A stretch of 64,000 nucleotides of DNA from a virus. Where the stretch lies: the IMG/VR virus record IMGVR_UViG_3300030110_005581; one strand, written 5' to 3'. The notes beneath the pieces were generated by a model. That model searched no databases. It had not been told where the DNA came from and saw only the letters and a program-made list of their open reading frames with translations. Shown piece by piece: positions 1 to 64,000 of the stretch (within the stretch, counting starts at the first letter, position 1; each line of letters starts with the position of its first letter). Position numbers and translations under genes: made by a program.

Positions 1-215
1 TTGCGGTGGTGATAATTTCCGAACCTTTTAACCAGATAGAATATATTCCTACCGCTAGAGTCGCAAACCCAACACTTGTAAGAGTTCTTAGAGATGTTTA
101 CCGACATCTTCTTTTTGTGATGATTACAAAAAGGGCACGCAAAGAGGTGCTCATCGTTTGATCGATAAAAACTTCCCAACACCTCTTCTAATATTTCAAG
201 CTTCTCAGAATCCAT
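1..215 (-). CDS. DNA primase, N-terminal zinc-binding domain (partial, runs off window edge)
   Basis: Not in the ORF track. Manual translation from ATG at 215 gives MDSEKLEILEEVLGSFYRSNDEHLFACPFCNHHKKKMSVNISKNSYKCWVCDSSGRNIFYLVKRFGNYHHR. The CPFC..H..SxN...YKCWVC pattern is typical of primase zinc ribbons. Confidence 0.8.
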   Translation of the reverse strand, partial: MDSEKLEILEEVLGSFYRSNDEHLFACPFCNHHKKKMSVNISKNSYKCWVCDSSGRNIFYLVKRFGNYHHR

Positions 216-221
216 AGAGAT

Positions 222-250
222 AATCTAACAGAAACAAAAACAAAAGTCAA
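222..250 (-). promoter_or_regulatory. sigma70-type promoter for the primase gene
   Basis: Minus strand reads TTGACT (250-245), 17 nt spacer, TAGATT (227-222), with TGn immediately before the -10. Confidence 0.7.
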
Positions 251-762
251 GAACTTTTAATATGGCCGGCCATGGCTACTACCCAACTATCAGCTTTATC
301 GTAGCAGTGTGGCTTTACATTATTGTGCTTTGTATATTCAATTTCAATTTGTGGTACGTTCTTGAGTATATGCTCAATAACAACTTGCTTTGCTTTTGTT
401 CCGCGAGGAACTGTGATGCCGCAGGCTTTTCTGGCTGATATTGCTGCTATGTACTGTGGTTCAGTCTGCAATATTCTATATACCAGCCATGACACCACCC
501 CATTAAAACGAGCAAGAGTTGACAGAGTTTTAGCCGAAGAGAATCCAGATCTGAAAGATTGGAGAGATTGTTCGATATATACTCTCTCGATTCCATTACA
601 TTTGCTACAAAGCTCTTTAATATTTTTCTCAACATGTGTTACCTTCTCAAAGAAATTTTTAAATTTTCTAGTATCCCACGCTTCGTTATATATTATGTTA
701 CCCTCGTCATCTAAAACGGTGGCTCCAGTTATGCTTGTGGATACATCTAATCCTAAAATCAT
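247..762 (-). CDS. RuvC-like Holliday junction resolvase
   Basis: 171 aa with ILGLDVSTSITG, VYIEQ and DKADS, matching the RNase H-fold D/E/D catalytic pattern of RuvC-type resolvases. Confidence 0.8.
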   Translation of the reverse strand: MILGLDVSTSITGATVLDDEGNIIYNEAWDTRKFKNFFEKVTHVEKNIKELCSKCNGIERVYIEQSLQSFRSGFSSAKTLSTLARFNGVVSWLVYRILQTEPQYIAAISARKACGITVPRGTKAKQVVIEHILKNVPQIEIEYTKHNNVKPHCYDKADSWVVAMAGHIKSS

Positions 763-763
763 T

Positions 764-1972
764 TTATATGTCTAACTTTACTTTAAAAGTGTATGCGAGA
801 TCTTCAAGTTTTTTAACTGGCGTTGCTAGTTTTACGGTGCCAATTAATTTTCTTTGATCATCGAATATACCTATTGTACTAATAAATGTCTGCTTTTTAA
901 AGGAAGAAGAATAATTGCATATTGAACTGCTTATGGTATTCTTAATTGGGATTGCGCCATTTTCAGAAAAAGATGAACTGCCGAAATTAAACAAACCTTC
1001 AGAAGAAGCGCTTTGATATAGTTTGTATGTAGGGTTACTTGAGTGGTTGAGCATTCCCTTTGGCGCTGTCATATACATGTCTGTGGTTGTAACTTCGTTT
1101 GTGCCCCTAAACTCCATTCTAAAGCTAGCTGATGGCGCTAAATTATTGTCACCGCTATCATTGGCGCCAGCTGCAAAATCACACCATTGAGCTTTTCTTG
1201 TTGCATAGGTGAAATTGTATGTGGCTGGTGTTAAGTCCCAACTTCCGGTTAGTACAACAAACCCCTCATTATATAACACAACGCCGGCCACAGAGTTAGA
1301 GCCGTTCGTTTGTGCGTATGTATCTCCAGCAGTCTGTATTAATTCCCCATTCTTGTTTCTGTCTGTCAATTGAGCGACCATAGCTCCAGATATAAAAAAC
1401 TGTAAGTTTACAGAGCCAGGTTTTATTCCACTGTCAAAAAAGATAGAAGGAATACTCACTAGATTAATTTCTTGTGTGTTTTTATTGCCATAAGAAGAGG
1501 AATACGCATAGTGCTCACTTAAATACGTGTAATAGTTTAAAGTGTTTCTTAGGCCGGAAATATGACGTCGAGTGGCGCCAGAGGCAAATCTTTGCCTGCT
1601 AATGCTAGCAGACAAGGGATAAGAGCCGGTAATAACATCGCCATACTGATAAGATGTGTTGTATGTAGCATCTGTAATGGTACCAATAGAATTAAATCCG
1701 CCATCTTTGGTCGTGAACGGGAAAATTATAGCCTTGACACCACCACCTGCATCTGGGTCGTAAGTGTGTGCGCTCAAATTTCGATCAATATTCAACTCAT
1801 ACAAACTAACGTGGCCGGTCGGGACCATAGTCACATTATTGTTATAGGCACCACTTATGGCGCTCAAAGAGTTTAAATATATACTGCCACTTATAACATC
1901 AAAAACATACTGAGGGTGTGTTTTTAAAGTGTTGCGAAGAATGTTTTTGTCTTCAAACTTATAGTATGGCAT
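764..1972 (-). CDS. Putative tail/baseplate structural protein (paralogue of 1978..3153)
   Basis: 402 aa. C-terminus SSNPTY...FISTIGIFDDQRKLIGTVKLATPVKK...FKVKLDI aligns with the neighbouring gene and resembles the C-terminal half of tail-collar fibre domains. Lies in the tail module. Confidence 0.55.
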   Translation of the reverse strand: MPYYKFEDKNILRNTLKTHPQYVFDVISGSIYLNSLSAISGAYNNNVTMVPTGHVSLYELNIDRNLSAHTYDPDAGGGVKAIIFPFTTKDGGFNSIGTITDATYNTSYQYGDVITGSYPLSASISRQRFASGATRRHISGLRNTLNYYTYLSEHYAYSSSYGNKNTQEINLVSIPSIFFDSGIKPGSVNLQFFISGAMVAQLTDRNKNGELIQTAGDTYAQTNGSNSVAGVVLYNEGFVVLTGSWDLTPATYNFTYATRKAQWCDFAAGANDSGDNNLAPSASFRMEFRGTNEVTTTDMYMTAPKGMLNHSSNPTYKLYQSASSEGLFNFGSSSFSENGAIPIKNTISSSICNYSSSFKKQTFISTIGIFDDQRKLIGTVKLATPVKKLEDLAYTFKVKLDI

Positions 1973-1977
1973 AACAT

Positions 1978-3153
1978 TTAATAATCCAACCTCACGCGCA
2001 GAGTCAACTCATTGCTTGGAGTTTTCTTCAGCGGTTCAGAAACTTTAGCGACTGCTAAGAGTTCATTGTTTGGAGAGTAAAGCCCAACAGTTGTGAAGTA
2101 AGATACTGGCTGAGCGAATGGATTATTTCCTTTAACTCGAATTTTGCTAGCAGTTAGGTACGTCGGGTTGGAAGAGTAATTATAATCTCCAGTGTTTGCT
2201 CGACAGAAATAAATCGTCGAATTTAATTCAGTAGTATTATTAAACTGCACATTGACCAATCTGTTTCTCAGGCCATTTGCAAAAGTATCAATACTAGATT
2301 GTGACAGGGCGCTTCCAATTGTAGTGGTGACGCCTGGGATACCCCATGATGGTGCCTGCACATCTGAATACCCAGTAGCCTTCGGACTGTGCGGGGTGAA
2401 ATTTTTGCGCTCGGATGGGCCATAAAAGGCAAAAGGACTGATAACTGCAATTCCGGCCTGGTAATATATGTGACCCATCGCGGGATTAGCAGCAGTGCCT
2501 ATATCTGTTGATGCCGTATACAACAATCCATACTCTCCAGTTGGCGAGTTTACTAAAAAGCTAGAAGAGGCGCCATGGTCGGCCAGCGTCAGAGTGTCTG
2601 TTCGAACCGACGTAGTGCCACCACTTAAGAAAGTCATGGAGAACCCACCTTTCTTGATTTCATCTTTCGTTAAGAGTCGAGAAAAATTAACAAAGATTGC
2701 TTCATAAAACTTTCTGTTGGCTGCTGTGTGCCCGTTACCGGTATCATTCAAGTTACCGTCTTGGTCAAAAGCTCTAATATTGCCGCTTATATCATAAGGC
2801 ATTAAAACTTGAGCCATTTGGTCATAAATGTTTCTTTTCTTTGTATACTGAGCGGCTGCGGAAAAGGCGGCTTCGCTAATTACTGAGCCTACGCCGGCAC
2901 CATTGACGGTGCCGTCGACGCCAATCGAGGAGGAGGCAGCTAGGCCAACAGTAATATCAAAAATATGATTCGCAGAAGAACTCAAGAACGGATAGTCATA
3001 TACCGACTGAAACATTCCATGTGCATATGTTTTGATATTATTATCAGAGTATGTCCCAGAAGCAATTGTTCCTGTAATTGGAATAGCCTCATGGAGTAGC
3101 GTTCTAGTGGTTGCTACGTCGTTGTTCATAAATGTCTTAAATGTGGTTGCCAT
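1978..3153 (-). CDS. Putative tail/baseplate structural protein
   Basis: 391 aa. C-terminus SSNPTY...YFTTVGLYSPNNELLAVAKVSEPLKK...LRVRLDY. SD AAGGAAGG upstream. Confidence 0.55.
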   Translation of the reverse strand: MATTFKTFMNNDVATTRTLLHEAIPITGTIASGTYSDNNIKTYAHGMFQSVYDYPFLSSSANHIFDITVGLAASSSIGVDGTVNGAGVGSVISEAAFSAAAQYTKKRNIYDQMAQVLMPYDISGNIRAFDQDGNLNDTGNGHTAANRKFYEAIFVNFSRLLTKDEIKKGGFSMTFLSGGTTSVRTDTLTLADHGASSSFLVNSPTGEYGLLYTASTDIGTAANPAMGHIYYQAGIAVISPFAFYGPSERKNFTPHSPKATGYSDVQAPSWGIPGVTTTIGSALSQSSIDTFANGLRNRLVNVQFNNTTELNSTIYFCRANTGDYNYSSNPTYLTASKIRVKGNNPFAQPVSYFTTVGLYSPNNELLAVAKVSEPLKKTPSNELTLRVRLDY

Positions 3154-3165
3154 ATTTTTCCTTCC

Positions 3166-4158
3166 TTATTGCTTCTTAACGAATCGAATTGGGATATCAA
3201 TTTTATATCCTGTGGTTGCACCGGTCACCCTAACAATGGTATCGATGTAATAAAATGTTGTTGCAGTGCCTCCCAGGCTCACAGCAAAAGTACTGCCCAG
3301 CCTTTCAAACAAAAAGGTACTAGTTCTCAAGTTGGTTGATGCTCTAATCTTGAAAGCACAATGTGTGCCTCGGGGCCCCTTCAAAGTTGTGTTGATCAAG
3401 TCAGCATTTTTTGCCTGCTTATCGTCACTGTTTAGGGGTGCGACTGGAGTTGATTTTACAAAATCGCTAGTGGACAAATAGTAGCTAGCAATATTGTCAT
3501 CATCTATAAAAGAAAAAGCCGCAGACTTTCCTGGTGTTTGGCCAGCATCGAGTGCAGTGACATCTGCTGTTGTCAGCGATCCGAGCCTGTTGTCGATCTC
3601 CACAATATATTGATTCTCTTGTAGCTCTGCATCAATCTTATATGCGTTGGAAATCTCTGAAGTGTTGAGGCCCTGGTCTACACGAATATTCGTCAAGTAA
3701 TCATTTTCTGGGGCTCCAGGATTGTCGCCGGCCATGAAATTGCCCAATTTGGCGTTGTTGGCCGCGGCATAAAATAAGTTTGAAGTTGTTTCGTCTACAC
3801 TTACAATAAAAGACCCAGAGCCAACCAGAGAGTTCATTTTTATAAAGCTCTGCTCCTGATTAAGCTTGACGACAGGCAAGTAAAGAATATTATTATTTGT
3901 AAGCGTAATCAGTTTAGATTTCATGTTTGCGGTGTTGTTTGTAAAAGCCTCCAAGATTGGGGTTTGAAGAATTTCTAAATCGTAATATGCTGAGCCGCTA
4001 GCGTTGGCTGCATTATAGTTACCATAATCAATTTCATCATCGCCAAAAGCGTACTTTGTGATCTTAAAAGAGCCATCGCCCTCCGCCAACCTTTTACGCC
4101 CTGCGTCTGTTAGTACCGCATCTAATATGATATCGCCACTATTATCTAAATATGCCAT
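3166..4158 (-). CDS. Putative tail structural protein (paralogue of 12154..13230)
   Basis: 330 aa. N-terminus VLTDAGRKRLAEGDGSFKITKYAFGDDEIDY resembles the N-terminal motif of tail-collar fibre (DUF3751-type) domains. SD AGGAG. Confidence 0.55.
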   Translation of the reverse strand: MAYLDNSGDIILDAVLTDAGRKRLAEGDGSFKITKYAFGDDEIDYGNYNAANASGSAYYDLEILQTPILEAFTNNTANMKSKLITLTNNNILYLPVVKLNQEQSFIKMNSLVGSGSFIVSVDETTSNLFYAAANNAKLGNFMAGDNPGAPENDYLTNIRVDQGLNTSEISNAYKIDAELQENQYIVEIDNRLGSLTTADVTALDAGQTPGKSAAFSFIDDDNIASYYLSTSDFVKSTPVAPLNSDDKQAKNADLINTTLKGPRGTHCAFKIRASTNLRTSTFLFERLGSTFAVSLGGTATTFYYIDTIVRVTGATTGYKIDIPIRFVKKQ

Positions 4159-4180
4159 AATAATACTCCTTTTGCTTAAT

Positions 4181-4187
4181 TAATTAG
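4181..4187 (-). promoter_or_regulatory. Putative late promoter CTAATTA
   Basis: CTA(A/T/C)TTA motif 22 nt upstream of the ATG at 4158, in an intergenic gap. The same motif precedes several other structural genes. Confidence 0.5.
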
Positions 4188-4218
4188 TTACTTTTTGTTG
4201 TTTTTTCAATTCTTTATT

Positions 4219-7200
4219 TTAACATTTACCTGATTTATAGGTATCGGGTTCGCCGCTTGAGGACTCATCTAACTTCTGAAGCTTCGCTATATCCTTCAAT
4301 CTTAAATTCAAGTCAAATTTTTTGCCTGTTTTTTTGCTAGTAAATCTAAATTTAAATGTCCTTCCCCACGCTGATTTTTGCAAATCTGGATCTCCAATCA
4401 TCTCGTCCAGCTTTGTAGTTCCAACAAGGTCAACTGCACCAGCTTTATGATTGATCAGGGCATCTTCATCCAAAGTGCGATTTTCTTGTGATGGCTCTAT
4501 TCTAATATACTTCATGAAACTTTTTAAAGGATTGTTTGACTTTTTATTTTGCAAATCCTCGATAAAAAACATTTTAAATATTGAATAGGGTGCTTCACCA
4601 TCCTTATCGACAATTCGAACCATATAGACGGGCGAAGGGTTTGAATAATTTCCATGAGAATCAACTTCTCTAAAAATGTAATAATAATTTTTGTTTGGAA
4701 TCAGGGTGTCGTCAATATACCCCAAGTTAGACATACCGTCCCCCACAGATGCAATTAGGTGATCGCTGGTGGGAGAAAAGGCGCCATATGATTTGGGCTC
4801 TTGCGCGGTTCTTAAAATTTCTATTCTGCCACAGAAATCATCTCCAGAATAAGTTATTGGTCCTTTAATTTTTCTTTGGCTAATTCTAGACTTTATTTGT
4901 GCGACCTCCTCATCCCTGTTCATAAGAATGTGAGTTTTACCCTGATTTCCGCCGGCGGCGGCAACTGATACTGTGTCGATTGTTATCGGGTAAAGGTCGT
5001 ATTGACCTATATTAAAATTACAATTTATTAAAACTTTTCCTGTTTCCCCCTGTAGTGGGACAAAAGAAACATCAGGAAAAATAGGGGGCTTGTCCCACAC
5101 CAGGGTAGTCTCCAGTGATGTTAAGAAATAGTCACCGCTATAGGTATCTGTTTCCGTCTCTGGAGTATGTACAGTATTGTTTGCGGATGCAATTGTGTTA
5201 TAGTAAGGTACTCTTATCAAGTGCACATCCGGCTTGTAAATATAATTTAATTCAAAACTATACTCCGTATTGAAAATGTTGCCTCCATCCGTCACAATAG
5301 GGTCCCCTACAGTTGTGTTTTGGTATTGAGTCCCAACAACAAATGTATGAGCATAGACTTGGTAATAATACCCCTTGTCATACTTCACCTGAGTGTCGAC
5401 ATAGTTTGCAATGTCTAGGCCCGGAACGTTCGGAATAAAAAAGCTCTGAATAAATGTATCAGGCTTTTGATTTAATTTTTTAGGCTTGGGGCCGCCGATT
5501 GGTGCATAGGAAAAGTTTTCCCCCATCTTTTGTTCTTCAGATTTGCCAACACTGTTTCCAGGCCAATAAGGCGCCTCATCGGTTTCGGAATCTGTCCATG
5601 CCCTATATTTAACAACCTCATAAAATAAAACTTCAGAATGGGCCTTTTTGCCTTGATATACGTCTTTTACGCTTCTCACCGTTTCATTAATAAATTTATT
5701 AATTTTTGTTTTTGCAGACGCCCACTTCAAAAGGGCCATTGCGCCGGCAGAAGTTTTTGGTGGAGCTTTGCCAAAAATAACAGGCTTTAGTACATTTACA
5801 TCGCCCATTAACACTCCGCCTTTAAACTTTTTTATCTGCTCAATATATTGCGCTCCGGATCCATCGCTGTGCATCCAATCATAATATTGAGGGGGCAGTC
5901 CAGCAAAATAATTTTGATGAAGCTGCGCGGTGCTCACGCCTTTTTTCGTGTCGGAATAGTCTGCAGGGGATGCATCTAAGTCTAACAAAAGATTAGATTC
6001 CAAAACATCATTCAACCAAAGGTGCAAAAGTGTTTCATTAAACATGGTGTTTTGCTCTGGTTGTATATCTCCTTGTAGCATCTGATTATCTTTTCTAATC
6101 ACGCATGCCTGTTTAAGTCCGGTTGACATAGCGATGTTTAAATTATCATAAAATATTGAAACACTGCTTTGGGCCGGCTCTTCGTTTGAAACGGTATACA
6201 TGGCTGCCATAACATTTTGCATAAATATATCTGTGAGGCCGGCCTTATACAAAACATCGCCCACATATCCACTATTGGCCATCGGCAAATTAATGTCAAC
6301 GTAGAACGGAAACATCTTTTTTAATTTAGATGCTTCGTCAAAAAAGTCTTTTGTCTTATAGGCAGAGACGCCAACAACATTATATTTTTTCTGCTGGCTT
6401 GAAAACTTAGACCCTTTAACGCTCCCAAGACTACTAAAAAGATCGCCCACAGCTTGCTTTGTTTTATATTTTTTATAGGCTGGAGCCTGTTCGGCGGCGC
6501 CTGGGCCCGCGGGAGTTCCTTCAGGTGCGGGCTTATTAACTTCCCCCATGGTGGTAACCCAGCCATTTAAATAATCAGCAATATTTTTAACGGGACCTTC
6601 GTCAATGTGTTGTTTTTTAGTTCCTATCCCCAAAAACTGACTGAGCGTGTTGTCTAAGAATTTTGCAGTTAAACCGTACATTTCTTTTTGAGGGTCATCA
6701 ACATGCAAGTTTCCATTTTCTTTTTTACAATATTTAAAAACTGATGGAGGTAGCCATGACCCTTGATCATAATACCTAAAATATTTTTCGTCTGATATCT
6801 GATCGTATATGAGAGCATAAATATTTGGCAATTGCGGCTCAGGAATGGGCTGCATCGTTTTTTGCCCCCCTAGAGGAACTTTTATAGGTAAATTGTTTGT
6901 CTGAGGGTAGTCAGAAATTGCCTTTTCATATGGCAATAAATAAAAGTTATAGTGGGCCTGAATATTGACAGGCGAAGATAATCCTACACTTTCATTTAAA
7001 TTAGACTGATAAGCGTTCTCTAGAAATGGCTTTTTAATTTCAAATGTTGCGTCCCTATATGAGCTGTTCCCATAGCTTGTCGGGACGACAAATCCATTTG
7101 ACGGCTGAAAGGGCCAATCTTGATCCAGGTGTACAAAATTTAATTTCGTCCACTTTTCAGGGCCAGCTTCCTCATAATTTTTGTTAAGTGGTATTAGATT

Positions 7201-8001
7201 TTGTAAAAAACTATTATCGCTCAGGCTCATGCCCTTCTGCTTTGAGTTAAATTGCATATGCTCTTTCATCAATTTTAAGCCAGAGCTATATTGTTCGGAC
7301 TGAAAAAAGCCTGATTCCTTTAAAAAAGGATGCACTTTAGAAAAATAAAGACCGTCTTTCCATGCCTGCGAATTTTCGTTTGAAAAATCTTTTAGTGCAT
7401 GTATTTCATATTTGTTAAATGCGTGTGGGGCGCCAGCAGTAAGAGTTCCATTGGGGGATTTTTCCGCCAAATAAGATACATTAGCAGATGCACGAAGCGG
7501 GTCTGCCACGGAGGATGGGGCCGGTAAATTAAAGCTTTCCTGACCTCCGCCTTTAAAACGCGTGGGGTTGCGGTTTATAGGCGACATCAAGATGGCTATT
7601 TGGTTGAGCACAAGCGAGGGCCCCTCAACATCTACAATAATATTATAAGGCGAGTTTAAATTAACTTGCGTCGACATGCCCCACGGTACCCAAGACTCAG
7701 AAGCTATAAAACTACCTTCACCTCCCCAGGCCCATGACGGCAACATAGTCTCCATAAGCGCAGAGGCTGCCTTCTCCTGAGCGACTTTAGATGCAGATTT
7801 AGTCGATAGAGGGCGATATACATCATTGAGAGTCGCCTCTGGATTATCAGCTTCAAGGTCCATCGTCCTATAGGGCGTATTAAACGGCACAACCATAATA
7901 GTAGACTGGGGCACCTTCATAGAATCAAGTTGGTTGTCGGGTTTTTCAAAAAGATCAACCTTTACCATTTCGCCTGTTTCTGGGTCTTTATACCAAGCCA
8001 T
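4219..8001 (-). CDS. Large hypothetical protein, probably virion structural
   Basis: 1260 aa ORF inside the tail module. FN3-like beta segments near the C-terminus (LIPNKNYYYIFREVDSHGNYSNPSPVY). No recognisable catalytic motif. Confidence 0.5.
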   Translation of the reverse strand: MAWYKDPETGEMVKVDLFEKPDNQLDSMKVPQSTIMVVPFNTPYRTMDLEADNPEATLNDVYRPLSTKSASKVAQEKAASALMETMLPSWAWGGEGSFIASESWVPWGMSTQVNLNSPYNIIVDVEGPSLVLNQIAILMSPINRNPTRFKGGGQESFNLPAPSSVADPLRASANVSYLAEKSPNGTLTAGAPHAFNKYEIHALKDFSNENSQAWKDGLYFSKVHPFLKESGFFQSEQYSSGLKLMKEHMQFNSKQKGMSLSDNSFLQNLIPLNKNYEEAGPEKWTKLNFVHLDQDWPFQPSNGFVVPTSYGNSSYRDATFEIKKPFLENAYQSNLNESVGLSSPVNIQAHYNFYLLPYEKAISDYPQTNNLPIKVPLGGQKTMQPIPEPQLPNIYALIYDQISDEKYFRYYDQGSWLPPSVFKYCKKENGNLHVDDPQKEMYGLTAKFLDNTLSQFLGIGTKKQHIDEGPVKNIADYLNGWVTTMGEVNKPAPEGTPAGPGAAEQAPAYKKYKTKQAVGDLFSSLGSVKGSKFSSQQKKYNVVGVSAYKTKDFFDEASKLKKMFPFYVDINLPMANSGYVGDVLYKAGLTDIFMQNVMAAMYTVSNEEPAQSSVSIFYDNLNIAMSTGLKQACVIRKDNQMLQGDIQPEQNTMFNETLLHLWLNDVLESNLLLDLDASPADYSDTKKGVSTAQLHQNYFAGLPPQYYDWMHSDGSGAQYIEQIKKFKGGVLMGDVNVLKPVIFGKAPPKTSAGAMALLKWASAKTKINKFINETVRSVKDVYQGKKAHSEVLFYEVVKYRAWTDSETDEAPYWPGNSVGKSEEQKMGENFSYAPIGGPKPKKLNQKPDTFIQSFFIPNVPGLDIANYVDTQVKYDKGYYYQVYAHTFVVGTQYQNTTVGDPIVTDGGNIFNTEYSFELNYIYKPDVHLIRVPYYNTIASANNTVHTPETETDTYSGDYFLTSLETTLVWDKPPIFPDVSFVPLQGETGKVLINCNFNIGQYDLYPITIDTVSVAAAGGNQGKTHILMNRDEEVAQIKSRISQRKIKGPITYSGDDFCGRIEILRTAQEPKSYGAFSPTSDHLIASVGDGMSNLGYIDDTLIPNKNYYYIFREVDSHGNYSNPSPVYMVRIVDKDGEAPYSIFKMFFIEDLQNKKSNNPLKSFMKYIRIEPSQENRTLDEDALINHKAGAVDLVGTTKLDEMIGDPDLQKSAWGRTFKFRFTSKKTGKKFDLNLRLKDIAKLQKLDESSSGEPDTYKSGKC

Positions 8002-8005
8002 TTAT

Positions 8006-8233
8006 TTAATAGCCTCCTCCGCCACCTGTGTACGCCTGCTCAATTTCATCATAATCAAGGTCGCGGTCAAGATCTGGGCGGCTGCTTACGCTAACAAAGT
8101 CAAAACTAGCCATTTGTTGTTCAAAATCCTTATTGGTCTCAGGAACATCAAACATAAAGCCGGTACAAACGTACTCCGCCCCTATTTGTGCAATTTGTTC
8201 CGGGTTTTTTAAGTCTACTATAGTTAAAGCCAT
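8006..8233 (-). CDS. Small acidic hypothetical protein
   Basis: 75 aa. Fills the gap between two large genes, has a GGAG SD, and ends in YTGGGGGY. Confidence 0.55.
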   Translation of the reverse strand: MALTIVDLKNPEQIAQIGAEYVCTGFMFDVPETNKDFEQQMASFDFVSVSSRPDLDRDLDYDEIEQAYTGGGGGY

Positions 8234-8248
8234 TTTTAAACTCCTTTT

Positions 8249-11200
8249 TTATAAATCAAAATCTCCGCCGGGAATACCGTCTGGAACGCCAGCACTAAAG
8301 TTTCCGCCGGATGTGTCCTCTGGGTCGAAAAACCCAGCAGGAGCAACTGGAGATGCTACTGGTCCAACATCTTCCATCTGAAGCCCTGGTGAGCCGGCTG
8401 CAATGGTGTTATCAGGGAATCCGGTAACATATGCATTTCCAGCAAAATTTTCTACTTGGTGTTGCGTGGTTAAAAGAAAGTGCTCATCATACAAAGGCAT
8501 ATCCAATGCATCATATGCCTTTGTATTGAACATGTCATACCTTCTCTTGACCAATCGGCACAACAAATGAATGCTAGAGCCTTTGGCCGTTGCCTGATCT
8601 ACTGCAATATTAATAGCATTTAATTTTGAAACTGTAAGCGGCTCCCATATGGGCGCGCCAAGAGCGGCATTAAAAACCTCTTCATATCTTTTTTCACCAG
8701 GATTACCGTTTGACACTGGCTTTGGAGCATTCTTAACTCCCTCGTAGCCGGCCAAATATTGAACCTCCACAACGTTCATATGATTAAACCAAAATTGACC
8801 AAACCTATCTATTTTTAGATCTTGATTTTGAATCTCTTCGCTAGATGGTAATATTCCTTGAGGCTTTTCGTAAAGCTGTGGATTGCCGCCATGCAAATAA
8901 TAACGAAAATCAGGATTAATTTTATTTTCTGCTCCGGGAGAAACAAAGTTTTCTAAAGCCACCCTACTTTCAAGATTGAGATTCGCAATCAAGGCCAATG
9001 CTTGATAGGGCAATTGTTGAAGAGCGGCGGCAGTGGCGGCGAGAGCTATCGAGTGGTTTGCTGCTGCTCCCTGTGGCATGCCATAAAACATGTTGTTGTA
9101 AATAGCGTTGACGTGTTTATACAAAGTGCTCTTTACAAGCATTGGATCAAAAGAGCCGAGCTTTGCATCAAGAACTGTTGGGGCAATAAAAGTACCATTA
9201 ATTAAGGCAAGAAGAAGTTTTTCTTGCCCATAATTTTCAGCCCATGGCACCTGCATTGTTTTTATTATCTGGTCTGATGGCATTGTATTTTCTAGATTCT
9301 CAAATGCAACTTCGGGGGGGAGTGGGCTATTTTCTAGCGAATCCCATGAAAATTGATCGTTTGGTGCTCCGGGGATGTCACCAATAATTTTCTTCTTACT
9401 AGCGGCGGGGTCTGCTATTGTATGTGGGCTTATAATAGACGCTTGAGGAAAATAAACACCCTTGTATGCTAGAGTTTGATATTCTTTAAGAATTCTTTCC
9501 ATCTGAGGGCCAATGCCCGTGTTACCATCAATTACATCATTTGGGCCGTACCCTAATGAGTGATTGTTTCCTGTGTCTCCATATAGATCGAGCTTATATC
9601 GAAGAATGTTATTTACAACCATCCAGTATTCATTTTCATCATTGTTTTGATGATCTACAATGTAACTTGGCAAATGAGTTGCACCATTTGGAACTTTGAG
9701 GTGCATTCCAATCTGAGGCATAAGATTTAAGTTTAGCTGCTGATCTGATTGTGGGCCATTATAGGCTGGGATCTTAACAGGCATAACCAGAGGGCCATTA
9801 TTAAAATTTGGAAAATACTGATTAAACTCGTTTAAACTTCTGGCAATGTAATTGCTTGATAATATTGCCTTAAGTCCAATTTCTGCAGTTGTTTGATTCG
9901 GGAGAGGAGACTTTATGGTCCCTGCCAAATATTCATACCCAGCATCAACATGAGTGGTGGTAACTAACTCTGTTGGCTTTTTAAATACATGCTCTACTTT
10001 AATTGCTCTGATCTCGCCCCCAGTGACAACCTGCCCGCCCAACGATTTTTCAATTGGATAGTAGGAGCCCCATGTTTTTGGTATGGGTGCGGTTGAATAA
10101 GAATCAATCACCGACTTCATTTTATCAGCCACTAAAATAAGAATTTCACTGAATGTGTTAAAAGATTCAGGAGTACCGTTTGTTATCGACAAAAGCGATG
10201 TTAAATTGCTAATATTTGTAGCCGGCTTATTTTGAGCCAACATGGCAAAGTTCATGACTGCCATAGCTGCATCAGATATAATATCGCTGGACACTAAATC
10301 ATCCCAAAAACACGCCTTAAAGATTTGAATTGCAAAATTGCTAAACTGCCCAGTCTGAGAATTAAAAAATTGTTCTTGAGCGAGGGGCGTCGTCGCATAC
10401 TGTCCGTTCACAAAAGTGAGCATAGGTTTTATTTTATTGATGGCAAAATTAACTTTAGCGTAAGAATTGATAAAATAATTTAAAGTAGGGTCTTCTATCT
10501 CTACTTCCATTGAATACTTGAATGCCCCCCTACTAATGCTTTTTATGTCATAATCTGTAAAAGTATAATAAGAGACGTGAGAAGAGTTGGCAGATCCTTT
10601 AAGAATTGAATCTTCTAATATTACTGGTGATAGTGCAGACTTTGCTTCAGGATTGTATTCTACAACAAACTCTTCCCCCTCTTGAATATCCGCGTTGCCC
10701 ATTTGGCCTGTATAAAAAATGTTTGGATAGCCGTCATATATTAATTTTCTTCCTGTATTGTTTATGGGATCATTGGATGCCGGCACATCTACTCTTTGCC
10801 TATAAATCTTTAAAGATTTTATAATCGGCACTCCATTTTGAGCTAAAAATTCAGTTGCTTTTGCCCCACCATTTATGTTTGACATTTTGTCTAGAAGGGC
10901 TGGTATTGCACAATTCTTTTTAACTATCTTGCCCCAGTCGATTGAAAACAACAGTTTAGCTTGGCGCTTCGTGTTCACTGAAGTTATTAAATCCCCAAAA
11001 CAAGATAAATTACTAAAGTCGGCTGCAGCGACTTGGTGAAGTTGATTGTTTACATAATTGCCACCAAAGACAATACTTTTCTGCTGTTCAAAATTAAATA
11101 TTTGTTTTTTTATTTCTGCAACTTGTCTAAAATCCTGGACGCTATTATTGTCAATCATGACATAATCTAAGTAAGGATGATCTTGGCCGCTTACATGTAC

Positions 11201-12154
11201 ATTGCCTGCCATAAACCTATCGCCGTGCTTGTGCACGCCTCCCATCCAGAGGGTGCCCATTATTTTATCAAATTTGTCATTATCTTGATCGGTGGAAATA
11301 AAAAAGACCATACCTTGCTTTGGCACTGCTGAGTCCTTAATGATAACAGAACTAGCAACTCTACCATAGTCGTCTTCTGTGTGGAAAAAATCTTCTCCTG
11401 TTGCATCCTCTAACTCATCCACAACGGAACTCATGTCTAATTTACACATTGCAATTGCTGCCAAATCAGAAGGAAATGCGGTGCCAGGTATTTCTTGCTT
11501 AATTTGAATTGGGATTTTATATATCACTCTCCCACCCGGCAAAACGTGCTTATATTTTTCTTTAATAAAATCTCTTTTATTTTGAAGCCCAAGGTGTGCT
11601 GGTGCTGAAGTGTTTCCGGAGCTTTCGATAATATTATCTAAAGCTTGTGAGGTAAACTTAAAGTCCTCGCCGCTAAGGAGCTGAGTATTACTATAAAATG
11701 GCCACTCAGGATCTCCGGACAGAGTTTTCTTTGTGTCCAAATGCGACAGTAGTTCGCCGGCCGAGATTCCGGGGAAGTTGGATAGATTTTTTTTCGAAAT
11801 AAAATGTTGATAGGCGGCTTTGCCTTTTTCATTCTTAAATGTTATAATGTGCACTTTTAAGAATTTAAAAATATCATCAACAAAATCTCCTATCTCATCA
11901 AAAAGGTCTTGTGTTTCTAAAAGCAAATTATATGTGACAATAAGCTTGTTCGCTTGTGTGAAATCGTCCTCTGTAGGGCTGCCTGTATAGCCACCCGTAC
12001 CAGAAGCTCTCTTGTCGATGTGGGCATCAATTGCCGCTTCTCTGTTTGCAGCGATTTTATTTAGAGCCCCAGAGGCCCCCTCTAAAGTTATTTTATTAAT
12101 ATAAACACTCGGCAAAAAAGAAGTTACCAAGCCATTTAAGTTGAAGCTAGCCAT
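8249..12154 (-). CDS. Large hypothetical protein, probably virion structural
   Basis: 1301 aa ORF whose start overlaps the upstream stop at 12154. Located in the tail module. Confidence 0.5.
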   Translation of the reverse strand: MASFNLNGLVTSFLPSVYINKITLEGASGALNKIAANREAAIDAHIDKRASGTGGYTGSPTEDDFTQANKLIVTYNLLLETQDLFDEIGDFVDDIFKFLKVHIITFKNEKGKAAYQHFISKKNLSNFPGISAGELLSHLDTKKTLSGDPEWPFYSNTQLLSGEDFKFTSQALDNIIESSGNTSAPAHLGLQNKRDFIKEKYKHVLPGGRVIYKIPIQIKQEIPGTAFPSDLAAIAMCKLDMSSVVDELEDATGEDFFHTEDDYGRVASSVIIKDSAVPKQGMVFFISTDQDNDKFDKIMGTLWMGGVHKHGDRFMAGNVHVSGQDHPYLDYVMIDNNSVQDFRQVAEIKKQIFNFEQQKSIVFGGNYVNNQLHQVAAADFSNLSCFGDLITSVNTKRQAKLLFSIDWGKIVKKNCAIPALLDKMSNINGGAKATEFLAQNGVPIIKSLKIYRQRVDVPASNDPINNTGRKLIYDGYPNIFYTGQMGNADIQEGEEFVVEYNPEAKSALSPVILEDSILKGSANSSHVSYYTFTDYDIKSISRGAFKYSMEVEIEDPTLNYFINSYAKVNFAINKIKPMLTFVNGQYATTPLAQEQFFNSQTGQFSNFAIQIFKACFWDDLVSSDIISDAAMAVMNFAMLAQNKPATNISNLTSLLSITNGTPESFNTFSEILILVADKMKSVIDSYSTAPIPKTWGSYYPIEKSLGGQVVTGGEIRAIKVEHVFKKPTELVTTTHVDAGYEYLAGTIKSPLPNQTTAEIGLKAILSSNYIARSLNEFNQYFPNFNNGPLVMPVKIPAYNGPQSDQQLNLNLMPQIGMHLKVPNGATHLPSYIVDHQNNDENEYWMVVNNILRYKLDLYGDTGNNHSLGYGPNDVIDGNTGIGPQMERILKEYQTLAYKGVYFPQASIISPHTIADPAASKKKIIGDIPGAPNDQFSWDSLENSPLPPEVAFENLENTMPSDQIIKTMQVPWAENYGQEKLLLALINGTFIAPTVLDAKLGSFDPMLVKSTLYKHVNAIYNNMFYGMPQGAAANHSIALAATAAALQQLPYQALALIANLNLESRVALENFVSPGAENKINPDFRYYLHGGNPQLYEKPQGILPSSEEIQNQDLKIDRFGQFWFNHMNVVEVQYLAGYEGVKNAPKPVSNGNPGEKRYEEVFNAALGAPIWEPLTVSKLNAINIAVDQATAKGSSIHLLCRLVKRRYDMFNTKAYDALDMPLYDEHFLLTTQHQVENFAGNAYVTGFPDNTIAAGSPGLQMEDVGPVASPVAPAGFFDPEDTSGGNFSAGVPDGIPGGDFDL

Positions 12155-13230
12155 CAGTCACACACGTCCCCTATATCTTCTATGTTTTGATTCTCTTCTG
12201 TGCCATATATATTGGGCGCAATATAATCTCCCTCATCTAGATCACTACAATGGAATATGTGATCTGTATAAATATTCTTAATTTTTTCTTGGCCATTTTG
12301 AAGACTGCAGAACTCCTCTTCATCAATATCAAAATCAAAATCAATGTCAAGATAATATTCAACATGCTTTGGCGTAACTACACCATCTTCACCTACAAAA
12401 TACAATCTCTCTAGAGTATCAGCATTCGCCCCGTTTGCCTTCGAAGATACCATAAAAACTTCCACATCAAAATTTTCTTTTTTAAAATCAGTGTTTTCTT
12501 CTTCAATCTTTAAAAGTGCAAAATCATCATGAATGACAATATACGAGTCATCCATTAATTTGTATGGGACATTAATGCCGTACTCTAAGTGGTGGGCATA
12601 TAAAGGAATGTTTTCATATAAAACTTCTGGAATTTCATCTGAATCTTTGTATTTTGGATTTGGTGCATAAAAATGCGCCTCATACTGCACATCGCACTCT
12701 AGTTGAGGAATAAAAGTTGTAGGCACAGTAGTTGATCCGGTCTGTAAAGCATTTACAGATCCAGTCCATGCGTAATCAGCAGAAACTAGCTTGGCTTTAT
12801 AAAATCCGACATTCCAAGCGGCTATATTGTTCGAATTGTATGCGGAGGTTCCAATTGGATTTGCATAAATATGAGTACTGTCTGCAGTCTCAAGGAGAAA
12901 ATCGCCGGCTTCTTTTTCGGAGGCGGCCACAACACCAGGCATTAAATTATTGACAAATGCTGCGTCTTCAGAAAAAACACCAACCTCGGCGGGGCGATAA
13001 ATGCTTTGAGGCTTTAATCTAGGAGTGTTTTCTTGAATCCTGCCTTCTATGTCATTCTGAAGCTCTTTTGTTGTCGCAGAAGACGAATTTACATATTGCC
13101 TATCATATATAATATCATCATCAAAGAACGCATATTCATAAGGCTTAAGCTTTCCAAGTGAAAGCAAATATCTACCATAGGAAGTTAATTCTAGATTTAA
13201 GGTTTCTTCTTTTGGGTCAGCGTATGTCAT
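12154..13230 (-). CDS. Putative tail structural protein (paralogue of 3166..4158)
   Basis: 358 aa. N-terminus LELTSYGRYLLSLGKLKPYEYAFFDDDIIY shares the LTxxGRxxLxxG..K..YAFxDDxIxY pattern with 3166..4158. Confidence 0.55.
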   Translation of the reverse strand: MTYADPKEETLNLELTSYGRYLLSLGKLKPYEYAFFDDDIIYDRQYVNSSSATTKELQNDIEGRIQENTPRLKPQSIYRPAEVGVFSEDAAFVNNLMPGVVAASEKEAGDFLLETADSTHIYANPIGTSAYNSNNIAAWNVGFYKAKLVSADYAWTGSVNALQTGSTTVPTTFIPQLECDVQYEAHFYAPNPKYKDSDEIPEVLYENIPLYAHHLEYGINVPYKLMDDSYIVIHDDFALLKIEEENTDFKKENFDVEVFMVSSKANGANADTLERLYFVGEDGVVTPKHVEYYLDIDFDFDIDEEEFCSLQNGQEKIKNIYTDHIFHCSDLDEGDYIAPNIYGTEENQNIEDIGDVCD

Positions 13231-13246
13231 TTTTTATCTCTTTAAT

Positions 13247-13253
13247 TAAATAG
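13247..13253 (-). promoter_or_regulatory. Putative late promoter CTATTTA
   Basis: Intergenic, 16 nt upstream of the ATG at 13230. Confidence 0.5.
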
Positions 13254-13290
13254 ATATGTTATTGATTTGTTTAGTTTATTAAAAATTTGC

Positions 13291-16200
13291 CTATGGCGTA
13301 TTATTTGGCACCGTATTATCAACAGGAGAGTCTTGTGATACTGGGCCGGTAACTTCAATAGTTTGCGAAGTTTGGTCTATAAGCTGAAGTGTGACAAACT
13401 GCTCAGAATTAAGACTCGTTTGTTTTTTAAACACTTCTGCGCCAAAACCTAACTCTTTCTTATCAAACACTGAAGGGTCGGTCTGCGTTATTGAATTAGA
13501 GACTGGAGGAATAATCCACACTGGTGAAGTGAAAGGTAATATATTTAACATGTCAATTATTGTAGGCAATGTATCTGGCACTTTCTGACGCGGAGTCATG
13601 GAAACTGTTTCATTAATCTTTGCCAACTCAATCAATGAAAAGAAGTCGTATGGCCAGTTATAATTGTAATTTATAGGCTCGGAAGATGGCGGCTTTGGCC
13701 CAGGGCCTTGCCCAGGGGGTGGAGTTGGTGGGTTGTTGCCAACAACAATATCATCATAAGACCAAGCTGCTTTTTGTTTTACTTTGAAGACCATCCATTG
13801 TATGTTTTTTGGAAACAGCATGCTCTCTCCAGGAATATCATTTAACAAGTCAAACCCTTTGCTTTGCTCTAACATATCTTCCATAGATTCGTTAAATTCT
13901 GGCTGTGTGGTATCGAACGGGGAGCCCGATTGAAGATTAATTCCAATATCAATTTCTGCTGCCGCTGCTTGAATTCCGCTGGCTGCATCTGTTCTTGGCT
14001 CCGAGGGTAGGACTCCTTGCCACATTTTTACCAAATCATCTTGTGTAAAATGATGCTCAAATTCAAATATGACCATTGCCATTGGAGCTTGATTTTTGTT
14101 TTGAATAAAATCAAAACTAGGCGGAATAACAAACTTGTCCATTGACTGAACCATACTAACTACTGATGGGGCGGGCTTATATTTTATGGCGTTTTCAACA
14201 CCCGCTAATTTATTAGTCAAATAATCAATATCCTTAATCTCAGGATTTGATAGTTTTATTTGAGCCCAGTCAATTGTTTTTCTGTCTATGTGGAAGAAGT
14301 TTCTAGAGCCCTGAGCGTCTTCATAGAAAGGCACAGCCACAACAGCTTCGCTTACAGTTTTTCCACCAGAAGGTATTTGACCGATCTTTCTAGTCGGATC
14401 TTCATCAAAGCCTAGCAGTTCTGCCAAGTCTCCAACTGTATCTGGATCATCAGTTGCATCTCCTGGCTGAATTTCCAAGAATAAACCACTGGTGTTGGAA
14501 GGGATTGTTCCATATTGGTGCCACATTCCCTTCGCAGTCGCAAAGTCTCTATTATCAGCCATGCCTTCTACGATCGCGTCTGGGGTTGTAAAATCTAATA
14601 CTGGGCACTCCCACTTAGGTTGAATAACCCATCGTGATTTGCCTGAGCCGGCGGATACGACTTTATTCCAATTTATAGACTCACTCAGTTGCATTGCGCT
14701 GGCTGCAGCTGCATTAAGGCCACCGTTGGGGCTGAAGCCGGAGGCAGTCAAAGCTTGCGCGGTTATCATCTCTCTGTGATATGAGGCGGTTATTCCAGAA
14801 ATAATATCTGTTATGGTGTGGTTGCCATCATATTTCGCTTTGTAAGAAAGTTCAATATGGCTATATCCATTGTAATATGGCGGAGTGTAGGCTTCAAAAC
14901 TTGATGTAGGGACTCCAGTGAAGCCGGAGCCATTCACGTAACTTGTAAAGCCGCCGGCGTACATTGGTGGCCCAAACGAGGATCCATAAATAGGAACATA
15001 AGATGTTGGATAGCTTGCAGCGACATTGTGTACTCGTGCGAACCACGGGATCAAACCGTAAGAAGAGTCCAGGCCGTAGTAGTCTGTTTGAGAAGTGCGA
15101 TCCCACGCCCTGTTATACATCATTATTGTGGGCTCGTTATATATATAGGAGGCTCTGTTTGCGGCGCGTGCAGCTCCAGCAGTAGTGGTTGTGTCAAGAA
15201 GTGTAGATAAGTTTTTAATTTTTGAATGCGAACATACAATCCTCATCTTGTAGGTTTTATCCGCCTTCATCGGAATATAATCCCCAGTGTTGTCATTGGG
15301 GTCTGTGCCAAAACCAGTACCCTCCAACGTCTCTTTAGATGCAAAAGTCGTCATTGGGCCATAAGGCGAATTATTGTTTCCGGCGGTACCGCCCAAGAAA
15401 AAGCGAGGGACTTCTGCAACGAAATTATTCATTGCGCGTCGATATAGGTCGTTTGCTGGCTCTTCAAAACTACCTGTGCTGTTAATCGAAGCTGAATGGT
15501 GGCAGTCGCTATCGACAATTTTCTGAAGGCTACTTAACCAATAATCAGGATTTACAAGAGCTTCAAATGGCACACGATCTGTGGAGGGTGCCGTATTGAC
15601 AGCCATGTAAAGTTCAGCTCCTTCAGGATTAAAATAGTCTGTAGTCGGCCCTTTGTAGATAGGGTAGTCTACAGCTAAGCCAGATTTAATTGAATTATAA
15701 AGTATGCCGGGGGAAAAGAAGGGCATCAAAAGCGTGCGCCAATTAGCGTTAATGCCAATCAAGCTTGCACTAGGGGCGAATGATTGGCTGAATAATGTTG
15801 CCAACTGTACGCTCCTTTCTGATGGGTAGAAGCCATCATAAGGTAAAAATTTCATAATAGCATTACATTTCAATGTAAGGTTTGTTGGGGCAGCCACTTT
15901 TGAAAAATCACTCTCAATTGGCTGAAAATATTTCAAGAAATCAGAATTGGTATATGTTGTGTAAAAGGCGCCGTTTCCAGAAGTGTTATCGTTACTTCCG
16001 CTTATGACAGCTCCCGTCAAAGAAAGCCAATCGCGATTGGGGGCCAGGAAGCCGCCGTCAGATGCTTTGTCTACAACATGATATTTCATGTGCTCGCTGA
16101 TTCTATATTCTGGGATAATACCGTAATCTTTACCAATTCTTTTGACATCCTCGACATACTCTTTATAAGTGTCGTATGAAGGGTTATAGCCAGCTTGTTC

Positions 16201-19200
16201 TCCTGCCTCCCACTCAGTCTGGCCCCAAAAGAAAGTGCCAACTCCTGGATCCAAGATGGGAACTCTACGATTGTATGTGGCTGCAGGGATTGGGGCAGGC
16301 CTTTGTGCTGATAAATTGGCATGCCATATACTATAAGAATTTTGAAGCTCGCCCTCTGAGCCGGAACTATATAATTCATCGCCTGGAGTGGTTACGCGGC
16401 CGAGCATATCTGCATCCAAAGACCATATGCTCGCTGATTGCCAAAATGCTGTATGTGCGGTTGTTTTATAGCCTTGAGAATTAGTTAATTCAAGATTTCT
16501 GTTCGAACGGCCGTCTTTCCAGTAATTGTTAATGTAATTTGCGCGCTCCCTCACTAAAGAGAGATAAGTATAATGTTCTCTTGGGTAAATCCCTTCACTT
16601 ATACGCATGTGATGGAAATCTTCAATTGGGTTTGCGTCTCCGCTAACATAAGTTGGAGTATTCCAAAGTAGGTATTTTTTCAAAGTATCGTAAGCTAAAA
16701 TTTTATCATCAGCACTTTGAAGTGTTTCGCCAATTTGTCCAGCTTTAGACCAGACAAGTTCGGAATTATTCAAGTCTATAAGATTGCTTATTTCCGGATC
16801 AGGAACATTTGTAAAGTATGCTTTTTCGTTCCCATACGATGTCTGCATATTTATTGACGAACCGGTAACTGCATTAGGCTGGTCAGATTTATACATAAAT
16901 CCGTACTGAAGTGGACTAAACTTTGATGTAATCGGAGGTTCAATTTGTGACACAATTCCAACACTGTCGCCAACGTATTTGCCATCAACAGTAGAAGAGG
17001 ATATTTTAGTGAATGTTTGAATGTTATTTTTGTAATTGTATCGCATGATAGGGCCTTGGGATGCGCGCAATTGTTTCCAGGAGGCGTTGCCGTATGGTCC
17101 TTGCCTATGTAATATTAAGCCATTAAACGCAATAGGGGTTGAAAGGCCTGCGCCTGCAAATACTTTATCAATGCCCGTGTTTGATGATGCACTTACAAGA
17201 TTTTTATATGGAATGACAGGATCATAAATTATCTCATTAAGGCCCGCAAAATCCATTGGAGCCCCGCTTAGGCCACCGTGAAGTGATGGTGTCCACTCAC
17301 TGGCAGACAGAAAAGTAATATCCGTAGAGGCCAAACTAGCGTTGCTGTAGTCGGGCTTCTCAAAGCCATAATATGCAGAGCCAGTATATCCATATGTAAC
17401 GCTAGCTGTAATCCAAGCGTATTGTAGATCTGTTTGTGGTAGTTGATGCTGAATAAACCAATTGTCATAAACGAACACATTACCAATATAGACGGCGCCT
17501 TCTAGTTTTTTGACGATGGCACCGTTGTTATTTATTACCATATTAGCGGAAACCAGAGTTCCATCCAGCGATCCATATTGTGCCGGCAACGTTAAGCCTG
17601 ATGTCCAACCTTCACCACCCCACCAAGCCTTTAGCCTACTGACTCTAGAATGTTTACTTAAATCCCCGGGTCCTTGGCGCTCGATTGCAGGATCAAAGCC
17701 TGTGGTACCATAATAAATTTCCTTAATCTCAGCAAGGGTACATTCCCGAGCAAAAACACTAATCTCATCTATATAACCCTCCCACGCTCTAACATCGGAC
17801 ATATTTTCTCCGATAAAACAGTCTGCGGCGCCGGCCAAACTCTTATAAGAGCCAACTGGAGTTTGAGTTTCTGTAATCGCTACGGAAACACCATTGACAT
17901 AAATTGTGGGATTGTTTGCTACGCTTGTCCCGTCATAAGTGAGGGCAACGTGGGTCCATTCCCCAGTGCTTATGACTGAAGCGTTTGTCTGCCATACCCC
18001 CATCGTTGTTGAAAAGTCTGCAAAAAAGTTTATCTTTCCAGAATTATCAACAAAAAGGCCCACTTTCTCTGCAAAGTCGAATATGCGTGGCTGATTGTTT
18101 CCGCCGGCATGCGATAAGCTTGTTGGGTTAACCCAGGCAGAAAGAGTATATGATTGTGTTGAGCCGGCCGCTGTACCAACAATAGCATCCCAAGTTGCTG
18201 CAGTTCCGATATTAACCCTATATGTGGTACCATTAAAATAAATAATTTTGCTATTGTGATATTCTATCGGTGCCAATCTTGGCTTACTATTTCTATTAAC
18301 TTTATGGAAAGAGCCTGTTCCATCATAGTTTTCAGCCGATACAGAACTGCTGCCGCCTATATAAATTTCTCCTGCAAGTAGATATGCAGTTTCTGTCTGA
18401 TTGTCACTAAAGAATCCAAACTGGTTAGTGTGATCTGTGGACCACTCATTCAATGGGCGTCGGACATTTAAATTTCTCCATGGCAGAGAGTTGTAAACAC
18501 TGTACTCTCCAGCTGCAAGATCAAGCATTCCCTGACCCATAGTTGCTGGGGAGCCAGGCGCTGAAAAGCGATTCACAATAATAGAATCTGAGCTTCCTGT
18601 TAAATCTCGCCTTGGCATCGCAAAGTCAATAACGCCCGTAACAAAAGTCGAAGGAGCATAGGTTGAAGGCAGCGCTCCAGCCTCTGCCAAATATCTGTTA
18701 TTGATAGATCGACCATTTGTCATGATCAAATCATAATTATGTGAATAATTTCCTATGTTTGTGGCATTAAGTACTTGATCTGGCCTTCCTGGGATATTTG
18801 TTGCAGAACCAGTAAACATCTTTATGTTTTCAATATTTACTGGGCGTTTTGCCATTACACTCCTAAACATACTACCTTTTTCAAGATTGGGATTGGGCGC
18901 CATATTATTGCCATATCCCGAACCGAAGGCATATATGCTACTAGCGGAAAGCATGATTCTCCAGCCCTCTATTCGATTTGTAACATTGTCTGGGGTGGTG
19001 TTGTGTGGTCTCAAGTTGCTATTAATGTGCCTGTATACTTTCCCTCCAACAAACTTCTCAGTGAAAGGGCCCTGCACTGGACGGCCATACATTGGTCCAT
19101 AAGTGTCTTCGTGAAGGTTGGTTAAGTCGACACCTTGCATAAAATTAGTGGCCAAGTCGTCATGGTAGCCGCCGGAGATAGATGCGCTGTAAATGTCAAA

Positions 19201-22200
19201 GAAGGCATATAGATCTCCCTTAGAAGTGAAATAAGAATTTTCTGCAGTGCTTAGCTTAAAATTATTAACACTTGAATTAAAAGATTGCTTTCTTTTGCCA
19301 TTGTTAAGAGCAAGATCGTCATTACACTGCTCAAAAGGCAATACAGAAGAGGTTGGAACAACCATGTAGCTGCCGCTTGTGCTTTGTTTTATGAATGTAA
19401 GCAGGTCTGTTTGCTTATTTGCAAATTCATTTACACCGCCCTTAACTAGTGGAGACTCATCAACTTCAAGCCTCAAAGGCGGTGCTAGGCGCCTGAGTGC
19501 ATAAGTTGAGCCGGCATATGTTGTTATGCCGCCTGATCCGGTAGCGCCTAAAGTTGGCGCTGGTGTATTTGTGTCATTTACTATTGAGTCTAATATAGAT
19601 TGTTTATCTTCATTAACCCCTTCCACACTAGAGCTTAAGGCAGGGTTTGATTTTTCGGCGCGCTGATTCCACCACAAACAATTATCTGCTTGTGAATTTT
19701 CACAAGTAAAGGATGTGATTAAAGGAGAGTTTTGAGGTGAGCCACCATAACCGTTGCCCGATGAATCACCGCCGTTTAAGTCACTGAGCTTATAATAAGC
19801 CACCAAATCAACTGGCAAAATAGAGCTTATATCGGCAGCACAACCATTATTGTACAGTAATAAAGCTTCTTGCGCGCTCAACTCTCTGCTAAAGAGGGCA
19901 AAATTGCCAATAGTGCCATCTAAATAAAATGCAGTTAATCCACGTCCGATTTCAAAATTCTGTGTAAGGTTTTCCATTGCTGTATACAGGCCAGAATTAA
20001 ATGCTGTTAACGTGAGCGCCACACCATTAATGTACATGGATATTCCGCTAGCGGCGGTGCCTCCACCAGCACCGTTATATGTAACTGTAATATTAATAAG
20101 CTCATTTTGATATGAGGTCAATGCTGTTGATCGCGCATTAACAGTTTGGCCAGTACTTTCGTCTGTTAAATAAAGTTGTAGTCTATCTGAACCATCAGTA
20201 AAGAAATAATATTCTTGATTACTTACGGCGCCATATTTAGAAAAAAGACTTTGTGACGTCATATCTGAAGTTTTAAACCAAAAATTAACTGAAAAAGGGC
20301 TATCAGATGTGCCATTTCCAAAACTAAAAGCAGCTGCATCGGGGACTGAGAAGTATTGATTCGATGCTTTAGCAAACGTCATCATTTTGATTTCGTTTAG
20401 CGGGGCATGGCCGTGCTCCCAATCATAAAGAAGTTCATTGATCCCCGTAAGATTGCCTTCAATTGTTGGAGTCTTGTCTTCTAAGGTTGGATATTTCCAT
20501 CTATATTTATTTCTTTGCAGTACTGTGTTTTCTACCATGGTTCGAATATTCGAGCCGTACTGATCTGTCATATCGGAAGACATTGGTATCAAATATCCCA
20601 AAAGGGAATCTAGTGTAAGATCTATCCACTTATAGAAATCAACATACTTATCCAAGTCGGGAGTATTGCCGACTCGCTCATAAAACATTTGTCGCAACTT
20701 CGCCATGTTTTTATAATCATCGCGATATTTGTTGACGGGCTCTCCAACAAGATTATTAAAGTCTTTGACCGTGGAAAACATCTTTATCATCTCATCCGAA
20801 ATGGTCTGATACATACTCTTTTCAATAGATGTATAATAATTTGTTGGACGTGCTATCTCGCCTTTATTAAAGAACTCGTCATCGTCAGTTAAGATATTGA
20901 CCATATCTGCACTAGTAATCGTCTCTGGAAGTTGTTTCTTCCCTGAGTTGACGTATTTTTTATTTATCGGCAGGGTTGAGCTAGCTAAGAATCCAAAACC
21001 TTTTGGCAAATATTGTTTACCCACAATCTGCCCAAACGGCCCATATTTAGATACCTTTTGAACTGAGCCTGAAGAATAATCTTCGCCAATGAACTGACCA
21101 CTTGAATCAGAACCGGTTACAGTATCAAATGTCCAATTGAGCACCATCGTGTCGATTTCTGGTATTTTAGTGCCCGTTAGAGCCGTAGGATATAAATACG
21201 TGCTCCTGAAGGGGTGCTCAGTGCCATAATTTTTTACATCCTGAGTGTGCTGTTGAATAGTGCCTGTGGGCAAATGTTTAAACCAAACTCTTGTTGAAGA
21301 GATGTTTCCATCCGCTTTTTGCAAAATCGAACCAGAAAAGTTAGTGCGATGTGCACCAATGTAAGGCGCTTTCGGCTTATTTAGGAACAGGCTCCCATTG
21401 TCAGCACTAATTGTTCCAGTGTGGTAAAATTCATTTTTTACATAATCTGCAATCTTCTCAACACCATAAAACTCAACCAGATAGCCATTAGTGTTTACCG
21501 ACCCTGATGATCCATCTGGTAAGTTAGCGTTTACAGTCGGGGTTGGCCTAACTGAAACAGAGAATGACCACCGCGTGTCATTAAAGACATTATCAAAGTA
21601 ACTACTTGAAAGATTAAGAGCGCCAATAGCGGAGCCGACAGTACCAGTTAAAAGAAATTTTGCTCTCTGTGAATAGTCAGAAGCCCTAATTGCAAAAACT
21701 TGGAAGTTAGCAGTGTCTGTCGATGCCCATGTTAGATTATTTCCAGTAGCGGCATCCCTGACTTGGTGCATCCCAAATAGAGAAGCTGTGGTGTAAGGAA
21801 TATATGACCTAAACTGACGGCTTGGGCCCTCATCGGTTGTTGCAACTGTGTTTGTGTCCGCTATTGAAAAACGTATTGGAAAGTGGACTTCCGACTCCAT
21901 TGTAAAGCCCAGATAGTCAGTTAGCCCATAAGTGCCTGATATTATAGCTTTTGAGTTAGAATTTGCACTTGAGGAGTGGGCAAAGACAGTACCTTCTGCA
22001 CTTCCAGTAAGTCCAAAATTTACATACTTTTTGTATTCTGCAATTGATTGGTAATTGTCTTTTAATTCGTAAGTTACTCTATTACCATACGTGTTTATTC
22101 TATAAATCTCATCACCCACCCCAAAACAATGAAGCATGTTCCTAAAAGACTTTTCTGTACCTTTTGTTTTGTTGATATAGATGATGTTGTTGTAGATGTT

Positions 22201-23928
22201 ATTGTAGATCTTATTTTTAACATCGTAAAGCTTTTGTTCAAATAGGGTTCGATCATTTCGGCTTTGGTAATATTCCAACTCAGTAGCATCGGAAAACAGC
22301 TCAGGGAAATATTGAAATCCGATAGACTGCAAAAGCCTGTCATTAAATGGGGCGGGCTTGTGTTGGAAGCCGGCGTGTGATTTATATTTTAATGTGGGCA
22401 GTGTGTTGATTTGCTCTGCCAGAGAGTCAAAATAAGAACCAACAACCTGAGTGAGATTCTTAAGAGGCGATGTCTCCTTGTCTTCATCTTCTTCTGTAAT
22501 CCAGGCCGGCAGAGAATGGTAGATGGATGCATTGTTTGCAAAGTCGTGTATCTGCCCTTCTTCTTTTTTGTCCCTCAATGTTGATTGAACTGTGGGGTGG
22601 AAAGGGTATAAGATGGGGTCTTTAAATTCCCTAGAAACAAGACTGGATGAGACCATTGCAGATCCAACATTTCGCGAGTTTGAACTGTATCCGACAAAGA
22701 CGCCATTGCTAATTCGCCCTGAGTAGTCTAGAATATTTCTATCTACCGAAGAAGTTTGAGTTATTCCTTCGTTAAATTTGTAATATACTCCCAGGGCGGT
22801 ATTTGCGTCATCAGTATTTGTGCCGCCGCCGACTGGCTCAATCATATATCTAACCACTTCTGCAGAACTTCTTTTGTCTTTCCAAAACCTAAACTCATCT
22901 AGGGAGCCAGAGAGCTTACCCCAGCCTTTTGTGGGCTGAGTTGTCCCTAGAGGTGCAGTATAAAGAGATCCGATTGTTGCATTGATGTTGCCACTAACAT
23001 ATCCAACAGACGATCCGGTTAAAACTGTTTGATCACACTTGCCATCAACATAGAAATTTACTTCTATCTGGCTTCCAGTGTTTTTCATTACAAAGGCATA
23101 GTGGTGCCATTTATTATCTGCAACTGAAGATGTTGTGACCGAAGAGCCAATAGTTGCCCACGCAACCCCTGTGGCTCCAGACATGTAGGTGACCCTAAAT
23201 GGAGATGCAGCCGTTGTACCAGTCATCTCAATTGTTAGCCGGCCATAACTAGGGTTTGAGGATATAAAATCTGACGTGCTGGCGTCGAAGATAACTTCTT
23301 TACCTGTTTTGGCTGTTGCAAAAGTAGACTTTTTCATCCAGAATTCAACCGTGTTTCCATCAATACCGCCAATTTTTAGATTACATTCACGGTTTTTTGA
23401 TGGCTCCCAAACATTTGCATAGCCGCTTTTATAGTCGCCAGAAACGTCTTGGATGTCTTTATCTTTTGAACGTTTGGATGTGTGAGGGCCACCCTTTACA
23501 AAGATATATTCGTAAGAGGCTGTTGCTGTTGCGCCATAGCCATTTTCATAGTCGACTTGTGTCCCCCATGATCTTGGAGAGATAATAACATATCCGTTAG
23601 TTCGAGGATATACCTCTTCGAACACATACATATCAAAAAACGAAGAGCTTAACTCCCACTGAACTCTTTCTTTTAAGGAGCCGTCATATGGGTAGGTGTC
23701 ATAAATTCTATCAAATGCATCGACGTAATACTTCTTTGCAGAGCCAAACCTAGCAAAGTTTTTAAGATCAGAAAAGTCCACAGGGGGCTTAAAGCGTTCC
23801 CGCTGTACAAAATAATTTTTTAAGTAATCAACAGATTCCAGAGTCCCGTCTTTAACAAGGGAATCTGGGTTGGCATTCGTTAAAATTATATCATGACTTT
23901 CATAAAGTTTTTTGTAATCGATCGGCAT
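13291..23928 (-). CDS. Giant baseplate wedge protein (P2 gpI / T4 gp7-like) with four LamG/concanavalin A-like domains
   Basis: 3545 aa. Contains the gpI-type motif YINKTKGTEKSFRNMLHCFG. LamG signatures at about 23360-22860 (TVEFWMK..WHHYAFV..GSLDEFRFW), 21905-21270 (degenerate), 20390-19730 (SVNFWFK..GTIGNFALF) and 18250-17510 (TLSAWVNP..WTHVALTY..GYIDEISVF). Lies downstream of the gp6 and gp25 homologues. Confidence 0.7.
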   Translation of the reverse strand: MPIDYKKLYESHDIILTNANPDSLVKDGTLESVDYLKNYFVQRERFKPPVDFSDLKNFARFGSAKKYYVDAFDRIYDTYPYDGSLKERVQWELSSSFFDMYVFEEVYPRTNGYVIISPRSWGTQVDYENGYGATATASYEYIFVKGGPHTSKRSKDKDIQDVSGDYKSGYANVWEPSKNRECNLKIGGIDGNTVEFWMKKSTFATAKTGKEVIFDASTSDFISSNPSYGRLTIEMTGTTAASPFRVTYMSGATGVAWATIGSSVTTSSVADNKWHHYAFVMKNTGSQIEVNFYVDGKCDQTVLTGSSVGYVSGNINATIGSLYTAPLGTTQPTKGWGKLSGSLDEFRFWKDKRSSAEVVRYMIEPVGGGTNTDDANTALGVYYKFNEGITQTSSVDRNILDYSGRISNGVFVGYSSNSRNVGSAMVSSSLVSREFKDPILYPFHPTVQSTLRDKKEEGQIHDFANNASIYHSLPAWITEEDEDKETSPLKNLTQVVGSYFDSLAEQINTLPTLKYKSHAGFQHKPAPFNDRLLQSIGFQYFPELFSDATELEYYQSRNDRTLFEQKLYDVKNKIYNNIYNNIIYINKTKGTEKSFRNMLHCFGVGDEIYRINTYGNRVTYELKDNYQSIAEYKKYVNFGLTGSAEGTVFAHSSSANSNSKAIISGTYGLTDYLGFTMESEVHFPIRFSIADTNTVATTDEGPSRQFRSYIPYTTASLFGMHQVRDAATGNNLTWASTDTANFQVFAIRASDYSQRAKFLLTGTVGSAIGALNLSSSYFDNVFNDTRWSFSVSVRPTPTVNANLPDGSSGSVNTNGYLVEFYGVEKIADYVKNEFYHTGTISADNGSLFLNKPKAPYIGAHRTNFSGSILQKADGNISSTRVWFKHLPTGTIQQHTQDVKNYGTEHPFRSTYLYPTALTGTKIPEIDTMVLNWTFDTVTGSDSSGQFIGEDYSSGSVQKVSKYGPFGQIVGKQYLPKGFGFLASSTLPINKKYVNSGKKQLPETITSADMVNILTDDDEFFNKGEIARPTNYYTSIEKSMYQTISDEMIKMFSTVKDFNNLVGEPVNKYRDDYKNMAKLRQMFYERVGNTPDLDKYVDFYKWIDLTLDSLLGYLIPMSSDMTDQYGSNIRTMVENTVLQRNKYRWKYPTLEDKTPTIEGNLTGINELLYDWEHGHAPLNEIKMMTFAKASNQYFSVPDAAAFSFGNGTSDSPFSVNFWFKTSDMTSQSLFSKYGAVSNQEYYFFTDGSDRLQLYLTDESTGQTVNARSTALTSYQNELINITVTYNGAGGGTAASGISMYINGVALTLTAFNSGLYTAMENLTQNFEIGRGLTAFYLDGTIGNFALFSRELSAQEALLLYNNGCAADISSILPVDLVAYYKLSDLNGGDSSGNGYGGSPQNSPLITSFTCENSQADNCLWWNQRAEKSNPALSSSVEGVNEDKQSILDSIVNDTNTPAPTLGATGSGGITTYAGSTYALRRLAPPLRLEVDESPLVKGGVNEFANKQTDLLTFIKQSTSGSYMVVPTSSVLPFEQCNDDLALNNGKRKQSFNSSVNNFKLSTAENSYFTSKGDLYAFFDIYSASISGGYHDDLATNFMQGVDLTNLHEDTYGPMYGRPVQGPFTEKFVGGKVYRHINSNLRPHNTTPDNVTNRIEGWRIMLSASSIYAFGSGYGNNMAPNPNLEKGSMFRSVMAKRPVNIENIKMFTGSATNIPGRPDQVLNATNIGNYSHNYDLIMTNGRSINNRYLAEAGALPSTYAPSTFVTGVIDFAMPRRDLTGSSDSIIVNRFSAPGSPATMGQGMLDLAAGEYSVYNSLPWRNLNVRRPLNEWSTDHTNQFGFFSDNQTETAYLLAGEIYIGGSSSVSAENYDGTGSFHKVNRNSKPRLAPIEYHNSKIIYFNGTTYRVNIGTAATWDAIVGTAAGSTQSYTLSAWVNPTSLSHAGGNNQPRIFDFAEKVGLFVDNSGKINFFADFSTTMGVWQTNASVISTGEWTHVALTYDGTSVANNPTIYVNGVSVAITETQTPVGSYKSLAGAADCFIGENMSDVRAWEGYIDEISVFARECTLAEIKEIYYGTTGFDPAIERQGPGDLSKHSRVSRLKAWWGGEGWTSGLTLPAQYGSLDGTLVSANMVINNNGAIVKKLEGAVYIGNVFVYDNWFIQHQLPQTDLQYAWITASVTYGYTGSAYYGFEKPDYSNASLASTDITFLSASEWTPSLHGGLSGAPMDFAGLNEIIYDPVIPYKNLVSASSNTGIDKVFAGAGLSTPIAFNGLILHRQGPYGNASWKQLRASQGPIMRYNYKNNIQTFTKISSSTVDGKYVGDSVGIVSQIEPPITSKFSPLQYGFMYKSDQPNAVTGSSINMQTSYGNEKAYFTNVPDPEISNLIDLNNSELVWSKAGQIGETLQSADDKILAYDTLKKYLLWNTPTYVSGDANPIEDFHHMRISEGIYPREHYTYLSLVRERANYINNYWKDGRSNRNLELTNSQGYKTTAHTAFWQSASIWSLDADMLGRVTTPGDELYSSGSEGELQNSYSIWHANLSAQRPAPIPAATYNRRVPILDPGVGTFFWGQTEWEAGEQAGYNPSYDTYKEYVEDVKRIGKDYGIIPEYRISEHMKYHVVDKASDGGFLAPNRDWLSLTGAVISGSNDNTSGNGAFYTTYTNSDFLKYFQPIESDFSKVAAPTNLTLKCNAIMKFLPYDGFYPSERSVQLATLFSQSFAPSASLIGINANWRTLLMPFFSPGILYNSIKSGLAVDYPIYKGPTTDYFNPEGAELYMAVNTAPSTDRVPFEALVNPDYWLSSLQKIVDSDCHHSASINSTGSFEEPANDLYRRAMNNFVAEVPRFFLGGTAGNNNSPYGPMTTFASKETLEGTGFGTDPNDNTGDYIPMKADKTYKMRIVCSHSKIKNLSTLLDTTTTAGAARAANRASYIYNEPTIMMYNRAWDRTSQTDYYGLDSSYGLIPWFARVHNVAASYPTSYVPIYGSSFGPPMYAGGFTSYVNGSGFTGVPTSSFEAYTPPYYNGYSHIELSYKAKYDGNHTITDIISGITASYHREMITAQALTASGFSPNGGLNAAAASAMQLSESINWNKVVSAGSGKSRWVIQPKWECPVLDFTTPDAIVEGMADNRDFATAKGMWHQYGTIPSNTSGLFLEIQPGDATDDPDTVGDLAELLGFDEDPTRKIGQIPSGGKTVSEAVVAVPFYEDAQGSRNFFHIDRKTIDWAQIKLSNPEIKDIDYLTNKLAGVENAIKYKPAPSVVSMVQSMDKFVIPPSFDFIQNKNQAPMAMVIFEFEHHFTQDDLVKMWQGVLPSEPRTDAASGIQAAAAEIDIGINLQSGSPFDTTQPEFNESMEDMLEQSKGFDLLNDIPGESMLFPKNIQWMVFKVKQKAAWSYDDIVVGNNPPTPPPGQGPGPKPPSSEPINYNYNWPYDFFSLIELAKINETVSMTPRQKVPDTLPTIIDMLNILPFTSPVWIIPPVSNSITQTDPSVFDKKELGFGAEVFKKQTSLNSEQFVTLQLIDQTSQTIEVTGPVSQDSPVDNTVPNNTP

Positions 23929-23941
23929 TCTATTCTACTCT

Positions 23942-25804
23942 TTATTCTACTTTAAATTTAAATTCTTCTGGCTGCTCAATATATTGTGAATTTAAGTAAT
24001 ATACAAATTTTATCCCGTAAACGTTGTCTGGCTCTAGTAGCGACATATCTAAGTCAAAATAACTCCCACTTGCATCAAACGACAGTCTAGTTTGATTATC
24101 ACTACCTGTGCCGTAACTTATTACATCTAAATTATCATTTATTCTGTAAATTTTGTAATACGAATCCTCAACTAAATCAATTGGAGCTTTGTTTGACGAT
24201 ACCGTATAAATAGTTGGGCTCCAATCTTTTTTTCTCGTGTATAGTCGGAATCTTGCCGCTTTATTTTGACTTGAATATGAAGGCTTTAGATTAGTAATTG
24301 TGCTTACAAATTGTTGATTCGGGTTGGTCGCCTGGCCAGGCCAAAGTTGAGTTAAACTTTTGGGCTCAATCGATCCGGTGAAATATTCAGAAGAACCAAA
24401 ATGCCACACATCATATACTTTATTTAAACTAGTAGAACCAGTGAAAGCAAAAGATGCAGAATATATTCCCGTAGAGACGTACCCCCCCGTTACGTTAAAA
24501 TCGCCATTTGTGACGACTCCGCCGCCCGGAAGCTTGGAGAGGGCCAATTTTGAGCCCGAAGGGGCTGTATTGTCTGATGAGCCGGAATATAAGCTTACCA
24601 AAATAGCACCATTACCAATGCTGGGTATGTTTTTTAGTTGCCCGCGCACATAATTATAAAGATAAATGGTGTTTAAGTTATCTGCCACAGGAGCCAGAGA
24701 ACTGCTGTAATAAAAGCTACCCCTATCATCTTTTGTCGAAGAATCCCACCTTGCTTCTATCGCCGGCCTATAAAAGAAATTTTCAGAACCCCTTGCAAAA
24801 AACTTTTTAATGTAATAGGATGTCTCTTGGGACTCTTCCGCGGAAGACAACTTTACGCCTACACCATAATTAGATTTGCTGCCTAATACATTTCCAGCAC
24901 TATTGACCCACTGCTCTACTAATTCAGTAATATCCATTTCTAGATCTTCAAATCCAGTGCTAAAAGACGCAGTAAACGAGGAGGAAGCATCTGTGTAGTA
25001 GTCCCCACCTTGAGTGGTCCAAGATGTGTAATCGGCACCAACAGTGGTCGTTGAGAGGCCAATAAATTTTGCATTTCCAGTTGGGGCTGTTATGGCCCCT
25101 GCTGTGACATTTGCAACGCCGACAGCTGCAACGCTACGGACTGCGGTAAACGCTGACTGGGCGCCTACAACATTTTTAAATGTCTCAGCGTAATCAGAGG
25201 CCGCGGCGCCTGCCGAGATGTCTACTTCAACTTCAGTCCCATCTAGGTTGGGCGCCGTTTCTGCTGCAGACTTGAACCAAAAATTATACCTATTGCTGCT
25301 TGCATCGTAAAGGCTTATATATTTTCCACCATAATCGCCTTTTGTGTTAGATGCAAAAGAGGCTGTTAAGATGTTTGAAATTTTAGTGTCATTCCGATAA
25401 AGCCAATTAGATGGCTCCTCATCAGAATAATTTTCCATATCCAACCCATTGCCTTCTTGCCAGGATTGAGATATTGCAGATACAACTAAATTGAAGTCTT
25501 TTGGTGTTGTTTGGGAGTGTCTTGCATTATACATTCTCAAATAAAATGACACACTACCAGAGGCCGGTATATTGCCCTGCGTTCTGTCGTAGGATATATA
25601 ATCAACTGCATTTCCAACCACAGGGAACTTAATTAACGTTCTGGCCTTTTCAGCCGAAGAGGATGAAGCTTGGCCGTATATTGAAAATGTCTCCAATATA
25701 TCAGATTGCCCCATATTTCCGCTAACACCCCTGGTGGTTAAATTAGCCTTGTATGCGTTGGTGATTGTATTGTCTGCATCTGCGATGTATCTTTTAATAG
25801 CCAT
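23942..25804 (-). CDS. Baseplate-associated structural protein with a DNRLRE/CBM96-like N-terminal beta-sandwich
   Basis: 620 aa. Motifs RTLIKFP..FYLRMYN..LVVSAISQSWQEG..SNW...W..QGGDY recall DNRLRE-type domains. Translationally coupled (TAATG) to the gp6-like gene. Confidence 0.5.
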   Translation of the reverse strand: MAIKRYIADADNTITNAYKANLTTRGVSGNMGQSDILETFSIYGQASSSSAEKARTLIKFPVVGNAVDYISYDRTQGNIPASGSVSFYLRMYNARHSQTTPKDFNLVVSAISQSWQEGNGLDMENYSDEEPSNWLYRNDTKISNILTASFASNTKGDYGGKYISLYDASSNRYNFWFKSAAETAPNLDGTEVEVDISAGAAASDYAETFKNVVGAQSAFTAVRSVAAVGVANVTAGAITAPTGNAKFIGLSTTTVGADYTSWTTQGGDYYTDASSSFTASFSTGFEDLEMDITELVEQWVNSAGNVLGSKSNYGVGVKLSSAEESQETSYYIKKFFARGSENFFYRPAIEARWDSSTKDDRGSFYYSSSLAPVADNLNTIYLYNYVRGQLKNIPSIGNGAILVSLYSGSSDNTAPSGSKLALSKLPGGGVVTNGDFNVTGGYVSTGIYSASFAFTGSTSLNKVYDVWHFGSSEYFTGSIEPKSLTQLWPGQATNPNQQFVSTITNLKPSYSSQNKAARFRLYTRKKDWSPTIYTVSSNKAPIDLVEDSYYKIYRINDNLDVISYGTGSDNQTRLSFDASGSYFDLDMSLLEPDNVYGIKFVYYLNSQYIEQPEEFKFKVE

Positions 25805-27600
25805 TATTGTACGGTGCCTCCAATATCTAGATCTGGATATTTTATTTCAAAAATAGTATCTGTGGGTGGAAATAAAAATCTACCATCGGGGGAGAGTGCT
25901 TCCTCTATAGATATTGGAGCATCAGCGTATCCATCACCAGTCATAACTTTCATTTTTACATCAACAACGTCCATTAAATCAGGTATAGATTTTAATATTT
26001 GATATATGTCAGTGATAATGATTGGTTCTCCGATATAAAATGTCTTTCTGAATGCGTTTCTTAATGTTTGGTTGGCCTCGACCAAAATATCATACTTGTT
26101 TGTACCAGGGAAAGGAACAATTTTAAATTCTATCCCAACATTACAAATATTTGCATCTAAAATATCAATTGTGTCGTTGACCATTTTATATTGATTTATC
26201 CAAGTTTTTAAGTTATTTTTAAGAGTAGTGTTCGCATTTGTCAAATCCCCATCAGAATCTTCAGCTAAAACATAATAATTTATATTTCGCTGATTATATG
26301 AATCTGAGTCTAACTCCAGGGACGCTCTTTTAATTTTGCCATATTTTGCCGGCATGTTATATGCAAGTGCAACATAATCTTGCTTTGTGACGGCTCTGTT
26401 TTGCGATGCAAAGTTAGACATAGCTCTCTCTTTTATTTCCTCAACACTAATCAGACTTACGTCACCAGTGATCGGTTCTTCGTTTAAGACGGCTAGACTT
26501 CCTTGTACCTCTGAAATTATAGCCTCGCTCAGAAGCCCTTGTTGTTCGGCTGGAAAGGAAAAATCAGCAGTGCCAATTCTTGTTATTGTTTGCGCTCCAG
26601 TGTTGACGTTTTCATTTGTATTAATTCTGTATATTATAGTTAGCGTAGTGTTTGACGGAGAAACTCCCAACTTGTCTGTTTTATTTAATATCGAAGGGTC
26701 GAAAGATGTGTCTGTGACATAATTTTTCCCATGCAACTCCAACACCACTTCTGAGGGATCTTTAACCTCTACTGGAGTTTCTTCGCTGCCTTGCCCAAAT
26801 TGCAAAAACAAACCATCTGGTGTTGTGTCCACTCGGAAACGCCTAGAGACAGAAACAGGTTTCAAAATAAAAGGCACTGTACTGTGGTCCGAATTTCTAT
26901 TTATAACTGGCACAAAAAGCACATCTTGGCTTAGATAATCAACCTCAAAATATTGATTTCCATTATCATCAAAAACTGAAACTATTTCACTTATATTTTC
27001 ACCAAGAAGAGTGACTCTTTGAAATGGAGTGTATTCTCCGATTTGCACTTCTTGAACTGCTAGCTCGCCCGACATGACTTGGCCGGCGGCCCTAATTGCA
27101 TACGATAAGGGGTTGCCAGTGGTTGCATCCTGATCGGCCACCACAACTGGGTTTTCAGATAAGGAAAAGTTTATATCTTCCAACAAAGAAAAGATGGTAT
27201 CATTTGTAGAAATAAAGGTCGACCCTTTTTTTAAGACGGGCATGTACCTTTCATCAGGGGCCTGAGATGCTGCTTCGGCCGGCACAGTAATATAGAAGTT
27301 GCACATACCGAAAGAGGAAGGGTAGGGCTTGTACTTGTATCCCATCTGCCGACTTAACTTAATTACATTGTCAAATTCAATTGCAGTATCTAAAAAAGAC
27401 TCATTTGCTTGATAGTCTGTATAAAAAGAGAGCATGTCCCCAACATAGGCAACTGTATCTAACATCATGGAGCCAAAAGAGGCATCAGTGAAGTCCCTGT
27501 AATTGTCGGGATAATATCGTTTAACGTAGGACTCAAGCTCGTTTCGAATGGAGGTGAAGTCTCTATTTGTGTAGTTTATTGCTGGTTTTTTCGGTGCCAT
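25804..27600 (-). CDS. Baseplate wedge subunit (T4 gp6 / baseplate J-like)
   Basis: 598 aa with YTNRDFTSIRNEL..DF..SFGSMMLDTVAYVGDMLSFYTDYQANESFLDTA and QNRAVTKQDY, classic gp6/J motifs. Confidence 0.9.
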   Translation of the reverse strand: MAPKKPAINYTNRDFTSIRNELESYVKRYYPDNYRDFTDASFGSMMLDTVAYVGDMLSFYTDYQANESFLDTAIEFDNVIKLSRQMGYKYKPYPSSFGMCNFYITVPAEAASQAPDERYMPVLKKGSTFISTNDTIFSLLEDINFSLSENPVVVADQDATTGNPLSYAIRAAGQVMSGELAVQEVQIGEYTPFQRVTLLGENISEIVSVFDDNGNQYFEVDYLSQDVLFVPVINRNSDHSTVPFILKPVSVSRRFRVDTTPDGLFLQFGQGSEETPVEVKDPSEVVLELHGKNYVTDTSFDPSILNKTDKLGVSPSNTTLTIIYRINTNENVNTGAQTITRIGTADFSFPAEQQGLLSEAIISEVQGSLAVLNEEPITGDVSLISVEEIKERAMSNFASQNRAVTKQDYVALAYNMPAKYGKIKRASLELDSDSYNQRNINYYVLAEDSDGDLTNANTTLKNNLKTWINQYKMVNDTIDILDANICNVGIEFKIVPFPGTNKYDILVEANQTLRNAFRKTFYIGEPIIITDIYQILKSIPDLMDVVDVKMKVMTGDGYADAPISIEEALSPDGRFLFPPTDTIFEIKYPDLDIGGTVQ

Positions 27601-27621
27601 GTTTTTAATAAATCCTTTTCA

Positions 27622-27628
27622 TAATTAG
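27622..27628 (-). promoter_or_regulatory. Putative late promoter CTAATTA
   Basis: Intergenic, 21 nt upstream of the ATG at 27600. Confidence 0.5.
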
Positions 27629-27632
27629 ACAC

Positions 27633-28028
27633 TTAAGCTTTAAAAGTAATAGCTAAAGTGTCATCAAATCCCACGCTTGGTATTGTATATACAATTTCAA
27701 CGCCTATAGAGTTTGTTGGTGCGGTTTCTCCTGGTGCGACATCAATATTAGTCATCGATATTCCTATGATTTTAACAAATGGAACATACTTTTTTACTTG
27801 CTCCATGATTTTGCTTCTTAGAGATGTGTGAGTTACAACCTCCGATTCAAAAAGGTAATTTCTTGCTCCAACACCGAATTCCGGATCCATAATCCTTTCT
27901 CCTGGCGATGTTAGGACCACCATTTTGATATTCTGCCTAGCAACTTCTCCAATGGTTTTATTTAACTTATAATATCCATCGGTAGGGTCATAAAGCAGTG
28001 GTAATTTTGGAGAATAGCCGACTCCCAT
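27633..28028 (-). CDS. Baseplate wedge protein gp25-like (GPW/gp25)
   Basis: 131 aa with QNIKMVVLTSPGERIMDPEFGVGARNYLFE, the gp25 signature. Confidence 0.92.
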   Translation of the reverse strand: MGVGYSPKLPLLYDPTDGYYKLNKTIGEVARQNIKMVVLTSPGERIMDPEFGVGARNYLFESEVVTHTSLRSKIMEQVKKYVPFVKIIGISMTNIDVAPGETAPTNSIGVEIVYTIPSVGFDDTLAITFKA

Positions 28029-28047
28029 TTATTTAATCTCCTCCAAA

Positions 28048-28054
28048 TAAATAG
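28048..28054 (-). promoter_or_regulatory. Putative late promoter CTATTTA
   Basis: Intergenic, 19 nt upstream of the ATG at 28028 and just upstream of a GGAGG SD. Confidence 0.5.
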
Positions 28055-28105
28055 ATTTTAAAGATATTTTGTTTATAAAATATTTATACATTTTAAATCC
28101 TCATG

Positions 28106-31100
28106 TTAGTTGTTTTCTGGAGTTTTATCCTCGCACTCACCTTCTGGGGCTGGCAAGCTCTCTTTATCTTTATCTGGTTCTTGTGCCATAAGCTTTGCTA
28201 TGATGCCCACAGGGGTCAGTGGACCAGGAAAGAACCATGGTGTTTTCCATGTTGGGTCTATTGTGTTAGCTGCTGCCTGAATAACTAACTCGAAGAACAT
28301 CTTGGCTATTTCATTTGGTGCTGGTGAAGATATGCTCAGCTTTTCCTCTTGTGTTTCCGGTTCTGGTGTTACGTATGAGTAATCGTCCTCAATGGCCTTT
28401 AAAGACTCGACAATAAAAGAACCAACAAAGCCCTTGGTGGAGCTAAATAAATTTTCAAGCTCAGGGTACGAAGCAAGCATTCCATATCGATATATCATGG
28501 CTGTTGTAAATGATGTTTGTTTGATCGGCAACACTTCGTTAAGCAAATCAGAATTTTTTAGATTATCCATCAACTTGTTTTGCATTTTGTAAATAATTTC
28601 TTCGCGCATTGGATTAGGCTTTGTTTCTGGATTGGTTTCTAGGCGGCTATGTGGGGCTAACATTGTGTTTAAAAGTTTGCAAGTCGCCCATAAGGTGGGT
28701 CGCACAGGGTCGTCTTTTGTCGAAGCGTCCATATAATATTGTTGAGGTTTTAAACCATCGGCCATCAGTGACTCATCCATAGAAAGAGGGCAAAACAAAT
28801 TGTTATATAAGTTGGCGTGGGTGTTTATAGCGGTGCCGCGGCTGTAATTGTATTGAACCTGATTGGCAGCCAATCCAAGTTCTGAAATTTTAGACATTAT
28901 CAAGCTCCATGGGTTTTCTTCGAATGGCGCTTTTGAGGAATCGCTAAACGTAAAGTGCGGTGCAGAAACACCAAAGGTTGGTGGAGATCCCGGTGGGTGC
29001 ATTTTCTCGTGTACCTGCTCCCAGTAATCTCTGAGATCGTACTCTTCAAATTCAATTGGCAGGCAAAGCCAATTTATAGCAGTTGTAGAATCACCATCAG
29101 TCAATAAGAAAGTTTTGTCTTGAATATAGTCCTTATCAATTTTTGCCTCTAGAGTGACATCTCTTAGTTCAGATATAATGTTCTCCATGTAGCTAGAATC
29201 TACACCTTCGCCCTTATAAGGTACAATTAGGTTTAACCTCATACCCATCGATATATCAAACCAATGATCAAAGGGCGCTTCCACTACAATTCTCTTCAGG
29301 TATTCACACATGCCGATCAAATTAAGTCCATTCTTTTTATAAAATTCATTAATTTTTCCCTCACCTCCGTCCAAAGTGCCGGCGAATTCGTCAAAACCAT
29401 GACGTATCATAAATTCAGCAATTTTTTCAAAAAACAACCTTTGAGATGGTAGTGGTGAAATATTCTCATTGTTTTCTTTTAGCGTCTCGTTCCATTCAGT
29501 GTTGAACTCCGGGTCGTTCGGGTCGGACAACACATCGTCCATGATAGCTTTATTTCCACCTGGATTGACTTCTTTTGCAGCAGAAAAAATATCAATAAAT
29601 GAAAAATTCCAATTTTTAAACGTTTGATCTGCCGTTTCAGAAAAATTGTGATATCCTATTGAATCTAGACCCACAACCCCCCTATTGCGAAAATTAAGCT
29701 GAGCCGAGTGGGGTATGCCGTCCGGATATTGCTGCCAATGGTAGAAAGCATTATAGAATGATTTATCACCATAAGCAGCTGCTTCCTTCTGGTAATCTGT
29801 GTCGGACGGGGCAGGAAAATAAGAACTAACAGTGCTTTGAAAAATTGATCTTAAATTATGAAAAGAACCATTCACTCCGGCGATTGCGTGTCCAAGTGAG
29901 ACTTTCCATTGGTCACCTTCCTTGTCAACCGGGGAAAAGAAAGTTAAAAAGAAATCCCAAAAAGTAGAAAGCTCTTCATCGCCATTGCCAAAAAGCAATC
30001 TTCCATGTTCTTCGTACTCTTTTTCAATCTTGCCAATGATTTTTCTTATAAAATTGTGAATTGTTCTGATTGCTGGATAGTGTTTTCTATAATTAAACTG
30101 CCCATATGGTCGACTTTCCGTCGATGGGATTATATCTTTATACAAGGAATTGCCACCGAATTCAGTAAAGAAAGTTGCATCGATGGGATCTCCATCTTCA
30201 ACGGGCGGTGGCCAACCCTTCAGCGCATCAAGCCCAAACCAATCAACCTTCTCTGGGACTTCACCCAGTTGAGTACCATCGTTGGCCACCCCTCCATATG
30301 CATTTACATCTTTAATATTTCTAAACATTGCAGTTTCCCATAAAGAAAAAGCTTGCTTAAATCTTTTCCAAAAATCTTGATAATAAACATCCGCAGCTTC
30401 AAGGCTGGTTGGCGGCTCGCTAGCTGTAGTTAGTTTAGACCTCATCCTTACGTAGGGCTCAAAAAATAAGCCACCCTCCCTCTCGGATGGAAAAGGCTTA
30501 GGTGATTGACTATATATGGAGTAGTCCTCGAAGTTCACTAGAGACGGATCAGGCATCTGACGAAATAGGGGCATCTTATTGACCTCCAGCTCTCCATTTT
30601 CTGTTTCCTGGCGGGTTGGGAACCTGCTCCCCTGCATTATTTCACGGTGGATAGAGTATTTGAAAAAGTCATTCTTAAAATAGTCCGCATCATCCAGTTT
30701 TGTGAATTGATCTTTCCAGGCCGGATTTGCAAATTTACGGACTCGTTCATCCATCAATTTATCAACTTCAAGCGCAGTTTCAACAATAATCATGTCTAAG
30801 CTTTCTTCGCGCGTTTTAACTCTAGTTTGTTCCGCCTTTTGTGCTTTTGTTAGGGGGGAACCATCTTCGTTTGTCATTGAATCGACATCAACATCCGCAA
30901 GGCGCGCCTTGACAACTTTTTGTGAATAATCTAAAAGATTTTCATATCCACTTGAAAGCGAACTTTCTACTGAAGATCTAATCGCAGATTTTATAATCGA
31001 CATATAAGCTTCATCTTCAATAATGTCAGAAATTTTTGCAAAAGAGAACATAAAGATATTCTTAAGATATTCCTCTGCAATACAAACTTTTATAAGCATC

Positions 31101-34100
31101 TTATATAGACCAAACATGTTTGCGATTTGGATCGCATCTGGAGTATCGAACATGCTAACCATGCATTCTAAACTTTTTCTAACCTCCTCCACGTCCGCTT
31201 TTGTTTTTTCTGGGTCTAACAGTGGTGTAGGGTTTGTTTCTAAGCATTTGGATTGTGCCTCTTCATTTGTGAGAGGTAGCGCATTAAAATTCTTTGCTTT
31301 AAAGAGATCTGTCTGAGAGGCGTTATCCCACACAGTCTCCAACATTAAGTTGGCTGCCAAGGGGAAAATGCCTTTAAAGATCAACGAGGGAGTATTGTCA
31401 GCGATCTGAGTGGCCGCCATCATCGCGGTCACCACCGTGCCCTTTGGTATATCGGGATTAAAAAGAAAATAATCAAAAAGTTCCTTCTGAAAATCGTCTA
31501 AATCGAATTTGTCAGCTTCCATTGCAATTTGCCCGGCAGGAGGATATTCATATTCCTTCACTCCACCATTATAAGATATGATTTTAATTTGTGGCGAAGG
31601 AATGCTCATGCCTTTGTGAACAATGTCAGTGCCAGAAAAATTAAAAACCATGTCCAAAGAATAGCTTGTTCCTGGCAAAACATACTCAAAAGAGCCTATT
31701 GCATTTACTGGGTCATAAAAAATCAACTGCTCGTTTTGAGTGTTTGATGCGACAATATCAGAAATTAAACCCCGAAACTTCTTAGCAACTAATTTATTGT
31801 TTTCACCGTCTGTGTCTGCGCTATAACTCTCTTGAGAATTGTTTAACATACCAGTGACTGCCTTCATGTATGCTAATGAAGGGTCGGCAGCTGTAGAGTC
31901 GTTGCCGGCCGCAGACTTAATGCTGTTTAAGAGAGCAGTCATCATGTTAGGGTTAAAGGTTTCTTTTATGAGTGGTTTGTATGCTGCCAAGGTATTATTG
32001 AAACTGTCATCAATTGCTTTGTAGGTTTTATCAACTAGGCGCTCTTGCATAAAAAGTTGTGTTTCGTGAGTTTGGCTTGGCATTAAGGGTTTCATGCCAA
32101 TTTGATCTGGCGCACAAGGTCCGCAGAAAAGTGGCGGATAGAGGCTCTTCATCATATTTGGGTCAATAAATGGCAACATGCTGGTTGCGTCTTCGAGTGC
32201 CTGCTGCTGGTCCCCTTCTGCAATTGCTAAAATATCTTCAGGCCATATAGATTTTTCCAATTCATCGACATTTGTTGGATCACAGAGACCCACTAGTGCC
32301 TCTTGAAAAGCATTATATTCATCTATTGCGTCATCATATATATCGCTATCAATAAGAGAACCAAGATCTAGCAGGAAAGCTTGGGCCTGGTCAGGTGAAA
32401 TAAAACCAGGAGGGAAAGGTAAAATTGTAGTGTTCCCGGTTTCAGGATCTTCTTTCTCATATGTTTGGTTTTCTTTGTTGGGGTCGTAACCAGTTTGCGC
32501 CGCAATCGCAGCCAATGAAAGGCCAGGAAAATTCATTTGAAGCGCCGCGATTGTTCCCTCATCCATAAAGGCCAATGCAGCATCCTCATAACTTCCCTCA
32601 AAAGAATCATCTCCGCATTCTGTTGTAAAAAGCCTCTTTAATTCACTAGGGGAAAATACATCTCCAAGCTTTTCAAACCCATCATACAAAGTTTGAACAT
32701 CCTGATTGAAGAAGTGCTTAGCCTTCAAGTCCCCAAATTTATCCCAAAGCTCATTGTCTCCAGAATCTTTATATATGCTAGAATTTAATATCCAATCCCT
32801 TGGGCTAGTAAGCCCAAATGGAGAACCCGTACCATTGCATAAATCTTGAGTCAAACCACCGTTAAACTGCTCTTTAACGTATTTTAAGACGACCATGGCA
32901 GTCGCATAGATTATGCTCATTGCCATGTCTTTGAGGCCCCTCGCAAAGGATTTCCTGAAGCTTTCTAGTTTGTCTGTGGATTTAAGATAATTTTTGATTG
33001 GATCTACAAATCTGTCAATTGCCAAAGTTCCATTTTGGTCATTATCGTATAATTTATCTTTTGCTGCAGTTGTCATGCCATCAATGCTTTGATCAGTTAG
33101 CTCTTCCACATATTCTAGCATTTTTGTGACAGGGCCATATGAAGCCAATATACAATCACATATTGCATCGCCGGCGACTTCTTCAGCCCAGTCTAGCATT
33201 TCTTGATTAAAATCTCCAGGAGATCTTCCCAACTTCTTTTGCATGTATGGGTCGGAACAATACAGTGGTATTAACTGAACCATGATCTGAGTCTCAGTCC
33301 ATGGCTCTGAAGGGTCTGGTGGAAATCTTTCAGGATATCTAGTGCTGGCGATTTTATATACATCTCCAACGCGGCCCGTAATTTTTTCTTCTAGCTTTGC
33401 AATGGCCAAATCACCGTTTGGCACATTTCTTAAACAAGGATAAAGCTGTTGACGTATTTCTGATATGGGCACTGTCTTTAAGATTGTTTGGCACATGTGC
33501 CTTTTCATGGCGCTGTTTTTAGCACACTTGAAAATAAGAGCAGACGCCATCTTGATTAATTCCGCTATAGGTATACGATTCAGCAATTTATCAAAAAGCT
33601 CCGACATGGACTTAATTTCTCCAAACACAGCCTTTAATAAGTTTTCATCACCAGAATACATATTGGTGACATTCGAAGTGCCGGCAATTAAGTTCTTTAT
33701 ATCCGGAGACATTAAATTTGTAGGATCTTTTATGTACTTTCCTGTAAATAAGAGATCTTTAAAAATGGGATTTTTTAATTGAAGTGGGTCAACCAAAGAC
33801 TCTAATGTTGGCTTTGCCTCTCCATTGTAATTTGTTTCAGGCGTAGGATATACATACGTATTGATAAAATCAAGCCAAGATTGGTGCATTGAAAACAGAT
33901 CTGTGCTATAGTTTCCGCCCGATTTTAAGTATTTTCCATATCTCCTGTTGATCTCAGGCAACATATGTAAGAAGTTATTAATTCTTGGCACCGAAAAAGG
34001 TCCAGAGCCTCTAATTGAGTTTAAGCCTTCTTTTAAAATGTAGGGTGTAATATCGGCACCTTCCTCACACAAGCAATCCGCCACCTCACTAAAAGATACA

Positions 34101-35200
34101 TATTGTAAAACATATTCTTCAGTGAACCCAAACTGAATTGCACCAAGGGGGGTATTCTCTTTTATGTCTTTTAGGCTTGGGAGGGAGTTTGCGCGGAAAA
34201 GGCCATTGATAACCCCATAAATTTCTTTTACAGAATTTGCTGAACATTTTGCATTGAAGCTAGTTTCGAAGCCCTCTTCTGCAAATGCAATATTCATTTG
34301 GGCATCAAAGTGAAAAAGTATTTTTTGTAAATTTTTCAGGTACTGATCGAAATCTTTAACTAAAACTAAAACTTCTCTACTGACCTTGGACATGTCTACT
34401 TTGTTGCTTTTTTGAGGAAGTGAGTCAACCCAACCTCTGTCAAACATAATTTTAACCCACAAAGTCTGGTATTCTGGCCTTCGAGGGATAATATGCCAAG
34501 CCTGTGCTGTGGGGACTTCTTTTTGGGCGCCAGTTGTAACATCTCGACCTCGATCAACTATTTTATTTTGCGGCATAAAACCAAAGTTGTGAGCTAAATC
34601 TACAATCTTGTCTTTTCGTATTTCTTTATCTAAATCTTTTTCCAATTTGCCCAAGGCCCATAGTTTACATTTATTTACAAACTCTGGATCGCCTAACAGG
34701 CCTCTTCCGCTGCCTTTTCCCTTGGGGGCTGGGTGTCCAACCTCTATCTTGCCAGAAGCGTCAACATAATCAGCCAAATTGGGGTTTTTGAGCATATTCT
34801 CGAATACAAGAGGTACTATATAGTATTGTTTACGAGGGTCTGAAGAAAGGTGAGTTTTCTTTCTCTGCCACCAAGCCTGGGTATTTCCTATATTTTTTTG
34901 CTCATAATTTCTGTTTATTTCATCGCCATAACTGACGGAAGGCCCAATACCATAGCCCTTCTTGATTACACTTAATTTGTAAGCCCAACTGTAATTTTCA
35001 TCCGGATCAAACATATCTGGATCATTCATTTTACTTTGTATGATAGACTTAAATTCTTCTAACGTAGGCGAATAGCCGCTATGAACTTTTTTTCCATTTT
35101 GAATAGAAAAAGTTTTTTCAACTGCGCCCTTCTCTGGTTCTTTGAGGAGGCGATCATATAATTTTTCTATCTGTGTGTCTTGTGTTGTCTTGCTAGCCAT
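28106..35200 (-). CDS. Very large hypothetical protein between the spike and gp25, probably virion structural
   Basis: 2364 aa, acidic, appears largely helical, no recognisable catalytic motif. Assignment rests on position only. Confidence 0.45.
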   Translation of the reverse strand: MASKTTQDTQIEKLYDRLLKEPEKGAVEKTFSIQNGKKVHSGYSPTLEEFKSIIQSKMNDPDMFDPDENYSWAYKLSVIKKGYGIGPSVSYGDEINRNYEQKNIGNTQAWWQRKKTHLSSDPRKQYYIVPLVFENMLKNPNLADYVDASGKIEVGHPAPKGKGSGRGLLGDPEFVNKCKLWALGKLEKDLDKEIRKDKIVDLAHNFGFMPQNKIVDRGRDVTTGAQKEVPTAQAWHIIPRRPEYQTLWVKIMFDRGWVDSLPQKSNKVDMSKVSREVLVLVKDFDQYLKNLQKILFHFDAQMNIAFAEEGFETSFNAKCSANSVKEIYGVINGLFRANSLPSLKDIKENTPLGAIQFGFTEEYVLQYVSFSEVADCLCEEGADITPYILKEGLNSIRGSGPFSVPRINNFLHMLPEINRRYGKYLKSGGNYSTDLFSMHQSWLDFINTYVYPTPETNYNGEAKPTLESLVDPLQLKNPIFKDLLFTGKYIKDPTNLMSPDIKNLIAGTSNVTNMYSGDENLLKAVFGEIKSMSELFDKLLNRIPIAELIKMASALIFKCAKNSAMKRHMCQTILKTVPISEIRQQLYPCLRNVPNGDLAIAKLEEKITGRVGDVYKIASTRYPERFPPDPSEPWTETQIMVQLIPLYCSDPYMQKKLGRSPGDFNQEMLDWAEEVAGDAICDCILASYGPVTKMLEYVEELTDQSIDGMTTAAKDKLYDNDQNGTLAIDRFVDPIKNYLKSTDKLESFRKSFARGLKDMAMSIIYATAMVVLKYVKEQFNGGLTQDLCNGTGSPFGLTSPRDWILNSSIYKDSGDNELWDKFGDLKAKHFFNQDVQTLYDGFEKLGDVFSPSELKRLFTTECGDDSFEGSYEDAALAFMDEGTIAALQMNFPGLSLAAIAAQTGYDPNKENQTYEKEDPETGNTTILPFPPGFISPDQAQAFLLDLGSLIDSDIYDDAIDEYNAFQEALVGLCDPTNVDELEKSIWPEDILAIAEGDQQQALEDATSMLPFIDPNMMKSLYPPLFCGPCAPDQIGMKPLMPSQTHETQLFMQERLVDKTYKAIDDSFNNTLAAYKPLIKETFNPNMMTALLNSIKSAAGNDSTAADPSLAYMKAVTGMLNNSQESYSADTDGENNKLVAKKFRGLISDIVASNTQNEQLIFYDPVNAIGSFEYVLPGTSYSLDMVFNFSGTDIVHKGMSIPSPQIKIISYNGGVKEYEYPPAGQIAMEADKFDLDDFQKELFDYFLFNPDIPKGTVVTAMMAATQIADNTPSLIFKGIFPLAANLMLETVWDNASQTDLFKAKNFNALPLTNEEAQSKCLETNPTPLLDPEKTKADVEEVRKSLECMVSMFDTPDAIQIANMFGLYKMLIKVCIAEEYLKNIFMFSFAKISDIIEDEAYMSIIKSAIRSSVESSLSSGYENLLDYSQKVVKARLADVDVDSMTNEDGSPLTKAQKAEQTRVKTREESLDMIIVETALEVDKLMDERVRKFANPAWKDQFTKLDDADYFKNDFFKYSIHREIMQGSRFPTRQETENGELEVNKMPLFRQMPDPSLVNFEDYSIYSQSPKPFPSEREGGLFFEPYVRMRSKLTTASEPPTSLEAADVYYQDFWKRFKQAFSLWETAMFRNIKDVNAYGGVANDGTQLGEVPEKVDWFGLDALKGWPPPVEDGDPIDATFFTEFGGNSLYKDIIPSTESRPYGQFNYRKHYPAIRTIHNFIRKIIGKIEKEYEEHGRLLFGNGDEELSTFWDFFLTFFSPVDKEGDQWKVSLGHAIAGVNGSFHNLRSIFQSTVSSYFPAPSDTDYQKEAAAYGDKSFYNAFYHWQQYPDGIPHSAQLNFRNRGVVGLDSIGYHNFSETADQTFKNWNFSFIDIFSAAKEVNPGGNKAIMDDVLSDPNDPEFNTEWNETLKENNENISPLPSQRLFFEKIAEFMIRHGFDEFAGTLDGGEGKINEFYKKNGLNLIGMCEYLKRIVVEAPFDHWFDISMGMRLNLIVPYKGEGVDSSYMENIISELRDVTLEAKIDKDYIQDKTFLLTDGDSTTAINWLCLPIEFEEYDLRDYWEQVHEKMHPPGSPPTFGVSAPHFTFSDSSKAPFEENPWSLIMSKISELGLAANQVQYNYSRGTAINTHANLYNNLFCPLSMDESLMADGLKPQQYYMDASTKDDPVRPTLWATCKLLNTMLAPHSRLETNPETKPNPMREEIIYKMQNKLMDNLKNSDLLNEVLPIKQTSFTTAMIYRYGMLASYPELENLFSSTKGFVGSFIVESLKAIEDDYSYVTPEPETQEEKLSISSPAPNEIAKMFFELVIQAAANTIDPTWKTPWFFPGPLTPVGIIAKLMAQEPDKDKESLPAPEGECEDKTPENN

Positions 35201-35222
35201 TTTAATCTCTTTTTCGTTACCT

Positions 35223-35229
35223 TAATTAG
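35223..35229 (-). promoter_or_regulatory. Putative late promoter CTAATTA
   Basis: 22 nt upstream of the ATG at 35200, overlapping the stop codon of the upstream gene. Confidence 0.45.
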
Positions 35230-36233
35230 GTTGTAAATACTTGTCCGCTATTAATATAATCATTGCTAAATTGTTCTAATCTTTGCACTTTGACGCCGGC
35301 GCCTCTCATAGAATGTAACATCAAGCTCTTCTTACACTTAAGGGCCTTTGTAATCGCTGTAAATCCAGCCGTCAAACAATCAAAAGAAGGCAATGTTTCG
35401 CCGCCGGCTAGAGCTGTTGGATTTCCGCTGGCCAAAGTTCCAATAGCCATTGACGTAGGTGACGGGTGTTTGTGTTCCATAAGTACAGCGTTGAAATTAT
35501 GCTGAAACATTAAAAAATTATCAACAATGCTGCTAAGTTCATTGATGGTATCAACAATATCATTTAATGCTTCTAGTAAATTTTCTCCCTTTGGGATTGG
35601 TTGTAGCTTTTTTTCATGCAGCTCAGATGCGGTACCTGCAATTAAATTAATGCGGCCCGGAGAGCTAATTGGTTTTCCAAAAGAATTTTTAATATCTATT
35701 CCGCTGCATATCTTAATGCTTTCTCGACCAATAATTCGCACATGGTCAGCTTTTACGACTCCGGCCGACTTACCCAAAACGTTTCCTATGTTGCCATCAG
35801 GAACTGCAAACATATCATCTACGTCGCATTTAGCAGAAACATAAAACCTTGCAGCATCTCGTTTTGCGTTCGGGTTAACTGGCTCTTCAGGTATATCCCC
35901 TGCTGCAGTTCCATGAGAATTTAAACCAGCATATATGTCCACTGCAGAGGCACCAAATGCGCCCACACCACCATAGCCGGCGCCGTATTGAAAAGGCTTG
36001 CGGGTAGTCGGATCTGTTTTTTCATTCATTCTATCAGGCCCAATTCGAATGCCTGAGCCGTATGATCCCTCTACATGATCCTCTCCTTTCGGGTATCTTT
36101 TTATTTGTGAAACTAAATGAGGATTTGGATCCCCATCTATGCCACTATAAAATATACCATCATCCCTGTCTAAATTTAAGCCTGTTTTGTCTAAAAGTAA
36201 ATCTTTATTTCTAAGTGGTAAGTTTAAGTCCAT
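35226..36233 (-). CDS. Central spike C-terminal part (gp5/gpV-like beta-helix and tip)
   Basis: 335 aa with a beta-repeat-like segment (DAARFYVSAK..SAGVVKADHVRIIGRESIKI), a helical segment, then VLMEHKHP resembling the HxH metal-binding tip of gpV-type spikes. Confidence 0.6.
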   Translation of the reverse strand: MDLNLPLRNKDLLLDKTGLNLDRDDGIFYSGIDGDPNPHLVSQIKRYPKGEDHVEGSYGSGIRIGPDRMNEKTDPTTRKPFQYGAGYGGVGAFGASAVDIYAGLNSHGTAAGDIPEEPVNPNAKRDAARFYVSAKCDVDDMFAVPDGNIGNVLGKSAGVVKADHVRIIGRESIKICSGIDIKNSFGKPISSPGRINLIAGTASELHEKKLQPIPKGENLLEALNDIVDTINELSSIVDNFLMFQHNFNAVLMEHKHPSPTSMAIGTLASGNPTALAGGETLPSFDCLTAGFTAITKALKCKKSLMLHSMRGAGVKVQRLEQFSNDYINSGQVFTT

Positions 36234-36285
36234 ATTTCCATTCTCCTAATAAACTCTCATAAGTTGCACATCCATAGTCTTTAGT

Positions 36286-39200
36286 CTATTCTTTAGACTC
36301 GCCAGGTTTCCACCCTTTTTTCGGTTTAGTTTTTGATAAATCATAACCACTTCCATCCGCCTTGACCCATGCCTGCCAAATTCGCGGCGATTTTGAATGC
36401 GGACCAGTATAGTCGCATTTCTTTTTCTTAAGATTTGCCAGCGCTTTTTTGAAGCCGGCGCGCGCTGTTTGGTTTTTCTTTGCGACCCTTACGTGATAAT
36501 GATTTTCATGATTTTTTGCCATTGGGAACATATTGTATATAGCTCTTCCTATGGGCCCTTTTAGGCCCTCATCTTCTAATTGTTTAAAGATTTGCCTAAA
36601 TGCTGGGTCGGGCTCTTTCATCCATATTTTAGGATTGTCATAATCTTGAGTTTGGATTTGTTTTATGCGGACCTTAAGCCACTTCCTAAAAGAAGACCCG
36701 GGAAGCTTTCGTGCGTATCCATCTCTTTGTCCAAAAAGAATTTTGCTTTTTTTAAACTTGCCCCCCATTGCAAGAGTTAACAAGCCCATAACAATTGTCT
36801 TGTCATAGTCAACAACAAGACCATTATACTTTGCGGCTTTCTTGGGACTTTCAAAAAGTTGCAGGTGGCCCCCTTTTGTTGTTGTTCCTCGGCCGCTGAG
36901 TACCCTGTAGTTGTTCTTTGCATTGGAGTCTGCTGTGGAATATTTATACCATGTCGGTAAATTTAAATCAAAATCAGCTCCCTCTCTATGGGAAACATGA
37001 CCCCTAACCATGTCAATAGCATTTGCCCATTCTGGAGAAACATCATGTATGATCCATTGTATGCCACTTCTACCATCTTTCATAGTGGCATATGCGTAGC
37101 CATATTTACTAGGCTTCTCTGCTTTACCCCAAATTGGATTTTCTAAAACTTTATCGATCCACGTAGCAACCTGATTGTTGCCCCATTGATAGCCTCTATT
37201 CCAAGAACTTTGCGCTGTATATCTTTTGTTCTTGACGTGCGCTTTTATATCAAGAAGCCCAAGTGGGTTTTTTCCACATTCGACGGTACCAGGGGGCACA
37301 AGTTTTGCATTTCTTGTTTTTTTACCCTTTGCACTATCTTTACATTGTTTCTCGCATGCTTTAAGCCGTCTTGGCTTGTTAGTCTTAGCTCTTTGGTTTT
37401 TCTTTCTTCCTTTCTTGCATTTTACATTAGGATCTTTTAGCCCGTCTTTGTCTGGCAGCTTTTCACCTTTATGGTTGTATGCATTTCCTTCCTCATCATA
37501 CGCAACGGGAACTTTTGCTGGACTGACTGCAATCACCTTTGCTTTCAGTGGGAACTCGCCCTCTTTTATGCCGGGAGAAGCTTTTGCTAAAAGTGACTTC
37601 GTTTTGAAGTAACTATCGAGAGGCTTGGTAGCGCCGCCTCCTGTGTTTAAATTTAAAAATATTCCCTGAAACTTAGTCTTTGCACCGTTAAGGAGCGTAG
37701 TCTCTTTGCATCCATTAAATTTTTTACCTCCAACAAATTTAGGCTCACCGCAACCGTCCTTTTCAAGGAGCTTCGAAACGCCCGAATCTGTAACAGTTTC
37801 CTTATCCGTACTTCTGCTAGTATAAATATGAAATTCAAAATCTTTTCCAGGATTCCAACTGCCCTTATTAGCACCGTAAACCGTGCCAAGGATTGAGTTG
37901 ACACCACTCGCATAAGATGCGTTCAACATATCTATTCTTTTAAGCTTTGTGCTTCCAACTGTTGGACTATTCATTTTTTTCATAAGACCAGCTAAAGAAG
38001 TATATCCTTGCTTAAAGGCCTTGATGTTTACAAATTGAGGATCTGCAGTTGCGCCGAGGCCTTTTTTGGAATCCTTTTCTTTTATTATTCCAAGCACTTC
38101 ATTGTGAAAATTAACAAATGAGCTTTCATTATTACCAAAAGTGGCGTCTTCAATGTTTGTTTTATCAGCAACGTTTAGCTGGGTTGTTACATATACAATA
38201 TTTCTTCCCTGCTGGTCGACCATATTGTGAAGTTGGTTTTGAATAGCCTTCCTAAAGCCATGCCCAGTCCACAAAGTAGGCAAAGGGCCGTTCCCGCTCG
38301 CACCATGAAGAAAATATATCAACTCATAAGGCTTTGACAAATCTACCCCTTGCGGTGCAACAATTGCTGTTTTACCTTTGAGTGCTTTTGTTTCTGCTGA
38401 ATTATAGAGCATTGTACGCCCTTTGAAATCCTCAAATCGAGACTCATCAGACTTAACGATGTCTCCGCTCTTATCTGCAACTTTTATAACTTTTCCAGGA
38501 GTTTTCCCCACTTCAGTTGCGGCTGCAGCGGTTGGGGTGTTCGGCTCCTCAAGCCACGAAACCCAATCGAATTTTACAGAAGATTCAACACCTCTAAAAA
38601 TAAAATTAACCCAGCGGCCGGAGAGTCTTAATGTTTTTGAGCTATTACCATTGATGAAGCTTTCTCCATTTTTTGTTTTCTCCTCTAAGGTTTGAGTAAA
38701 CATATCCTCATCTTCGGGCTTGATATCGGGGCCGACTGTCTGGCCTGATTTTTTATATTTTAAAGCATTGGCATAAAATATTTGCAGCTCGTTCCTTGCA
38801 TATATTAATGGATTCTTTTCTTTCGCTGGTGGGACTCCATTCCACTTGGATGTCATCGCAGACGTCTGTCCTATGTAAGCAGCTACAGCTTTTTTAGTAA
38901 TCGCTGGTGCGTCTTTTGATAAATGAAATTCAACTTCTACCTTGTTGGGGTCTACCGCAATTATAATATCCTTAATATCATTATCATGATACCTGTTGGT
39001 ATCAGTTGAGCTATAATCTCCATTCCATAGCTTGATACTTTTTAGGTTTTTACCAAACTTTTCTAAAAGCTTCATTCTAGCTAAGTTAGAAATCGCAATG
39101 GAGCCGCGGCGGTCACCAACAAGTGTTATGTGCTTAAGCATCTTTTTATCAACACTGAGCTTCTCACTTAATACTTTCTCTATATTACCAATAAATTTAG

Positions 39201-40422
39201 AAATATTTCCATACACATTTTTTTCGCCGGCGCTGTTTATTTCAGCAAACAATGGGCGCCGGTCAAACACATTTTTGCCGTCCCATCCCCATACCATCTG
39301 TTGCCTGTCTCCATATCCAGTTAGGCTGTCGAGCTTACTATCTGCTCTAGGCTTGACTGTTCCATTATTTTCTTTGGACCATGGCATTTCTGCCATTACA
39401 AAAACTAAATTTCTGCGGGCATTGTCAAGTTGAGGGTTGGGCTTTGTCATTTGTGTTATTGTTTTTCCGATCTCATTCCACTCGTTTGCATCGTTTGCAA
39501 ATTTTCCAACATCATGAAAAAAATAAATAACTTCTAGATGATTTGTTGGCCGAACCCCCACGGGCATATATATTAATGTATTTCGACCTTCGCCATCAAT
39601 CATCTTCTCATTATCTTTTGGTCCGTTACCCTCTAACTTGCCAATCCAAACTATTCCCTCAAAATTGCTATTTTTTGCGGGGTCGACTAGAGGCCCTAGC
39701 CAGCTTGAAGCGCCGTCATCAATAAGTTTTTTTTCTGCGTGACCTGCATCTGTATTTAAAGGCAATGCAGAATCAAGGGCATGAACCTTTTTGTTTTTAC
39801 CTTTACAATCTCCGCTAGCCCCCTGGCCAGTGTAAGTTTTCCTACAAGCATCAATACAGTCTTTAAGTTCTTGTGCTATATATCCAGTATCTTTGGGGTC
39901 CAGGGGGCCTGCAAAGTACATTCTAGTGATTGCACCCTTATTTGCCAACTCAACCTTTACAAGGTCTCCTGGCTGGGCTCCTTGGCGTTGAACTAGAGTA
40001 TCTATTGCTTGTATATCTGGAAAGGCATCAATTGCCAGCTTATCGGCCGCAGAGAGCTTGCCCGTAATTTTGCTCGGCTTCTTGAGCATAAAATGTAGCT
40101 CTGGTATATAAACTTTATATGTGTTAAGCCCATATCTCTTAGAACCGCCCCGGGGTTCTGCCAAGGCTATGGCGCCATCTTGCGCCGTGCAATCAAGGTC
40201 AGTGTATAGATTATTAACCTTTAAGAGAACCCCAATCAAAGTTCCAGAAGTTTTAAACTTGTTTGGTGAAAATACCTTGTCTTTAATACGATTGATGATC
40301 GACTGTGGAGTTTCCGAATCTGAATCGATACTCTCCTGATCAATATCATCAACATTAAAGTCATTAAGATATCCTGGGGGCAAGTCTAGTACGAGCGGCT
40401 TTCCCATACTACTTGTCTCCAC
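36286..40422 (-). CDS. Spike/hub-associated protein: OB-fold-like N-terminus, two alpha/beta-hydrolase-like repeats and a MepA-like murein endopeptidase
   Basis: 1378 aa. N-terminal YKVYIPEL..QPGDLVKVEL is gp5/VgrG OB-like. Internal repeats PxGV..ExIYFxH. C-terminal GHVSHREGADFD (H-x6-D) and NHENHYHVRV (HxH) match MepA/LAS zinc peptidases. Confidence 0.65.
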   Translation of the reverse strand: METSSMGKPLVLDLPPGYLNDFNVDDIDQESIDSDSETPQSIINRIKDKVFSPNKFKTSGTLIGVLLKVNNLYTDLDCTAQDGAIALAEPRGGSKRYGLNTYKVYIPELHFMLKKPSKITGKLSAADKLAIDAFPDIQAIDTLVQRQGAQPGDLVKVELANKGAITRMYFAGPLDPKDTGYIAQELKDCIDACRKTYTGQGASGDCKGKNKKVHALDSALPLNTDAGHAEKKLIDDGASSWLGPLVDPAKNSNFEGIVWIGKLEGNGPKDNEKMIDGEGRNTLIYMPVGVRPTNHLEVIYFFHDVGKFANDANEWNEIGKTITQMTKPNPQLDNARRNLVFVMAEMPWSKENNGTVKPRADSKLDSLTGYGDRQQMVWGWDGKNVFDRRPLFAEINSAGEKNVYGNISKFIGNIEKVLSEKLSVDKKMLKHITLVGDRRGSIAISNLARMKLLEKFGKNLKSIKLWNGDYSSTDTNRYHDNDIKDIIIAVDPNKVEVEFHLSKDAPAITKKAVAAYIGQTSAMTSKWNGVPPAKEKNPLIYARNELQIFYANALKYKKSGQTVGPDIKPEDEDMFTQTLEEKTKNGESFINGNSSKTLRLSGRWVNFIFRGVESSVKFDWVSWLEEPNTPTAAAATEVGKTPGKVIKVADKSGDIVKSDESRFEDFKGRTMLYNSAETKALKGKTAIVAPQGVDLSKPYELIYFLHGASGNGPLPTLWTGHGFRKAIQNQLHNMVDQQGRNIVYVTTQLNVADKTNIEDATFGNNESSFVNFHNEVLGIIKEKDSKKGLGATADPQFVNIKAFKQGYTSLAGLMKKMNSPTVGSTKLKRIDMLNASYASGVNSILGTVYGANKGSWNPGKDFEFHIYTSRSTDKETVTDSGVSKLLEKDGCGEPKFVGGKKFNGCKETTLLNGAKTKFQGIFLNLNTGGGATKPLDSYFKTKSLLAKASPGIKEGEFPLKAKVIAVSPAKVPVAYDEEGNAYNHKGEKLPDKDGLKDPNVKCKKGRKKNQRAKTNKPRRLKACEKQCKDSAKGKKTRNAKLVPPGTVECGKNPLGLLDIKAHVKNKRYTAQSSWNRGYQWGNNQVATWIDKVLENPIWGKAEKPSKYGYAYATMKDGRSGIQWIIHDVSPEWANAIDMVRGHVSHREGADFDLNLPTWYKYSTADSNAKNNYRVLSGRGTTTKGGHLQLFESPKKAAKYNGLVVDYDKTIVMGLLTLAMGGKFKKSKILFGQRDGYARKLPGSSFRKWLKVRIKQIQTQDYDNPKIWMKEPDPAFRQIFKQLEDEGLKGPIGRAIYNMFPMAKNHENHYHVRVAKKNQTARAGFKKALANLKKKKCDYTGPHSKSPRIWQAWVKADGSGYDLSKTKPKKGWKPGESKE

Positions 40423-40714
40423 CCTGAATCAAATCAAAAAGCTGCTCTTTGTCTTCATCGTTTAGTTCGATTGAACCGTCTTGTCTTTTATTTAAAATAG
40501 CAGTGATTTTGACAAGTTGCTCGTTCGAACGCTGGAGGGTTTCAACATATTTAGATGCGATAAGACCTAATTGCTTGTGATTTTCTAAATCTGACGCCTT
40601 CTTCATTTCCAAAAGAAGGTCAGTTAGTAACGTATTGGTTACAGCTCGATCGTTTCGAATATTGTTTATTGATTCTTCAATATAGTCATTAATATCTTCT
40701 ACTCTTCGTCCCAT
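40409..40714 (-). CDS. Small helical hypothetical protein
   Basis: 101 aa with a coiled-coil-like pattern, overlapping both neighbours in the same orientation. Confidence 0.6.
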   Translation of the reverse strand: MGRRVEDINDYIEESINNIRNDRAVTNTLLTDLLLEMKKASDLENHKQLGLIASKYVETLQRSNEQLVKITAILNKRQDGSIELNDEDKEQLFDLIQGGDK

Positions 40715-41388
40715 TTCTTTTTAAAATCCCTATACTTAACTCTTAGCTTATTCAAGGAGCTTACGACTTGTTTAGTATTTAAACCGGTAATTTCCCTTAT
40801 GTATAGGTAAATAGCTTTCTTATTAAAAATTTCTATATTTTCAGACTCTTCGAAAAGAATCTTGACCGCTTGAATAACTTTTTTATCGTTTGCTCTGACA
40901 GCTGCACCTTCCCACAAGACAACGTTATCCCTAAAACGATACCAAAATTCTTTTTTGATCGCCTCCTGCATTGACGTATTATAAATGACCAATGGGTGGC
41001 TGTTGTTGATATCATCCCCATCGTTAATACAATAGTCCTCAATAAGCACTTCTCGCCTATATCTCTGGCTTGTTTTCTTAACTTTGTGGATGAACCAATT
41101 TTTTGTGATCACACTAAAGTAAGAAAAAGCTTTTGAACCCTTGTTCGGGTCATACTTATCTAATATTGTGATAAGCCAGTTTTTACAATCCTCTTTTAAA
41201 TAATCCACATTTGGTAGTGTGGTAAATTTATAAGTGTAGACAATCTTATCAACCATCTCATCGAACGCAGGGCCTATTAAGGTTGCGTACAACTCATTTC
41301 TTGTTTTGGGGTCATTCGTATTACAATATTGTACAATTGCATCTTCGTGTACTTTTGTGAAGTACATGTTTTTTCTTTTACGGGCCAT
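40699..41388 (-). CDS. Phage RNA polymerase sigma factor (sigma70 family, gp55-like late sigma candidate)
   Basis: 229 aa with region-2-like DKYDPNKGSKAFSYFSVITKNWFI and a C-terminal HTH-like IREITGLNTKQVVSSLNKLR. Confidence 0.75.
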   Translation of the reverse strand: MARKRKNMYFTKVHEDAIVQYCNTNDPKTRNELYATLIGPAFDEMVDKIVYTYKFTTLPNVDYLKEDCKNWLITILDKYDPNKGSKAFSYFSVITKNWFIHKVKKTSQRYRREVLIEDYCINDGDDINNSHPLVIYNTSMQEAIKKEFWYRFRDNVVLWEGAAVRANDKKVIQAVKILFEESENIEIFNKKAIYLYIREITGLNTKQVVSSLNKLRVKYRDFKKKWDEE

Positions 41389-41391
41389 GTT

Positions 41392-41691
41392 TTAAATATC
41401 TTCCTCATCATACTCTTCTTGCTCGCTGTAATTAACATCGTAGGTGGCTCTAAAATTTTTAGCCGTTTCAGAAAGGGCTTTTGCGTGTCTTAGCAAATTT
41501 TCTAAAGTAGTGTCTCCAAAAAATCTTTCTAAGTTGTACACAATATCAACATGCTCTTCATACTCCTCTAAGCTCACAAACAGGCCCTCAATTTCATCTG
41601 ATATATTAAGAAAGCGCCGAAGCAGCTGTACTATATACCAAACAAAAAGCACATTTAATATAACTGATATGGTTAGAAGTATTTCAATCAT
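41392..41691 (-). CDS. Small membrane-anchored coiled-coil protein
   Basis: 99 aa. N-terminal hydrophobic helix (ILLTISVILNVLFVWYIV) followed by an acidic coiled coil. Confidence 0.6.
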   Translation of the reverse strand: MIEILLTISVILNVLFVWYIVQLLRRFLNISDEIEGLFVSLEEYEEHVDIVYNLERFFGDTTLENLLRHAKALSETAKNFRATYDVNYSEQEEYDEEDI

Positions 41692-41939
41692 CTTTTGTTG
41701 TTTAGATCCTCTTTTTGCCGATCAAGCTCTTTCTTGGAATTTTTTATAAATTCCTCAACGTGCGACCCAACTTTTTCTCTTTTTACCTCGGTTTGTTTTG
41801 ATAAATTAGAGAACATGCTCGGTTTTCTATAGACATTTTGTGATTCGCACAATTTACATTCTTCAACTGTTTCGGCCATGCCATGATTTTCTTTCCATTC
41901 TTCTTCACAGTCATCACATGCATAAACATAAATTGGCAT
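41688..41939 (-). CDS. FmdB-family zinc-ribbon protein
   Basis: MPIYVYACDDC...ECKLCES matches the MPxYxYxCxxC..CxxC pattern. Confidence 0.8.
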   Translation of the reverse strand: MPIYVYACDDCEEEWKENHGMAETVEECKLCESQNVYRKPSMFSNLSKQTEVKREKVGSHVEEFIKNSKKELDRQKEDLNNKR

Positions 41940-41941
41940 AA

Positions 41942-42175
41942 TTATGCTTGACCGTCTGTTGTTTCTGTGTCTGTTGATTGTTTTAGGTTCTCTTCAAACT
42001 CATCATTAAATTTAACAATGGGTGGGTTAACAACAACCAGCCCTTGGGGTGTGTCTTGAATTTTAAAACCACTTAATACTGGAACAATATCAGATTGCTC
42101 CATAAGGCTTTTTTGGAGTGCCATCATAACTGCTCCGACTGCTTGGTCGGACATTCGCATTTCTTTCAATTTCAT
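41942..42175 (-). CDS. Hypothetical protein
   Basis: 77 aa with a strong SD (AAGGAG). Confidence 0.65.
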   Translation of the reverse strand: MKLKEMRMSDQAVGAVMMALQKSLMEQSDIVPVLSGFKIQDTPQGLVVVNPPIVKFNDEFEENLKQSTDTETTDGQA

Positions 42176-42205
42176 TTGATTTCTCCTTTTTTGTTGCGAG
42201 ACTTG

Positions 42206-42214
42206 ATTTTAACA
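42206..42214 (-). promoter_or_regulatory. Extended -10 promoter (TGnTAAAAT)
   Basis: Minus strand TGTTAAAAT in the AT-rich gap 42176-42253, upstream of the genes leading to the sigma factor. No clear -35. Confidence 0.4.
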
Positions 42215-42253
42215 TGCTTATTTTTATTTTTTAAGTAATGCTGCTATTTTTAT

Positions 42254-42985
42254 TTAATACTCTGTCTCTAGAGAGTTGGAATTTCCAGATCTATACTTCT
42301 GGCCTTTAATTTTATAGATATCAGGAGGCACATTTTTAAATTTATCGGAGTGATATTCTTCATAAAAATTGCCACACTCTGAGGGCGTATATGTAAAAAA
42401 TACTATAGTTCTAGATAAGTTTGAATTATTTCCATATGATGCATGCGGAACATAGCTATCAAACAATATAATGTCTCCAGCATTCGTTGGGCACGCCTCT
42501 AAGTATATGTTTTCATTAAGATCTTGAAAGTTTTCTGTCAACATGCGGTTTGTCTTTTTGCCAAAAAATATACAACCATTTTCCTCGTTAGTGTCACAAA
42601 GCGGAATAGCAACTGAGACATGTCGATTACAATAATTACCCCAACTAGCAGCTATATCTTGGTGTGGCAAAAAGCCTTCCCCGCCGGGATATTTAAAATT
42701 AATTTTATCCTTAAATAGAACAGGAGTATCGCGCAACTTCTCTTGAACGAGAGATAAAAGTTTTGCATCCAAAGACAAGTCTCTTAGACTCCCGTTGTGG
42801 TTTACAAAATATTCTATCCTACTTAATGTCTTTTTGTCTTTTTCAAAATATTTCCACACATAATCTTTTCTATCTTCTTCTGAAATAAGATAGTTTATAT
42901 GCTGTTGGATATTGTCAACCTGCTCAGAAGACAAAAATGACTCAACTTTTTCATACCCAAATGCTTCGTCCCAAGTACTGTTCAT
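42254..42985 (-). CDS. PhyH-family Fe(II)/2-oxoglutarate dioxygenase, PhnY-like
   Basis: 243 aa with HxD (PHQD), a distal His (VPHAS) and the 2OG Arg (SRT). The motifs WKYFE..LSRIEYF, LFKDKINFKYPGG.GF..HQD, NEENGC and GDIILFDSYVPH resemble (from recall) the 2-aminoethylphosphonate hydroxylase PhnY. Confidence 0.75.
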   Translation of the reverse strand: MNSTWDEAFGYEKVESFLSSEQVDNIQQHINYLISEEDRKDYVWKYFEKDKKTLSRIEYFVNHNGSLRDLSLDAKLLSLVQEKLRDTPVLFKDKINFKYPGGEGFLPHQDIAASWGNYCNRHVSVAIPLCDTNEENGCIFFGKKTNRMLTENFQDLNENIYLEACPTNAGDIILFDSYVPHASYGNNSNLSRTIVFFTYTPSECGNFYEEYHSDKFKNVPPDIYKIKGQKYRSGNSNSLETEY

Positions 42986-43554
42986 TAAATTTTCCTGTGT
43001 GCGTTAAATCTTAGAGCCTTGTCGGGTCTCGTATAATAGGCGTCACTAACTTGCCAGCCTTCAAATTCTTCTTTTTGGAATAATAGGTGGTCAGTGGTGC
43101 AAGAGTTTATTGGCAAGTCTCCTATAAAGATACTTTTTTTTGACACTCGCTCCATTTCAGATATCGCCATGTGCACATATTTTTTGTCTGGAAAATAATG
43201 GAACACGCTAAATGAAAAAACAAAATCAAAAGACTTGTCTTCAAATGGCAAATTTGAAGCTTCTGACACAAAAACATTGTTTCCTAGAATGTTACGATGC
43301 TTTTCAATCAAAGATTCCGAATAATCAACACCAACATAGTTACAATCAAAATGCTGCGCTAGCATTCCGGCACCACAGCCGACTTCTAAAATACGAGAAT
43401 CTTTGTTAATTCCCATAATTTTACATATGTTATCTACTACATTGATGGCTGCTTCGCGAAAATTAGTTTTTTCATGACCGTTTAAGAGACAGAGGTCTTC
43501 TGTATTTTCGGCCCCTTTTCGGTTCCAAACCTTTTTCCAATCTGTAGGCATCAA
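42985..43554 (-). CDS. Class I SAM-dependent methyltransferase
   Basis: 189 aa with ILEVGCGAG, VGVDYS and LPFEDKSFDFVFSFSVFHY. Confidence 0.9.
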   Translation of the reverse strand: MMPTDWKKVWNRKGAENTEDLCLLNGHEKTNFREAAINVVDNICKIMGINKDSRILEVGCGAGMLAQHFDCNYVGVDYSESLIEKHRNILGNNVFVSEASNLPFEDKSFDFVFSFSVFHYFPDKKYVHMAISEMERVSKKSIFIGDLPINSCTTDHLLFQKEEFEGWQVSDAYYTRPDKALRFNAHRKI

Positions 43555-46286
43555 TCATTATCCTCATAAATCTTGTGATTAAAAGATACGAGGCCCTTCT
43601 TTCCTAAGCTATTACAATTCGGGGTACCCCATAATTCCTCGAAGAACGCAAATGAAGTAAAGGTGCCAACATCATTGTACCAATACTCATTCATATCTGA
43701 GTGTTGATTCCCTTGAGGGTAAAAGCTTTTAAATAGCAACTTTGCCTTATTGTAATTTTCTTCGCTTAAAAATTGTTCTTTGTGTTCTTGTCCGATCATG
43801 GATATACAGTCACCAACATCTGCTCGACGAACTGTTTCTCCATCACTAGATCTAACATGATTGCCCCATGGTTGCTGGTAGTGGCAAGTTGCGGATGTGT
43901 GTTCAGAGAGGACAAACTTCTCCAAGTCATTTTTGCTTACATTTACTAAATCGCCACAAACCAGCACACAGTCTCCATCAATGGAAAGTGCGGCCTTAAA
44001 CGTACTTCGAATTTTATCGTCTTCTGGATTTAAAACTTGCACATGAGGATAACTTTGCTTAACGTGATCAATTAAATCCGTGTTTTCAGAGCTGGCGACA
44101 ACGTAAGTTTTAGTGTTTTCTATATCGCACTCATCTAACAAATTATTAATCAGAGGCTTTCCTTTGAACGGCTCTAAGTGCCTGTTTCTGTTAGGTTTTG
44201 GGGGCCCTCCTGCTAAAATTACAATGTTCTTAAACCTGGGTTTTAAAAACTCTTTTACCATGTTTACGTCTCGAATATCTTTATCTTCGCCTCTAGTTGA
44301 TTTCATTTTTACCATCCCCTGCAGGGACAAAAACTTTAAACCGTGTGCGTAGATGTGTTTTTTTGAATTATATAAGATATCTCGCGCATCATCAACATAA
44401 TATCTGAGGTATGGATTGTGAGAAGAAACATTCTCAGTGAATGGAATTGTGTTTGATGGCAAGTGAATAACATCAAAATCGCGGCAGGCGCGTTTTCCAT
44501 ACAGCGACAGCGGAGCACTACCTCCCACACAAAAATCTTCCAAGTCCAGATCGCTATTTTCAATTACGTGCTTAGTCTCTTTTACAAACTGCTTAATGTT
44601 TGGTGTATTGAAGGCACCCACCTTTGAGGTATTTATGAACTCTAAAGTAGGTTCATGGAATGCAATAGTTGCATTTCTCCATGCCTCTTCGTAAGTGTCA
44701 GTAGTGTGTACGCTTGGCTTCCCAACGCCAATAATATCTCTAATTTCATTTTTGACGCGCGTAGCTGTTTCCAGACCATCGCATTCAAATAAGATAACCT
44801 TTACATTATTTCCTTTTGAGAAATTTAAATTAGCCTGTTCGTGCGCTCCAGGGTATCCATTCGCTTCATTGCCAAGCCACGCTTCGTCAGAATAAGAAGA
44901 GATGACATAATTTAATCTACCAGTGTCACTAAGTTCAATATCCTTTTGATATACAACAGAGACATTGTTTTTTGCAAAAATCTCAGAGATTTTATCAAAA
45001 TGAGGCTCGCAATGGGCATAAAGAGACGTTACAAACACATGCTTCTTTAGTCTCATGTATTCTAGTGCCATGGCATCCGCGGTATTTCTGTCCAGGCCCG
45101 TTGGGACAATATCCTTCTTGTTTAAAAAATAATCCGCAGAACACATCAATTGTCCTGCATCTGGGGCACTTTCTTTGCAAATAAGGGGCGTACCATAGGT
45201 AATAGCAGCTGCGGTGCGGTGGGCCCCATTTAAAAGCATGTGGAGACCACTGACAGGGACAAATGATTTTTCTTCATCAAACCCTGTTGTCTTTATATCA
45301 TCCAAAATCGAATGGTATGCATTATAAAAATCTTCTAAATTATTTTTAGCAGGCCTCTTTTCGGTAAATCCACCCCACACTTCTAAGTGATTTTCATACA
45401 CTGATTTTGCAAAAAAGCTTTCAACGCCCTTTTCGCGATGTCGGGCATACAAAGTCTTTGCTGGCAAATCAAACCGCCAAGCAGTTAAGAGTTCGGTTGC
45501 ATCGTCAATAACAAACCTATCTTTATATTTGCTTTTAATCCCATAGGCTCTAGAATATTTAGGCTTGCGGCGGATCTCTGATTCATATGACAATTGTTTT
45601 TTGCGCTTCTCTGGCACTACATGGTCGTTATTATCATGAAGATTGTAAACATATATTAACTCTTTGACAAAAGATATTTTGTCTCCAGCCATCTCTAGCA
45701 TGGGAAACATAAAAGCCAAGTCCCAAGCTGCTTCGTAAAAATTGCCTTCTTTGTTTTTAAGATCTTCTATTTTAATTTGCTTCCATAAATGGTGCTTGAA
45801 AGTCCTCAAAGCTGAAGTCATCCATGGTGAATTTCTGTAAGAGCGATTCCTTATTATTTTTTTAGGCACTGCTTTTTCACAAAATTTGCTACGCTCACCA
45901 GAAGGATAAAGCACATGGCTTCCATAAGTGAGCCAACAATCATCTTTATCATAATATTTTTTCAAAAGAGATAATACTTCTCTATTTGCAAACCAATCAT
46001 CTCCATCTAGCGTAACAATAACGTCTTCGTCATCGGGACTAGATTTGATCACCGCTTTATAAATATTTTCTAGGGCGCCCACATTCTTGTCATTCTTTAT
46101 GAAAATAAATTTATCATTTCCTTCAATTTCCTTCTCCACGATAGAGACAGTATTGTCGGTAGAGCAATCGTCAATCAGAACACATTGGAAATTATCATAA
46201 TCCTGAGCCTTCACGCTTCTAATACAAGCCTTGATCCACTTTTCTACATTGTAGAAGGGTACAATTATTTTAAAATGCATTTTCAA
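43551..46286 (-). CDS. Multidomain protein: GT2 + ParB/Srx-like + NDK-like + Pol-beta-type NTase + NTP-transferase
   Basis: 911 aa (the ATG at 46280 fits the SD better). GT2 motifs IIVPFYN..IDDCSTD..LDGDDW. LLNGAHR at aa 353, VHTTDTYEEAWR at aa 527, GGSAPLSLYGKRACRDFD at aa 588, IVILAGG..GKPLI..VCGD at aa 690. Confidence 0.75.
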   Translation of the reverse strand: MKMHFKIIVPFYNVEKWIKACIRSVKAQDYDNFQCVLIDDCSTDNTVSIVEKEIEGNDKFIFIKNDKNVGALENIYKAVIKSSPDDEDVIVTLDGDDWFANREVLSLLKKYYDKDDCWLTYGSHVLYPSGERSKFCEKAVPKKIIRNRSYRNSPWMTSALRTFKHHLWKQIKIEDLKNKEGNFYEAAWDLAFMFPMLEMAGDKISFVKELIYVYNLHDNNDHVVPEKRKKQLSYESEIRRKPKYSRAYGIKSKYKDRFVIDDATELLTAWRFDLPAKTLYARHREKGVESFFAKSVYENHLEVWGGFTEKRPAKNNLEDFYNAYHSILDDIKTTGFDEEKSFVPVSGLHMLLNGAHRTAAAITYGTPLICKESAPDAGQLMCSADYFLNKKDIVPTGLDRNTADAMALEYMRLKKHVFVTSLYAHCEPHFDKISEIFAKNNVSVVYQKDIELSDTGRLNYVISSYSDEAWLGNEANGYPGAHEQANLNFSKGNNVKVILFECDGLETATRVKNEIRDIIGVGKPSVHTTDTYEEAWRNATIAFHEPTLEFINTSKVGAFNTPNIKQFVKETKHVIENSDLDLEDFCVGGSAPLSLYGKRACRDFDVIHLPSNTIPFTENVSSHNPYLRYYVDDARDILYNSKKHIYAHGLKFLSLQGMVKMKSTRGEDKDIRDVNMVKEFLKPRFKNIVILAGGPPKPNRNRHLEPFKGKPLINNLLDECDIENTKTYVVASSENTDLIDHVKQSYPHVQVLNPEDDKIRSTFKAALSIDGDCVLVCGDLVNVSKNDLEKFVLSEHTSATCHYQQPWGNHVRSSDGETVRRADVGDCISMIGQEHKEQFLSEENYNKAKLLFKSFYPQGNQHSDMNEYWYNDVGTFTSFAFFEELWGTPNCNSLGKKGLVSFNHKIYEDND

Positions 46287-47106
46287 TCACCTCTGCTATC
46301 TCTTTTCTTTTTTCGATAAAAACATCTATCAACTCTAAGCCCTTCTTTTTAAACCATGGCTCTTTCGTCGCACCAATTAAATTGTTTGTTACGAGGCCCA
46401 TGTTCATCATTCTGGCTTCGACAACTATTCTAGAAAAGGTTTCCGGAGTACGTGGGAAGAATATTAAATTTTTATTTTTTGAAAGATTTTTTAAAAACAA
46501 ATTTGGAGGGGCTGGTTCAATCAACTCATAATCTATTTTTTTAATTTTACAATATTCCACTGATCCTAGCGTGTTTTTGTGTGGGATCGGAGAGTTCATA
46601 ATCGAACTTTTCTCACTCTTTGAACCCTGCGATAGTTCTTTCAAGAGCGCCAACGTCTCTAGTGACCACAAATTTCCACTCAAATTAACAATATTGTCAA
46701 GTGATAGATTTGAGTTCACAATGTCTGCATGAAATTTAGTTTGACACAAGACCGCTTTAGCATTCTTGTAGAAATCATAATTTACTATTTCAGACTTGGG
46801 TGCAATAAAATTTTCATAAATCGCTGGATTTCTGCTTTTGAGATATTTGTGGTCGTGCTCATAAATTACATACGGCACTTTTCCGTTTGTGATCTTCTCT
46901 TTCAGCGATGGCACTAAGTTTATAAAATTACCTACGATTAAGCCAGAAACATCAGATAGCATTTGTTCAGTAAGTTTATGGCTCTGCACAGAGGTAACTT
47001 TGTTACCCCTGCGTTTTAAGATGCCGATCAACTCTTCATTGCTTAATTCGCCTCCCCCAACTATGTGTTCGACAAAAAAATCAGCGACAAAGAGCATTTC
47101 ACTCAT
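46270..47106 (-). CDS. GT-B fold glycosyltransferase-like protein
   Basis: 278 aa with an N-terminal VGGGELSNEEL and PETFSRIVVEAR resembling the E-x7-E motif of GT4 enzymes. Confidence 0.65.
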   Translation of the reverse strand: MSEMLFVADFFVEHIVGGGELSNEELIGILKRRGNKVTSVQSHKLTEQMLSDVSGLIVGNFINLVPSLKEKITNGKVPYVIYEHDHKYLKSRNPAIYENFIAPKSEIVNYDFYKNAKAVLCQTKFHADIVNSNLSLDNIVNLSGNLWSLETLALLKELSQGSKSEKSSIMNSPIPHKNTLGSVEYCKIKKIDYELIEPAPPNLFLKNLSKNKNLIFFPRTPETFSRIVVEARMMNMGLVTNNLIGATKEPWFKKKGLELIDVFIEKRKEIAEVIENAF

Positions 47107-48391
47107 ACGTTTCCTCGTTTAACTCGTCAAGCCAGCCTTGGACATCCATATTTTCTTCTGGCTCTTTTACATACTCCGTTAGGCAGTTAGCAAAAGCTGT
47201 ATATTGACCCTCTTCACTGAAATTCTTCAATATCCACTTTTTAAGATCCTTGGCGTGTTTCTTGAACCTTCCGTAGTCCTTATACATCTCTCGCAACTTC
47301 ATCTTGTAGGAACCCTGCTTTGGATATGCCCAAAGAGAGCCGCGCTCTAGAACCCCATCCCAAACTGCATGCTCGGGGATTGGCTCCAGGTCGTATTCGA
47401 CGCGGGCAAAGTGAGGCTTCATCTTTTCCTTTCCGCTTTTTTTGTCCTTTTTTGGTGCAAAAAGAAAATCAACGTGACCGCTCCATTCAGGAGCTAAAAC
47501 TGGCATTCCGTTGTAGGCAGCTTCAAATAATGGTAAACCAAAGCCTTCGCCATGTGTCAGAGAAACAAGCGCATTTATTTTAGGGTGTTTATAGAGTGAA
47601 TCCATTTCTTGATCTGACATGTCTCCGTGCAAGAGATATACTTTGCACTGTCTGTTTTCATATTGATTCAGCATTCCGGCCAATACAGTCTGCATATCTT
47701 CCCTATCCAGCAAAGAATTACCACTTGAGAAAGTTTTTAAGACTAGTCCAACATCCGGATTATCGATAAATTCTTCCACAAACCATCTAACAGTGTTTTC
47801 CAAGTTCTTTCTTGGGCCCCACTGTGCCACAGTCAAGAAATTAAAATCTGTCTCAATATTGAGATTTAAATCTACTTCTTCATGTTTTTTAACTGGATAG
47901 TGCACCACTTCAATGTCTTTATTACATCTCAGCTCTGCCTTTTCGCCAGTTCTATTGTCGATGCCGTCGTACACGCTATTTAAAAAGACTTGTTTTGAGT
48001 GTTCTGAAACGACAACGATCTTGTTCATAAAATTAGCTTTTTCCAGCCATACCGGGGCGACCCTACTAGTCTCTATCCCCGCTGTAACGCCGATATTAAT
48101 CGGGGCCATCGGCTGCCATTCATTGGGGATTGTTACTTGAAGGCTGATATCATATTGAGGCTTTCCGCCGCTTCGATGATGGTAGACAGCTGTTTTTTGA
48201 ATCAATTCATCAATCCAAGCCCTTTCCTCATCATCTCCCGATATCCACCCACACTTGCCCCAATTAACAGGTATAACATGTATATCATATTTATCCTCAA
48301 CACTACGCAATGCCCTCAAGACAAATCTGCCGTGCTCTCCATACCCAGAACGGGTCAATACTGGTGCTCTTACTATTACTTTTTGTTTCAT
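47099..48391 (-). CDS. Glycosyltransferase family 4
   Basis: Start revised to MKQKV at 48391 (TAATG coupling, SD GAGG). Motifs RSGYG, RKNLE and THGEGFGLPLFEA. Confidence 0.88.
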   Translation of the reverse strand: MKQKVIVRAPVLTRSGYGEHGRFVLRALRSVEDKYDIHVIPVNWGKCGWISGDDEERAWIDELIQKTAVYHHRSGGKPQYDISLQVTIPNEWQPMAPINIGVTAGIETSRVAPVWLEKANFMNKIVVVSEHSKQVFLNSVYDGIDNRTGEKAELRCNKDIEVVHYPVKKHEEVDLNLNIETDFNFLTVAQWGPRKNLENTVRWFVEEFIDNPDVGLVLKTFSSGNSLLDREDMQTVLAGMLNQYENRQCKVYLLHGDMSDQEMDSLYKHPKINALVSLTHGEGFGLPLFEAAYNGMPVLAPEWSGHVDFLFAPKKDKKSGKEKMKPHFARVEYDLEPIPEHAVWDGVLERGSLWAYPKQGSYKMKLREMYKDYGRFKKHAKDLKKWILKNFSEEGQYTAFANCLTEYVKEPEENMDVQGWLDELNEETYE

Positions 48392-49671
48392 TATAGTTTC
48401 CTCATTTCCCACGATTTGTAGCCGCGGCGTGTATCCCAAGATCCCATCTCTTCGTGAATCATGGTTAAAGTCTCATCCCAAGAATTGCAATAATTTTCAA
48501 AATTATAATTTTTTACAACATGCTCTCTTCCTAGTTTGCCCATTTTTTGTCGCTCTTCTTTGGGCATTTCATAAAGCTTAACCAAGGCATCAACCACATC
48601 TTTTCCGCTCACTCGGTCTTCGTAGATCCATGGAATTTCTTGAGAACCGATTATTGCTTTAGCGGCAGGCTCAATACCAACACCAAACCAATTTTCTCCA
48701 TCAGTCACCTGCTCTTGCAAACCGCCGGTCATATTAACAATAATCGGAGTTTCGCAAGACAGCGATTCTAAAGTTCCTAGACCAAAACCTTCTGCGTCAG
48801 CTACATTGATAGTGGCATCGCACATATTGTACATAAGGGAAAGTACCATTGGATCGACCTTGTTTTGAGAAAACAGAACCTCGCCATTTACTAAGCCCAG
48901 ACTTTTAATAATCGCCTCAAGGTCTTGTCCGTGGGGGTCCTTTACATCAGTGTGCATAAGCAAAGATGCCTTATCGTGCCCCACCTTATCCAAAAACTCT
49001 TTAAACCAGTAAATCAAGGATCCACTATGTTTTCTCCTAGCATTTCTATTGTTCCAAAATACCAAAAATTTATCTTCATCATAGCTGTTTCCAAATGATT
49101 TTCCAAAAGAATTCTTAGCGAATTCTCGTACTTCACCTGCATCATGGCGAGAAAAGATTTGAGAATCCACTGCATGGGGAAGATATAAAGATTTTACTTT
49201 TGGCGCGACATCCTTAACACACTTATCTGTGACTTTTGAGATACATGCAATGAAGTCATTTGATTCATAATATTTCCTATTAAACATTGGCGAAGGGCCA
49301 TTATCCCACACATGGTAATAAACCATTGGCATAAGTGGGCGAATTTCGTGCTCCATTTCCCACAACCAACCCCAAAATCTAGGATCTGTCATAAACCATA
49401 AAATATCTGGCCTCTCTTTTCTTAAGACAGACCTCAACAATTCTTGATTTCCGTAACCATCAACTGGGAGTGTAACCCAATCTTTACCAAACTCTTCAGT
49501 TTGAAGTGGCTTATAATCATGGTGCTTCATCGCACCACCCAGACTGAAAAAAGTATATCTTCCAGTTCTCAAAAGTGACTCAATCATATATTTTGTTTGA
49601 GTGCCCACACCAGAAGGCGCAAAAGGCATATCACTTAATGTTAAAATTTTAATTTTCTTTTGTGTTTCCAA
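48391..49671 (-). CDS. Glycosyltransferase family 4
   Basis: 426 aa with SGVGTQT, RNARRK and AEGFGLGTLESLSCETPII. Confidence 0.88.
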   Translation of the reverse strand: METQKKIKILTLSDMPFAPSGVGTQTKYMIESLLRTGRYTFFSLGGAMKHHDYKPLQTEEFGKDWVTLPVDGYGNQELLRSVLRKERPDILWFMTDPRFWGWLWEMEHEIRPLMPMVYYHVWDNGPSPMFNRKYYESNDFIACISKVTDKCVKDVAPKVKSLYLPHAVDSQIFSRHDAGEVREFAKNSFGKSFGNSYDEDKFLVFWNNRNARRKHSGSLIYWFKEFLDKVGHDKASLLMHTDVKDPHGQDLEAIIKSLGLVNGEVLFSQNKVDPMVLSLMYNMCDATINVADAEGFGLGTLESLSCETPIIVNMTGGLQEQVTDGENWFGVGIEPAAKAIIGSQEIPWIYEDRVSGKDVVDALVKLYEMPKEERQKMGKLGREHVVKNYNFENYCNSWDETLTMIHEEMGSWDTRRGYKSWEMRKL

Positions 49672-49680
49672 AATAACCCC

Positions 49681-50457
49681 TTATTTACAATGCACTGTGT
49701 TATAAAATTCGCATGTTCCAAATTTGCCGTGACAGAAAAGACGATTTTTAATGTGCTTTTGGTTGGATATATTATAAAGGGCCTTGTTCAATAATTTAAG
49801 CGCATTTTCAGTTTTTTTATTACCGCTGGTGACACGGAAAAACTCCACATTGTTACTCTTCGCCGTTCTCTTGAGGAGGGCAAAATGAGTTTCTAAAATG
49901 GAAGGATCAAGCTTGTGTTTGATTGCAAAAAAATGTTTATACAGAGTAAGCTGATAGGTGGTCATTTTCTCTGATTTTCTTCTAGTATCCCAACCCCAAG
50001 AACAGGTCTTCCAATCAATAATATGGTGTTTTCCGTCTGGTGTCTTTACAACTAAATCTACAAAACCTTTAAAATTGTACCCATCAAAATCCTCAATTTC
50101 TTCAAAGAGTTTTTCTTCGACAGATACCAGTGTGTAGGTTCCAAAATACTCTTTAAGTGCTGGTAAAACAAAGTCTACAAGCATTATCCCTTGTGAGCGC
50201 ATTTCAGTAACTAATTTTTTATTTAGCTCCAGATTTTCCGGAAGCTCTTTTAGTTCTTTGAGGAATTGCTCTTGAAAATATTCTTTTGCATTTGAGATGT
50301 TGTTTTCAACCAACTGCTCACAAGCCGAATGCATTGCGCTACCAAACGCAGTGTGCTCGTTACCCTTAAAGCCATCGATTTTATCTAGATAAACAAGTTT
50401 GTGCTTCCAAGCACAATCATTCCATAATTTCAATTCCGAAAAAGATATGTGGGACAA
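49681..50457 (-). CDS. PD-(D/E)XK exonuclease, Cas4/RecB-like with a probable Fe-S staple
   Basis: 258 aa with GFVDLV, IIDWKT and YQLTLY. One N-terminal Cys (DCAW) plus three C-terminal Cys (FCHGKFGTCEFYNTVHC). Confidence 0.85.
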   Translation of the reverse strand: MSHISFSELKLWNDCAWKHKLVYLDKIDGFKGNEHTAFGSAMHSACEQLVENNISNAKEYFQEQFLKELKELPENLELNKKLVTEMRSQGIMLVDFVLPALKEYFGTYTLVSVEEKLFEEIEDFDGYNFKGFVDLVVKTPDGKHHIIDWKTCSWGWDTRRKSEKMTTYQLTLYKHFFAIKHKLDPSILETHFALLKRTAKSNNVEFFRVTSGNKKTENALKLLNKALYNISNQKHIKNRLFCHGKFGTCEFYNTVHCK

Positions 50458-50458
50458 C

Positions 50459-50818
50459 TTACACCCCTTTTGTGGATGGTTTATTTTTTTTACCCCTCGA
50501 TCGACGGGCTGAAGTAGTGTTCTGGGGGATGTGTTTTACTGTTTTCTGCTCGATCGGTGGCTTTGTAACAGTTTCTTTTTTGGCAGCCTGCAGTTTTAAG
50601 ATCCACTCTCCACTAGCATCTTCTTTTGTTCGGAAATTGCTAATAGAGTCAGGCCCAACAATACTCTCCACTTTTAAATCAGGATGTTGTTTTTTAAACT
50701 CCGCAAGAACAGAATCTTTTTTGATTATAGCTTTCTGGTCTGGGGCCGGCCTTTTCCCGGACCAACCTAAAGATTTGGTTATTATTACAGTAGTCTTATT
50801 TTTAAATTTAATATTCAT
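50459..50818 (-). CDS. Basic hypothetical protein
   Basis: Start revised to MNIKFK at 50818 (SD AGGGG). Lys-rich. Confidence 0.55.
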   Translation of the reverse strand: MNIKFKNKTTVIITKSLGWSGKRPAPDQKAIIKKDSVLAEFKKQHPDLKVESIVGPDSISNFRTKEDASGEWILKLQAAKKETVTKPPIEQKTVKHIPQNTTSARRSRGKKNKPSTKGV

Positions 50819-51527
50819 TTTTATACCCCTTTTGAGTGTGATTGATTTCAACATTTTCTAATATGTCATTGATTTTCTTATATAGTGTAGGACTTATGTC
50901 TTTTAAATAGAGGCGATCTCTTACAAAATAATTTTCAAATCCGTTTGCAAAATATTCATTAATGCTTGTAATTGCATATGGAGAATAAAAAAGCCCCATA
51001 GCTAAGGTTTGCAGTGTCGGATATCCAACTACGTTATAGAGATAATAATCCATCTTTTTATTATATTCAATATTATTAAACATATCTTTTGATGGTTCGA
51101 ACCCCTCTTGGTCAAGAAGTTGATACAGAGCTTTGCGCTTTGCTAAAAACTCACTTTTAAGCGAATCATCAAAATAAATTTCTTTACCGTAAGTTTCCTC
51201 TACAGCATGCGCCATTTCATGCACAATGTCATCAACCATATCTTCTTCATTTTGTTGGTCATTGGTTACGTACAGCGCACCATCTTTATATTTTGCATTA
51301 AACGGCAGTCCATCAGAATTGAAAGCGCTAAAGTCACCGACATATATCGCATCTACGTTGCGTATAAGCGATTTAGGCACCAATTCTTCAACATCACCCA
51401 GAACGCTCTGCAAATCAAAACCATCGGGAAGTTGGTCCTTTAATAAAACAAGCTTGTCTCCGTATATAAAGCGCTCTTTGCTATTTTGTTGAGCCATGGC
51501 TGAACTTTCGATAATATAATTTTTCAT
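50808..51527 (-). CDS. Zincin metallopeptidase-like protein (anthrax-LF-like motif set)
   Basis: VHEMAH (HExxH) plus downstream SINEYFANGF. Start revised to MKNY at 51527. Confidence 0.6.
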   Translation of the reverse strand: MKNYIIESSAMAQQNSKERFIYGDKLVLLKDQLPDGFDLQSVLGDVEELVPKSLIRNVDAIYVGDFSAFNSDGLPFNAKYKDGALYVTNDQQNEEDMVDDIVHEMAHAVEETYGKEIYFDDSLKSEFLAKRKALYQLLDQEGFEPSKDMFNNIEYNKKMDYYLYNVVGYPTLQTLAMGLFYSPYAITSINEYFANGFENYFVRDRLYLKDISPTLYKKINDILENVEINHTQKGYKNEY

Positions 51528-51528
51528 G

Positions 51529-51792
51529 TTAAATGATACCATCCTTTCTCATCATTTTTTCACCTTCATCGAAATCAAAAACGGCTTGCTGATATCCTCT
51601 AATAAAATTTTCTTCAGCGACAGCTAAAAGAAATTCTGGAAACTCCTCTGCCACCGTCTTGATGATCATTTCAACATTGACCTCATCATTTTCAGGATTA
51701 AGTTTATTTCCTACATAATCAACAAGCCACTCTTTTAGTTCATTTGTTTTTTCTACCGGCTTTAGTAGATCTGGATTTTCATCGATACTCAT
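51529..51792 (-). CDS. Hypothetical protein
   Basis: 87 aa, acidic, tightly packed in the operon. Confidence 0.6.
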   Translation of the reverse strand: MSIDENPDLLKPVEKTNELKEWLVDYVGNKLNPENDEVNVEMIIKTVAEEFPEFLLAVAEENFIRGYQQAVFDFDEGEKMMRKDGII

Positions 51793-51793
51793 T

Positions 51794-52204
51794 TTATTTT
51801 CTCTCCATTAAAAATTTTAAATCTTTTCGGTGCTTCCAAAGCGAAGACAAGTAGAACACAACAACCAAGGCTGGAATTACTACAGACTCATGACTAAAAT
51901 CTAAGAACGCATGAAAAAGAACAATATTAACAACAATTGGCGCCAAAGCAACTAGCGATAGCTTAACCCAGTTATTGGAAATCAGCGCAAGGCCACAAAA
52001 AACTTCTACACTCTTCAACAAGGGAAAGAAGTAAGGCGCAGTGGATAATCCGTATAAGAACTCATGAGCAGACGGAAGCGGAGTCGGGCTCGAAAAGAAA
52101 TTGAAAAAGCCGCTCATTCCATATACGCAAAAAATTAATCCTAAACAGATCTCACTTACATTCTTGCTAATTGCCTCTACAGCATTGTGTATTTTTACTT
52201 TCAT
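51794..52204 (-). CDS. DoxX-family membrane protein
   Basis: 136 aa with four hydrophobic segments and VEVFCGLALI..LAPIVVNIVLFH. SD AAGGAG. Confidence 0.8.
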   Translation of the reverse strand: MKVKIHNAVEAISKNVSEICLGLIFCVYGMSGFFNFFSSPTPLPSAHEFLYGLSTAPYFFPLLKSVEVFCGLALISNNWVKLSLVALAPIVVNIVLFHAFLDFSHESVVIPALVVVFYLSSLWKHRKDLKFLMERK

Positions 52205-52221
52205 AACACAGTCTCCTTTTA

Positions 52222-52250
52222 ATAATACAACATTATATTTTATCTGTCAA
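52222..52250 (-). promoter_or_regulatory. Near-consensus sigma70 promoter heading the DoxX-to-dioxygenase operon
   Basis: TTGACA (52250-52245), 17 nt spacer, TATTAT (52227-52222). Confidence 0.8.
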
Positions 52251-52256
52251 CATATT

Positions 52257-53564
52257 TTAAAGGATTTTTGCTGCTAGGGTCGCGACCTTTGATCGCTCGC
52301 CTTTAACAAGGGTGACGTGACCTGATATATCATGAGATTTAAATTTTTCTACCGCATAGGCTAATCCGTTAGACGTCTCGTCTACATAAACATTGTCAAT
52401 CTGGTCAATATCTCCAGTTAAAACAACTTTTGTATTTTCACCTACGCGAGTAATAATGGTTTTTAATTCGTGAGCAGTTAAATTTTGTGCCTCATCAATA
52501 ATGATGTATGCGTTTGATATTGAACGACCTCGAATGTATGTCAGAGCTTCGATCTCAATAGTTCCCTGAGATATGTACATAGCTAATGTTTCTTTATCGT
52601 TGCCCATCAAATATCTTAAATTGTCCTGAATTGGAGCTAGCCATGGCGTCATTTTTTCCTCCATAGTTCCAGGCAGGTGTCCGATATCTTTTCCGAGAGG
52701 TTGAATTGGTCTAGACACAATAAGGCGCCTATAGGGAGAATTGGCATTATCAACTACCTGTGCGAGGCCAGAAGCAATTGCTAATAGTGTTTTACCGCTC
52801 CCAGCTTTCCCAACAAGAGTTACAACCTTGACGTCCGGATCCATGAGAAGATTTAAACAAAAATTTTGTTCTTTATTTCGAGGCTTTACCCCCCATATGC
52901 CATGCTTATATTCGCCATTTATCCTTCGAAGGGGTTTCGAATAATCATAAAATCTAGCCAAAGCAGTTTTTTTACCGTTGGCACTGGAGACTAATAAGAC
53001 GAAATGGTTTTGATATAGCTTAATATCTTCCTTTTCTAAATAAATGTCTTCTCCTGCGTAAAATTGATCAATAATTTGATCGTCAACCAAATGGGTTTCA
53101 TAGCCACTGTATAGATTTTCTGTGTTTTTGACAACCTGCCCCACCACATAGTCTTCAGTTATTAGACCTAATGCATCGCATTTAACTCTCATGTTGACAT
53201 CTCGTGAAACTACAACAACTTTTCTGCGTGGATTTTTATTTTTTTGATCTAAAGCAGTAGCGATAATTTCATTATCAGCAACAGACATATCTAGTTGGCT
53301 ATTTTCCGGAGAAGACACATACAAGACGCCCTTACCTTTTGCTATTCGCACGCCTGTGTGTAAAGATCCCTTATCTCTTAGCGAATCCAGTTTTCGTATA
53401 AAGTTTCGCGCATTTGCGCCAACGCCATCTTGGCGTTTTTTGTGATTATCCACCTCCTCCAAGACCTTAAATGGAACAACAATATCGTTGTTTTGGTAGG
53501 AAGTTAATGCGCTTGCATCTGTCAAATAAACGCTAGTATCTAAAATATAAGTTTTTTTTGCCAT
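52257..53564 (-). CDS. phoH: PIN-domain PhoH-family ATPase (PhoH2-like)
   Basis: 435 aa. PIN motifs ILDTSV, VLEEVD, ADNEII and SRDVNMR. PhoH motifs GKAGSGKT, RGRSI, IIDEAQN and TGDIDQID. Confidence 0.9.
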   Translation of the reverse strand: MAKKTYILDTSVYLTDASALTSYQNNDIVVPFKVLEEVDNHKKRQDGVGANARNFIRKLDSLRDKGSLHTGVRIAKGKGVLYVSSPENSQLDMSVADNEIIATALDQKNKNPRRKVVVVSRDVNMRVKCDALGLITEDYVVGQVVKNTENLYSGYETHLVDDQIIDQFYAGEDIYLEKEDIKLYQNHFVLLVSSANGKKTALARFYDYSKPLRRINGEYKHGIWGVKPRNKEQNFCLNLLMDPDVKVVTLVGKAGSGKTLLAIASGLAQVVDNANSPYRRLIVSRPIQPLGKDIGHLPGTMEEKMTPWLAPIQDNLRYLMGNDKETLAMYISQGTIEIEALTYIRGRSISNAYIIIDEAQNLTAHELKTIITRVGENTKVVLTGDIDQIDNVYVDETSNGLAYAVEKFKSHDISGHVTLVKGERSKVATLAAKIL

Positions 53565-53595
53565 ATAGCCTCGATGCCATTTTTCGCATACATAA

Positions 53596-53602
53596 TAAAT
53601 AG
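53596..53602 (-). promoter_or_regulatory. Putative late promoter CTATTTA
   Basis: Intergenic, 31 nt upstream of the phoH ATG. Confidence 0.45.
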
Positions 53603-53674
53603 TCCCAACCCAACTAATATCAAAAAGAACTTCTGTTTTACACTCCTCATGAATAGTTATTAAACGGAGGGCAC

Positions 53675-54136
53675 ATGAAAATGAAAAAATTAGTAATGTT
53701 AGTTGTTTTATTTTCTTTAATGTTTCCAGCTATTTCGAGCGCAAGAGTTGTTTATTGTGACCGAGAATGCTTCGAACTAAGAGATCATCACATATTGACA
53801 ATTAAAGGTCTTTTATATGAAGTTGCAGACAGTCAAAGTAATAAAACAAAAAAAACTTTTCTTCCTCACGTAGCCGAAACCATTGTTTGGATGGAAAAAA
53901 AGCACAAAGAAGAAAAAATTTATAAATTAGGAGAGCTTAAGAAGGAAGACAAGGCTAGGCTCATTAACACTTCTGTGTCATTTATTATTGACGTTTTAAA
54001 TGGCAAGACAAAGTTTAACCCTCACCCGGCCCTGTTCCATTGGACGGCTTTAGGTGAAAAGGTAATTGCAGAATATTCAGAAAAAATAGTTGATAAAAAA
54101 GCTATAGTTGAATATAAGCTGGAGCTGAAAAAATGA
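53675..54136 (+). CDS. Exported hypothetical protein
   Basis: 153 aa with a Sec-type signal peptide (MKMKKLVMLVVLFSLMFPAISSA). SD GGAGG. Confidence 0.7.
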   Translation: MKMKKLVMLVVLFSLMFPAISSARVVYCDRECFELRDHHILTIKGLLYEVADSQSNKTKKTFLPHVAETIVWMEKKHKEEKIYKLGELKKEDKARLINTSVSFIIDVLNGKTKFNPHPALFHWTALGEKVIAEYSEKIVDKKAIVEYKLELKK

Positions 54137-54897
54137 ATGTGATAAAAAAATTATTAACCATTTCTATGGCGTTACTTTTTCTATCAACATGTACATCTTT
54201 CAATACTAATATTCCCGTTGGCTACAATTATCAAACAGAAAGAGCTGTTCGTGATCTACCTAGAGACTCATTCATGTTTGTAATGGTAGAAGAATATTAC
54301 GAGCACTGTTTTACACCAAGCACTAGCGATGAAAAGACATGTGTCACATTTAAAGAGACTGGTACTTTTAGTGGATCAGCGTTTGTTGTCCACAATACAC
54401 CAAATGGCAGTCTTGTTGTTACTGCAGATCACATCTGCCAGACATCTAGCCCAAATATGAGGCAAAAAATGACACTCACCACCATCGATGGCAAGGTCTA
54501 TAGTGCAAAAATAATTGAGAGAGACTCTAGAAGACAAAATGATATATGTATGGTGTATTCAAAAAAATTAAAAAAACCTGCTCTTAAATTAGCTTTAAGT
54601 GGGCCTCCGCCTGGTGCGAAGCTTTTTAATATTGCTGCCCCTGCTGGTATTTTTAACGCAGGCATGGTTCCAATAATGGAAGGTAGATATAATGGGCTTT
54701 CTTTCTCAGGAAGTGCAATGTATTCAATTCCTGCCGCTGGTGGATCTTCTGGCTCAATGGTCCTTAATAACAACTTTGAGCTAGTAGGTTTAATCCATTC
54801 GCTTCACGTAAGGTTCCCCACCGTAACGGTTGGCCCACCATATTCAGTTTTAAGTAAATTTGTGAGAGAAGGGATCAAAAAGCATTCTAATCTATAG
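54133..54897 (+). CDS. Trypsin-like (S1) serine protease, probably exported or lipid-anchored
   Basis: 254 aa with catalytic triad motifs TADHIC, NDIC and GGSSGS. N-terminal signal ending LLFLSTC is a possible lipobox. ATGA overlap with the upstream gene. Confidence 0.8.
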   Translation: MNVIKKLLTISMALLFLSTCTSFNTNIPVGYNYQTERAVRDLPRDSFMFVMVEEYYEHCFTPSTSDEKTCVTFKETGTFSGSAFVVHNTPNGSLVVTADHICQTSSPNMRQKMTLTTIDGKVYSAKIIERDSRRQNDICMVYSKKLKKPALKLALSGPPPGAKLFNIAAPAGIFNAGMVPIMEGRYNGLSFSGSAMYSIPAAGGSSGSMVLNNNFELVGLIHSLHVRFPTVTVGPPYSVLSKFVREGIKKHSNL

Positions 54898-55170
54898 CTA
54901 AAGATCTGCGTTAAAAAGATTAGATTTTGCTTTTTGCTTCTTTCGCTTTCTTTTATTGTTCTCGCCCTTCTTAAGAGAAACATTAGACTCTTCTGTGTCT
55001 TTTTTAGGTTCTGGTGGGTTCCAAGCTTTAACTTTAAAGCCACTGCTTAAGCGACGAACTTTAACCATGGCATAGGTTTTAGCTAGCTCTTTTCTTTTTT
55101 CATCAGCTTCAGAAAACGTTTGAAAGCTAGCAACTGTTTTCCAAACTTTGGTGCTCTTCTCGTTTGACAT
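54898..55170 (-). CDS. Basic hypothetical protein
   Basis: 90 aa with SD AAGGA, immediately downstream of the tmRNA. Its stop abuts the protease stop. Confidence 0.55.
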   Translation of the reverse strand: MSNEKSTKVWKTVASFQTFSEADEKRKELAKTYAMVKVRRLSSGFKVKAWNPPEPKKDTEESNVSLKKGENNKRKRKKQKAKSNLFNADL

Positions 55171-55190
55171 TATTAATCCTTTATTGAATG

Positions 55191-55589
55191 TGGTGGAGGC
55201 GTGGGGAGTCGAACCCCAGTCCGAAAAGAATTAACACTACCGTCATTCACAAGATTAGATACTTAACCCCCCAAGTATCGGCCACCTGACGACTGTCAGG
55301 GTTGTCCATTTACCATCTTAAGGTGATGGCTACCAAAAAGTACATAGTAAGCTATTGTACTTAAAGACCTTTTTATTAAAAGGTTCACTCAAAGAGCTAA
55401 CATATTATATCGTATATGCTACCGAATTAACTTTTTTTATAAAGCGTTAACAGCTCCAGACTATGCAGCTAAGGCGTAGTCAAACTCCATATTATCATTG
55501 GCGTTTAAAGATTTGAGTATTTTGGCTGTGCTACTCACACAGTCTTGCACGTTAGTCTCTCAACTCCCCGTCAAAACCAGTCCGCCCCC
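55191..55589 (-). ncRNA. ssrA: tmRNA (one-piece, 399 nt), tag ANDNMEFDYALAA
   Basis: 5' GGGGGCG pairs with 3' CGCCTCC-ACCA including the G3.U alanine identity pair. T-arm CTGGGGTTCGACTCCCCA. Tag frame 55502-55461 GCC AAT GAT AAT ATG GAG TTT GAC TAC GCC TTA GCT GCA TAG. Confidence 0.95.
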
Positions 55590-55610
55590 ATTTCAAAGAT
55601 CTGAATAAGT

Positions 55611-55616
55611 ATTATA
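55611..55616 (-). promoter_or_regulatory. -10 element (TATAAT) for the tmRNA
   Basis: TGTTG-TATAAT 21 nt upstream of the mature 5' end. The same TGTTG-TATWAT context occurs at the doxX promoter. The -35 is weak. Confidence 0.55.
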
Positions 55617-55632
55617 CAACACCGACAATTAA

Positions 55633-55995
55633 TTATTCATCACTTTCTTCAAAGAAGCTCTCTGTATTATATTTTTTCAACAAATGCCTGAAATCATTAG
55701 GTAATAGTCCCAAAAATCTAGCTCCCTCTCTTTTGGACCTAGTGGCTGAAAGAGCTACTTTGAGTACAGCATCTTGAACTATCTCTCTCATTGAATGCCA
55801 TATTGGTATACCAAAGCACTTACCACCAAATGGCTTTGTTGATAGTTCCAGCTTGAGAGCAATTACATCCTCCAGAGACAAAGAATTTAACATTAATTCA
55901 AATTCTTCTGAGGAAAGATTATTTTTTCTCAGCTTCTTAGAAACGCTGTAGTGAGCGTTTTTTCCTGATAGTCGTTTTTTCTTTTTCCAAGACAT
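55633..55995 (-). CDS. Fis-family HTH protein
   Basis: Start revised to MSWKKKK at 55995. C-terminal VQDAVLKVALSATRSKREGARFLGLLPNDFRHLLKKYN matches the Fis/HTH_8 pattern. Confidence 0.65.
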   Translation of the reverse strand: MSWKKKKRLSGKNAHYSVSKKLRKNNLSSEEFELMLNSLSLEDVIALKLELSTKPFGGKCFGIPIWHSMREIVQDAVLKVALSATRSKREGARFLGLLPNDFRHLLKKYNTESFFEESDE

Positions 55996-56080
55996 CTTAA
56001 AATTAATTCTGAAATATGCTACAATATTTATGTAATTAATAATTACCAATTAAAATTAAATTAAATAATTAATATTATTA

Positions 56081-56881
56081 CTATATTTCATATATTATAT
56101 CTTCATTAAGAGCTTCTAACTCTTCTGCATCTTCCTCTGTCTTAGTGTCGGGAGGAGGATAGTCCGGGCTAGGTGGCTCTTTTTTTATACTATCGCCCAT
56201 TTCTCCCTCAAACTTATCAAAGTATAATTTAAGGTTCGTAAGACCCCAGTCTTTAAAGGCTGCAGCGTCTTCTGGTGCGATAAGCCCTTCGTAAGCTGTT
56301 ACGATCTGTTGCTCTACGTTGACTAGTGCTTGCTCAGCAGCTTCGGCGCCTTGTTGTACATAAGGATCGTCAGAATCTAATTTAACAAATCCACTTTCTT
56401 TCTTTTCAGCGTCTTCTTTGGCTGCATCAATATCTTGAGGTCTAGATGGTAGAAACTTTTCAGCATCTGGGGTAGAATTAATAACATCATCTTGTTCAAC
56501 AGTAACATCAAAGTCTACTTCATTTAACTGTACATTGGGGGCGCCTCGATTTGCGTCGATCGGATTGAGAAGTCCTAAGAAATTAGTTAAAAAATGGTAT
56601 CTAAAAGATTCTCTTTCTTTAGTATCAGAGGACAAATTTGTGAATGAATCTTCGATTTGCACAATAATCCTCTTCAAGAGGGCGTCTAGTACATTAATTC
56701 CAGTATTTTTATGAATGACCTTATCCGCAACTGCAGTTTTTCTAGAAACCTCAGTTATGTAGTGGCGAATAACTTTTCTCAATCGATCCTCTTCGGAGGT
56801 TGTTTGTTTTTTTCTGCGTTCTTTTACAATTCGAATGCCTTCACGAATTAATGTTCTTAGTTGTTGTTCTTGTTGGTTCAT
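56081..56881 (-). CDS. Acidic hypothetical protein, probable internal head protein
   Basis: 266 aa with LRTLIRE and LRKVIRHYITE helices and two LNE motifs. Confidence 0.45.
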   Translation of the reverse strand: MNQQEQQLRTLIREGIRIVKERRKKQTTSEEDRLRKVIRHYITEVSRKTAVADKVIHKNTGINVLDALLKRIIVQIEDSFTNLSSDTKERESFRYHFLTNFLGLLNPIDANRGAPNVQLNEVDFDVTVEQDDVINSTPDAEKFLPSRPQDIDAAKEDAEKKESGFVKLDSDDPYVQQGAEAAEQALVNVEQQIVTAYEGLIAPEDAAAFKDWGLTNLKLYFDKFEGEMGDSIKKEPPSPDYPPPDTKTEEDAEELEALNEDIIYEI

Positions 56882-59025
56882 TCCGACGTCACTCCCATTG
56901 ATTTATATAAATAGTCTTCAATTTCCCTAATTAACCCTGCTTCTTCATCATCCCTCTTTCCAGCGGCGCCCTCTACGGCGCCTGCGCCCATGGCTGATAT
57001 TTCTTCCAATTCTTCTTCCTCATCATCTTCCTGATCTTCAGTGCCTGTGTATTTATAAGCAACTTCAGGAACTGCAGCAATTGCTGGGCCAAACATACCA
57101 ACCGGGTCGACCTCATTTAATGTTTCTTCGATTAACCTGAGAAAGATACCCAGGGGAATCTGGGAAACCTCCTGCAGTTGTTCTTCAGGGCTTAGTTTTG
57201 ATTTAATCATATCATAAACTAAAGGATCATAAAAGCCCATTATGCTTTCAAACTCTTCTGGTTCTGCTGTTTTAAGTGCTTTGCGAATTGTAGTGCCAGA
57301 CATTTCTCCAAGCCCAGGAATATCTATCTCTATATGAGGTGCTACGTCAATATCCCAAGTCCATCCTTCACTTGTTGTGCCGTGCGTTTTTTGAAATCGC
57401 GGATCTTCTTGCATATCTTTTTCACCAACCAAATAAACAACTGAATATTCTTCAGGATCATAATTTTCCAAAACTTCCTTTGCGTTATATGGGTTTTTTA
57501 CTTTGATAATTCGATCTGGGGATATATCATGTGATTGGATAATCTGTTCTTTTTCCTCGAAAGTAAAAGGAGATTTTGGCGTACCATCTTTTTCGCTCAT
57601 ATTGACTGCATCAGATGTCGCCAGAAAAACTTCATCATAATTTGGATTTTCTAATATTTTTTTAAACACTTCTGCATGGTGCTGCCCCATCGGTTGAAAC
57701 CTTCCAGGATAAATCGCAATGATTTTCTTGTCGTCATTATCATAAAGAGACTTATAGTCGTCATGCTCTTCTGGTGTCATTGGGTCAACAGGGTTGCGCT
57801 TTGCATCCCTTTCTTCTTCTTCATATTTATCAGATGTATCATATGAAGAGTTGCCCCATGGCCCCTGAATAACGTCCCCTTCAGCAAGAGTCTCTTCGCC
57901 AGCCGCAATCTTATCTTTAATTACTCCGCTAGCACCCTTTACGATGAAATCACCGGTGACTTTTACAGGGCGGCCATCAAGACCCCTAATAACAATACCT
58001 TCGTGCCCCTCTAGACCACCCTTAGCGCTTTGTGAGGCGCGCTTTACGTCCATTCCCAGCTCATGGGTGCCCTGATTGAATAAAGCGCCGTTAATGGCCA
58101 TTTTAACGTCTTCTGGGGATTCTAATAAACTCATAAGAGGAGTCCCATTAAGCACTGCAAAATAAATCTCTTTACTAATAGCCCACGCTTCTTTTCCATC
58201 TTGCTTTTTAACTTTTGCTTCAAACGGATTAACAGCTTGAGATAACCATTCTCCAAGAGTGTGAGTTTCACTATCTTCTTCTGTTATTTGTATAGTAAAA
58301 GGGGTGTTTAGGGTTTCTGTGAAGTCTACGTCTGCAGATAATTCCGTGGCCACATCACCAACCAAACTTACACCTTGTTGTTCTGCTATCGGCTGAACTT
58401 TTTCAATAATCGATTGCAAAACCGCAGGGTCGTAACTAATCTCAGTGCTGCCGGCTTTTGTTGGTTTTCCAGTTTCTGAGTCGATTGGCCTTTCAAGCCC
58501 GGGCCTGTCCATACCTACGCCTTTTTTGATCCGCCATGGTTGTGCCCTCTTTTCGTAAAATTGATTCACACCATGAAGTGCCAAGATCTTTTCACCATAT
58601 TCAATGACGTTAGTTCTTCCCTTTTTCATATATTCAGTGTTGAAATATTTTGTAGGGTCGTCCCACATCCCAAGAGCTTGCAGTTCTGGCTTTATTTGTG
58701 GAAGAGCTTCATTAAATATTTTTAAAAGCTCATCGATGGCAGGAGGCATTCCATGACCTTTTGGCCACTTTTTATATGCATCTGCAGAAGTGAGCCCCTT
58801 AACAGATGAAGGCTCAGAGCTTCCCCTATCCATACGAAAATCTTTTCCTGTCGGAGTGGATGGGTCATCAACAAGCTTAAAACTAACATTGATACCATCA
58901 AATTTAACACTTCCCGGATTTGTAGAAAGGTGCTCAACAATCTTTTCGAAATATTGTATTAAATCCCTTCCAGTTTTGACACTTGGTATGTCAAAGGGAT
59001 GTTGCATATGTCCAGCAGTACCCAT
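56878..59025 (-). CDS. Ligase-fold nucleotidyltransferase fused to a cytidylyltransferase-like domain
   Basis: 715 aa with KFDG (motif I, K41), HEGIVIR (motif IV), PVKVTG (motif V), then PGRFQPMGQHH and MSGTTIR of the HIGH-type NTase fold. Acidic C-terminal tail. Confidence 0.6.
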   Translation of the reverse strand: MGTAGHMQHPFDIPSVKTGRDLIQYFEKIVEHLSTNPGSVKFDGINVSFKLVDDPSTPTGKDFRMDRGSSEPSSVKGLTSADAYKKWPKGHGMPPAIDELLKIFNEALPQIKPELQALGMWDDPTKYFNTEYMKKGRTNVIEYGEKILALHGVNQFYEKRAQPWRIKKGVGMDRPGLERPIDSETGKPTKAGSTEISYDPAVLQSIIEKVQPIAEQQGVSLVGDVATELSADVDFTETLNTPFTIQITEEDSETHTLGEWLSQAVNPFEAKVKKQDGKEAWAISKEIYFAVLNGTPLMSLLESPEDVKMAINGALFNQGTHELGMDVKRASQSAKGGLEGHEGIVIRGLDGRPVKVTGDFIVKGASGVIKDKIAAGEETLAEGDVIQGPWGNSSYDTSDKYEEEERDAKRNPVDPMTPEEHDDYKSLYDNDDKKIIAIYPGRFQPMGQHHAEVFKKILENPNYDEVFLATSDAVNMSEKDGTPKSPFTFEEKEQIIQSHDISPDRIIKVKNPYNAKEVLENYDPEEYSVVYLVGEKDMQEDPRFQKTHGTTSEGWTWDIDVAPHIEIDIPGLGEMSGTTIRKALKTAEPEEFESIMGFYDPLVYDMIKSKLSPEEQLQEVSQIPLGIFLRLIEETLNEVDPVGMFGPAIAAVPEVAYKYTGTEDQEDDEEEELEEISAMGAGAVEGAAGKRDDEEAGLIREIEDYLYKSMGVTSE
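56908..56914 (-). promoter_or_regulatory. Putative late promoter CTATTTA
   Basis: Inside the 3' end of the upstream CDS, 26 nt upstream of the ATG at 56881. Confidence 0.4.
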
Positions 59026-59037
59026 ATTTATATCCTT

Positions 59038-60099
59038 TTAGCTTGCCGCTGCCTGCCCAAGAATTCCAAGAAGCTCATTTTCTTCTTTGCTTCTTTCCCC
59101 AGCCGGCTTATCTTTTAATGTATTATACGCACTCCACATAGAATTGGCAGCATCTTGCTCGTCTTTTATATTTTTTGCGCCCATTCCAAGCAATGCAAAC
59201 CCTGCTGTGCCTTTGGCCGCGTCTGCGGAACTGCCACTTTCTGTATCAGCAGCGTCCTCCGAAGCCTCAGTTCCGCCGGTAGCCATGGCACCTGCAGATG
59301 CAACAGATACATCTGGCTGTGCTGCGGCCGCACTATATCTCTTTCCAAGCTCTTCTGGGTCTTTTTTCATAATCGCCAAAAATTCTTTCATCTTTGCTGC
59401 TTCTTCTGGAAAGTCGCCCTCATCTTCCAACCACCAAACTAAATCTCTATCTTTGTCACCATCGTCTTCAGCTTTAGTGACATTATCAAACTCTTTGTGA
59501 ATCGCAGTCCACATAACTGCCATTTGTAACTCTTCTGCACTACCAGGCTTTGCATTTGGATTTAGTTGTAGTATTGATTTAACCGTATCAACGCCAGATC
59601 CAGCACCATCCATTGCATCAAAAAGCCTTTGTGCTACATCCCTTTCAGTTAAATTGCCAGATTCCGCCTTTTTCGTAAATTCTGACTTATTTTCAACCTC
59701 AATGCCGTCTCCGAAATCTTTACCTTGAATCATGTTTCCTACGCCTTTGGTAAGCCACCCAGACTTCATCCTGTCTGGGCTTTCACCAAACATAGGATTA
59801 TTTTTCCCGCTAAATGTGCTCACTGCATAGTGAGTTGGGTCGACATATTTAACGGCCTTATCGTACCAATTATCTGTCACTCCAAGAGCGTCTGACGCCC
59901 AAACTGCACCTCCAACGGTTGCTGCAGCACCTAAGCCTTTTAAAACGGGAATAAGTGGCGCAAACCACACCAGCTCTTGAAGAAGCTCTTTGTCTTCGCC
60001 TTCTAGGAGAGATTCAAGCATTTCAATATCTTCATTTAAGATGGCCTCTTTAATTAACGCTTTCAGTTCTTTTTCAAGTGAATTGTTTGCACTAGTCAT
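59038..60099 (-). CDS. Probable ejection protein with hydrophobic segments and an annexin-like repeat
   Basis: Start revised to MTSANN at 60099 (SD AAGGAG). Contains an acidic propeptide-like N-terminus, hydrophobic LVWFAPLIPVLKGLGAAATVGGAVW, and AQRLFDAMDGAGSG...DLVWWLEDEGDF. Confidence 0.5.
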   Translation of the reverse strand: MTSANNSLEKELKALIKEAILNEDIEMLESLLEGEDKELLQELVWFAPLIPVLKGLGAAATVGGAVWASDALGVTDNWYDKAVKYVDPTHYAVSTFSGKNNPMFGESPDRMKSGWLTKGVGNMIQGKDFGDGIEVENKSEFTKKAESGNLTERDVAQRLFDAMDGAGSGVDTVKSILQLNPNAKPGSAEELQMAVMWTAIHKEFDNVTKAEDDGDKDRDLVWWLEDEGDFPEEAAKMKEFLAIMKKDPEELGKRYSAAAAQPDVSVASAGAMATGGTEASEDAADTESGSSADAAKGTAGFALLGMGAKNIKDEQDAANSMWSAYNTLKDKPAGERSKEENELLGILGQAAAS

Positions 60100-60100
60100 G

Positions 60101-62707
60101 TTATTTATTCTCCTTAAGTGAACGTTCATATTCTTCTCGGGCCTTAAGTACGTCAGGCGGCAGCGGAACCTCCATGGCCTTTTGGCCGGCCCGGGTTAAT
60201 CCTTCCACCTCTCCAGTGTCTGGGTTTGTTAAAGTGATCGGTGACATTCCGCTAGTTCCAGGGCCAAATTCTGCGCCACCGACACCGGTTTCTGCAACAT
60301 CTTTAGACATCATAGGTGAAGATTTAGTTACTTTAACTTTTTTCCGGCCACGACCTTTGTTCCAGCCTTTGCAATATTTAACCCCCTTGCAGTGGTTTCT
60401 TGAAAGCCAATAATTTGGCCTTTTAGGCTTTGCAAAGTCTACACCGTTCCATCGCCAACCTCGACCTTCTAACCAACTTATAGACATTCCTAAGAAAGAT
60501 CCTTGTGGCTTGGGTGCATTGCTAACCATAAATGATTTGTCTAAATTCTCATCTCCCCCAATCCCAGAATCAGGAGTATCCGGCAGTGCGCCGGCCTCAC
60601 GGTCTTGCCTTCGAACTTCAAGTTCAATACATGCGTGTTTGTTTCCTTTTTTGCAAAGCTCACGGAGTTGAGCGTCACTCATTGCGTCCAAAAGACGCTG
60701 ACGTTCAAGCGCCTGTTCTTCACTCTCTCCATCTCCAAAATCAGCAACATTTCCAATAACCTCTAATGCGGCGTATATGCCAAGCCCAATGCATAGAGTC
60801 TTATTGTTTTTACAAAACTGACTCAAAGCTCTGCCTATATTTCCCCTTATGAGATTTCTCCAGAACCCTTTTGGCGCTTCTTTTGCCGATTGCTTACCCG
60901 CCTCCTTTGCTGCCGCGGCTGCCGCGGCCTTTTGTTTTCCTTTTTCTGCTGCCACTCTTTGCGCCCGTTTACGCAATGTAGATCGCAACGCTGGATTTTT
61001 GTTAACTTTTTGTATGTAGCGGATAAGCTGGTCGCGGTTAGCACCCATCGCAGACGACCGCGGCATGCCCCTCAATAAGGCTTGTTGTCGCAGTATACTT
61101 ATCCTGCCTCCTTGGGCCATTTGACTTATTACGCCCGGCGCTGCATTTGGCGGAAATGTAATCCATTGCGGTGTTTTTTGCAGTGCCTTGGAGGCTATTT
61201 GGCTACCAAGACCGCCGTTCTGCACCATTTTCTGCAAGAGCCTGGCTACCATCTTGTTAGTCGCCGCTGAAGATAGGCCGGCGACAACAGGTCTTGCCGC
61301 GAAATCCAACACCCCTTCATTTAATAATGCAATTGCTGGGAGAAAGTTTTTATCGTCACCTTCGTCTAAAAGGGCTAGCGCTTGATTTACAAAAGCAGCC
61401 CTTTTCCGATGCACCTTTTGCTGCCGGAATTCATACAAAAGAATATCGTGACTTGGTGCCAAACTTTCGGAAAGAGATTTTTTTATTTTTGCTTTACTCT
61501 CTCTACTTTTTTTACCCGCATCAACTAATGCTTTTTTAGCTTTGCTAGCTGTAGCTTGAAAGGTCTTAAGTGCGTCTTTAGTTAGGAAATCAACTTGTTT
61601 TGTATTTACATCCTCGCCCTTATCTAAATACGCTTGTTTAAGGGCGCCAGAAATATATTTCTCAAACTCACTAACAACCGGGCCTTTGCCGGCAACCAGT
61701 TGATTTAGAATATCTAGCTTTCTTTTTGGAGAGGTGGCTTTAAATTCAGCTTCTTCATCCGACTCTTGCCCTTCGACATTTTTTATGATAGATTTTGCCA
61801 TGTCAAGACCAGACTTAATGTTAAGCTCTTTATCTTCTTTTTTTGACTTTTTTACCTTTTCAACATCAACGGCTTTTTCTTCCTCGACCTCTTCTTCTTC
61901 CTCTTGCTCAAAAAGGACGGACTTGTCCTTACGGCTCAGGCTTTTATCGCGGGAGACAGACTCGTTATTTATTTTTTTTTTTACTTCTCTTTGGTCTGGG
62001 CTGTGAGGGTGTTCTTCTGAAAGTTGGGATTCTAATTCCACTTCTCTTTCATCGTCGTCTTCTTCTTCGCGAAGTTCTGCTTCACCGTCCTCAAGGGATC
62101 CGTCTTGCGCTGTTGAATAACTTCTCATATTCATAAAAGGCTCTTCTTCTTCCTTGAGCGTGTATCCCCATTTTTCCATCAAGAGGCTGTTAAGTTCTTT
62201 ATCTTTCCAATCTTTGGTAGACATGTTGTTATCTCCTGCACTAACTGTACGCTTATAAATAGTTTCATTAAGTTGAATATTCTTTATTTTAGATGTTTTA
62301 ATGCCGTCTTCCCAATCCCTCAAGCAAAAGTTTCCTTCTCGATAAGCTTCATCTTCCATATTTCGTAAAAACTCATCGTCCTGAGCATATCCTGGAGCGG
62401 TTGAAAACTCCCTATTAAAATCGCCTCGACAATTTTGATTATGGTGCACCAATTCGTGAGATAGAGATCTTAAAATATCTTTAATGTGTCTCTTGTCAAC
62501 AAGAATTGTTATTTCCATTCTAGAGGGATCATACTGCCCGGTCTTACCCAGAGGGTTGGCACAATTTTCTTCATCAGATGCAAAATTAATTGTTGGCGGC
62601 CTATTGAAACCCATTCTCTTTTGAGCAAACGGGAGGAATTGTCTAGCCAACTTTTCTAATTGTGTTAAATCGTAGGAAGTATTGTTATTTATTACATATT
62701 CCATCAC
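60101..62707 (-). CDS. Probable internal head protein with an N-terminal HExxH metallopeptidase-like domain
   Basis: 868 aa with ILRSLSHELVHHNQ..MEDEAY, then an acidic region, a basic Ala/Lys-rich region and a hydrophobic segment (TLCIGLGIYAALEVIG). An in-frame internal start is at 62224. Confidence 0.55.
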   Translation of the reverse strand: MMEYVINNNTSYDLTQLEKLARQFLPFAQKRMGFNRPPTINFASDEENCANPLGKTGQYDPSRMEITILVDKRHIKDILRSLSHELVHHNQNCRGDFNREFSTAPGYAQDDEFLRNMEDEAYREGNFCLRDWEDGIKTSKIKNIQLNETIYKRTVSAGDNNMSTKDWKDKELNSLLMEKWGYTLKEEEEPFMNMRSYSTAQDGSLEDGEAELREEEDDDEREVELESQLSEEHPHSPDQREVKKKINNESVSRDKSLSRKDKSVLFEQEEEEEVEEEKAVDVEKVKKSKKEDKELNIKSGLDMAKSIIKNVEGQESDEEAEFKATSPKRKLDILNQLVAGKGPVVSEFEKYISGALKQAYLDKGEDVNTKQVDFLTKDALKTFQATASKAKKALVDAGKKSRESKAKIKKSLSESLAPSHDILLYEFRQQKVHRKRAAFVNQALALLDEGDDKNFLPAIALLNEGVLDFAARPVVAGLSSAATNKMVARLLQKMVQNGGLGSQIASKALQKTPQWITFPPNAAPGVISQMAQGGRISILRQQALLRGMPRSSAMGANRDQLIRYIQKVNKNPALRSTLRKRAQRVAAEKGKQKAAAAAAAKEAGKQSAKEAPKGFWRNLIRGNIGRALSQFCKNNKTLCIGLGIYAALEVIGNVADFGDGESEEQALERQRLLDAMSDAQLRELCKKGNKHACIELEVRRQDREAGALPDTPDSGIGGDENLDKSFMVSNAPKPQGSFLGMSISWLEGRGWRWNGVDFAKPKRPNYWLSRNHCKGVKYCKGWNKGRGRKKVKVTKSSPMMSKDVAETGVGGAEFGPGTSGMSPITLTNPDTGEVEGLTRAGQKAMEVPLPPDVLKAREEYERSLKENK
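62256..62262 (-). promoter_or_regulatory. Putative internal late promoter CTATTTA
   Basis: 31 nt upstream of an in-frame ATG (62224) that has a GGAG SD at 8 nt spacing. Confidence 0.45.
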
Positions 62708-62711
62708 ACAA

Positions 62712-62718
62712 TAAGTAG
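62712..62718 (-). promoter_or_regulatory. Putative late promoter CTACTTA
   Basis: Fills the short gap between the purA stop and the GTG/ATG at 62707/62704. Confidence 0.4.
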
Positions 62719-63714
62719 TTAAATTTTATCTTTATGGCCTGAAAAATAAATCTGCTGAATAGTTTTGCTTGTCAAGTTTTTTTCTAGCAAATTTTTAAAT
62801 TCTTTAGAGGATTTCATTTTGACGTGATCTCCATCTTTATACATGGCCCAAGTATTGACAGATTCCAGGACGTCCATCTTATTAACGACCAAGTGCGTCA
62901 CTCCATTAATGTTGATGGCCTTTTTAAGAAAATTTAAATTCATCCAGTTTACTTGTCTTTTCCTGCCAGTCGTGGCGCCATATTCTTCTCCAACTTCTTG
63001 GATTTTATTATAAATTTTACCTTCTGGTTGGAATTTCTTTGCCCCCACATAGGTTTCATAGCCTTTTGCAACCCCCCATACATGACGAATGTTTTGAGGG
63101 GGAACACCATTCATGCAAGCAGCGGCAGAAATGCAATTTGATGAGGTGACATAAGGATAATCTCCCCAGTCAACATCTAGTCCAAACCCTTGGGCGCCCT
63201 CAAACAAGACTTTTGAATCTGGTGTTTTGACATGCAATTCTTCGTATAGATCGACAACATATTCAGACAGCTCAGGAATGTCTTTAGCTCGTTTTCCAGT
63301 TCTGTCGTATTTGTCGCGATAAGCTGGGCCGTTACCTCTTTTAGTGGTGCCGATTTTTGTATCTTTTCCGTCTTCTGTTAGGTGCTCTTTGGTAATAATG
63401 TGTGTATTTTCTGCAATAAAAATAAGACCATCGGTTTCTATACCGCCATCTTTTAATTCTTTAATTTCTTTAAAAAACTGATCTACATTTAAAACACACC
63501 CTGAACCAATAATTGATTTGATACCAAAAAACACTCCTGCGGGAATGTGGTGAGTAATAAACTTTTTTCCTTTGTGGAAAATAGTGTGGCCCGCGTTGCA
63601 TCCGCCGTTATAACGAATCACATGGGTATAATCTTCTTGCTGGCAAAGCGCATGCGTGACTTTTCCTTTGCCGCAATCTCCGTACTGTAAGTCTACAACA
63701 ACATCTGCAAACAT
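62719..63714 (-). CDS. purA: Adenylosuccinate synthetase (short form)
   Basis: 331 aa with QYGDCGKGK, GGCNAGHT, FEGAQG, YPYVTSS, GATTGRKR and VNKMD. SD GGAGG. Confidence 0.93.
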   Translation of the reverse strand: MFADVVVDLQYGDCGKGKVTHALCQQEDYTHVIRYNGGCNAGHTIFHKGKKFITHHIPAGVFFGIKSIIGSGCVLNVDQFFKEIKELKDGGIETDGLIFIAENTHIITKEHLTEDGKDTKIGTTKRGNGPAYRDKYDRTGKRAKDIPELSEYVVDLYEELHVKTPDSKVLFEGAQGFGLDVDWGDYPYVTSSNCISAAACMNGVPPQNIRHVWGVAKGYETYVGAKKFQPEGKIYNKIQEVGEEYGATTGRKRQVNWMNLNFLKKAININGVTHLVVNKMDVLESVNTWAMYKDGDHVKMKSSKEFKNLLEKNLTSKTIQQIYFSGHKDKI

Positions 63715-63748
63715 ATAACCTCCATTGATGAGATTATATTATCACAAT

Positions 63749-63997
63749 TTAGAGTAAACGTTTACGAATAAATACTCTAATTTTATTTTCTTTAAAGTAG
63801 TCTTTAGAGGCTTTCGCATCTGGATCGAATCTTCCTAGAATGTGCTCGACGGCCTTATCTGTAGAGAACTCTGGATCTAAATAAAGAGTTACCGAATCAT
63901 AGAGATTATTAAACTTTCCAGTGGGCATTTGAATAACGCTGTTCATTACATAATGGGCGTTCAAGTCTTCGTATTTAGGATCTTCATATGCCTTCAT
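63749..63997 (-). CDS. Hypothetical protein
   Basis: 82 aa ORF in the dominant orientation directly upstream of purA. Confidence 0.5.
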   Translation of the reverse strand: MKAYEDPKYEDLNAHYVMNSVIQMPTGKFNNLYDSVTLYLDPEFSTDKAVEHILGRFDPDAKASKDYFKENKIRVFIRKRLL

Positions 63998-64000
63998 GAC

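Follow-up and report, generated by a model that had tools for sequence, protein, structure and literature searches.

A virus-specific PhnY-like hydroxylase, coupled to a methyltransferase in a marine phage glycosyltransferase operon, as a probable tailoring enzyme of an aminoethylphosphonate-type pathway

Introduction

In phosphonate catabolism PhnY acts together with the HD-domain oxygenase PhnZ (the PhnYZ pathway), and PhnY* is the methylphosphonate hydroxylase of Gimesia maris. PhnY, encoded on fosmid HF130_AEPn_1, is reportedly the 2-aminoethylphosphonate (AEP) dioxygenase described by McSorley and colleagues in 2012, and the 'Group 1 phosphonolipid' clusters, with a putative alpha-ketoglutarate oxygenase, are said to go back to the work of Yu and colleagues in 2013. 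The 'Burkholderiales_CDP-OH' PepM clusters have been predicted to make 1-hydroxy-AEP lipids (Li and Horsman 2022, PMC8942020). In fosfazinomycin biosynthesis, the pair FzmB/FzmG combines a methyltransferase with a dioxygenase homologous to PhnY* (PMC8942020, PMC4303578), and the enzymes TmpA and DfmD, which act on TMAEP, are found with N-methyltransferases (PMC9296572). For viruses, the open literature searched describes one virus-encoded AEP pathway, in a giant-virus MAG (GCF 881); the survey concerned detected no Ppm among RefSeq viruses and listed none for the 364 huge-phage genomes that it screened (Li and Horsman 2022, PMC8942020).

Here, we describe a PhyH-type gene carried by an uncultured marine phage, in a stretch of 64,000 nucleotides (the window) marked by a baseplate wedge gene, PhoH and a gp55-like sigma factor. 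A first-pass annotation of the letters had likened its product to PhnY and proposed a role in the tailoring of a glycan rather than in phosphorus scavenging.

Results

The two reading frames described in the first-pass annotation, for the putative hydroxylase and for a methyltransferase, are both present with the limits and lengths that it gave (Table 1), and each of the motifs that had suggested PhnY (WKYFE, SRIEYF, LFKDKINFKYPGG, HQD, NEENGC, FDSYVPH and DKFKNVPPDIYKIKGQKY) occurs in the 243-aa translation. The hydroxylase gene has an unbroken frame and retains every catalytic residue. Pfam PhyH (PF05721) covers residues 9-193 with 77 bits for a cut-off of 22, and the top curated family is NCBIfam NF052437 (methylphosphonate hydroxylase PhnY*), matched over the full length (E 3.8e-32) with 111.8 bits, well under the 500-bit equivalog cut-off of a model so narrow that even PhnZ-adjacent cyanobacterial PhnY reaches just 218 bits. 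As PHROG matches were weak, the common cyanophage 2OG oxygenase family was rejected for this protein. The AF2 model (pLDDT 92.7, pTM 0.91) has the double-stranded beta-helix fold, and Foldseek aligned it with H11, GriE, EctD and PHYHD1 (E ~1e-12, TM 0.66-0.72). The closest of these folds, proline hydroxylase H11, GriE and EctD, belong to hydroxylases of free amino acids or ectoine and are uninformative on phosphonates.

Table 1. Features of the hydroxylase locus (positions in the window)
Feature	Position	Strand	Size or remark	Basis
78-bp spacer between PhyH and the next small gene	42176..42253	-	site of the module in L003	
PhnY-like PhyH-family Fe(II)/2-oxoglutarate dioxygenase	42254..42985	-	243 aa	Pfam, NCBIfam, AF2, Foldseek
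Class I SAM-dependent methyltransferase	42985..43554	-	189 aa counted from TTG	Pfam
GT2 fusion protein	43551..46286	-	911 aa	Pfam GT2, 88 bits
X278, unknown family	46270..47106	-	278 aa	no Pfam match
Two GT4-type glycosyltransferase genes	47099..49671 (47099-48439 and 48391-49671)	-		Pfam Glycos_transf_1
Sigma-70-like promoter match	52222..52250	-	TTGACA-17-TATTAT, 11/12	best in region

The predicted iron ligands are H108, D110 and H181, and R192, about 11 residues past the distal histidine, is the predicted 2OG-binding arginine; by column conservation, these four residues are invariant in the viral clade to which the protein belongs (see below) and in two groups of cellular proteins, one linked to PepM and the other to PhnZ. 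These three groups also have in common a basic and polar core made of R56, E58, K92, K94, N96, K98, H108-Q109-D110, N136, H181, S183, N186, R192, Y211 and K215. Most of the motifs recognised in the first reading are signatures of the whole family, found as well in the picocyanobacterial PhnY proteins encoded next to PhnZ (31-32% identity). W115 and the C-terminal PPD..Y (P220-P221-D222...Y231), in contrast, are common only to the biosynthetic cellular relatives and are absent from the PhnZ-linked proteins sampled. Three positions that are invariant in both cellular groups, D130, R193 and R208, are substituted throughout the viral clade (mostly C at 130; P, T, I or V at 193; Y at 208), so that the viral enzymes may differ from PhnY in their substrate or in the way they bind it. 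These substitutions are independent of the presence of the methyltransferase or of PepM, and the change at position 130, considered as a marker of an N-methylated substrate, was discarded because it does not track the methyltransferase.

In the trees, the viral proteins form a clade of their own (support 100/100) on a long separate stem, and the PhnZ-linked catabolic proteins, which are adjacent PhnY-PhnZ pairs from picocyanobacteria, form another (99/97) on a different side of the tree. The members of the viral clade are marine and virus-associated, with 45-99% identity to the 243-aa protein, and the clade was found neither in 185,579 reference genomes nor in 50,697 deposited phage records. 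The latter were searched at both nucleotide and protein level with the locus, the 243-aa protein and the middle region of the 911-aa protein, and no match was returned. Among cellular proteins, the nearest relatives (30-40% identity) are encoded in clusters with PepM, Ppd, AEP transaminase (AEPT), an NTP-transferase, a CDP-alcohol phosphatidyltransferase and an LPG synthase. The matches of the PhnY* model in Alphaproteobacteria are mostly in biosynthetic contexts; of 401 genomes of this class, 75 have PhnZ, in no case beside PhyH. Among the related viruses, PhnZ was found in none of 4 records, 30 viral-type loci and 12 further loci. This virus-specific PhyH clade is new, while the kind of biosynthetic enzyme that it would represent was already predicted and is so far uncharacterised.

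The methyltransferase, whose probable start is the ATG at 43551 rather than the TTG, has a Rossmann-type SAM-binding domain (Methyltransf_11 65 bits, Methyltransf_25 57 bits, both above thresholds). Its overlap with the hydroxylase gene, noticed in the first reading, is real: its stop TAA overlaps the hydroxylase ATG (TAATG), the stop of the 911-aa gene overlaps its own ATG (TGATG), and the methyltransferase is translationally coupled on both sides. In two related loci, methyltransferase and PhyH are fused in a single protein, of 452 aa in a giant-virus MAG (L007) and 439 aa in L036. The best sequence matches among solved structures are phosphoethanolamine and phosphatidylethanolamine N-methyltransferases (E ~1e-8). 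As the alignment to PMT1/2 and PE N-methyltransferase is limited to the SAM-binding stretch (E 1e-8 to 1e-6) and the NCBIfam model PmtA gives 34 bits for a cut-off of 390, N-methylation is a lead rather than a finding; methylation of an amine is the most likely reaction suggested by these matches. Members of this methyltransferase family are common across bacteria, in no visible association with phosphonates.

Upstream of this pair lies, as the first reading had it, a glycosyltransferase operon made of the GT2 fusion, X278 and two GT4 genes. The GT4 genes match the glycosyltransferase family phrog_2170 and are syntenic with those of the related viral contig L003, whose gene at the place of X278 is 58% identical to it; X278 recurs in the cassette described below. 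The 911-aa protein comprises a GT2 domain (residues ~1-250), a middle region (~255-682) and a weakly matched MobA/LicC-like NTP-transferase domain (~686-911; NTP_transf_3, E 0.017). The AF2 model of the middle region (pLDDT 92.3) was aligned by VIA-align with NDP-kinase-like folds (NDK) over residues 161-293 (Z 11-12.6) and with the pol-beta-type nucleotidyltransferase fold over residues 307-428 (Z 8-9); Foldseek gave a weak match to NDK alone (E ~1e-3), and profile searches of solved structures with the middle and NTP-transferase parts returned nothing useful. A LicD-like phosphotransferase identity was considered for the pol-beta domain and not established. In L004, L005 and L007 each of the three parts of the fusion has a gene of its own, in every case next to PhyH. 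The promoter match stands at the head of the run of co-oriented genes that ends with PhyH; it is a consensus match only, and the region as a whole is not enriched in such sites relative to shuffled sequences. No terminator was detected after PhyH.

The first-pass annotation had seen neither PEP mutase nor PhnZ in the window, and searches of all frames of the 64 kb, with HMMs built here at E<=10 and with tblastn, agree with it: PhnZ, PepM, Ppd, AEP transaminase and the module-type cytidylyltransferase are all absent. In related viral contigs, PhyH is immediately upstream of genes for PepM, Ppd, AEPT and a cytidylyltransferase. PepM/Ppd genes are in the locus in 19 of the 30 viral-type loci (PhnZ in none), frequently as a PepM-Ppd-AEP transaminase-cytidylyltransferase module directly downstream of PhyH, and the typical order of the cassette is GT4-GT4-X278-GT2-MID-NTP-[MT]-[PhyH]-PepM-PpdN-PpdC-AEPT-CT. 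The best NCBIfam names for the module genes are PEP mutase, phosphonopyruvate decarboxylase and PhnW-AepZ AEP aminotransferase. The PEP mutase of L024 scores above the cut-off (410.8 bits), whereas the PepM-like proteins of the L003 type reach 221 bits for a cut-off of 319.55 and read EDNPSPKRCS in place of the canonical EDKx5NS motif; the PepM-like protein matches the 50,697 deposited phage records at no more than 31% identity. The PepM-like module was found in twelve IMG/VR contigs, where the methyltransferase and PhyH may be present or absent, and this variable presence designates both as optional tailoring modules.

In L003, which is collinear with the window on both flanks, a 3.1-kb PepM-like/PpdN/PpdC/AEPT/cytidylyltransferase module sits exactly at the position of the 78-bp spacer. 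The same junction devoid of the module is found in L011 (99% identical) and G001/L002 (98%), and in all this arrangement was met in three independent assemblies with 96-99% nucleotide identity. PhyH and the methyltransferase also occur without PepM in the available surrounding sequence of L018/L019 and L007/L035/L036. Relative to L011, the codons of PhyH show 12 synonymous and 2 non-synonymous differences, and the gene is still under purifying selection. By synteny, the phage lineage appears to have lost the module from this site while keeping the hydroxylase under selection, and a phosphonate would then have to come from the host or from another part of the genome, which is where the first-pass annotation had placed the precursor.

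Discussion

The relatives of the locus strongly support the earlier proposal of biosynthetic tailoring of an AEP-type group in a glycan pathway, as opposed to phosphorus scavenging: since they carry an AEP synthesis module beside PhyH, the hydroxylase most likely decorates a glycan-linked phosphonate. We consider it probable, with appreciable room for doubt, that PhyH is an optional tailoring enzyme of a phage pathway for an AEP-type head group and glycan, working with the methyltransferase. The 243-aa protein, which belongs to a virus-specific clade in the PhnY/PhnY*-like branch of PhyH, would be an active Fe(II)/2-oxoglutarate hydroxylase. In the phage-encoded pathway, an AEP-type head group would be made, activated with a nucleotide and attached to a glycan, on the virion or on the host surface, built by the upstream glycosyltransferases. 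If it acts like PhnY, PhyH would hydroxylate the carbon next to phosphorus (C1), giving a 1-hydroxy-AEP-type group, and the SAM methyltransferase, whichever of the two steps comes first, would add at least one methyl to the same small molecule, most likely at the amine, that is by N- rather than O-methylation. In the relatives the precursor would be supplied by the adjoining PepM or PepM-like protein, phosphonopyruvate decarboxylase, AEP transaminase and cytidylyltransferase, and in the present phage by the host or by a part of the genome outside the window; as the window has none of the genes of this module, we infer the phosphonate substrate of this phage from its relatives. The absence of these genes from the window, the PhnY* score far below its cut-off, the replacement of D130, R193 and R208 and, in the closest relatives (L003 type), the variant motif and sub-threshold score of the PepM-like protein count against this reading.

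Several other hypotheses could be issued. After the loss of the module, the hydroxylase and the methyltransferase could have been re-used in the glycan pathway on a substrate other than a phosphonate, such as an amino sugar derivative or a different small zwitterionic head group. The absence of the phosphonate-forming module from the window, the recurrence of the pair without a nearby PepM in the two other sets of loci, the replacement of the three residues conserved in cellular relatives and the breadth of the methyltransferase family all go in this direction. The same active-site substitutions are, however, present in viral members beside PepM and are therefore no marker of a switch tied to module loss, and the basic and polar core common with PhnZ-linked PhnY is intact; we regard such a re-use as unlikely. 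Phosphoethanolamine would be a possible but chemically poor substrate, because C1 hydroxylation of a phosphate ester of this type would be expected, on chemical grounds, to give an unstable hemiacetal.

The exact absence of the module at the syntenic site could also mean that the methyltransferase-PhyH pair is a functionless, decaying remnant of its deletion. The intact PhyH frame with its full set of catalytic residues, the 12 synonymous against 2 non-synonymous differences, the same arrangement in three independent assemblies at 96-99% nucleotide identity and the retained translational coupling make this very unlikely. There is also very little probability, in our opinion, that the enzyme is a catabolic PhnY acting on AEP or methylphosphonate obtained by scavenging, in concert with a PhnZ that the host supplies or another part of the phage genome encodes, to release phosphate during infection. 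PhnY* is indeed the closest curated family, identity to the PhnZ-adjacent picocyanobacterial PhnY is 31-32%, and PhoH is in the window, phosphate-stress genes being common in marine phages. Against this, PhnZ was found in none of the sequences searched (the window, the 4 related viral records, the 30 viral-type loci and the 12 further loci), the clade is strongly separated from the PhnZ-linked one, PhyH is translationally coupled into a glycosyltransferase operon and stands beside a biosynthetic PepM in relatives, and W115 with the C-terminal PPD..Y is common with the biosynthetic and not with the catabolic group.

Taken together, our data describe a modular glycan/phosphonate cassette, borne by phages and present in dozens of marine contigs, in which PhyH and the methyltransferase are optional tailoring steps, and suggest that viruses may make or remodel hydroxylated and methylated aminophosphonates. 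For this phage the point is narrower, namely that tailoring enzymes are kept under selection without precursor genes alongside. As a tentative and rather doubtful extension, it could be a 'tailoring-only' phage that has dropped its own C-P genes, hydroxylates and methylates the AEP of a pepM-positive host and, with its own transferases, puts it on a glycan, which would be that of the virion or of the phosphonate-bearing surface coat of the host. Such a coat has been proposed as a shield against phages and grazers (PMC8931226). On the same doubtful reading, marine viruses more broadly would both supply and modify glycan-bound phosphonates in the ocean without having been recognised for it, and this role would be partly hidden from surveys, many PepM-like genes being without the canonical motif; motif-based pepM surveys may miss this viral subfamily. 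The cassette offers targets of the size of a cloned gene for a first biochemical test of a biosynthetic PhnY-like enzyme.

Compared with PhnY and PhnY*, the phage protein has the same PhyH-type Fe/2OG fold, the HxD...H...R set and the K-x-K-x-N-x-K and R-x-E motifs. It differs by the lack of a nearby PhnZ, its separate clade, its 112 bits for the 500-bit cut-off, the replacement of D130, R193 and R208, the C-terminal PPD..Y extension missing in the PhnZ-linked proteins sampled, and the location of its gene in a glycosyltransferase operon and not with transporters. The oxygenases of the 'Group 1 phosphonolipid' and 'Burkholderiales_CDP-OH' clusters are the nearest cellular relatives (30-40%), with W115 and PPD..Y in common; they are biosynthetic, adjoin PepM, Ppd, AEPT and nucleotidyltransferases, and a 1-hydroxy-AEP head group is predicted for them. 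At their end the cellular clusters have genes for a CDP-alcohol phosphatidyltransferase and an LPG-synthase-like membrane protein, from which a lipid product is implied, whereas the viral genes are joined to GT2/GT4 glycosyltransferases, often with a methyltransferase, and the glycosyltransferases imply a glycan product.

FzmB/FzmG resemble the phage pair, by described function, in that a SAM methyltransferase and a PhnY*-like dioxygenase successively modify a single small phosphonate, the hydroxyl group going to the carbon adjacent to phosphorus. Their substrate is phosphonoacetate, methylated on the carboxylate, whereas an amine-bearing substrate is expected here as relatives of the phage locus encode an AEP transaminase. 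With TmpA and DfmD the likeness is that AEP is first N-methylated and a 2OG dioxygenase then acts on the carbon adjacent to phosphorus; these enzymes are of the BBOX/TauD lineage and not PhyH, which makes the comparison an analogy only. The pathway of GCF 881 is a viral parallel in layout, with a PepM-Ppd-AEPT core adjoining sugar genes, interpreted as a viral phosphonoglycan. The present cassette differs from it by its occurrence in tailed-phage contigs and by the added PhyH and methyltransferase modules, and many of its copies carry a PepM-like gene that the EDKx5NS filter would reject.

Organisation of the probable phosphonate-type cassette

The window belongs to a tailed phage and encodes a baseplate wedge protein, PhoH, a gp55-like sigma factor and a tmRNA. 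Two GT4 glycosyltransferase genes and the gene of a 278-aa protein precede a gene encoding a 911-aa protein opened by a GT2 domain, which is followed by the methyltransferase and the dioxygenase (PhyH) genes. The probable ATG of the methyltransferase overlaps the stop of the 911-aa gene (TGATG), and its own stop overlaps the PhyH start (TAATG). The second of these overlaps was described in the first-pass annotation, whose quoted PhnY-like motifs are all found in the 243-aa translation. The central segment of the 911-aa protein has no Pfam hit and forms a gene of its own in many relatives. A confident model of it shows an N-terminal stretch of roughly 150 residues to which no domain was assigned, then an NDP-kinase-like domain (Z 11-12.6, about residues 161-293 of the segment) and a nucleotidyltransferase domain of the pol-beta type (Z 8-9, about residues 307-428), in which D349 and D351 are invariant. 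Two very large ORFs lie in the structural region, and the large proteins tested beside them had no PHROG match.

Features of the window (no prefix) and of related loci (L numbers)
Feature	Coordinates	Strand	Evidence or remark
Structural-region ORF, 3545 aa	13291-23928	-	
Structural-region ORF, 2364 aa	28106-35200	-	
PhyH (P0001), 243 aa	42254-42985	-	Pfam PhyH, NCBIfam NF052437
Class I SAM methyltransferase, 189 aa	42985-43554	-	Pfam
Middle of 911-aa protein	44241-45524	-	
tmRNA gene	55191-55589	-	tag peptide ANDNMEFDYALAA
715-aa protein	56878-59025	-	residues about 430-596 weakly resemble a cytidylyltransferase domain, not related to that of the cassette
Adenylosuccinate synthetase	62719-63714	-	
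PEP-mutase-family (PepM-like) protein, 289 aa	L003:10734-11603		Pfam PEP_mutase 134.5 bits
Split TPP enzyme (two genes)	L003		best curated match phosphonopyruvate decarboxylase
Class V aminotransferase	L003		best match AEP aminotransferase PhnW-AepZ
Cytidylyltransferase	L003		
RuBisCO large-subunit-like protein	L005:11784-12920		between PhyH and PepM; Pfam 124 bits
Methyltransferase-PhyH fusion, 452 aa	L007:9338-10696		giant-virus MAG; both Pfam domains
Methyltransferase-PhyH fusion, 439 aa	L036:1177-2496		

Family, fold and phylogeny of the dioxygenase

The 243-aa protein scores 77 bits on the Pfam PhyH profile (cut-off 22). The nearest curated family is the methylphosphonate hydroxylase PhnY* of Gimesia (NF052437, E 3.8e-32 over the full length), with ectoine hydroxylase in second place and 28 orders of magnitude weaker, but the score of 111.8 bits is below the 500-bit equivalog cut-off and the protein is separate from the PhnZ-linked clade. 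The AlphaFold model, with 19 homologues as input, is confident (pLDDT 92.7) and superposes on the small-molecule PhyH-type hydroxylases proline hydroxylase H11, GriE, EctD and PHYHD1 (TM about 0.7); no PhnY structure was among the matches in searches of solved structures.

A large protein database contained about 65 relatives at 45-95% identity, all close to 243 aa in length and most of marine metagenomic origin; below them a gap separates cellular proteins at 30-40%. The best match among 185,579 prokaryotic species (one genome each) was 34-40% identical, and no relative was found in deposited phage records. When IMG/VR and metagenome contigs were scanned, 30 non-redundant loci of this close type were recovered, including one in a giant-virus MAG. 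In a maximum-likelihood tree of 54 proteins the viral clade forms a single branch on a long stem (support 100/100), and a quick tree of 88 rows gives the same result.

Catabolic PhnY references were sought in 401 alphaproteobacterial and 401 cyanobacterial genomes. Among the former, PhnZ (TIGR03276) is common and never adjoins a PhyH gene, and PhnY*-model matches lie mostly in biosynthetic contexts. PhyH immediately followed by PhnZ was observed in four picocyanobacterial genomes, whose proteins are 31-32% identical to the window's and form with one metagenomic pair a clade (support 99/97) apart from the viral one. Of the remaining cellular relatives, at 131 loci, most have a biosynthetic setting, with PepM within 8 kb in 37. 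Residues R56, E58, K92, K94, N96, K98, HQD, N136, H181, S183, N186, R192, Y211 and K215 are common to the viral, PepM-linked and PhnZ-linked groups, W115 and the C-terminal PPD..Y motif are shared by the viral clade with the biosynthetic group only, and D130, R193 and R208 of both cellular groups are replaced in the viral clade, independently of the presence of methyltransferase or PepM. Three defining features of PhnY and PhnY*, a score above the equivalog cut-off, a neighbouring PhnZ gene and a place among the PhnZ-linked proteins in the tree, were tested and are lacking, so neither name should be given to the protein; its closest functional counterparts are the biosynthetic PhnY-like oxygenases, themselves uncharacterised.

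A predicted phosphonate module adjoins PhyH in relatives

The 63.6-kb IMG/VR contig L003 shares the window's gene order from PhoH over both GT4 genes, the gene of the 278-aa protein and the 911-aa fusion (72% identity) as far as PhyH (60%), and again from the next small ORFs to the sigma factor. In L003 these two blocks are separated by five additional genes, which take the place of the window's 78-bp spacer. With HMMs made from these module genes, PepM or Ppd was detected in 19 of the 30 viral-type loci; PhnZ is in none of the 30. This supports at clade level the earlier proposal of biosynthetic tailoring; the loci with neither PepM nor Ppd are mostly contigs ending near PhyH. A canonical EDKx5NS PepM occurs in four loci (L024, L025, L026 and L027), that of L024 exceeding the 319.55-bit cut-off of the PEP mutase equivalog model with a score of 410.8 bits.

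Most phage cassettes carry instead the 289-aa PepM-like protein of L003, also present in L005, L022, L023, L028, L032, L034, L037 and L246-L257. There EDNPSPKRCSF replaces EDKx5NS (K to N, N to C), the KRC resembling isocitrate/methylisocitrate lyases, and DADEGG replaces DGDTGYG; at 221 bits it is below the PEP mutase cut-off, yet this model is the best among its relatives. Surveys filtering on EDKx5NS would miss it.

A second scan, seeded by the PepM-like gene, gave 12 IMG/VR contigs of up to 136 kb, in which the cassette has PhyH and methyltransferase, either one, or neither; these two genes are therefore optional tailoring modules, with their place after the nucleotidyltransferase gene and before PepM. 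The methyltransferase-PhyH fusions indicate that both activities are tied to one pathway step or substrate. L026 has a comparable gene organisation that a frameshift may have broken in two. The best solved-structure matches of the methyltransferase are phosphoethanolamine and phosphatidylethanolamine N-methyltransferases, over the SAM-binding stretch only, so that its sequence only weakly suggests action on nitrogen; the family includes one protein in which the methyltransferase is joined to a cytidylyltransferase.

Probable loss of the module and retention of PhyH

In agreement with the absence of PhnZ and PEP mutase noted at first reading, the window contains, in any frame at E<=10, no PepM, Ppd, AEPT, module-type cytidylyltransferase or PhnZ. 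The module-less junction recurs in two other assemblies, L011 and G001/L002, at protein identities of 99% and 98% respectively, and is therefore no assembly artefact. As the module is present in nearly all branches of the clade, including L003 and L014/L015, the closest relatives with downstream sequence, the simplest reading is its loss in this phage lineage. PhyH is maintained despite the absent module, with 12 synonymous and two non-synonymous codon differences from L011. L018/L019 and the giant-virus group L007/L035/L036 also have PhyH and the methyltransferase with no PepM in the available flanking sequence.

Proposed pathway and comparison with known systems

In the relatives, PEP would be converted to phosphonopyruvate, decarboxylated to phosphonoacetaldehyde and transaminated to 2-aminoethylphosphonate (AEP), which would then be activated by a nucleotide and transferred to a glycan built by the GT4 and GT2 enzymes. 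By analogy with PhnY, PhyH may hydroxylate the carbon next to phosphorus, and the methyltransferase would add methyl groups. In the window's phage the most likely substrate would be a phosphonate. No paper on the phage cassette was found in the literature searched.

At the cellular loci, genes for an NTP transferase, for a CDP-alcohol phosphatidyltransferase and for a membrane protein resembling LPG synthase are the neighbours seen most often. This arrangement matches Li and Horsman's 'Burkholderiales_CDP-OH' or Group 1 phosphonolipid clusters, where the 1-hydroxy-AEP product of the oxygenase is predicted only (PMC8942020). Two Rhodospirillaceae MAGs (L100, L109) have a PhnY-like gene and a lipid-type phosphonate cluster beside squalene/phytoene synthase and squalene-hopene cyclase. 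Methyltransferase-dioxygenase pairs acting on phosphonates have precedents in FzmB/FzmG (PMC8942020, PMC4303578) and in N-methyltransferases with DfmD or TmpA (PMC9296572). Compared with the biosynthetic PhnY-like oxygenases, the form described here is new in being viral, glycan-linked and methyltransferase-coupled.

What the first reader, a model, noticed from the sequence alone, without database searches (positions are those of the whole stretch)
43551..46286. Five-domain activate-and-transfer fusion enzyme
One polypeptide strings together a GT2 domain (aa ~1-250), a ParB/sulfiredoxin-like domain (NGAHR), an NDP-kinase-like domain (VHTTD..EEA.R with a candidate phospho-His527), a Pol-beta-type NTase (GGS..LYG.R...DFD) and a LicC/MobA-like NTP-transferase (ILAGG, GKPLI, GD) (motifs seen, fold names by recall). 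Together they could phosphorylate a small molecule, nucleotidylate it and transfer it to a glycan, making a self-contained donor supply chain. I know of no characterised protein with this architecture.
Basis: partly seen in the sequence, partly recalled or inferred. Interest (0 to 1): 0.8.

Follow-up and report, generated by a model that had tools for sequence, protein, structure and literature searches.

The report
Five-domain phage glycan-decorating enzyme
An uncultured marine phage encodes one 909-residue protein that joins a sugar-adding enzyme, a widespread but never-studied three-part nucleotide-handling module, and an enzyme that probably activates phosphonates, so it points to an unknown step in how viruses and microbes decorate sugar chains.

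Summary
Window 43551-46280 (-) is one intact ORF, probably starting at the ATG at residue 3 (909 aa), and all five recalled folds were recovered with tools.
- GT2: Pfam E 7.9e-25.
- ParB/Srx-like: profile-profile P about 1e-7, with NGAHR aligned on ParB's GxRR.

Three things are new.
- The three middle "domains" form one rigid, roughly 420-aa module (pLDDT 96, pTM 0.94).
- The module has no Pfam model. It has about 1,960 cluster representatives in phages, giant viruses, bacteria and apparent eukaryotes. It stands alone or is fused to, or next to, GT2, GT8, GT10, GT31, GT1-like or FkbM enzymes.
- In related phages the C-terminal domain sits beside a complete 2-aminoethylphosphonate pathway (PepM, Ppd, aminotransferase). 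That pathway is absent from this window.

The architecture is secure. The "activate-and-transfer" chemistry is plausible but unproven, and the module's reaction is unknown. The scan also noted a GT2-ParB/NTase fusion on another genome.

The parts
43551..46280 (-). Whole gene: five-domain protein, 909 aa from the ATG (ORF listing extends it to a TTG at 46286). Its start overlaps the stop of the upstream gene by 11 nt. Its stop overlaps the start of the downstream methyltransferase.
45537..46280 (-). Domain 1, aa 3-250: family-2 glycosyltransferase (GT-A fold) with a DxD-type motif, LDGDDW, at aa 93-98.
   Evidence: Pfam PF00535 E 7.9e-25, 88.2 bits against a cut-off of 23.3. PDB sequence hits to GT2 enzymes. 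Motif position.
45045..45503 (-). Module part A, aa 262-414: ParB/Srx-like nucleotide-binding domain preceded by a helical extension. [N/D]G-x-H-R at aa 353-357, with G354 and H356 invariant. R271, D273, K277, Y297, H300, E309 and K314 are also conserved.
   Evidence: hhalign against a diverse ParB_N profile: Prob 91-94%, P 1.6e-7 to 9.3e-7, 54 columns, NGAHR aligned on GxRR; the other two module parts as controls gave P 0.09-0.36. Conservation.
44655..45044 (-). Module part B, aa 415-544: NDK-like (ferredoxin-like) domain. His527, Asp530, Lys512, Arg516 and Tyr465 are near-invariant.
44223..44609 (-). Module part C, aa 560-688: Pol-beta-fold nucleotidyltransferase domain. GGS at 588-590, D603-x-D605, conserved His623, and a C-terminal K-x-x-R-x-E-x-KD-x-x-D helix motif at aa 662-673.
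43554..44222 (-). Domain 5, aa 689-911: MobA/GlmU/IspD/PntC-like NTP-transferase (GT-A-like Rossmann fold). N-terminal loop ILAGGPPKPNRNRH, a GD motif at 778-779 and an invariant C-terminal DND.
46270..47106 (-). Conserved 278-aa partner gene of unknown family, with an invariant EHDHKY motif. It is translationally coupled upstream. In other lineages it is fused N-terminally to the GT2-module protein.
   Evidence: No Pfam, PHROG or PDB match. Present upstream in L002, L005, L006, L143 and L168. A single 946-aa ORF joins it to GT2 and the module in L159. The 982-983-aa proteins P0019 and P0020 show the same fusion.
47099..49671 (-). Two GT4 (GT-B) glycosyltransferase genes, 47099-48439 and 48391-49671, in the same co-directional block.
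   Evidence: Pfam Glycos_transf_1 and PHROG 2170. Syntenic in relatives.
42254..43554 (-). Downstream tailoring genes that overlap the fusion gene's end: a SAM methyltransferase (42985-43554) and a PhyH-family Fe/2OG dioxygenase (42254-42985).
   Evidence: Pfam Methyltransf_11 E 7.8e-18 and PhyH E 3.4e-21. In relatives they lie between the fusion gene and the PepM cassette.

Best explanation
This is a soluble, five-domain enzyme of a phage-encoded glycan assembly line: two GT4 genes, the 278-aa partner, this protein, a methyltransferase and a dioxygenase.

Shown:
- The N-terminus is a GT2 glycosyltransferase.
- The middle 420 residues are one rigid module made of a ParB/Srx-like NTP-binding domain, an NDK-like domain with a conserved histidine (His527), and a MenT/AbiEii-type Pol-beta nucleotidyltransferase domain. 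All three keep their candidate active-site residues.
- The C-terminus is a MobA/PntC-like NTP-transferase.

Inferred:
- The C-terminal domain condenses CTP with a small phosphonate or phospho-alcohol. The most likely substrate is 2-aminoethylphosphonate or a hydroxylated or methylated derivative made by the neighbouring PhyH and methyltransferase. The product would be a CMP/CDP-activated donor.
- The module carries out NTP-dependent phosphoryl or nucleotidyl chemistry on the sugar that the GT2 domain installs. Its NTase-fold domain is the best candidate for attaching the activated group, or an NMP or phosphate, to a sugar hydroxyl.
- The ParB-like and NDK-like pair binds NTP and relays phosphate through His527.
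- Because this window lacks PepM, Ppd and the aminotransferase, the substrate would come from the host or from genes outside the window.
For: Fold assignments.

One-module behaviour: the same 420-aa unit is matched end to end in stand-alone proteins of about 410-470 aa and in fusions with other GTs. The AF2 pTM is 0.94.

Catalytic-residue conservation across 77 sequences: G354 and H356 100%, R357 99%, K512 100%, H527 99%, D530 96%, D603 97%, D605 95%, H623 97%.

Glycan context:
- GT10 lies directly downstream in Pelomonas, in L140 and in ten phage loci.
- Giant bacterial proteins contain FkbM, the module, GT10 or a GT1-like domain, and GT2 domains in series.
- Giant-virus 'glycosyltransferases' contain the module.

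Phosphonate link:
- Homologues of the C-terminal domain, whether fused or separate, are followed by PepM in every locus long enough to judge. That is eight IMG/VR loci representing four of the five distinct lineages that carry the homologue, plus L002-L005.
- The gene after Ppd is a class-V aminotransferase.
- PntC enzymes are known to come from PF12804 and to be fused to or adjacent to Ppm (PMC8942020).
- Fusion of the PntC-like domain directly onto the module's C-terminus is Rosetta-stone evidence for coupled function.
Against: - No PepM, Ppd, aminotransferase or PF01467 gene occurs anywhere in the 64-kb window.
- The module occurs in many loci with no cytidylyltransferase nearby: ten GT10-type phage loci, Pelomonas and L142. 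Its general reaction therefore cannot require a CMP/CDP donor.
- The NTase domain's nearest solved neighbours transfer NMP from NTP (MenT, LnuA, ANT) rather than phospho-alcohols, which is what LicD and FKRP do. hhalign against LicD found nothing, although that profile held only two sequences.
- The NDK-like domain lacks the Lys of NDK's KPD motif and does not reach the Pfam NDK threshold.
- Relatives also carry a second candidate cytidylyltransferase (PF01467), which could be the real PntC.
- There are no biochemical data.
Confidence: 0.45

Rival explanations
1. The module is a self-contained, NTP-dependent glycan kinase or O-nucleotidyltransferase. It phosphorylates or NMP-ylates a sugar hydroxyl directly from ATP or CTP and works independently of the C-terminal domain. 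The PntC-like domain then feeds a different, still unidentified, phosphonate transferase.
For: The module occurs widely without any cytidylyltransferase and with many GT families. Its nearest solved NTase neighbours use NTP directly, and two of them (LnuA, ANT(2'')) modify sugar-like hydroxyls. ParB/Srx-fold small-molecule kinases exist (SerK and SbnI, discussed in PMC12704722). Unannotated genes of 245-290 aa lie between the module and the PntC-like gene in L151 and L159 and could be the real transferase.
Against: This does not explain why the PntC-like domain is fused directly to the module in about a dozen proteins. The need for three nucleotide-handling domains for one phosphorylation is also unexplained. 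No phosphorylated or nucleotidylated glycan product is known for any family member.
Confidence: 0.3
2. The module regenerates donors for Leloir glycosyltransferases. The NDK-like domain would turn the released NDP back into NTP, the ParB-like domain would phosphorylate a free sugar, and the NTase domain would re-form the NDP-sugar. This would relieve product inhibition for whichever GT is attached.
For: It would account for fusion or adjacency to GTs that use different nucleotide sugars: GT2, GT8, GT10, GT31 and GT1-like. The NDK fold and catalytic His are retained.
Against: To my knowledge, known sugar-1-phosphate nucleotidylyltransferases are Rossmann/GT-A-like or HIT enzymes, none Pol-beta fold. 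Fusions to SAM-dependent FkbM methyltransferases do not fit. NDK's Lys12 equivalent is missing. One conserved module is unlikely to serve UDP, GDP and dTDP sugars alike.
Confidence: 0.1
3. The operon modifies phage DNA bases by glycosylation or hypermodification rather than building a glycan. The module would activate a base substituent, as kinases do in 5-hydroxymethyl-pyrimidine hypermodification.
For: The cluster lies between DNA-metabolism genes (PhoH, a PD-(D/E)XK exonuclease) and late genes. ParB-like domains are usually DNA-associated. A PurZ-like gene in the window hints at unusual DNA chemistry.
Against: Family members occur in bacterial polysaccharide megasynthases. They also occur next to GT10, GT41 and type I secretion genes, in giant-virus glycosyltransferases, and in apparent eukaryotic proteins that have hydrophobic N-termini and GT31/Fringe domains. 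Relatives carry sugar-nucleotide and AEP pathways typical of surface glycans.
Confidence: 0.05
4. The module is a non-catalytic regulatory or scaffolding unit, for example a nucleotide sensor that gates the attached glycosyltransferase, as NDK-like domains do in RP2 or radial-spoke proteins.
Against: The residues expected for catalysis in all three parts are near-invariant: His527 and Asp530, D603-x-D605, and G-x-H-R. Stand-alone forms are common, so the module does not need a fused partner.
Confidence: 0.08

Closest known systems
PntC phosphonate cytidylyltransferase (Treponema denticola PntC-AEPT, PDB 6pd1/6pd2) and the PepM-Ppd-AEPT pathway
   Different: Sequence identity is only 12-14%. 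GlmU, TarI, IspD and Rv0371c score equally well. This window lacks the AEP genes. Here the domain is fused to a GT2 and the tri-domain module, not to Ppm or AEPT.
LicA/LicC/LicD phosphocholine decoration pathway, with TarI/TarJ/TarL-type and FKRP/fukutin CDP-alcohol transferases
   Same: The logic is the same: kinase, then cytidylyltransferase, then an NTase-fold phosphotransferase acting on a glycan. The C-terminal domain has the LicC/TarI fold, and an NTase-fold domain is present.
   Different: No detectable sequence relationship to LicD, and LicD/FKRP structures were not among the top NTase matches. The candidate 'kinase' here is ParB/Srx plus NDK-like, not a choline-kinase fold. All parts are in one polypeptide.
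Nucleoside diphosphate kinase (including mimivirus NDK, PDB 2b8p)
   Different: No Pfam NDK match. The Lys of KPD is missing and the Kpn-loop region is different. The domain is embedded between two other domains rather than forming a free hexamer or tetramer.
ParB/Srx-fold NTP-binding proteins (ParB CTPase, sulfiredoxin, serine kinases SerK and SbnI, DndB, GmrSD N-domain)
   Same: The core (alpha, beta, beta, G-x-x-R, alpha, beta) aligns with NGAHR on GxRR. The motif resembles Srx GCHR and DndB DGQHR (motifs from my own knowledge).
   Different: Below the Pfam ParB_N threshold, so it was missed by the 2025 survey of the fold, which was seeded on PF02195 (PMC12704722). No DNA-binding HTH. It carries an extra N-terminal helical extension with its own invariant R, D, K, Y and H residues.
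MenT/AbiEii/TM1012 (DUF1814-like) nucleotidyltransferases and the antibiotic O-nucleotidyltransferases LnuA and ANT(2'')
   Different: Not a toxin-antitoxin component. It is always joined to the ParB-like and NDK-like parts. A conserved His occupies the place where a third carboxylate is expected.
Multi-domain viral glycan enzymes such as chlorovirus PBCV-1 A064R (two rhamnosyltransferase domains plus a methyltransferase; from my own knowledge)
   Same: A virus-encoded, soluble, multi-domain enzyme that builds and tailors a glycan without host machinery.
   Different: A064R has no nucleotide-activating or phosphotransfer domains. None of its domains resembles the tri-domain module.

Membership tests
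Glycosyltransferase family 2 (PF00535) | Pfam model matched above the gathering threshold | tested here: met
   88.2 bits against a cut-off of 23.3, E 7.9e-25, aa 7-133
Glycosyltransferase family 2 (PF00535) | DxD-type metal/nucleotide-sugar motif after the fourth strand | tested here: met
   LDGDDW at aa 93-98, conserved in all GT2-fused homologues
ParB/Srx superfamily | Profile similarity over the core, with the G-x-x-R phosphate-binding motif in register | tested here: met
   hhalign Prob 91-94%, P 1.6e-7 to 9.3e-7; NGAHR on GxRR; controls P 0.09-0.36
ParB/Srx superfamily | Pfam ParB_N (PF02195) gathering threshold | tested here: not met
   No hit at E up to 1 for the protein, nor for any of 77 family members at E up to 0.1
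ParB/Srx superfamily | Structural superposition on a solved ParB/Srx domain | tested here: inconclusive
   NDK and NTase matches filled the lists, so residues 1-160 of the model were barely tested. Only weak BFVD rows name ParB/Srx proteins, at probability about 0.5 or lower
Nucleoside diphosphate kinase (PF00334) | NDK fold | tested here: met
Nucleoside diphosphate kinase (PF00334) | Catalytic histidine in an H-x-x-D context | tested here: met
   His527 aligns with the NDK His; H in 76 of 77 sequences, D530 in 74 of 77
Nucleoside diphosphate kinase (PF00334) | Pfam threshold and the N-terminal KPD lysine | tested here: not met
   No Pfam NDK hit. The position aligned to Lys of KPD is F/P. It is therefore NDK-like, not an NDK family member
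Pol-beta nucleotidyltransferase superfamily (MenT/AbiEii/TM1012-like) | Fold | tested here: met
Pol-beta nucleotidyltransferase superfamily (MenT/AbiEii/TM1012-like) | hG[GS] followed after 9-13 residues by D-h-[DE]-h | tested here: met
   GGS 588-590, then D603-F-D605. D603 is present in 75 of 77 sequences and D605 in 73 of 77. In register with AbiEii, P 0.0021
Pol-beta nucleotidyltransferase superfamily (MenT/AbiEii/TM1012-like) | Third catalytic carboxylate on the following strand | tested here: inconclusive
   A conserved His623 (75 of 77) follows the third strand. No invariant acidic residue was identified there
MobA-like NTP-transferase (PF12804) | Pfam model match | tested here: inconclusive
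   The window's own domain scores E 0.016, 15.9 bits, below the cut-off of 27. Eleven of 30 close homologues match, best 1.2e-5
MobA-like NTP-transferase (PF12804) | Fold plus the N-terminal glycine-rich, basic nucleotide loop | tested here: met
PntC phosphonate cytidylyltransferase | Genomic coupling to PepM/Ppd/AEP transaminase | tested here: not met
   Absent from this 64-kb window. Met in relatives: all eight evaluable IMG/VR loci and L002-L005
PntC phosphonate cytidylyltransferase | CTP + AEP to CMP-AEP activity | not testable with these tools
   Needs an enzyme assay
LicD/FKRP phospho-alcohol transferases | Sequence or structural relationship of the NTase-fold domain | tested here: inconclusive
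   hhalign P 0.24 against a profile of only two LicD sequences. Not listed among the top 50 structural rows, which NDK matches dominated

The most novel reading that the evidence does not exclude
The ParB/Srx + NDK-like + NTase unit is a new kind of glycan-modifying enzyme. It would install a phosphate-, phosphonate- or nucleotide-linked substituent on sugars by a three-site NTP-driven relay through a phospho-histidine. It is used by phages, giant viruses, bacteria and eukaryotes alongside many glycosyltransferase families. Marine phages would couple it to their own 2-aminoethylphosphonate pathway to make phosphonoglycans.
Probability: 0.3. Interest if true: 0.85.

Novelty: new variant of a known kind. 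Interest (0 to 1): 0.68.

Why it matters
About two thousand sequence clusters, many of them viral, carry a large, well-folded, catalytically conserved module that no database names. It always travels with glycan-building enzymes, so a common step of glycan decoration is probably still unknown. In marine phages the module is physically fused to a PntC-like activating enzyme and sits next to a complete AEP pathway. A 2022 inventory found no phosphonate genes in RefSeq viral genomes or in 364 huge-phage genomes; the only viral PEP mutase it detected was in one giant-virus metagenome-assembled genome (PMC8942020). If these phages make phosphonate-decorated glycans, that bears on marine phosphorus cycling, on phage-host surface recognition, and on the open question of which enzyme transfers phosphonates onto glycans. 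The module is soluble and predicted with very high confidence, so its chemistry can be tested directly.

Tried and rejected
- Direct Pfam, PHROG, NCBIfam and PDB sequence searches of the whole protein found only the GT2 domain.
- A PDB profile search with the module alignment gave a single marginal NDK-family hit (NME5, E 2.3).
- The first hhalign against a narrow chromosomal-ParB profile was weak (P 0.0054). It became convincing only with diverse ParB_N sequences.
- hhalign against GmrSD_N aligned only the motif (P 0.055).
- hhalign of the NTase part against NTP_transf_2 (P 0.04, wrong register) and against LicD (P 0.24) gave nothing.
- tblastn against 50,697 GenBank phage records found the GT2 part only, so no cultured-phage homologue of the module was seen.
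- The window's own assembly is not held, and the nearest record, G001, has neither the protein nor PepM. Whether PepM lies elsewhere in this genome could not be checked.
- The contig of the 98%-identical homologue ends just after the methyltransferase.
- The 278-aa partner gene looked to me like a small GT-B enzyme: a GGGE motif near the N-terminus and an E-x7-E-like motif near the C-terminus. Neither a PDB profile search nor hhalign against the neighbouring GT4s supported this.
- Literature searches for this domain combination returned nothing.
- The promoter-like site at 52222-52250 is a consensus match only, and such sites are no more frequent than in shuffled sequence.
- Complex prediction was not used. 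No binding claim is made.
Full report
**The gene.** The minus-strand frame 43551-46286 is open for 911 codons. Homologues start MHFKIIVP, and the ESM Atlas holds the protein from residue 3, so the likely start is the ATG at 46280, giving 909 aa. The start overlaps the stop of an upstream 278-aa gene by 11 nt. The stop overlaps the start of a downstream methyltransferase, which in turn overlaps a PhyH-family dioxygenase. Two GT4 genes lie further upstream. All are co-directional. The best sigma-70-like site lies at 52222-52250, but such sites are no more frequent than in shuffled sequence. The window looks like an uncultured marine phage. It has a baseplate-wedge gene, PIN-PhoH, a PD-(D/E)XK exonuclease, a late-sigma-like gene and very long ORFs without PHROG matches. 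Its closest relatives are Tara and other marine metagenome contigs.

**Direct searches.** Pfam, PHROG, NCBIfam, PDB sequences and 50,697 GenBank phages recognise only residues 3-250, as a GT2 (PF00535, E 7.9e-25). Residues 255-911 were blank.

**Homologues of residues 255-911.** An exhaustive HMMER search against 1.84 billion representatives found 1,961 proteins at E up to 1e-3 and 649 at E up to 1e-30. Nearly all matches cover query positions 8-427, that is aa 262-681, as one block.
- Many are stand-alone proteins of 410-470 aa, annotated 'hypothetical protein' in Roseateles, Paucibacter and Pelomonas.
- Others carry the same block fused to GT2, GT10 (PF00852), GT31/Fringe (PF01762/PF02434), an EryCIII-like GT1 (PF06722), Glyco_transf_7C or FkbM methyltransferase (PF05050).
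- Bacterial giants of 1,800-4,600 aa combine the module with FkbM (in two of the three scanned), a GT10 or GT1-like domain, GT2 and TPR; two of them also have a Methyltransf_24 domain.
- Structure-based Atlas and BFVD searches add Nucleocytoviricota proteins (Catovirus, Yasminevirus, Mimivirus LCMiAC01), some called 'glycosyltransferase' and some fused to an Exo_endo_phos domain.
- None of 77 members hits any Pfam family meaningfully.
- In 300 other sampled Pseudomonadota genomes there was one full-length match and one partial match. The family is sporadic in that phylum and, by Atlas taxonomy, rich in viruses.

**Structure of the module.** AlphaFold2 with a 77-sequence alignment gave pLDDT 96.2 and pTM 0.94 for aa 255-690, one compact body.
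- ParB/Srx-like part. The structural lists did not test the N-terminal part, because the other two domains filled them. I built ParB_N profiles from genome hits instead. A narrow one gave P 0.0054. A diverse one gave P 1.6e-7 to 9.3e-7 (Prob 91-94%) with NGAHR on GxRR, while the other two module parts scored 0.09-0.36 as controls.

All three candidate active sites are 95-100% conserved in 77 sequences.

**The C-terminal domain.** Residues 686-911 also occur as free proteins of about 225 aa.
- NTP_transf_3 matches 11 of 30 homologues, and the window's own copy at E 0.016.
- The AF2 model has pLDDT 95.7.
- Its best Foldseek PDB hit is PntC-AEPT, the phosphonate-specific cytidylyltransferase, at E 3.9e-9.
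- By VIA-align, GlmU (17.0), Rv0371c (16.7), PntC (16.0) and TarI (15.9) are effectively tied.

The fold is therefore certain and the substrate is not.

**Comparative context.**
- In marine-phage relatives the block GT4, GT4, 278-aa gene, GT2-module is conserved.
- The 278-aa gene is fused in frame to GT2-module in L159-L161 (a 946-aa ORF) and in P0019 and P0020.
- Downstream there are two largely exclusive arrangements among 25 IMG/VR loci.
  - (A) A homologue of the C-terminal domain, fused or as a separate gene, is followed directly by PepM and a split Ppd, in most of these loci by a gene that is a class-V aminotransferase where tested, and often by a PF01467 cytidylyltransferase. PhyH and a methyltransferase are nearby. 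There are nine such loci from five distinct lineages. PepM is present in all eight whose contig is long enough.
  - (B) A GT10 gene replaces all of these, in ten loci. One of them is L143, whose module is 91% identical to the window's.
- PepM, Ppd and AEPT form the core 2-aminoethylphosphonate pathway. PntC enzymes are reported as PF12804 or PF01467 proteins fused to or beside Ppm (PMC8942020).
- The window keeps the PntC-like domain, the methyltransferase and PhyH, but tblastn finds no PepM, Ppd, aminotransferase or PF01467 gene in its 64 kb. The gene after PhyH is the homologue of the gene that follows the cassette in relatives, so the cassette is missing at the syntenic position.
- The rest of the genome could not be examined.

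**Interpretation.**
So is the idea that the C-terminal domain activates a small phosphorus compound, AEP in particular.
- What changes is the status of the middle. It is one evolutionary and structural unit that serves glycan enzymes of many families in all domains of life and in two virus realms, usually with no cytidylyltransferase nearby. Its reaction must therefore run on common metabolites, most simply NTPs.
- Its NTase part is of the NMP-transferring MenT/AbiEii/LnuA kind.
- I therefore give 0.45 to a coupled model. In it, PntC-like activation is followed by transfer or NTP-dependent modification by the module on the GT2-installed sugar, with His527 as a phosphoryl relay.
- I give 0.3 to the module being an independent glycan kinase or nucleotidyltransferase. 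Donor regeneration, DNA modification and a purely regulatory role receive less weight.

None of the chemistry is shown.

**Novelty.** No solved structure, Pfam family or paper found here describes the module. The 2025 survey of ParB-CTPase folds was seeded on PF02195 and makes no mention of glycosyltransferase, NDK or nucleotidyltransferase fusions. The scan itself had flagged a GT2-ParB/NTase fusion on another genome, and this same operon.

Noticed in passing
window 62719-63714 (-): A 331-aa protein matching Adenylsucc_synt (E 2.2e-84) but about 100 aa shorter than bacterial PurA. From my own knowledge this is typical of PurZ, the enzyme behind 2-aminoadenine (Z) phage genomes.
   Followed up: no
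L002/L003/L004, L005, and L144, L146, L151-L153, L159-L161 (relatives, not the window): Marine phage contigs encode a full 2-aminoethylphosphonate pathway (PEP mutase, split phosphonopyruvate decarboxylase, class-V aminotransferase) plus one or two cytidylyltransferases next to the glycan genes. A 2022 inventory found no PEP mutase in RefSeq viral genomes or in 364 huge-phage genomes, only one in a giant-virus MAG (PMC8942020).
   Followed up: partly
L143:4201-6357 compared with window 43551-45524: A contig whose module is 91% identical to the window's continues into a GT10 gene instead of the PntC-like domain. Exchange therefore happens exactly at the module's C-terminal boundary.
   Followed up: partly
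L140/L141:1-3800: Next to a stand-alone module with GT25 and GT10 genes lie a PPDK_N-type protein, a Peptidase_C26/GATase and two NTP_transf_3 genes. From my own knowledge this set recalls the Campylobacter O-methyl phosphoramidate pathway (Cj1418, Cj1417, Cj1416).
   Followed up: no
L006/L007:14328-15515: A 395-aa RuBisCO-large-subunit-like protein sits inside the phage glycan island, between a sugar nucleotidyltransferase and GT10, aminotransferase and epimerase genes.
   Followed up: no
window 56878-59025 (-): A 715-aa protein with no Pfam hit whose residues 430-596 match PHROG 'cytidyltransferase' families (E 1.4e-7). It may be another nucleotide-activating enzyme.
   Followed up: no
window 13291-23928, 28106-35200, 36286-40422, 8249-12154, 4219-8001 (-): Five very long ORFs (3,545, 2,364, 1,378, 1,301 and 1,260 aa). 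The 3,545-aa ORF's DNA has no near match among GenBank phages, and the 1,378-aa ORF has no Pfam hit. The phage lineage appears undescribed.
   Followed up: partly
L001 (Pelomonas sp. V22) 3052-12150: The bacterial stand-alone module lies directly after a GT41-TPR gene and a type I secretion set (ABC, HlyD-like, OEP), and overlaps a GT10 gene. This suggests glycosylation of a secreted protein.
   Followed up: no
window 50808-51542 (-): A 244-aa protein with sub-threshold matches to zinc-metallopeptidase families (ATLF E 1.4e-4, Peptidase_M90). It is conserved in position in relatives.
   Followed up: no
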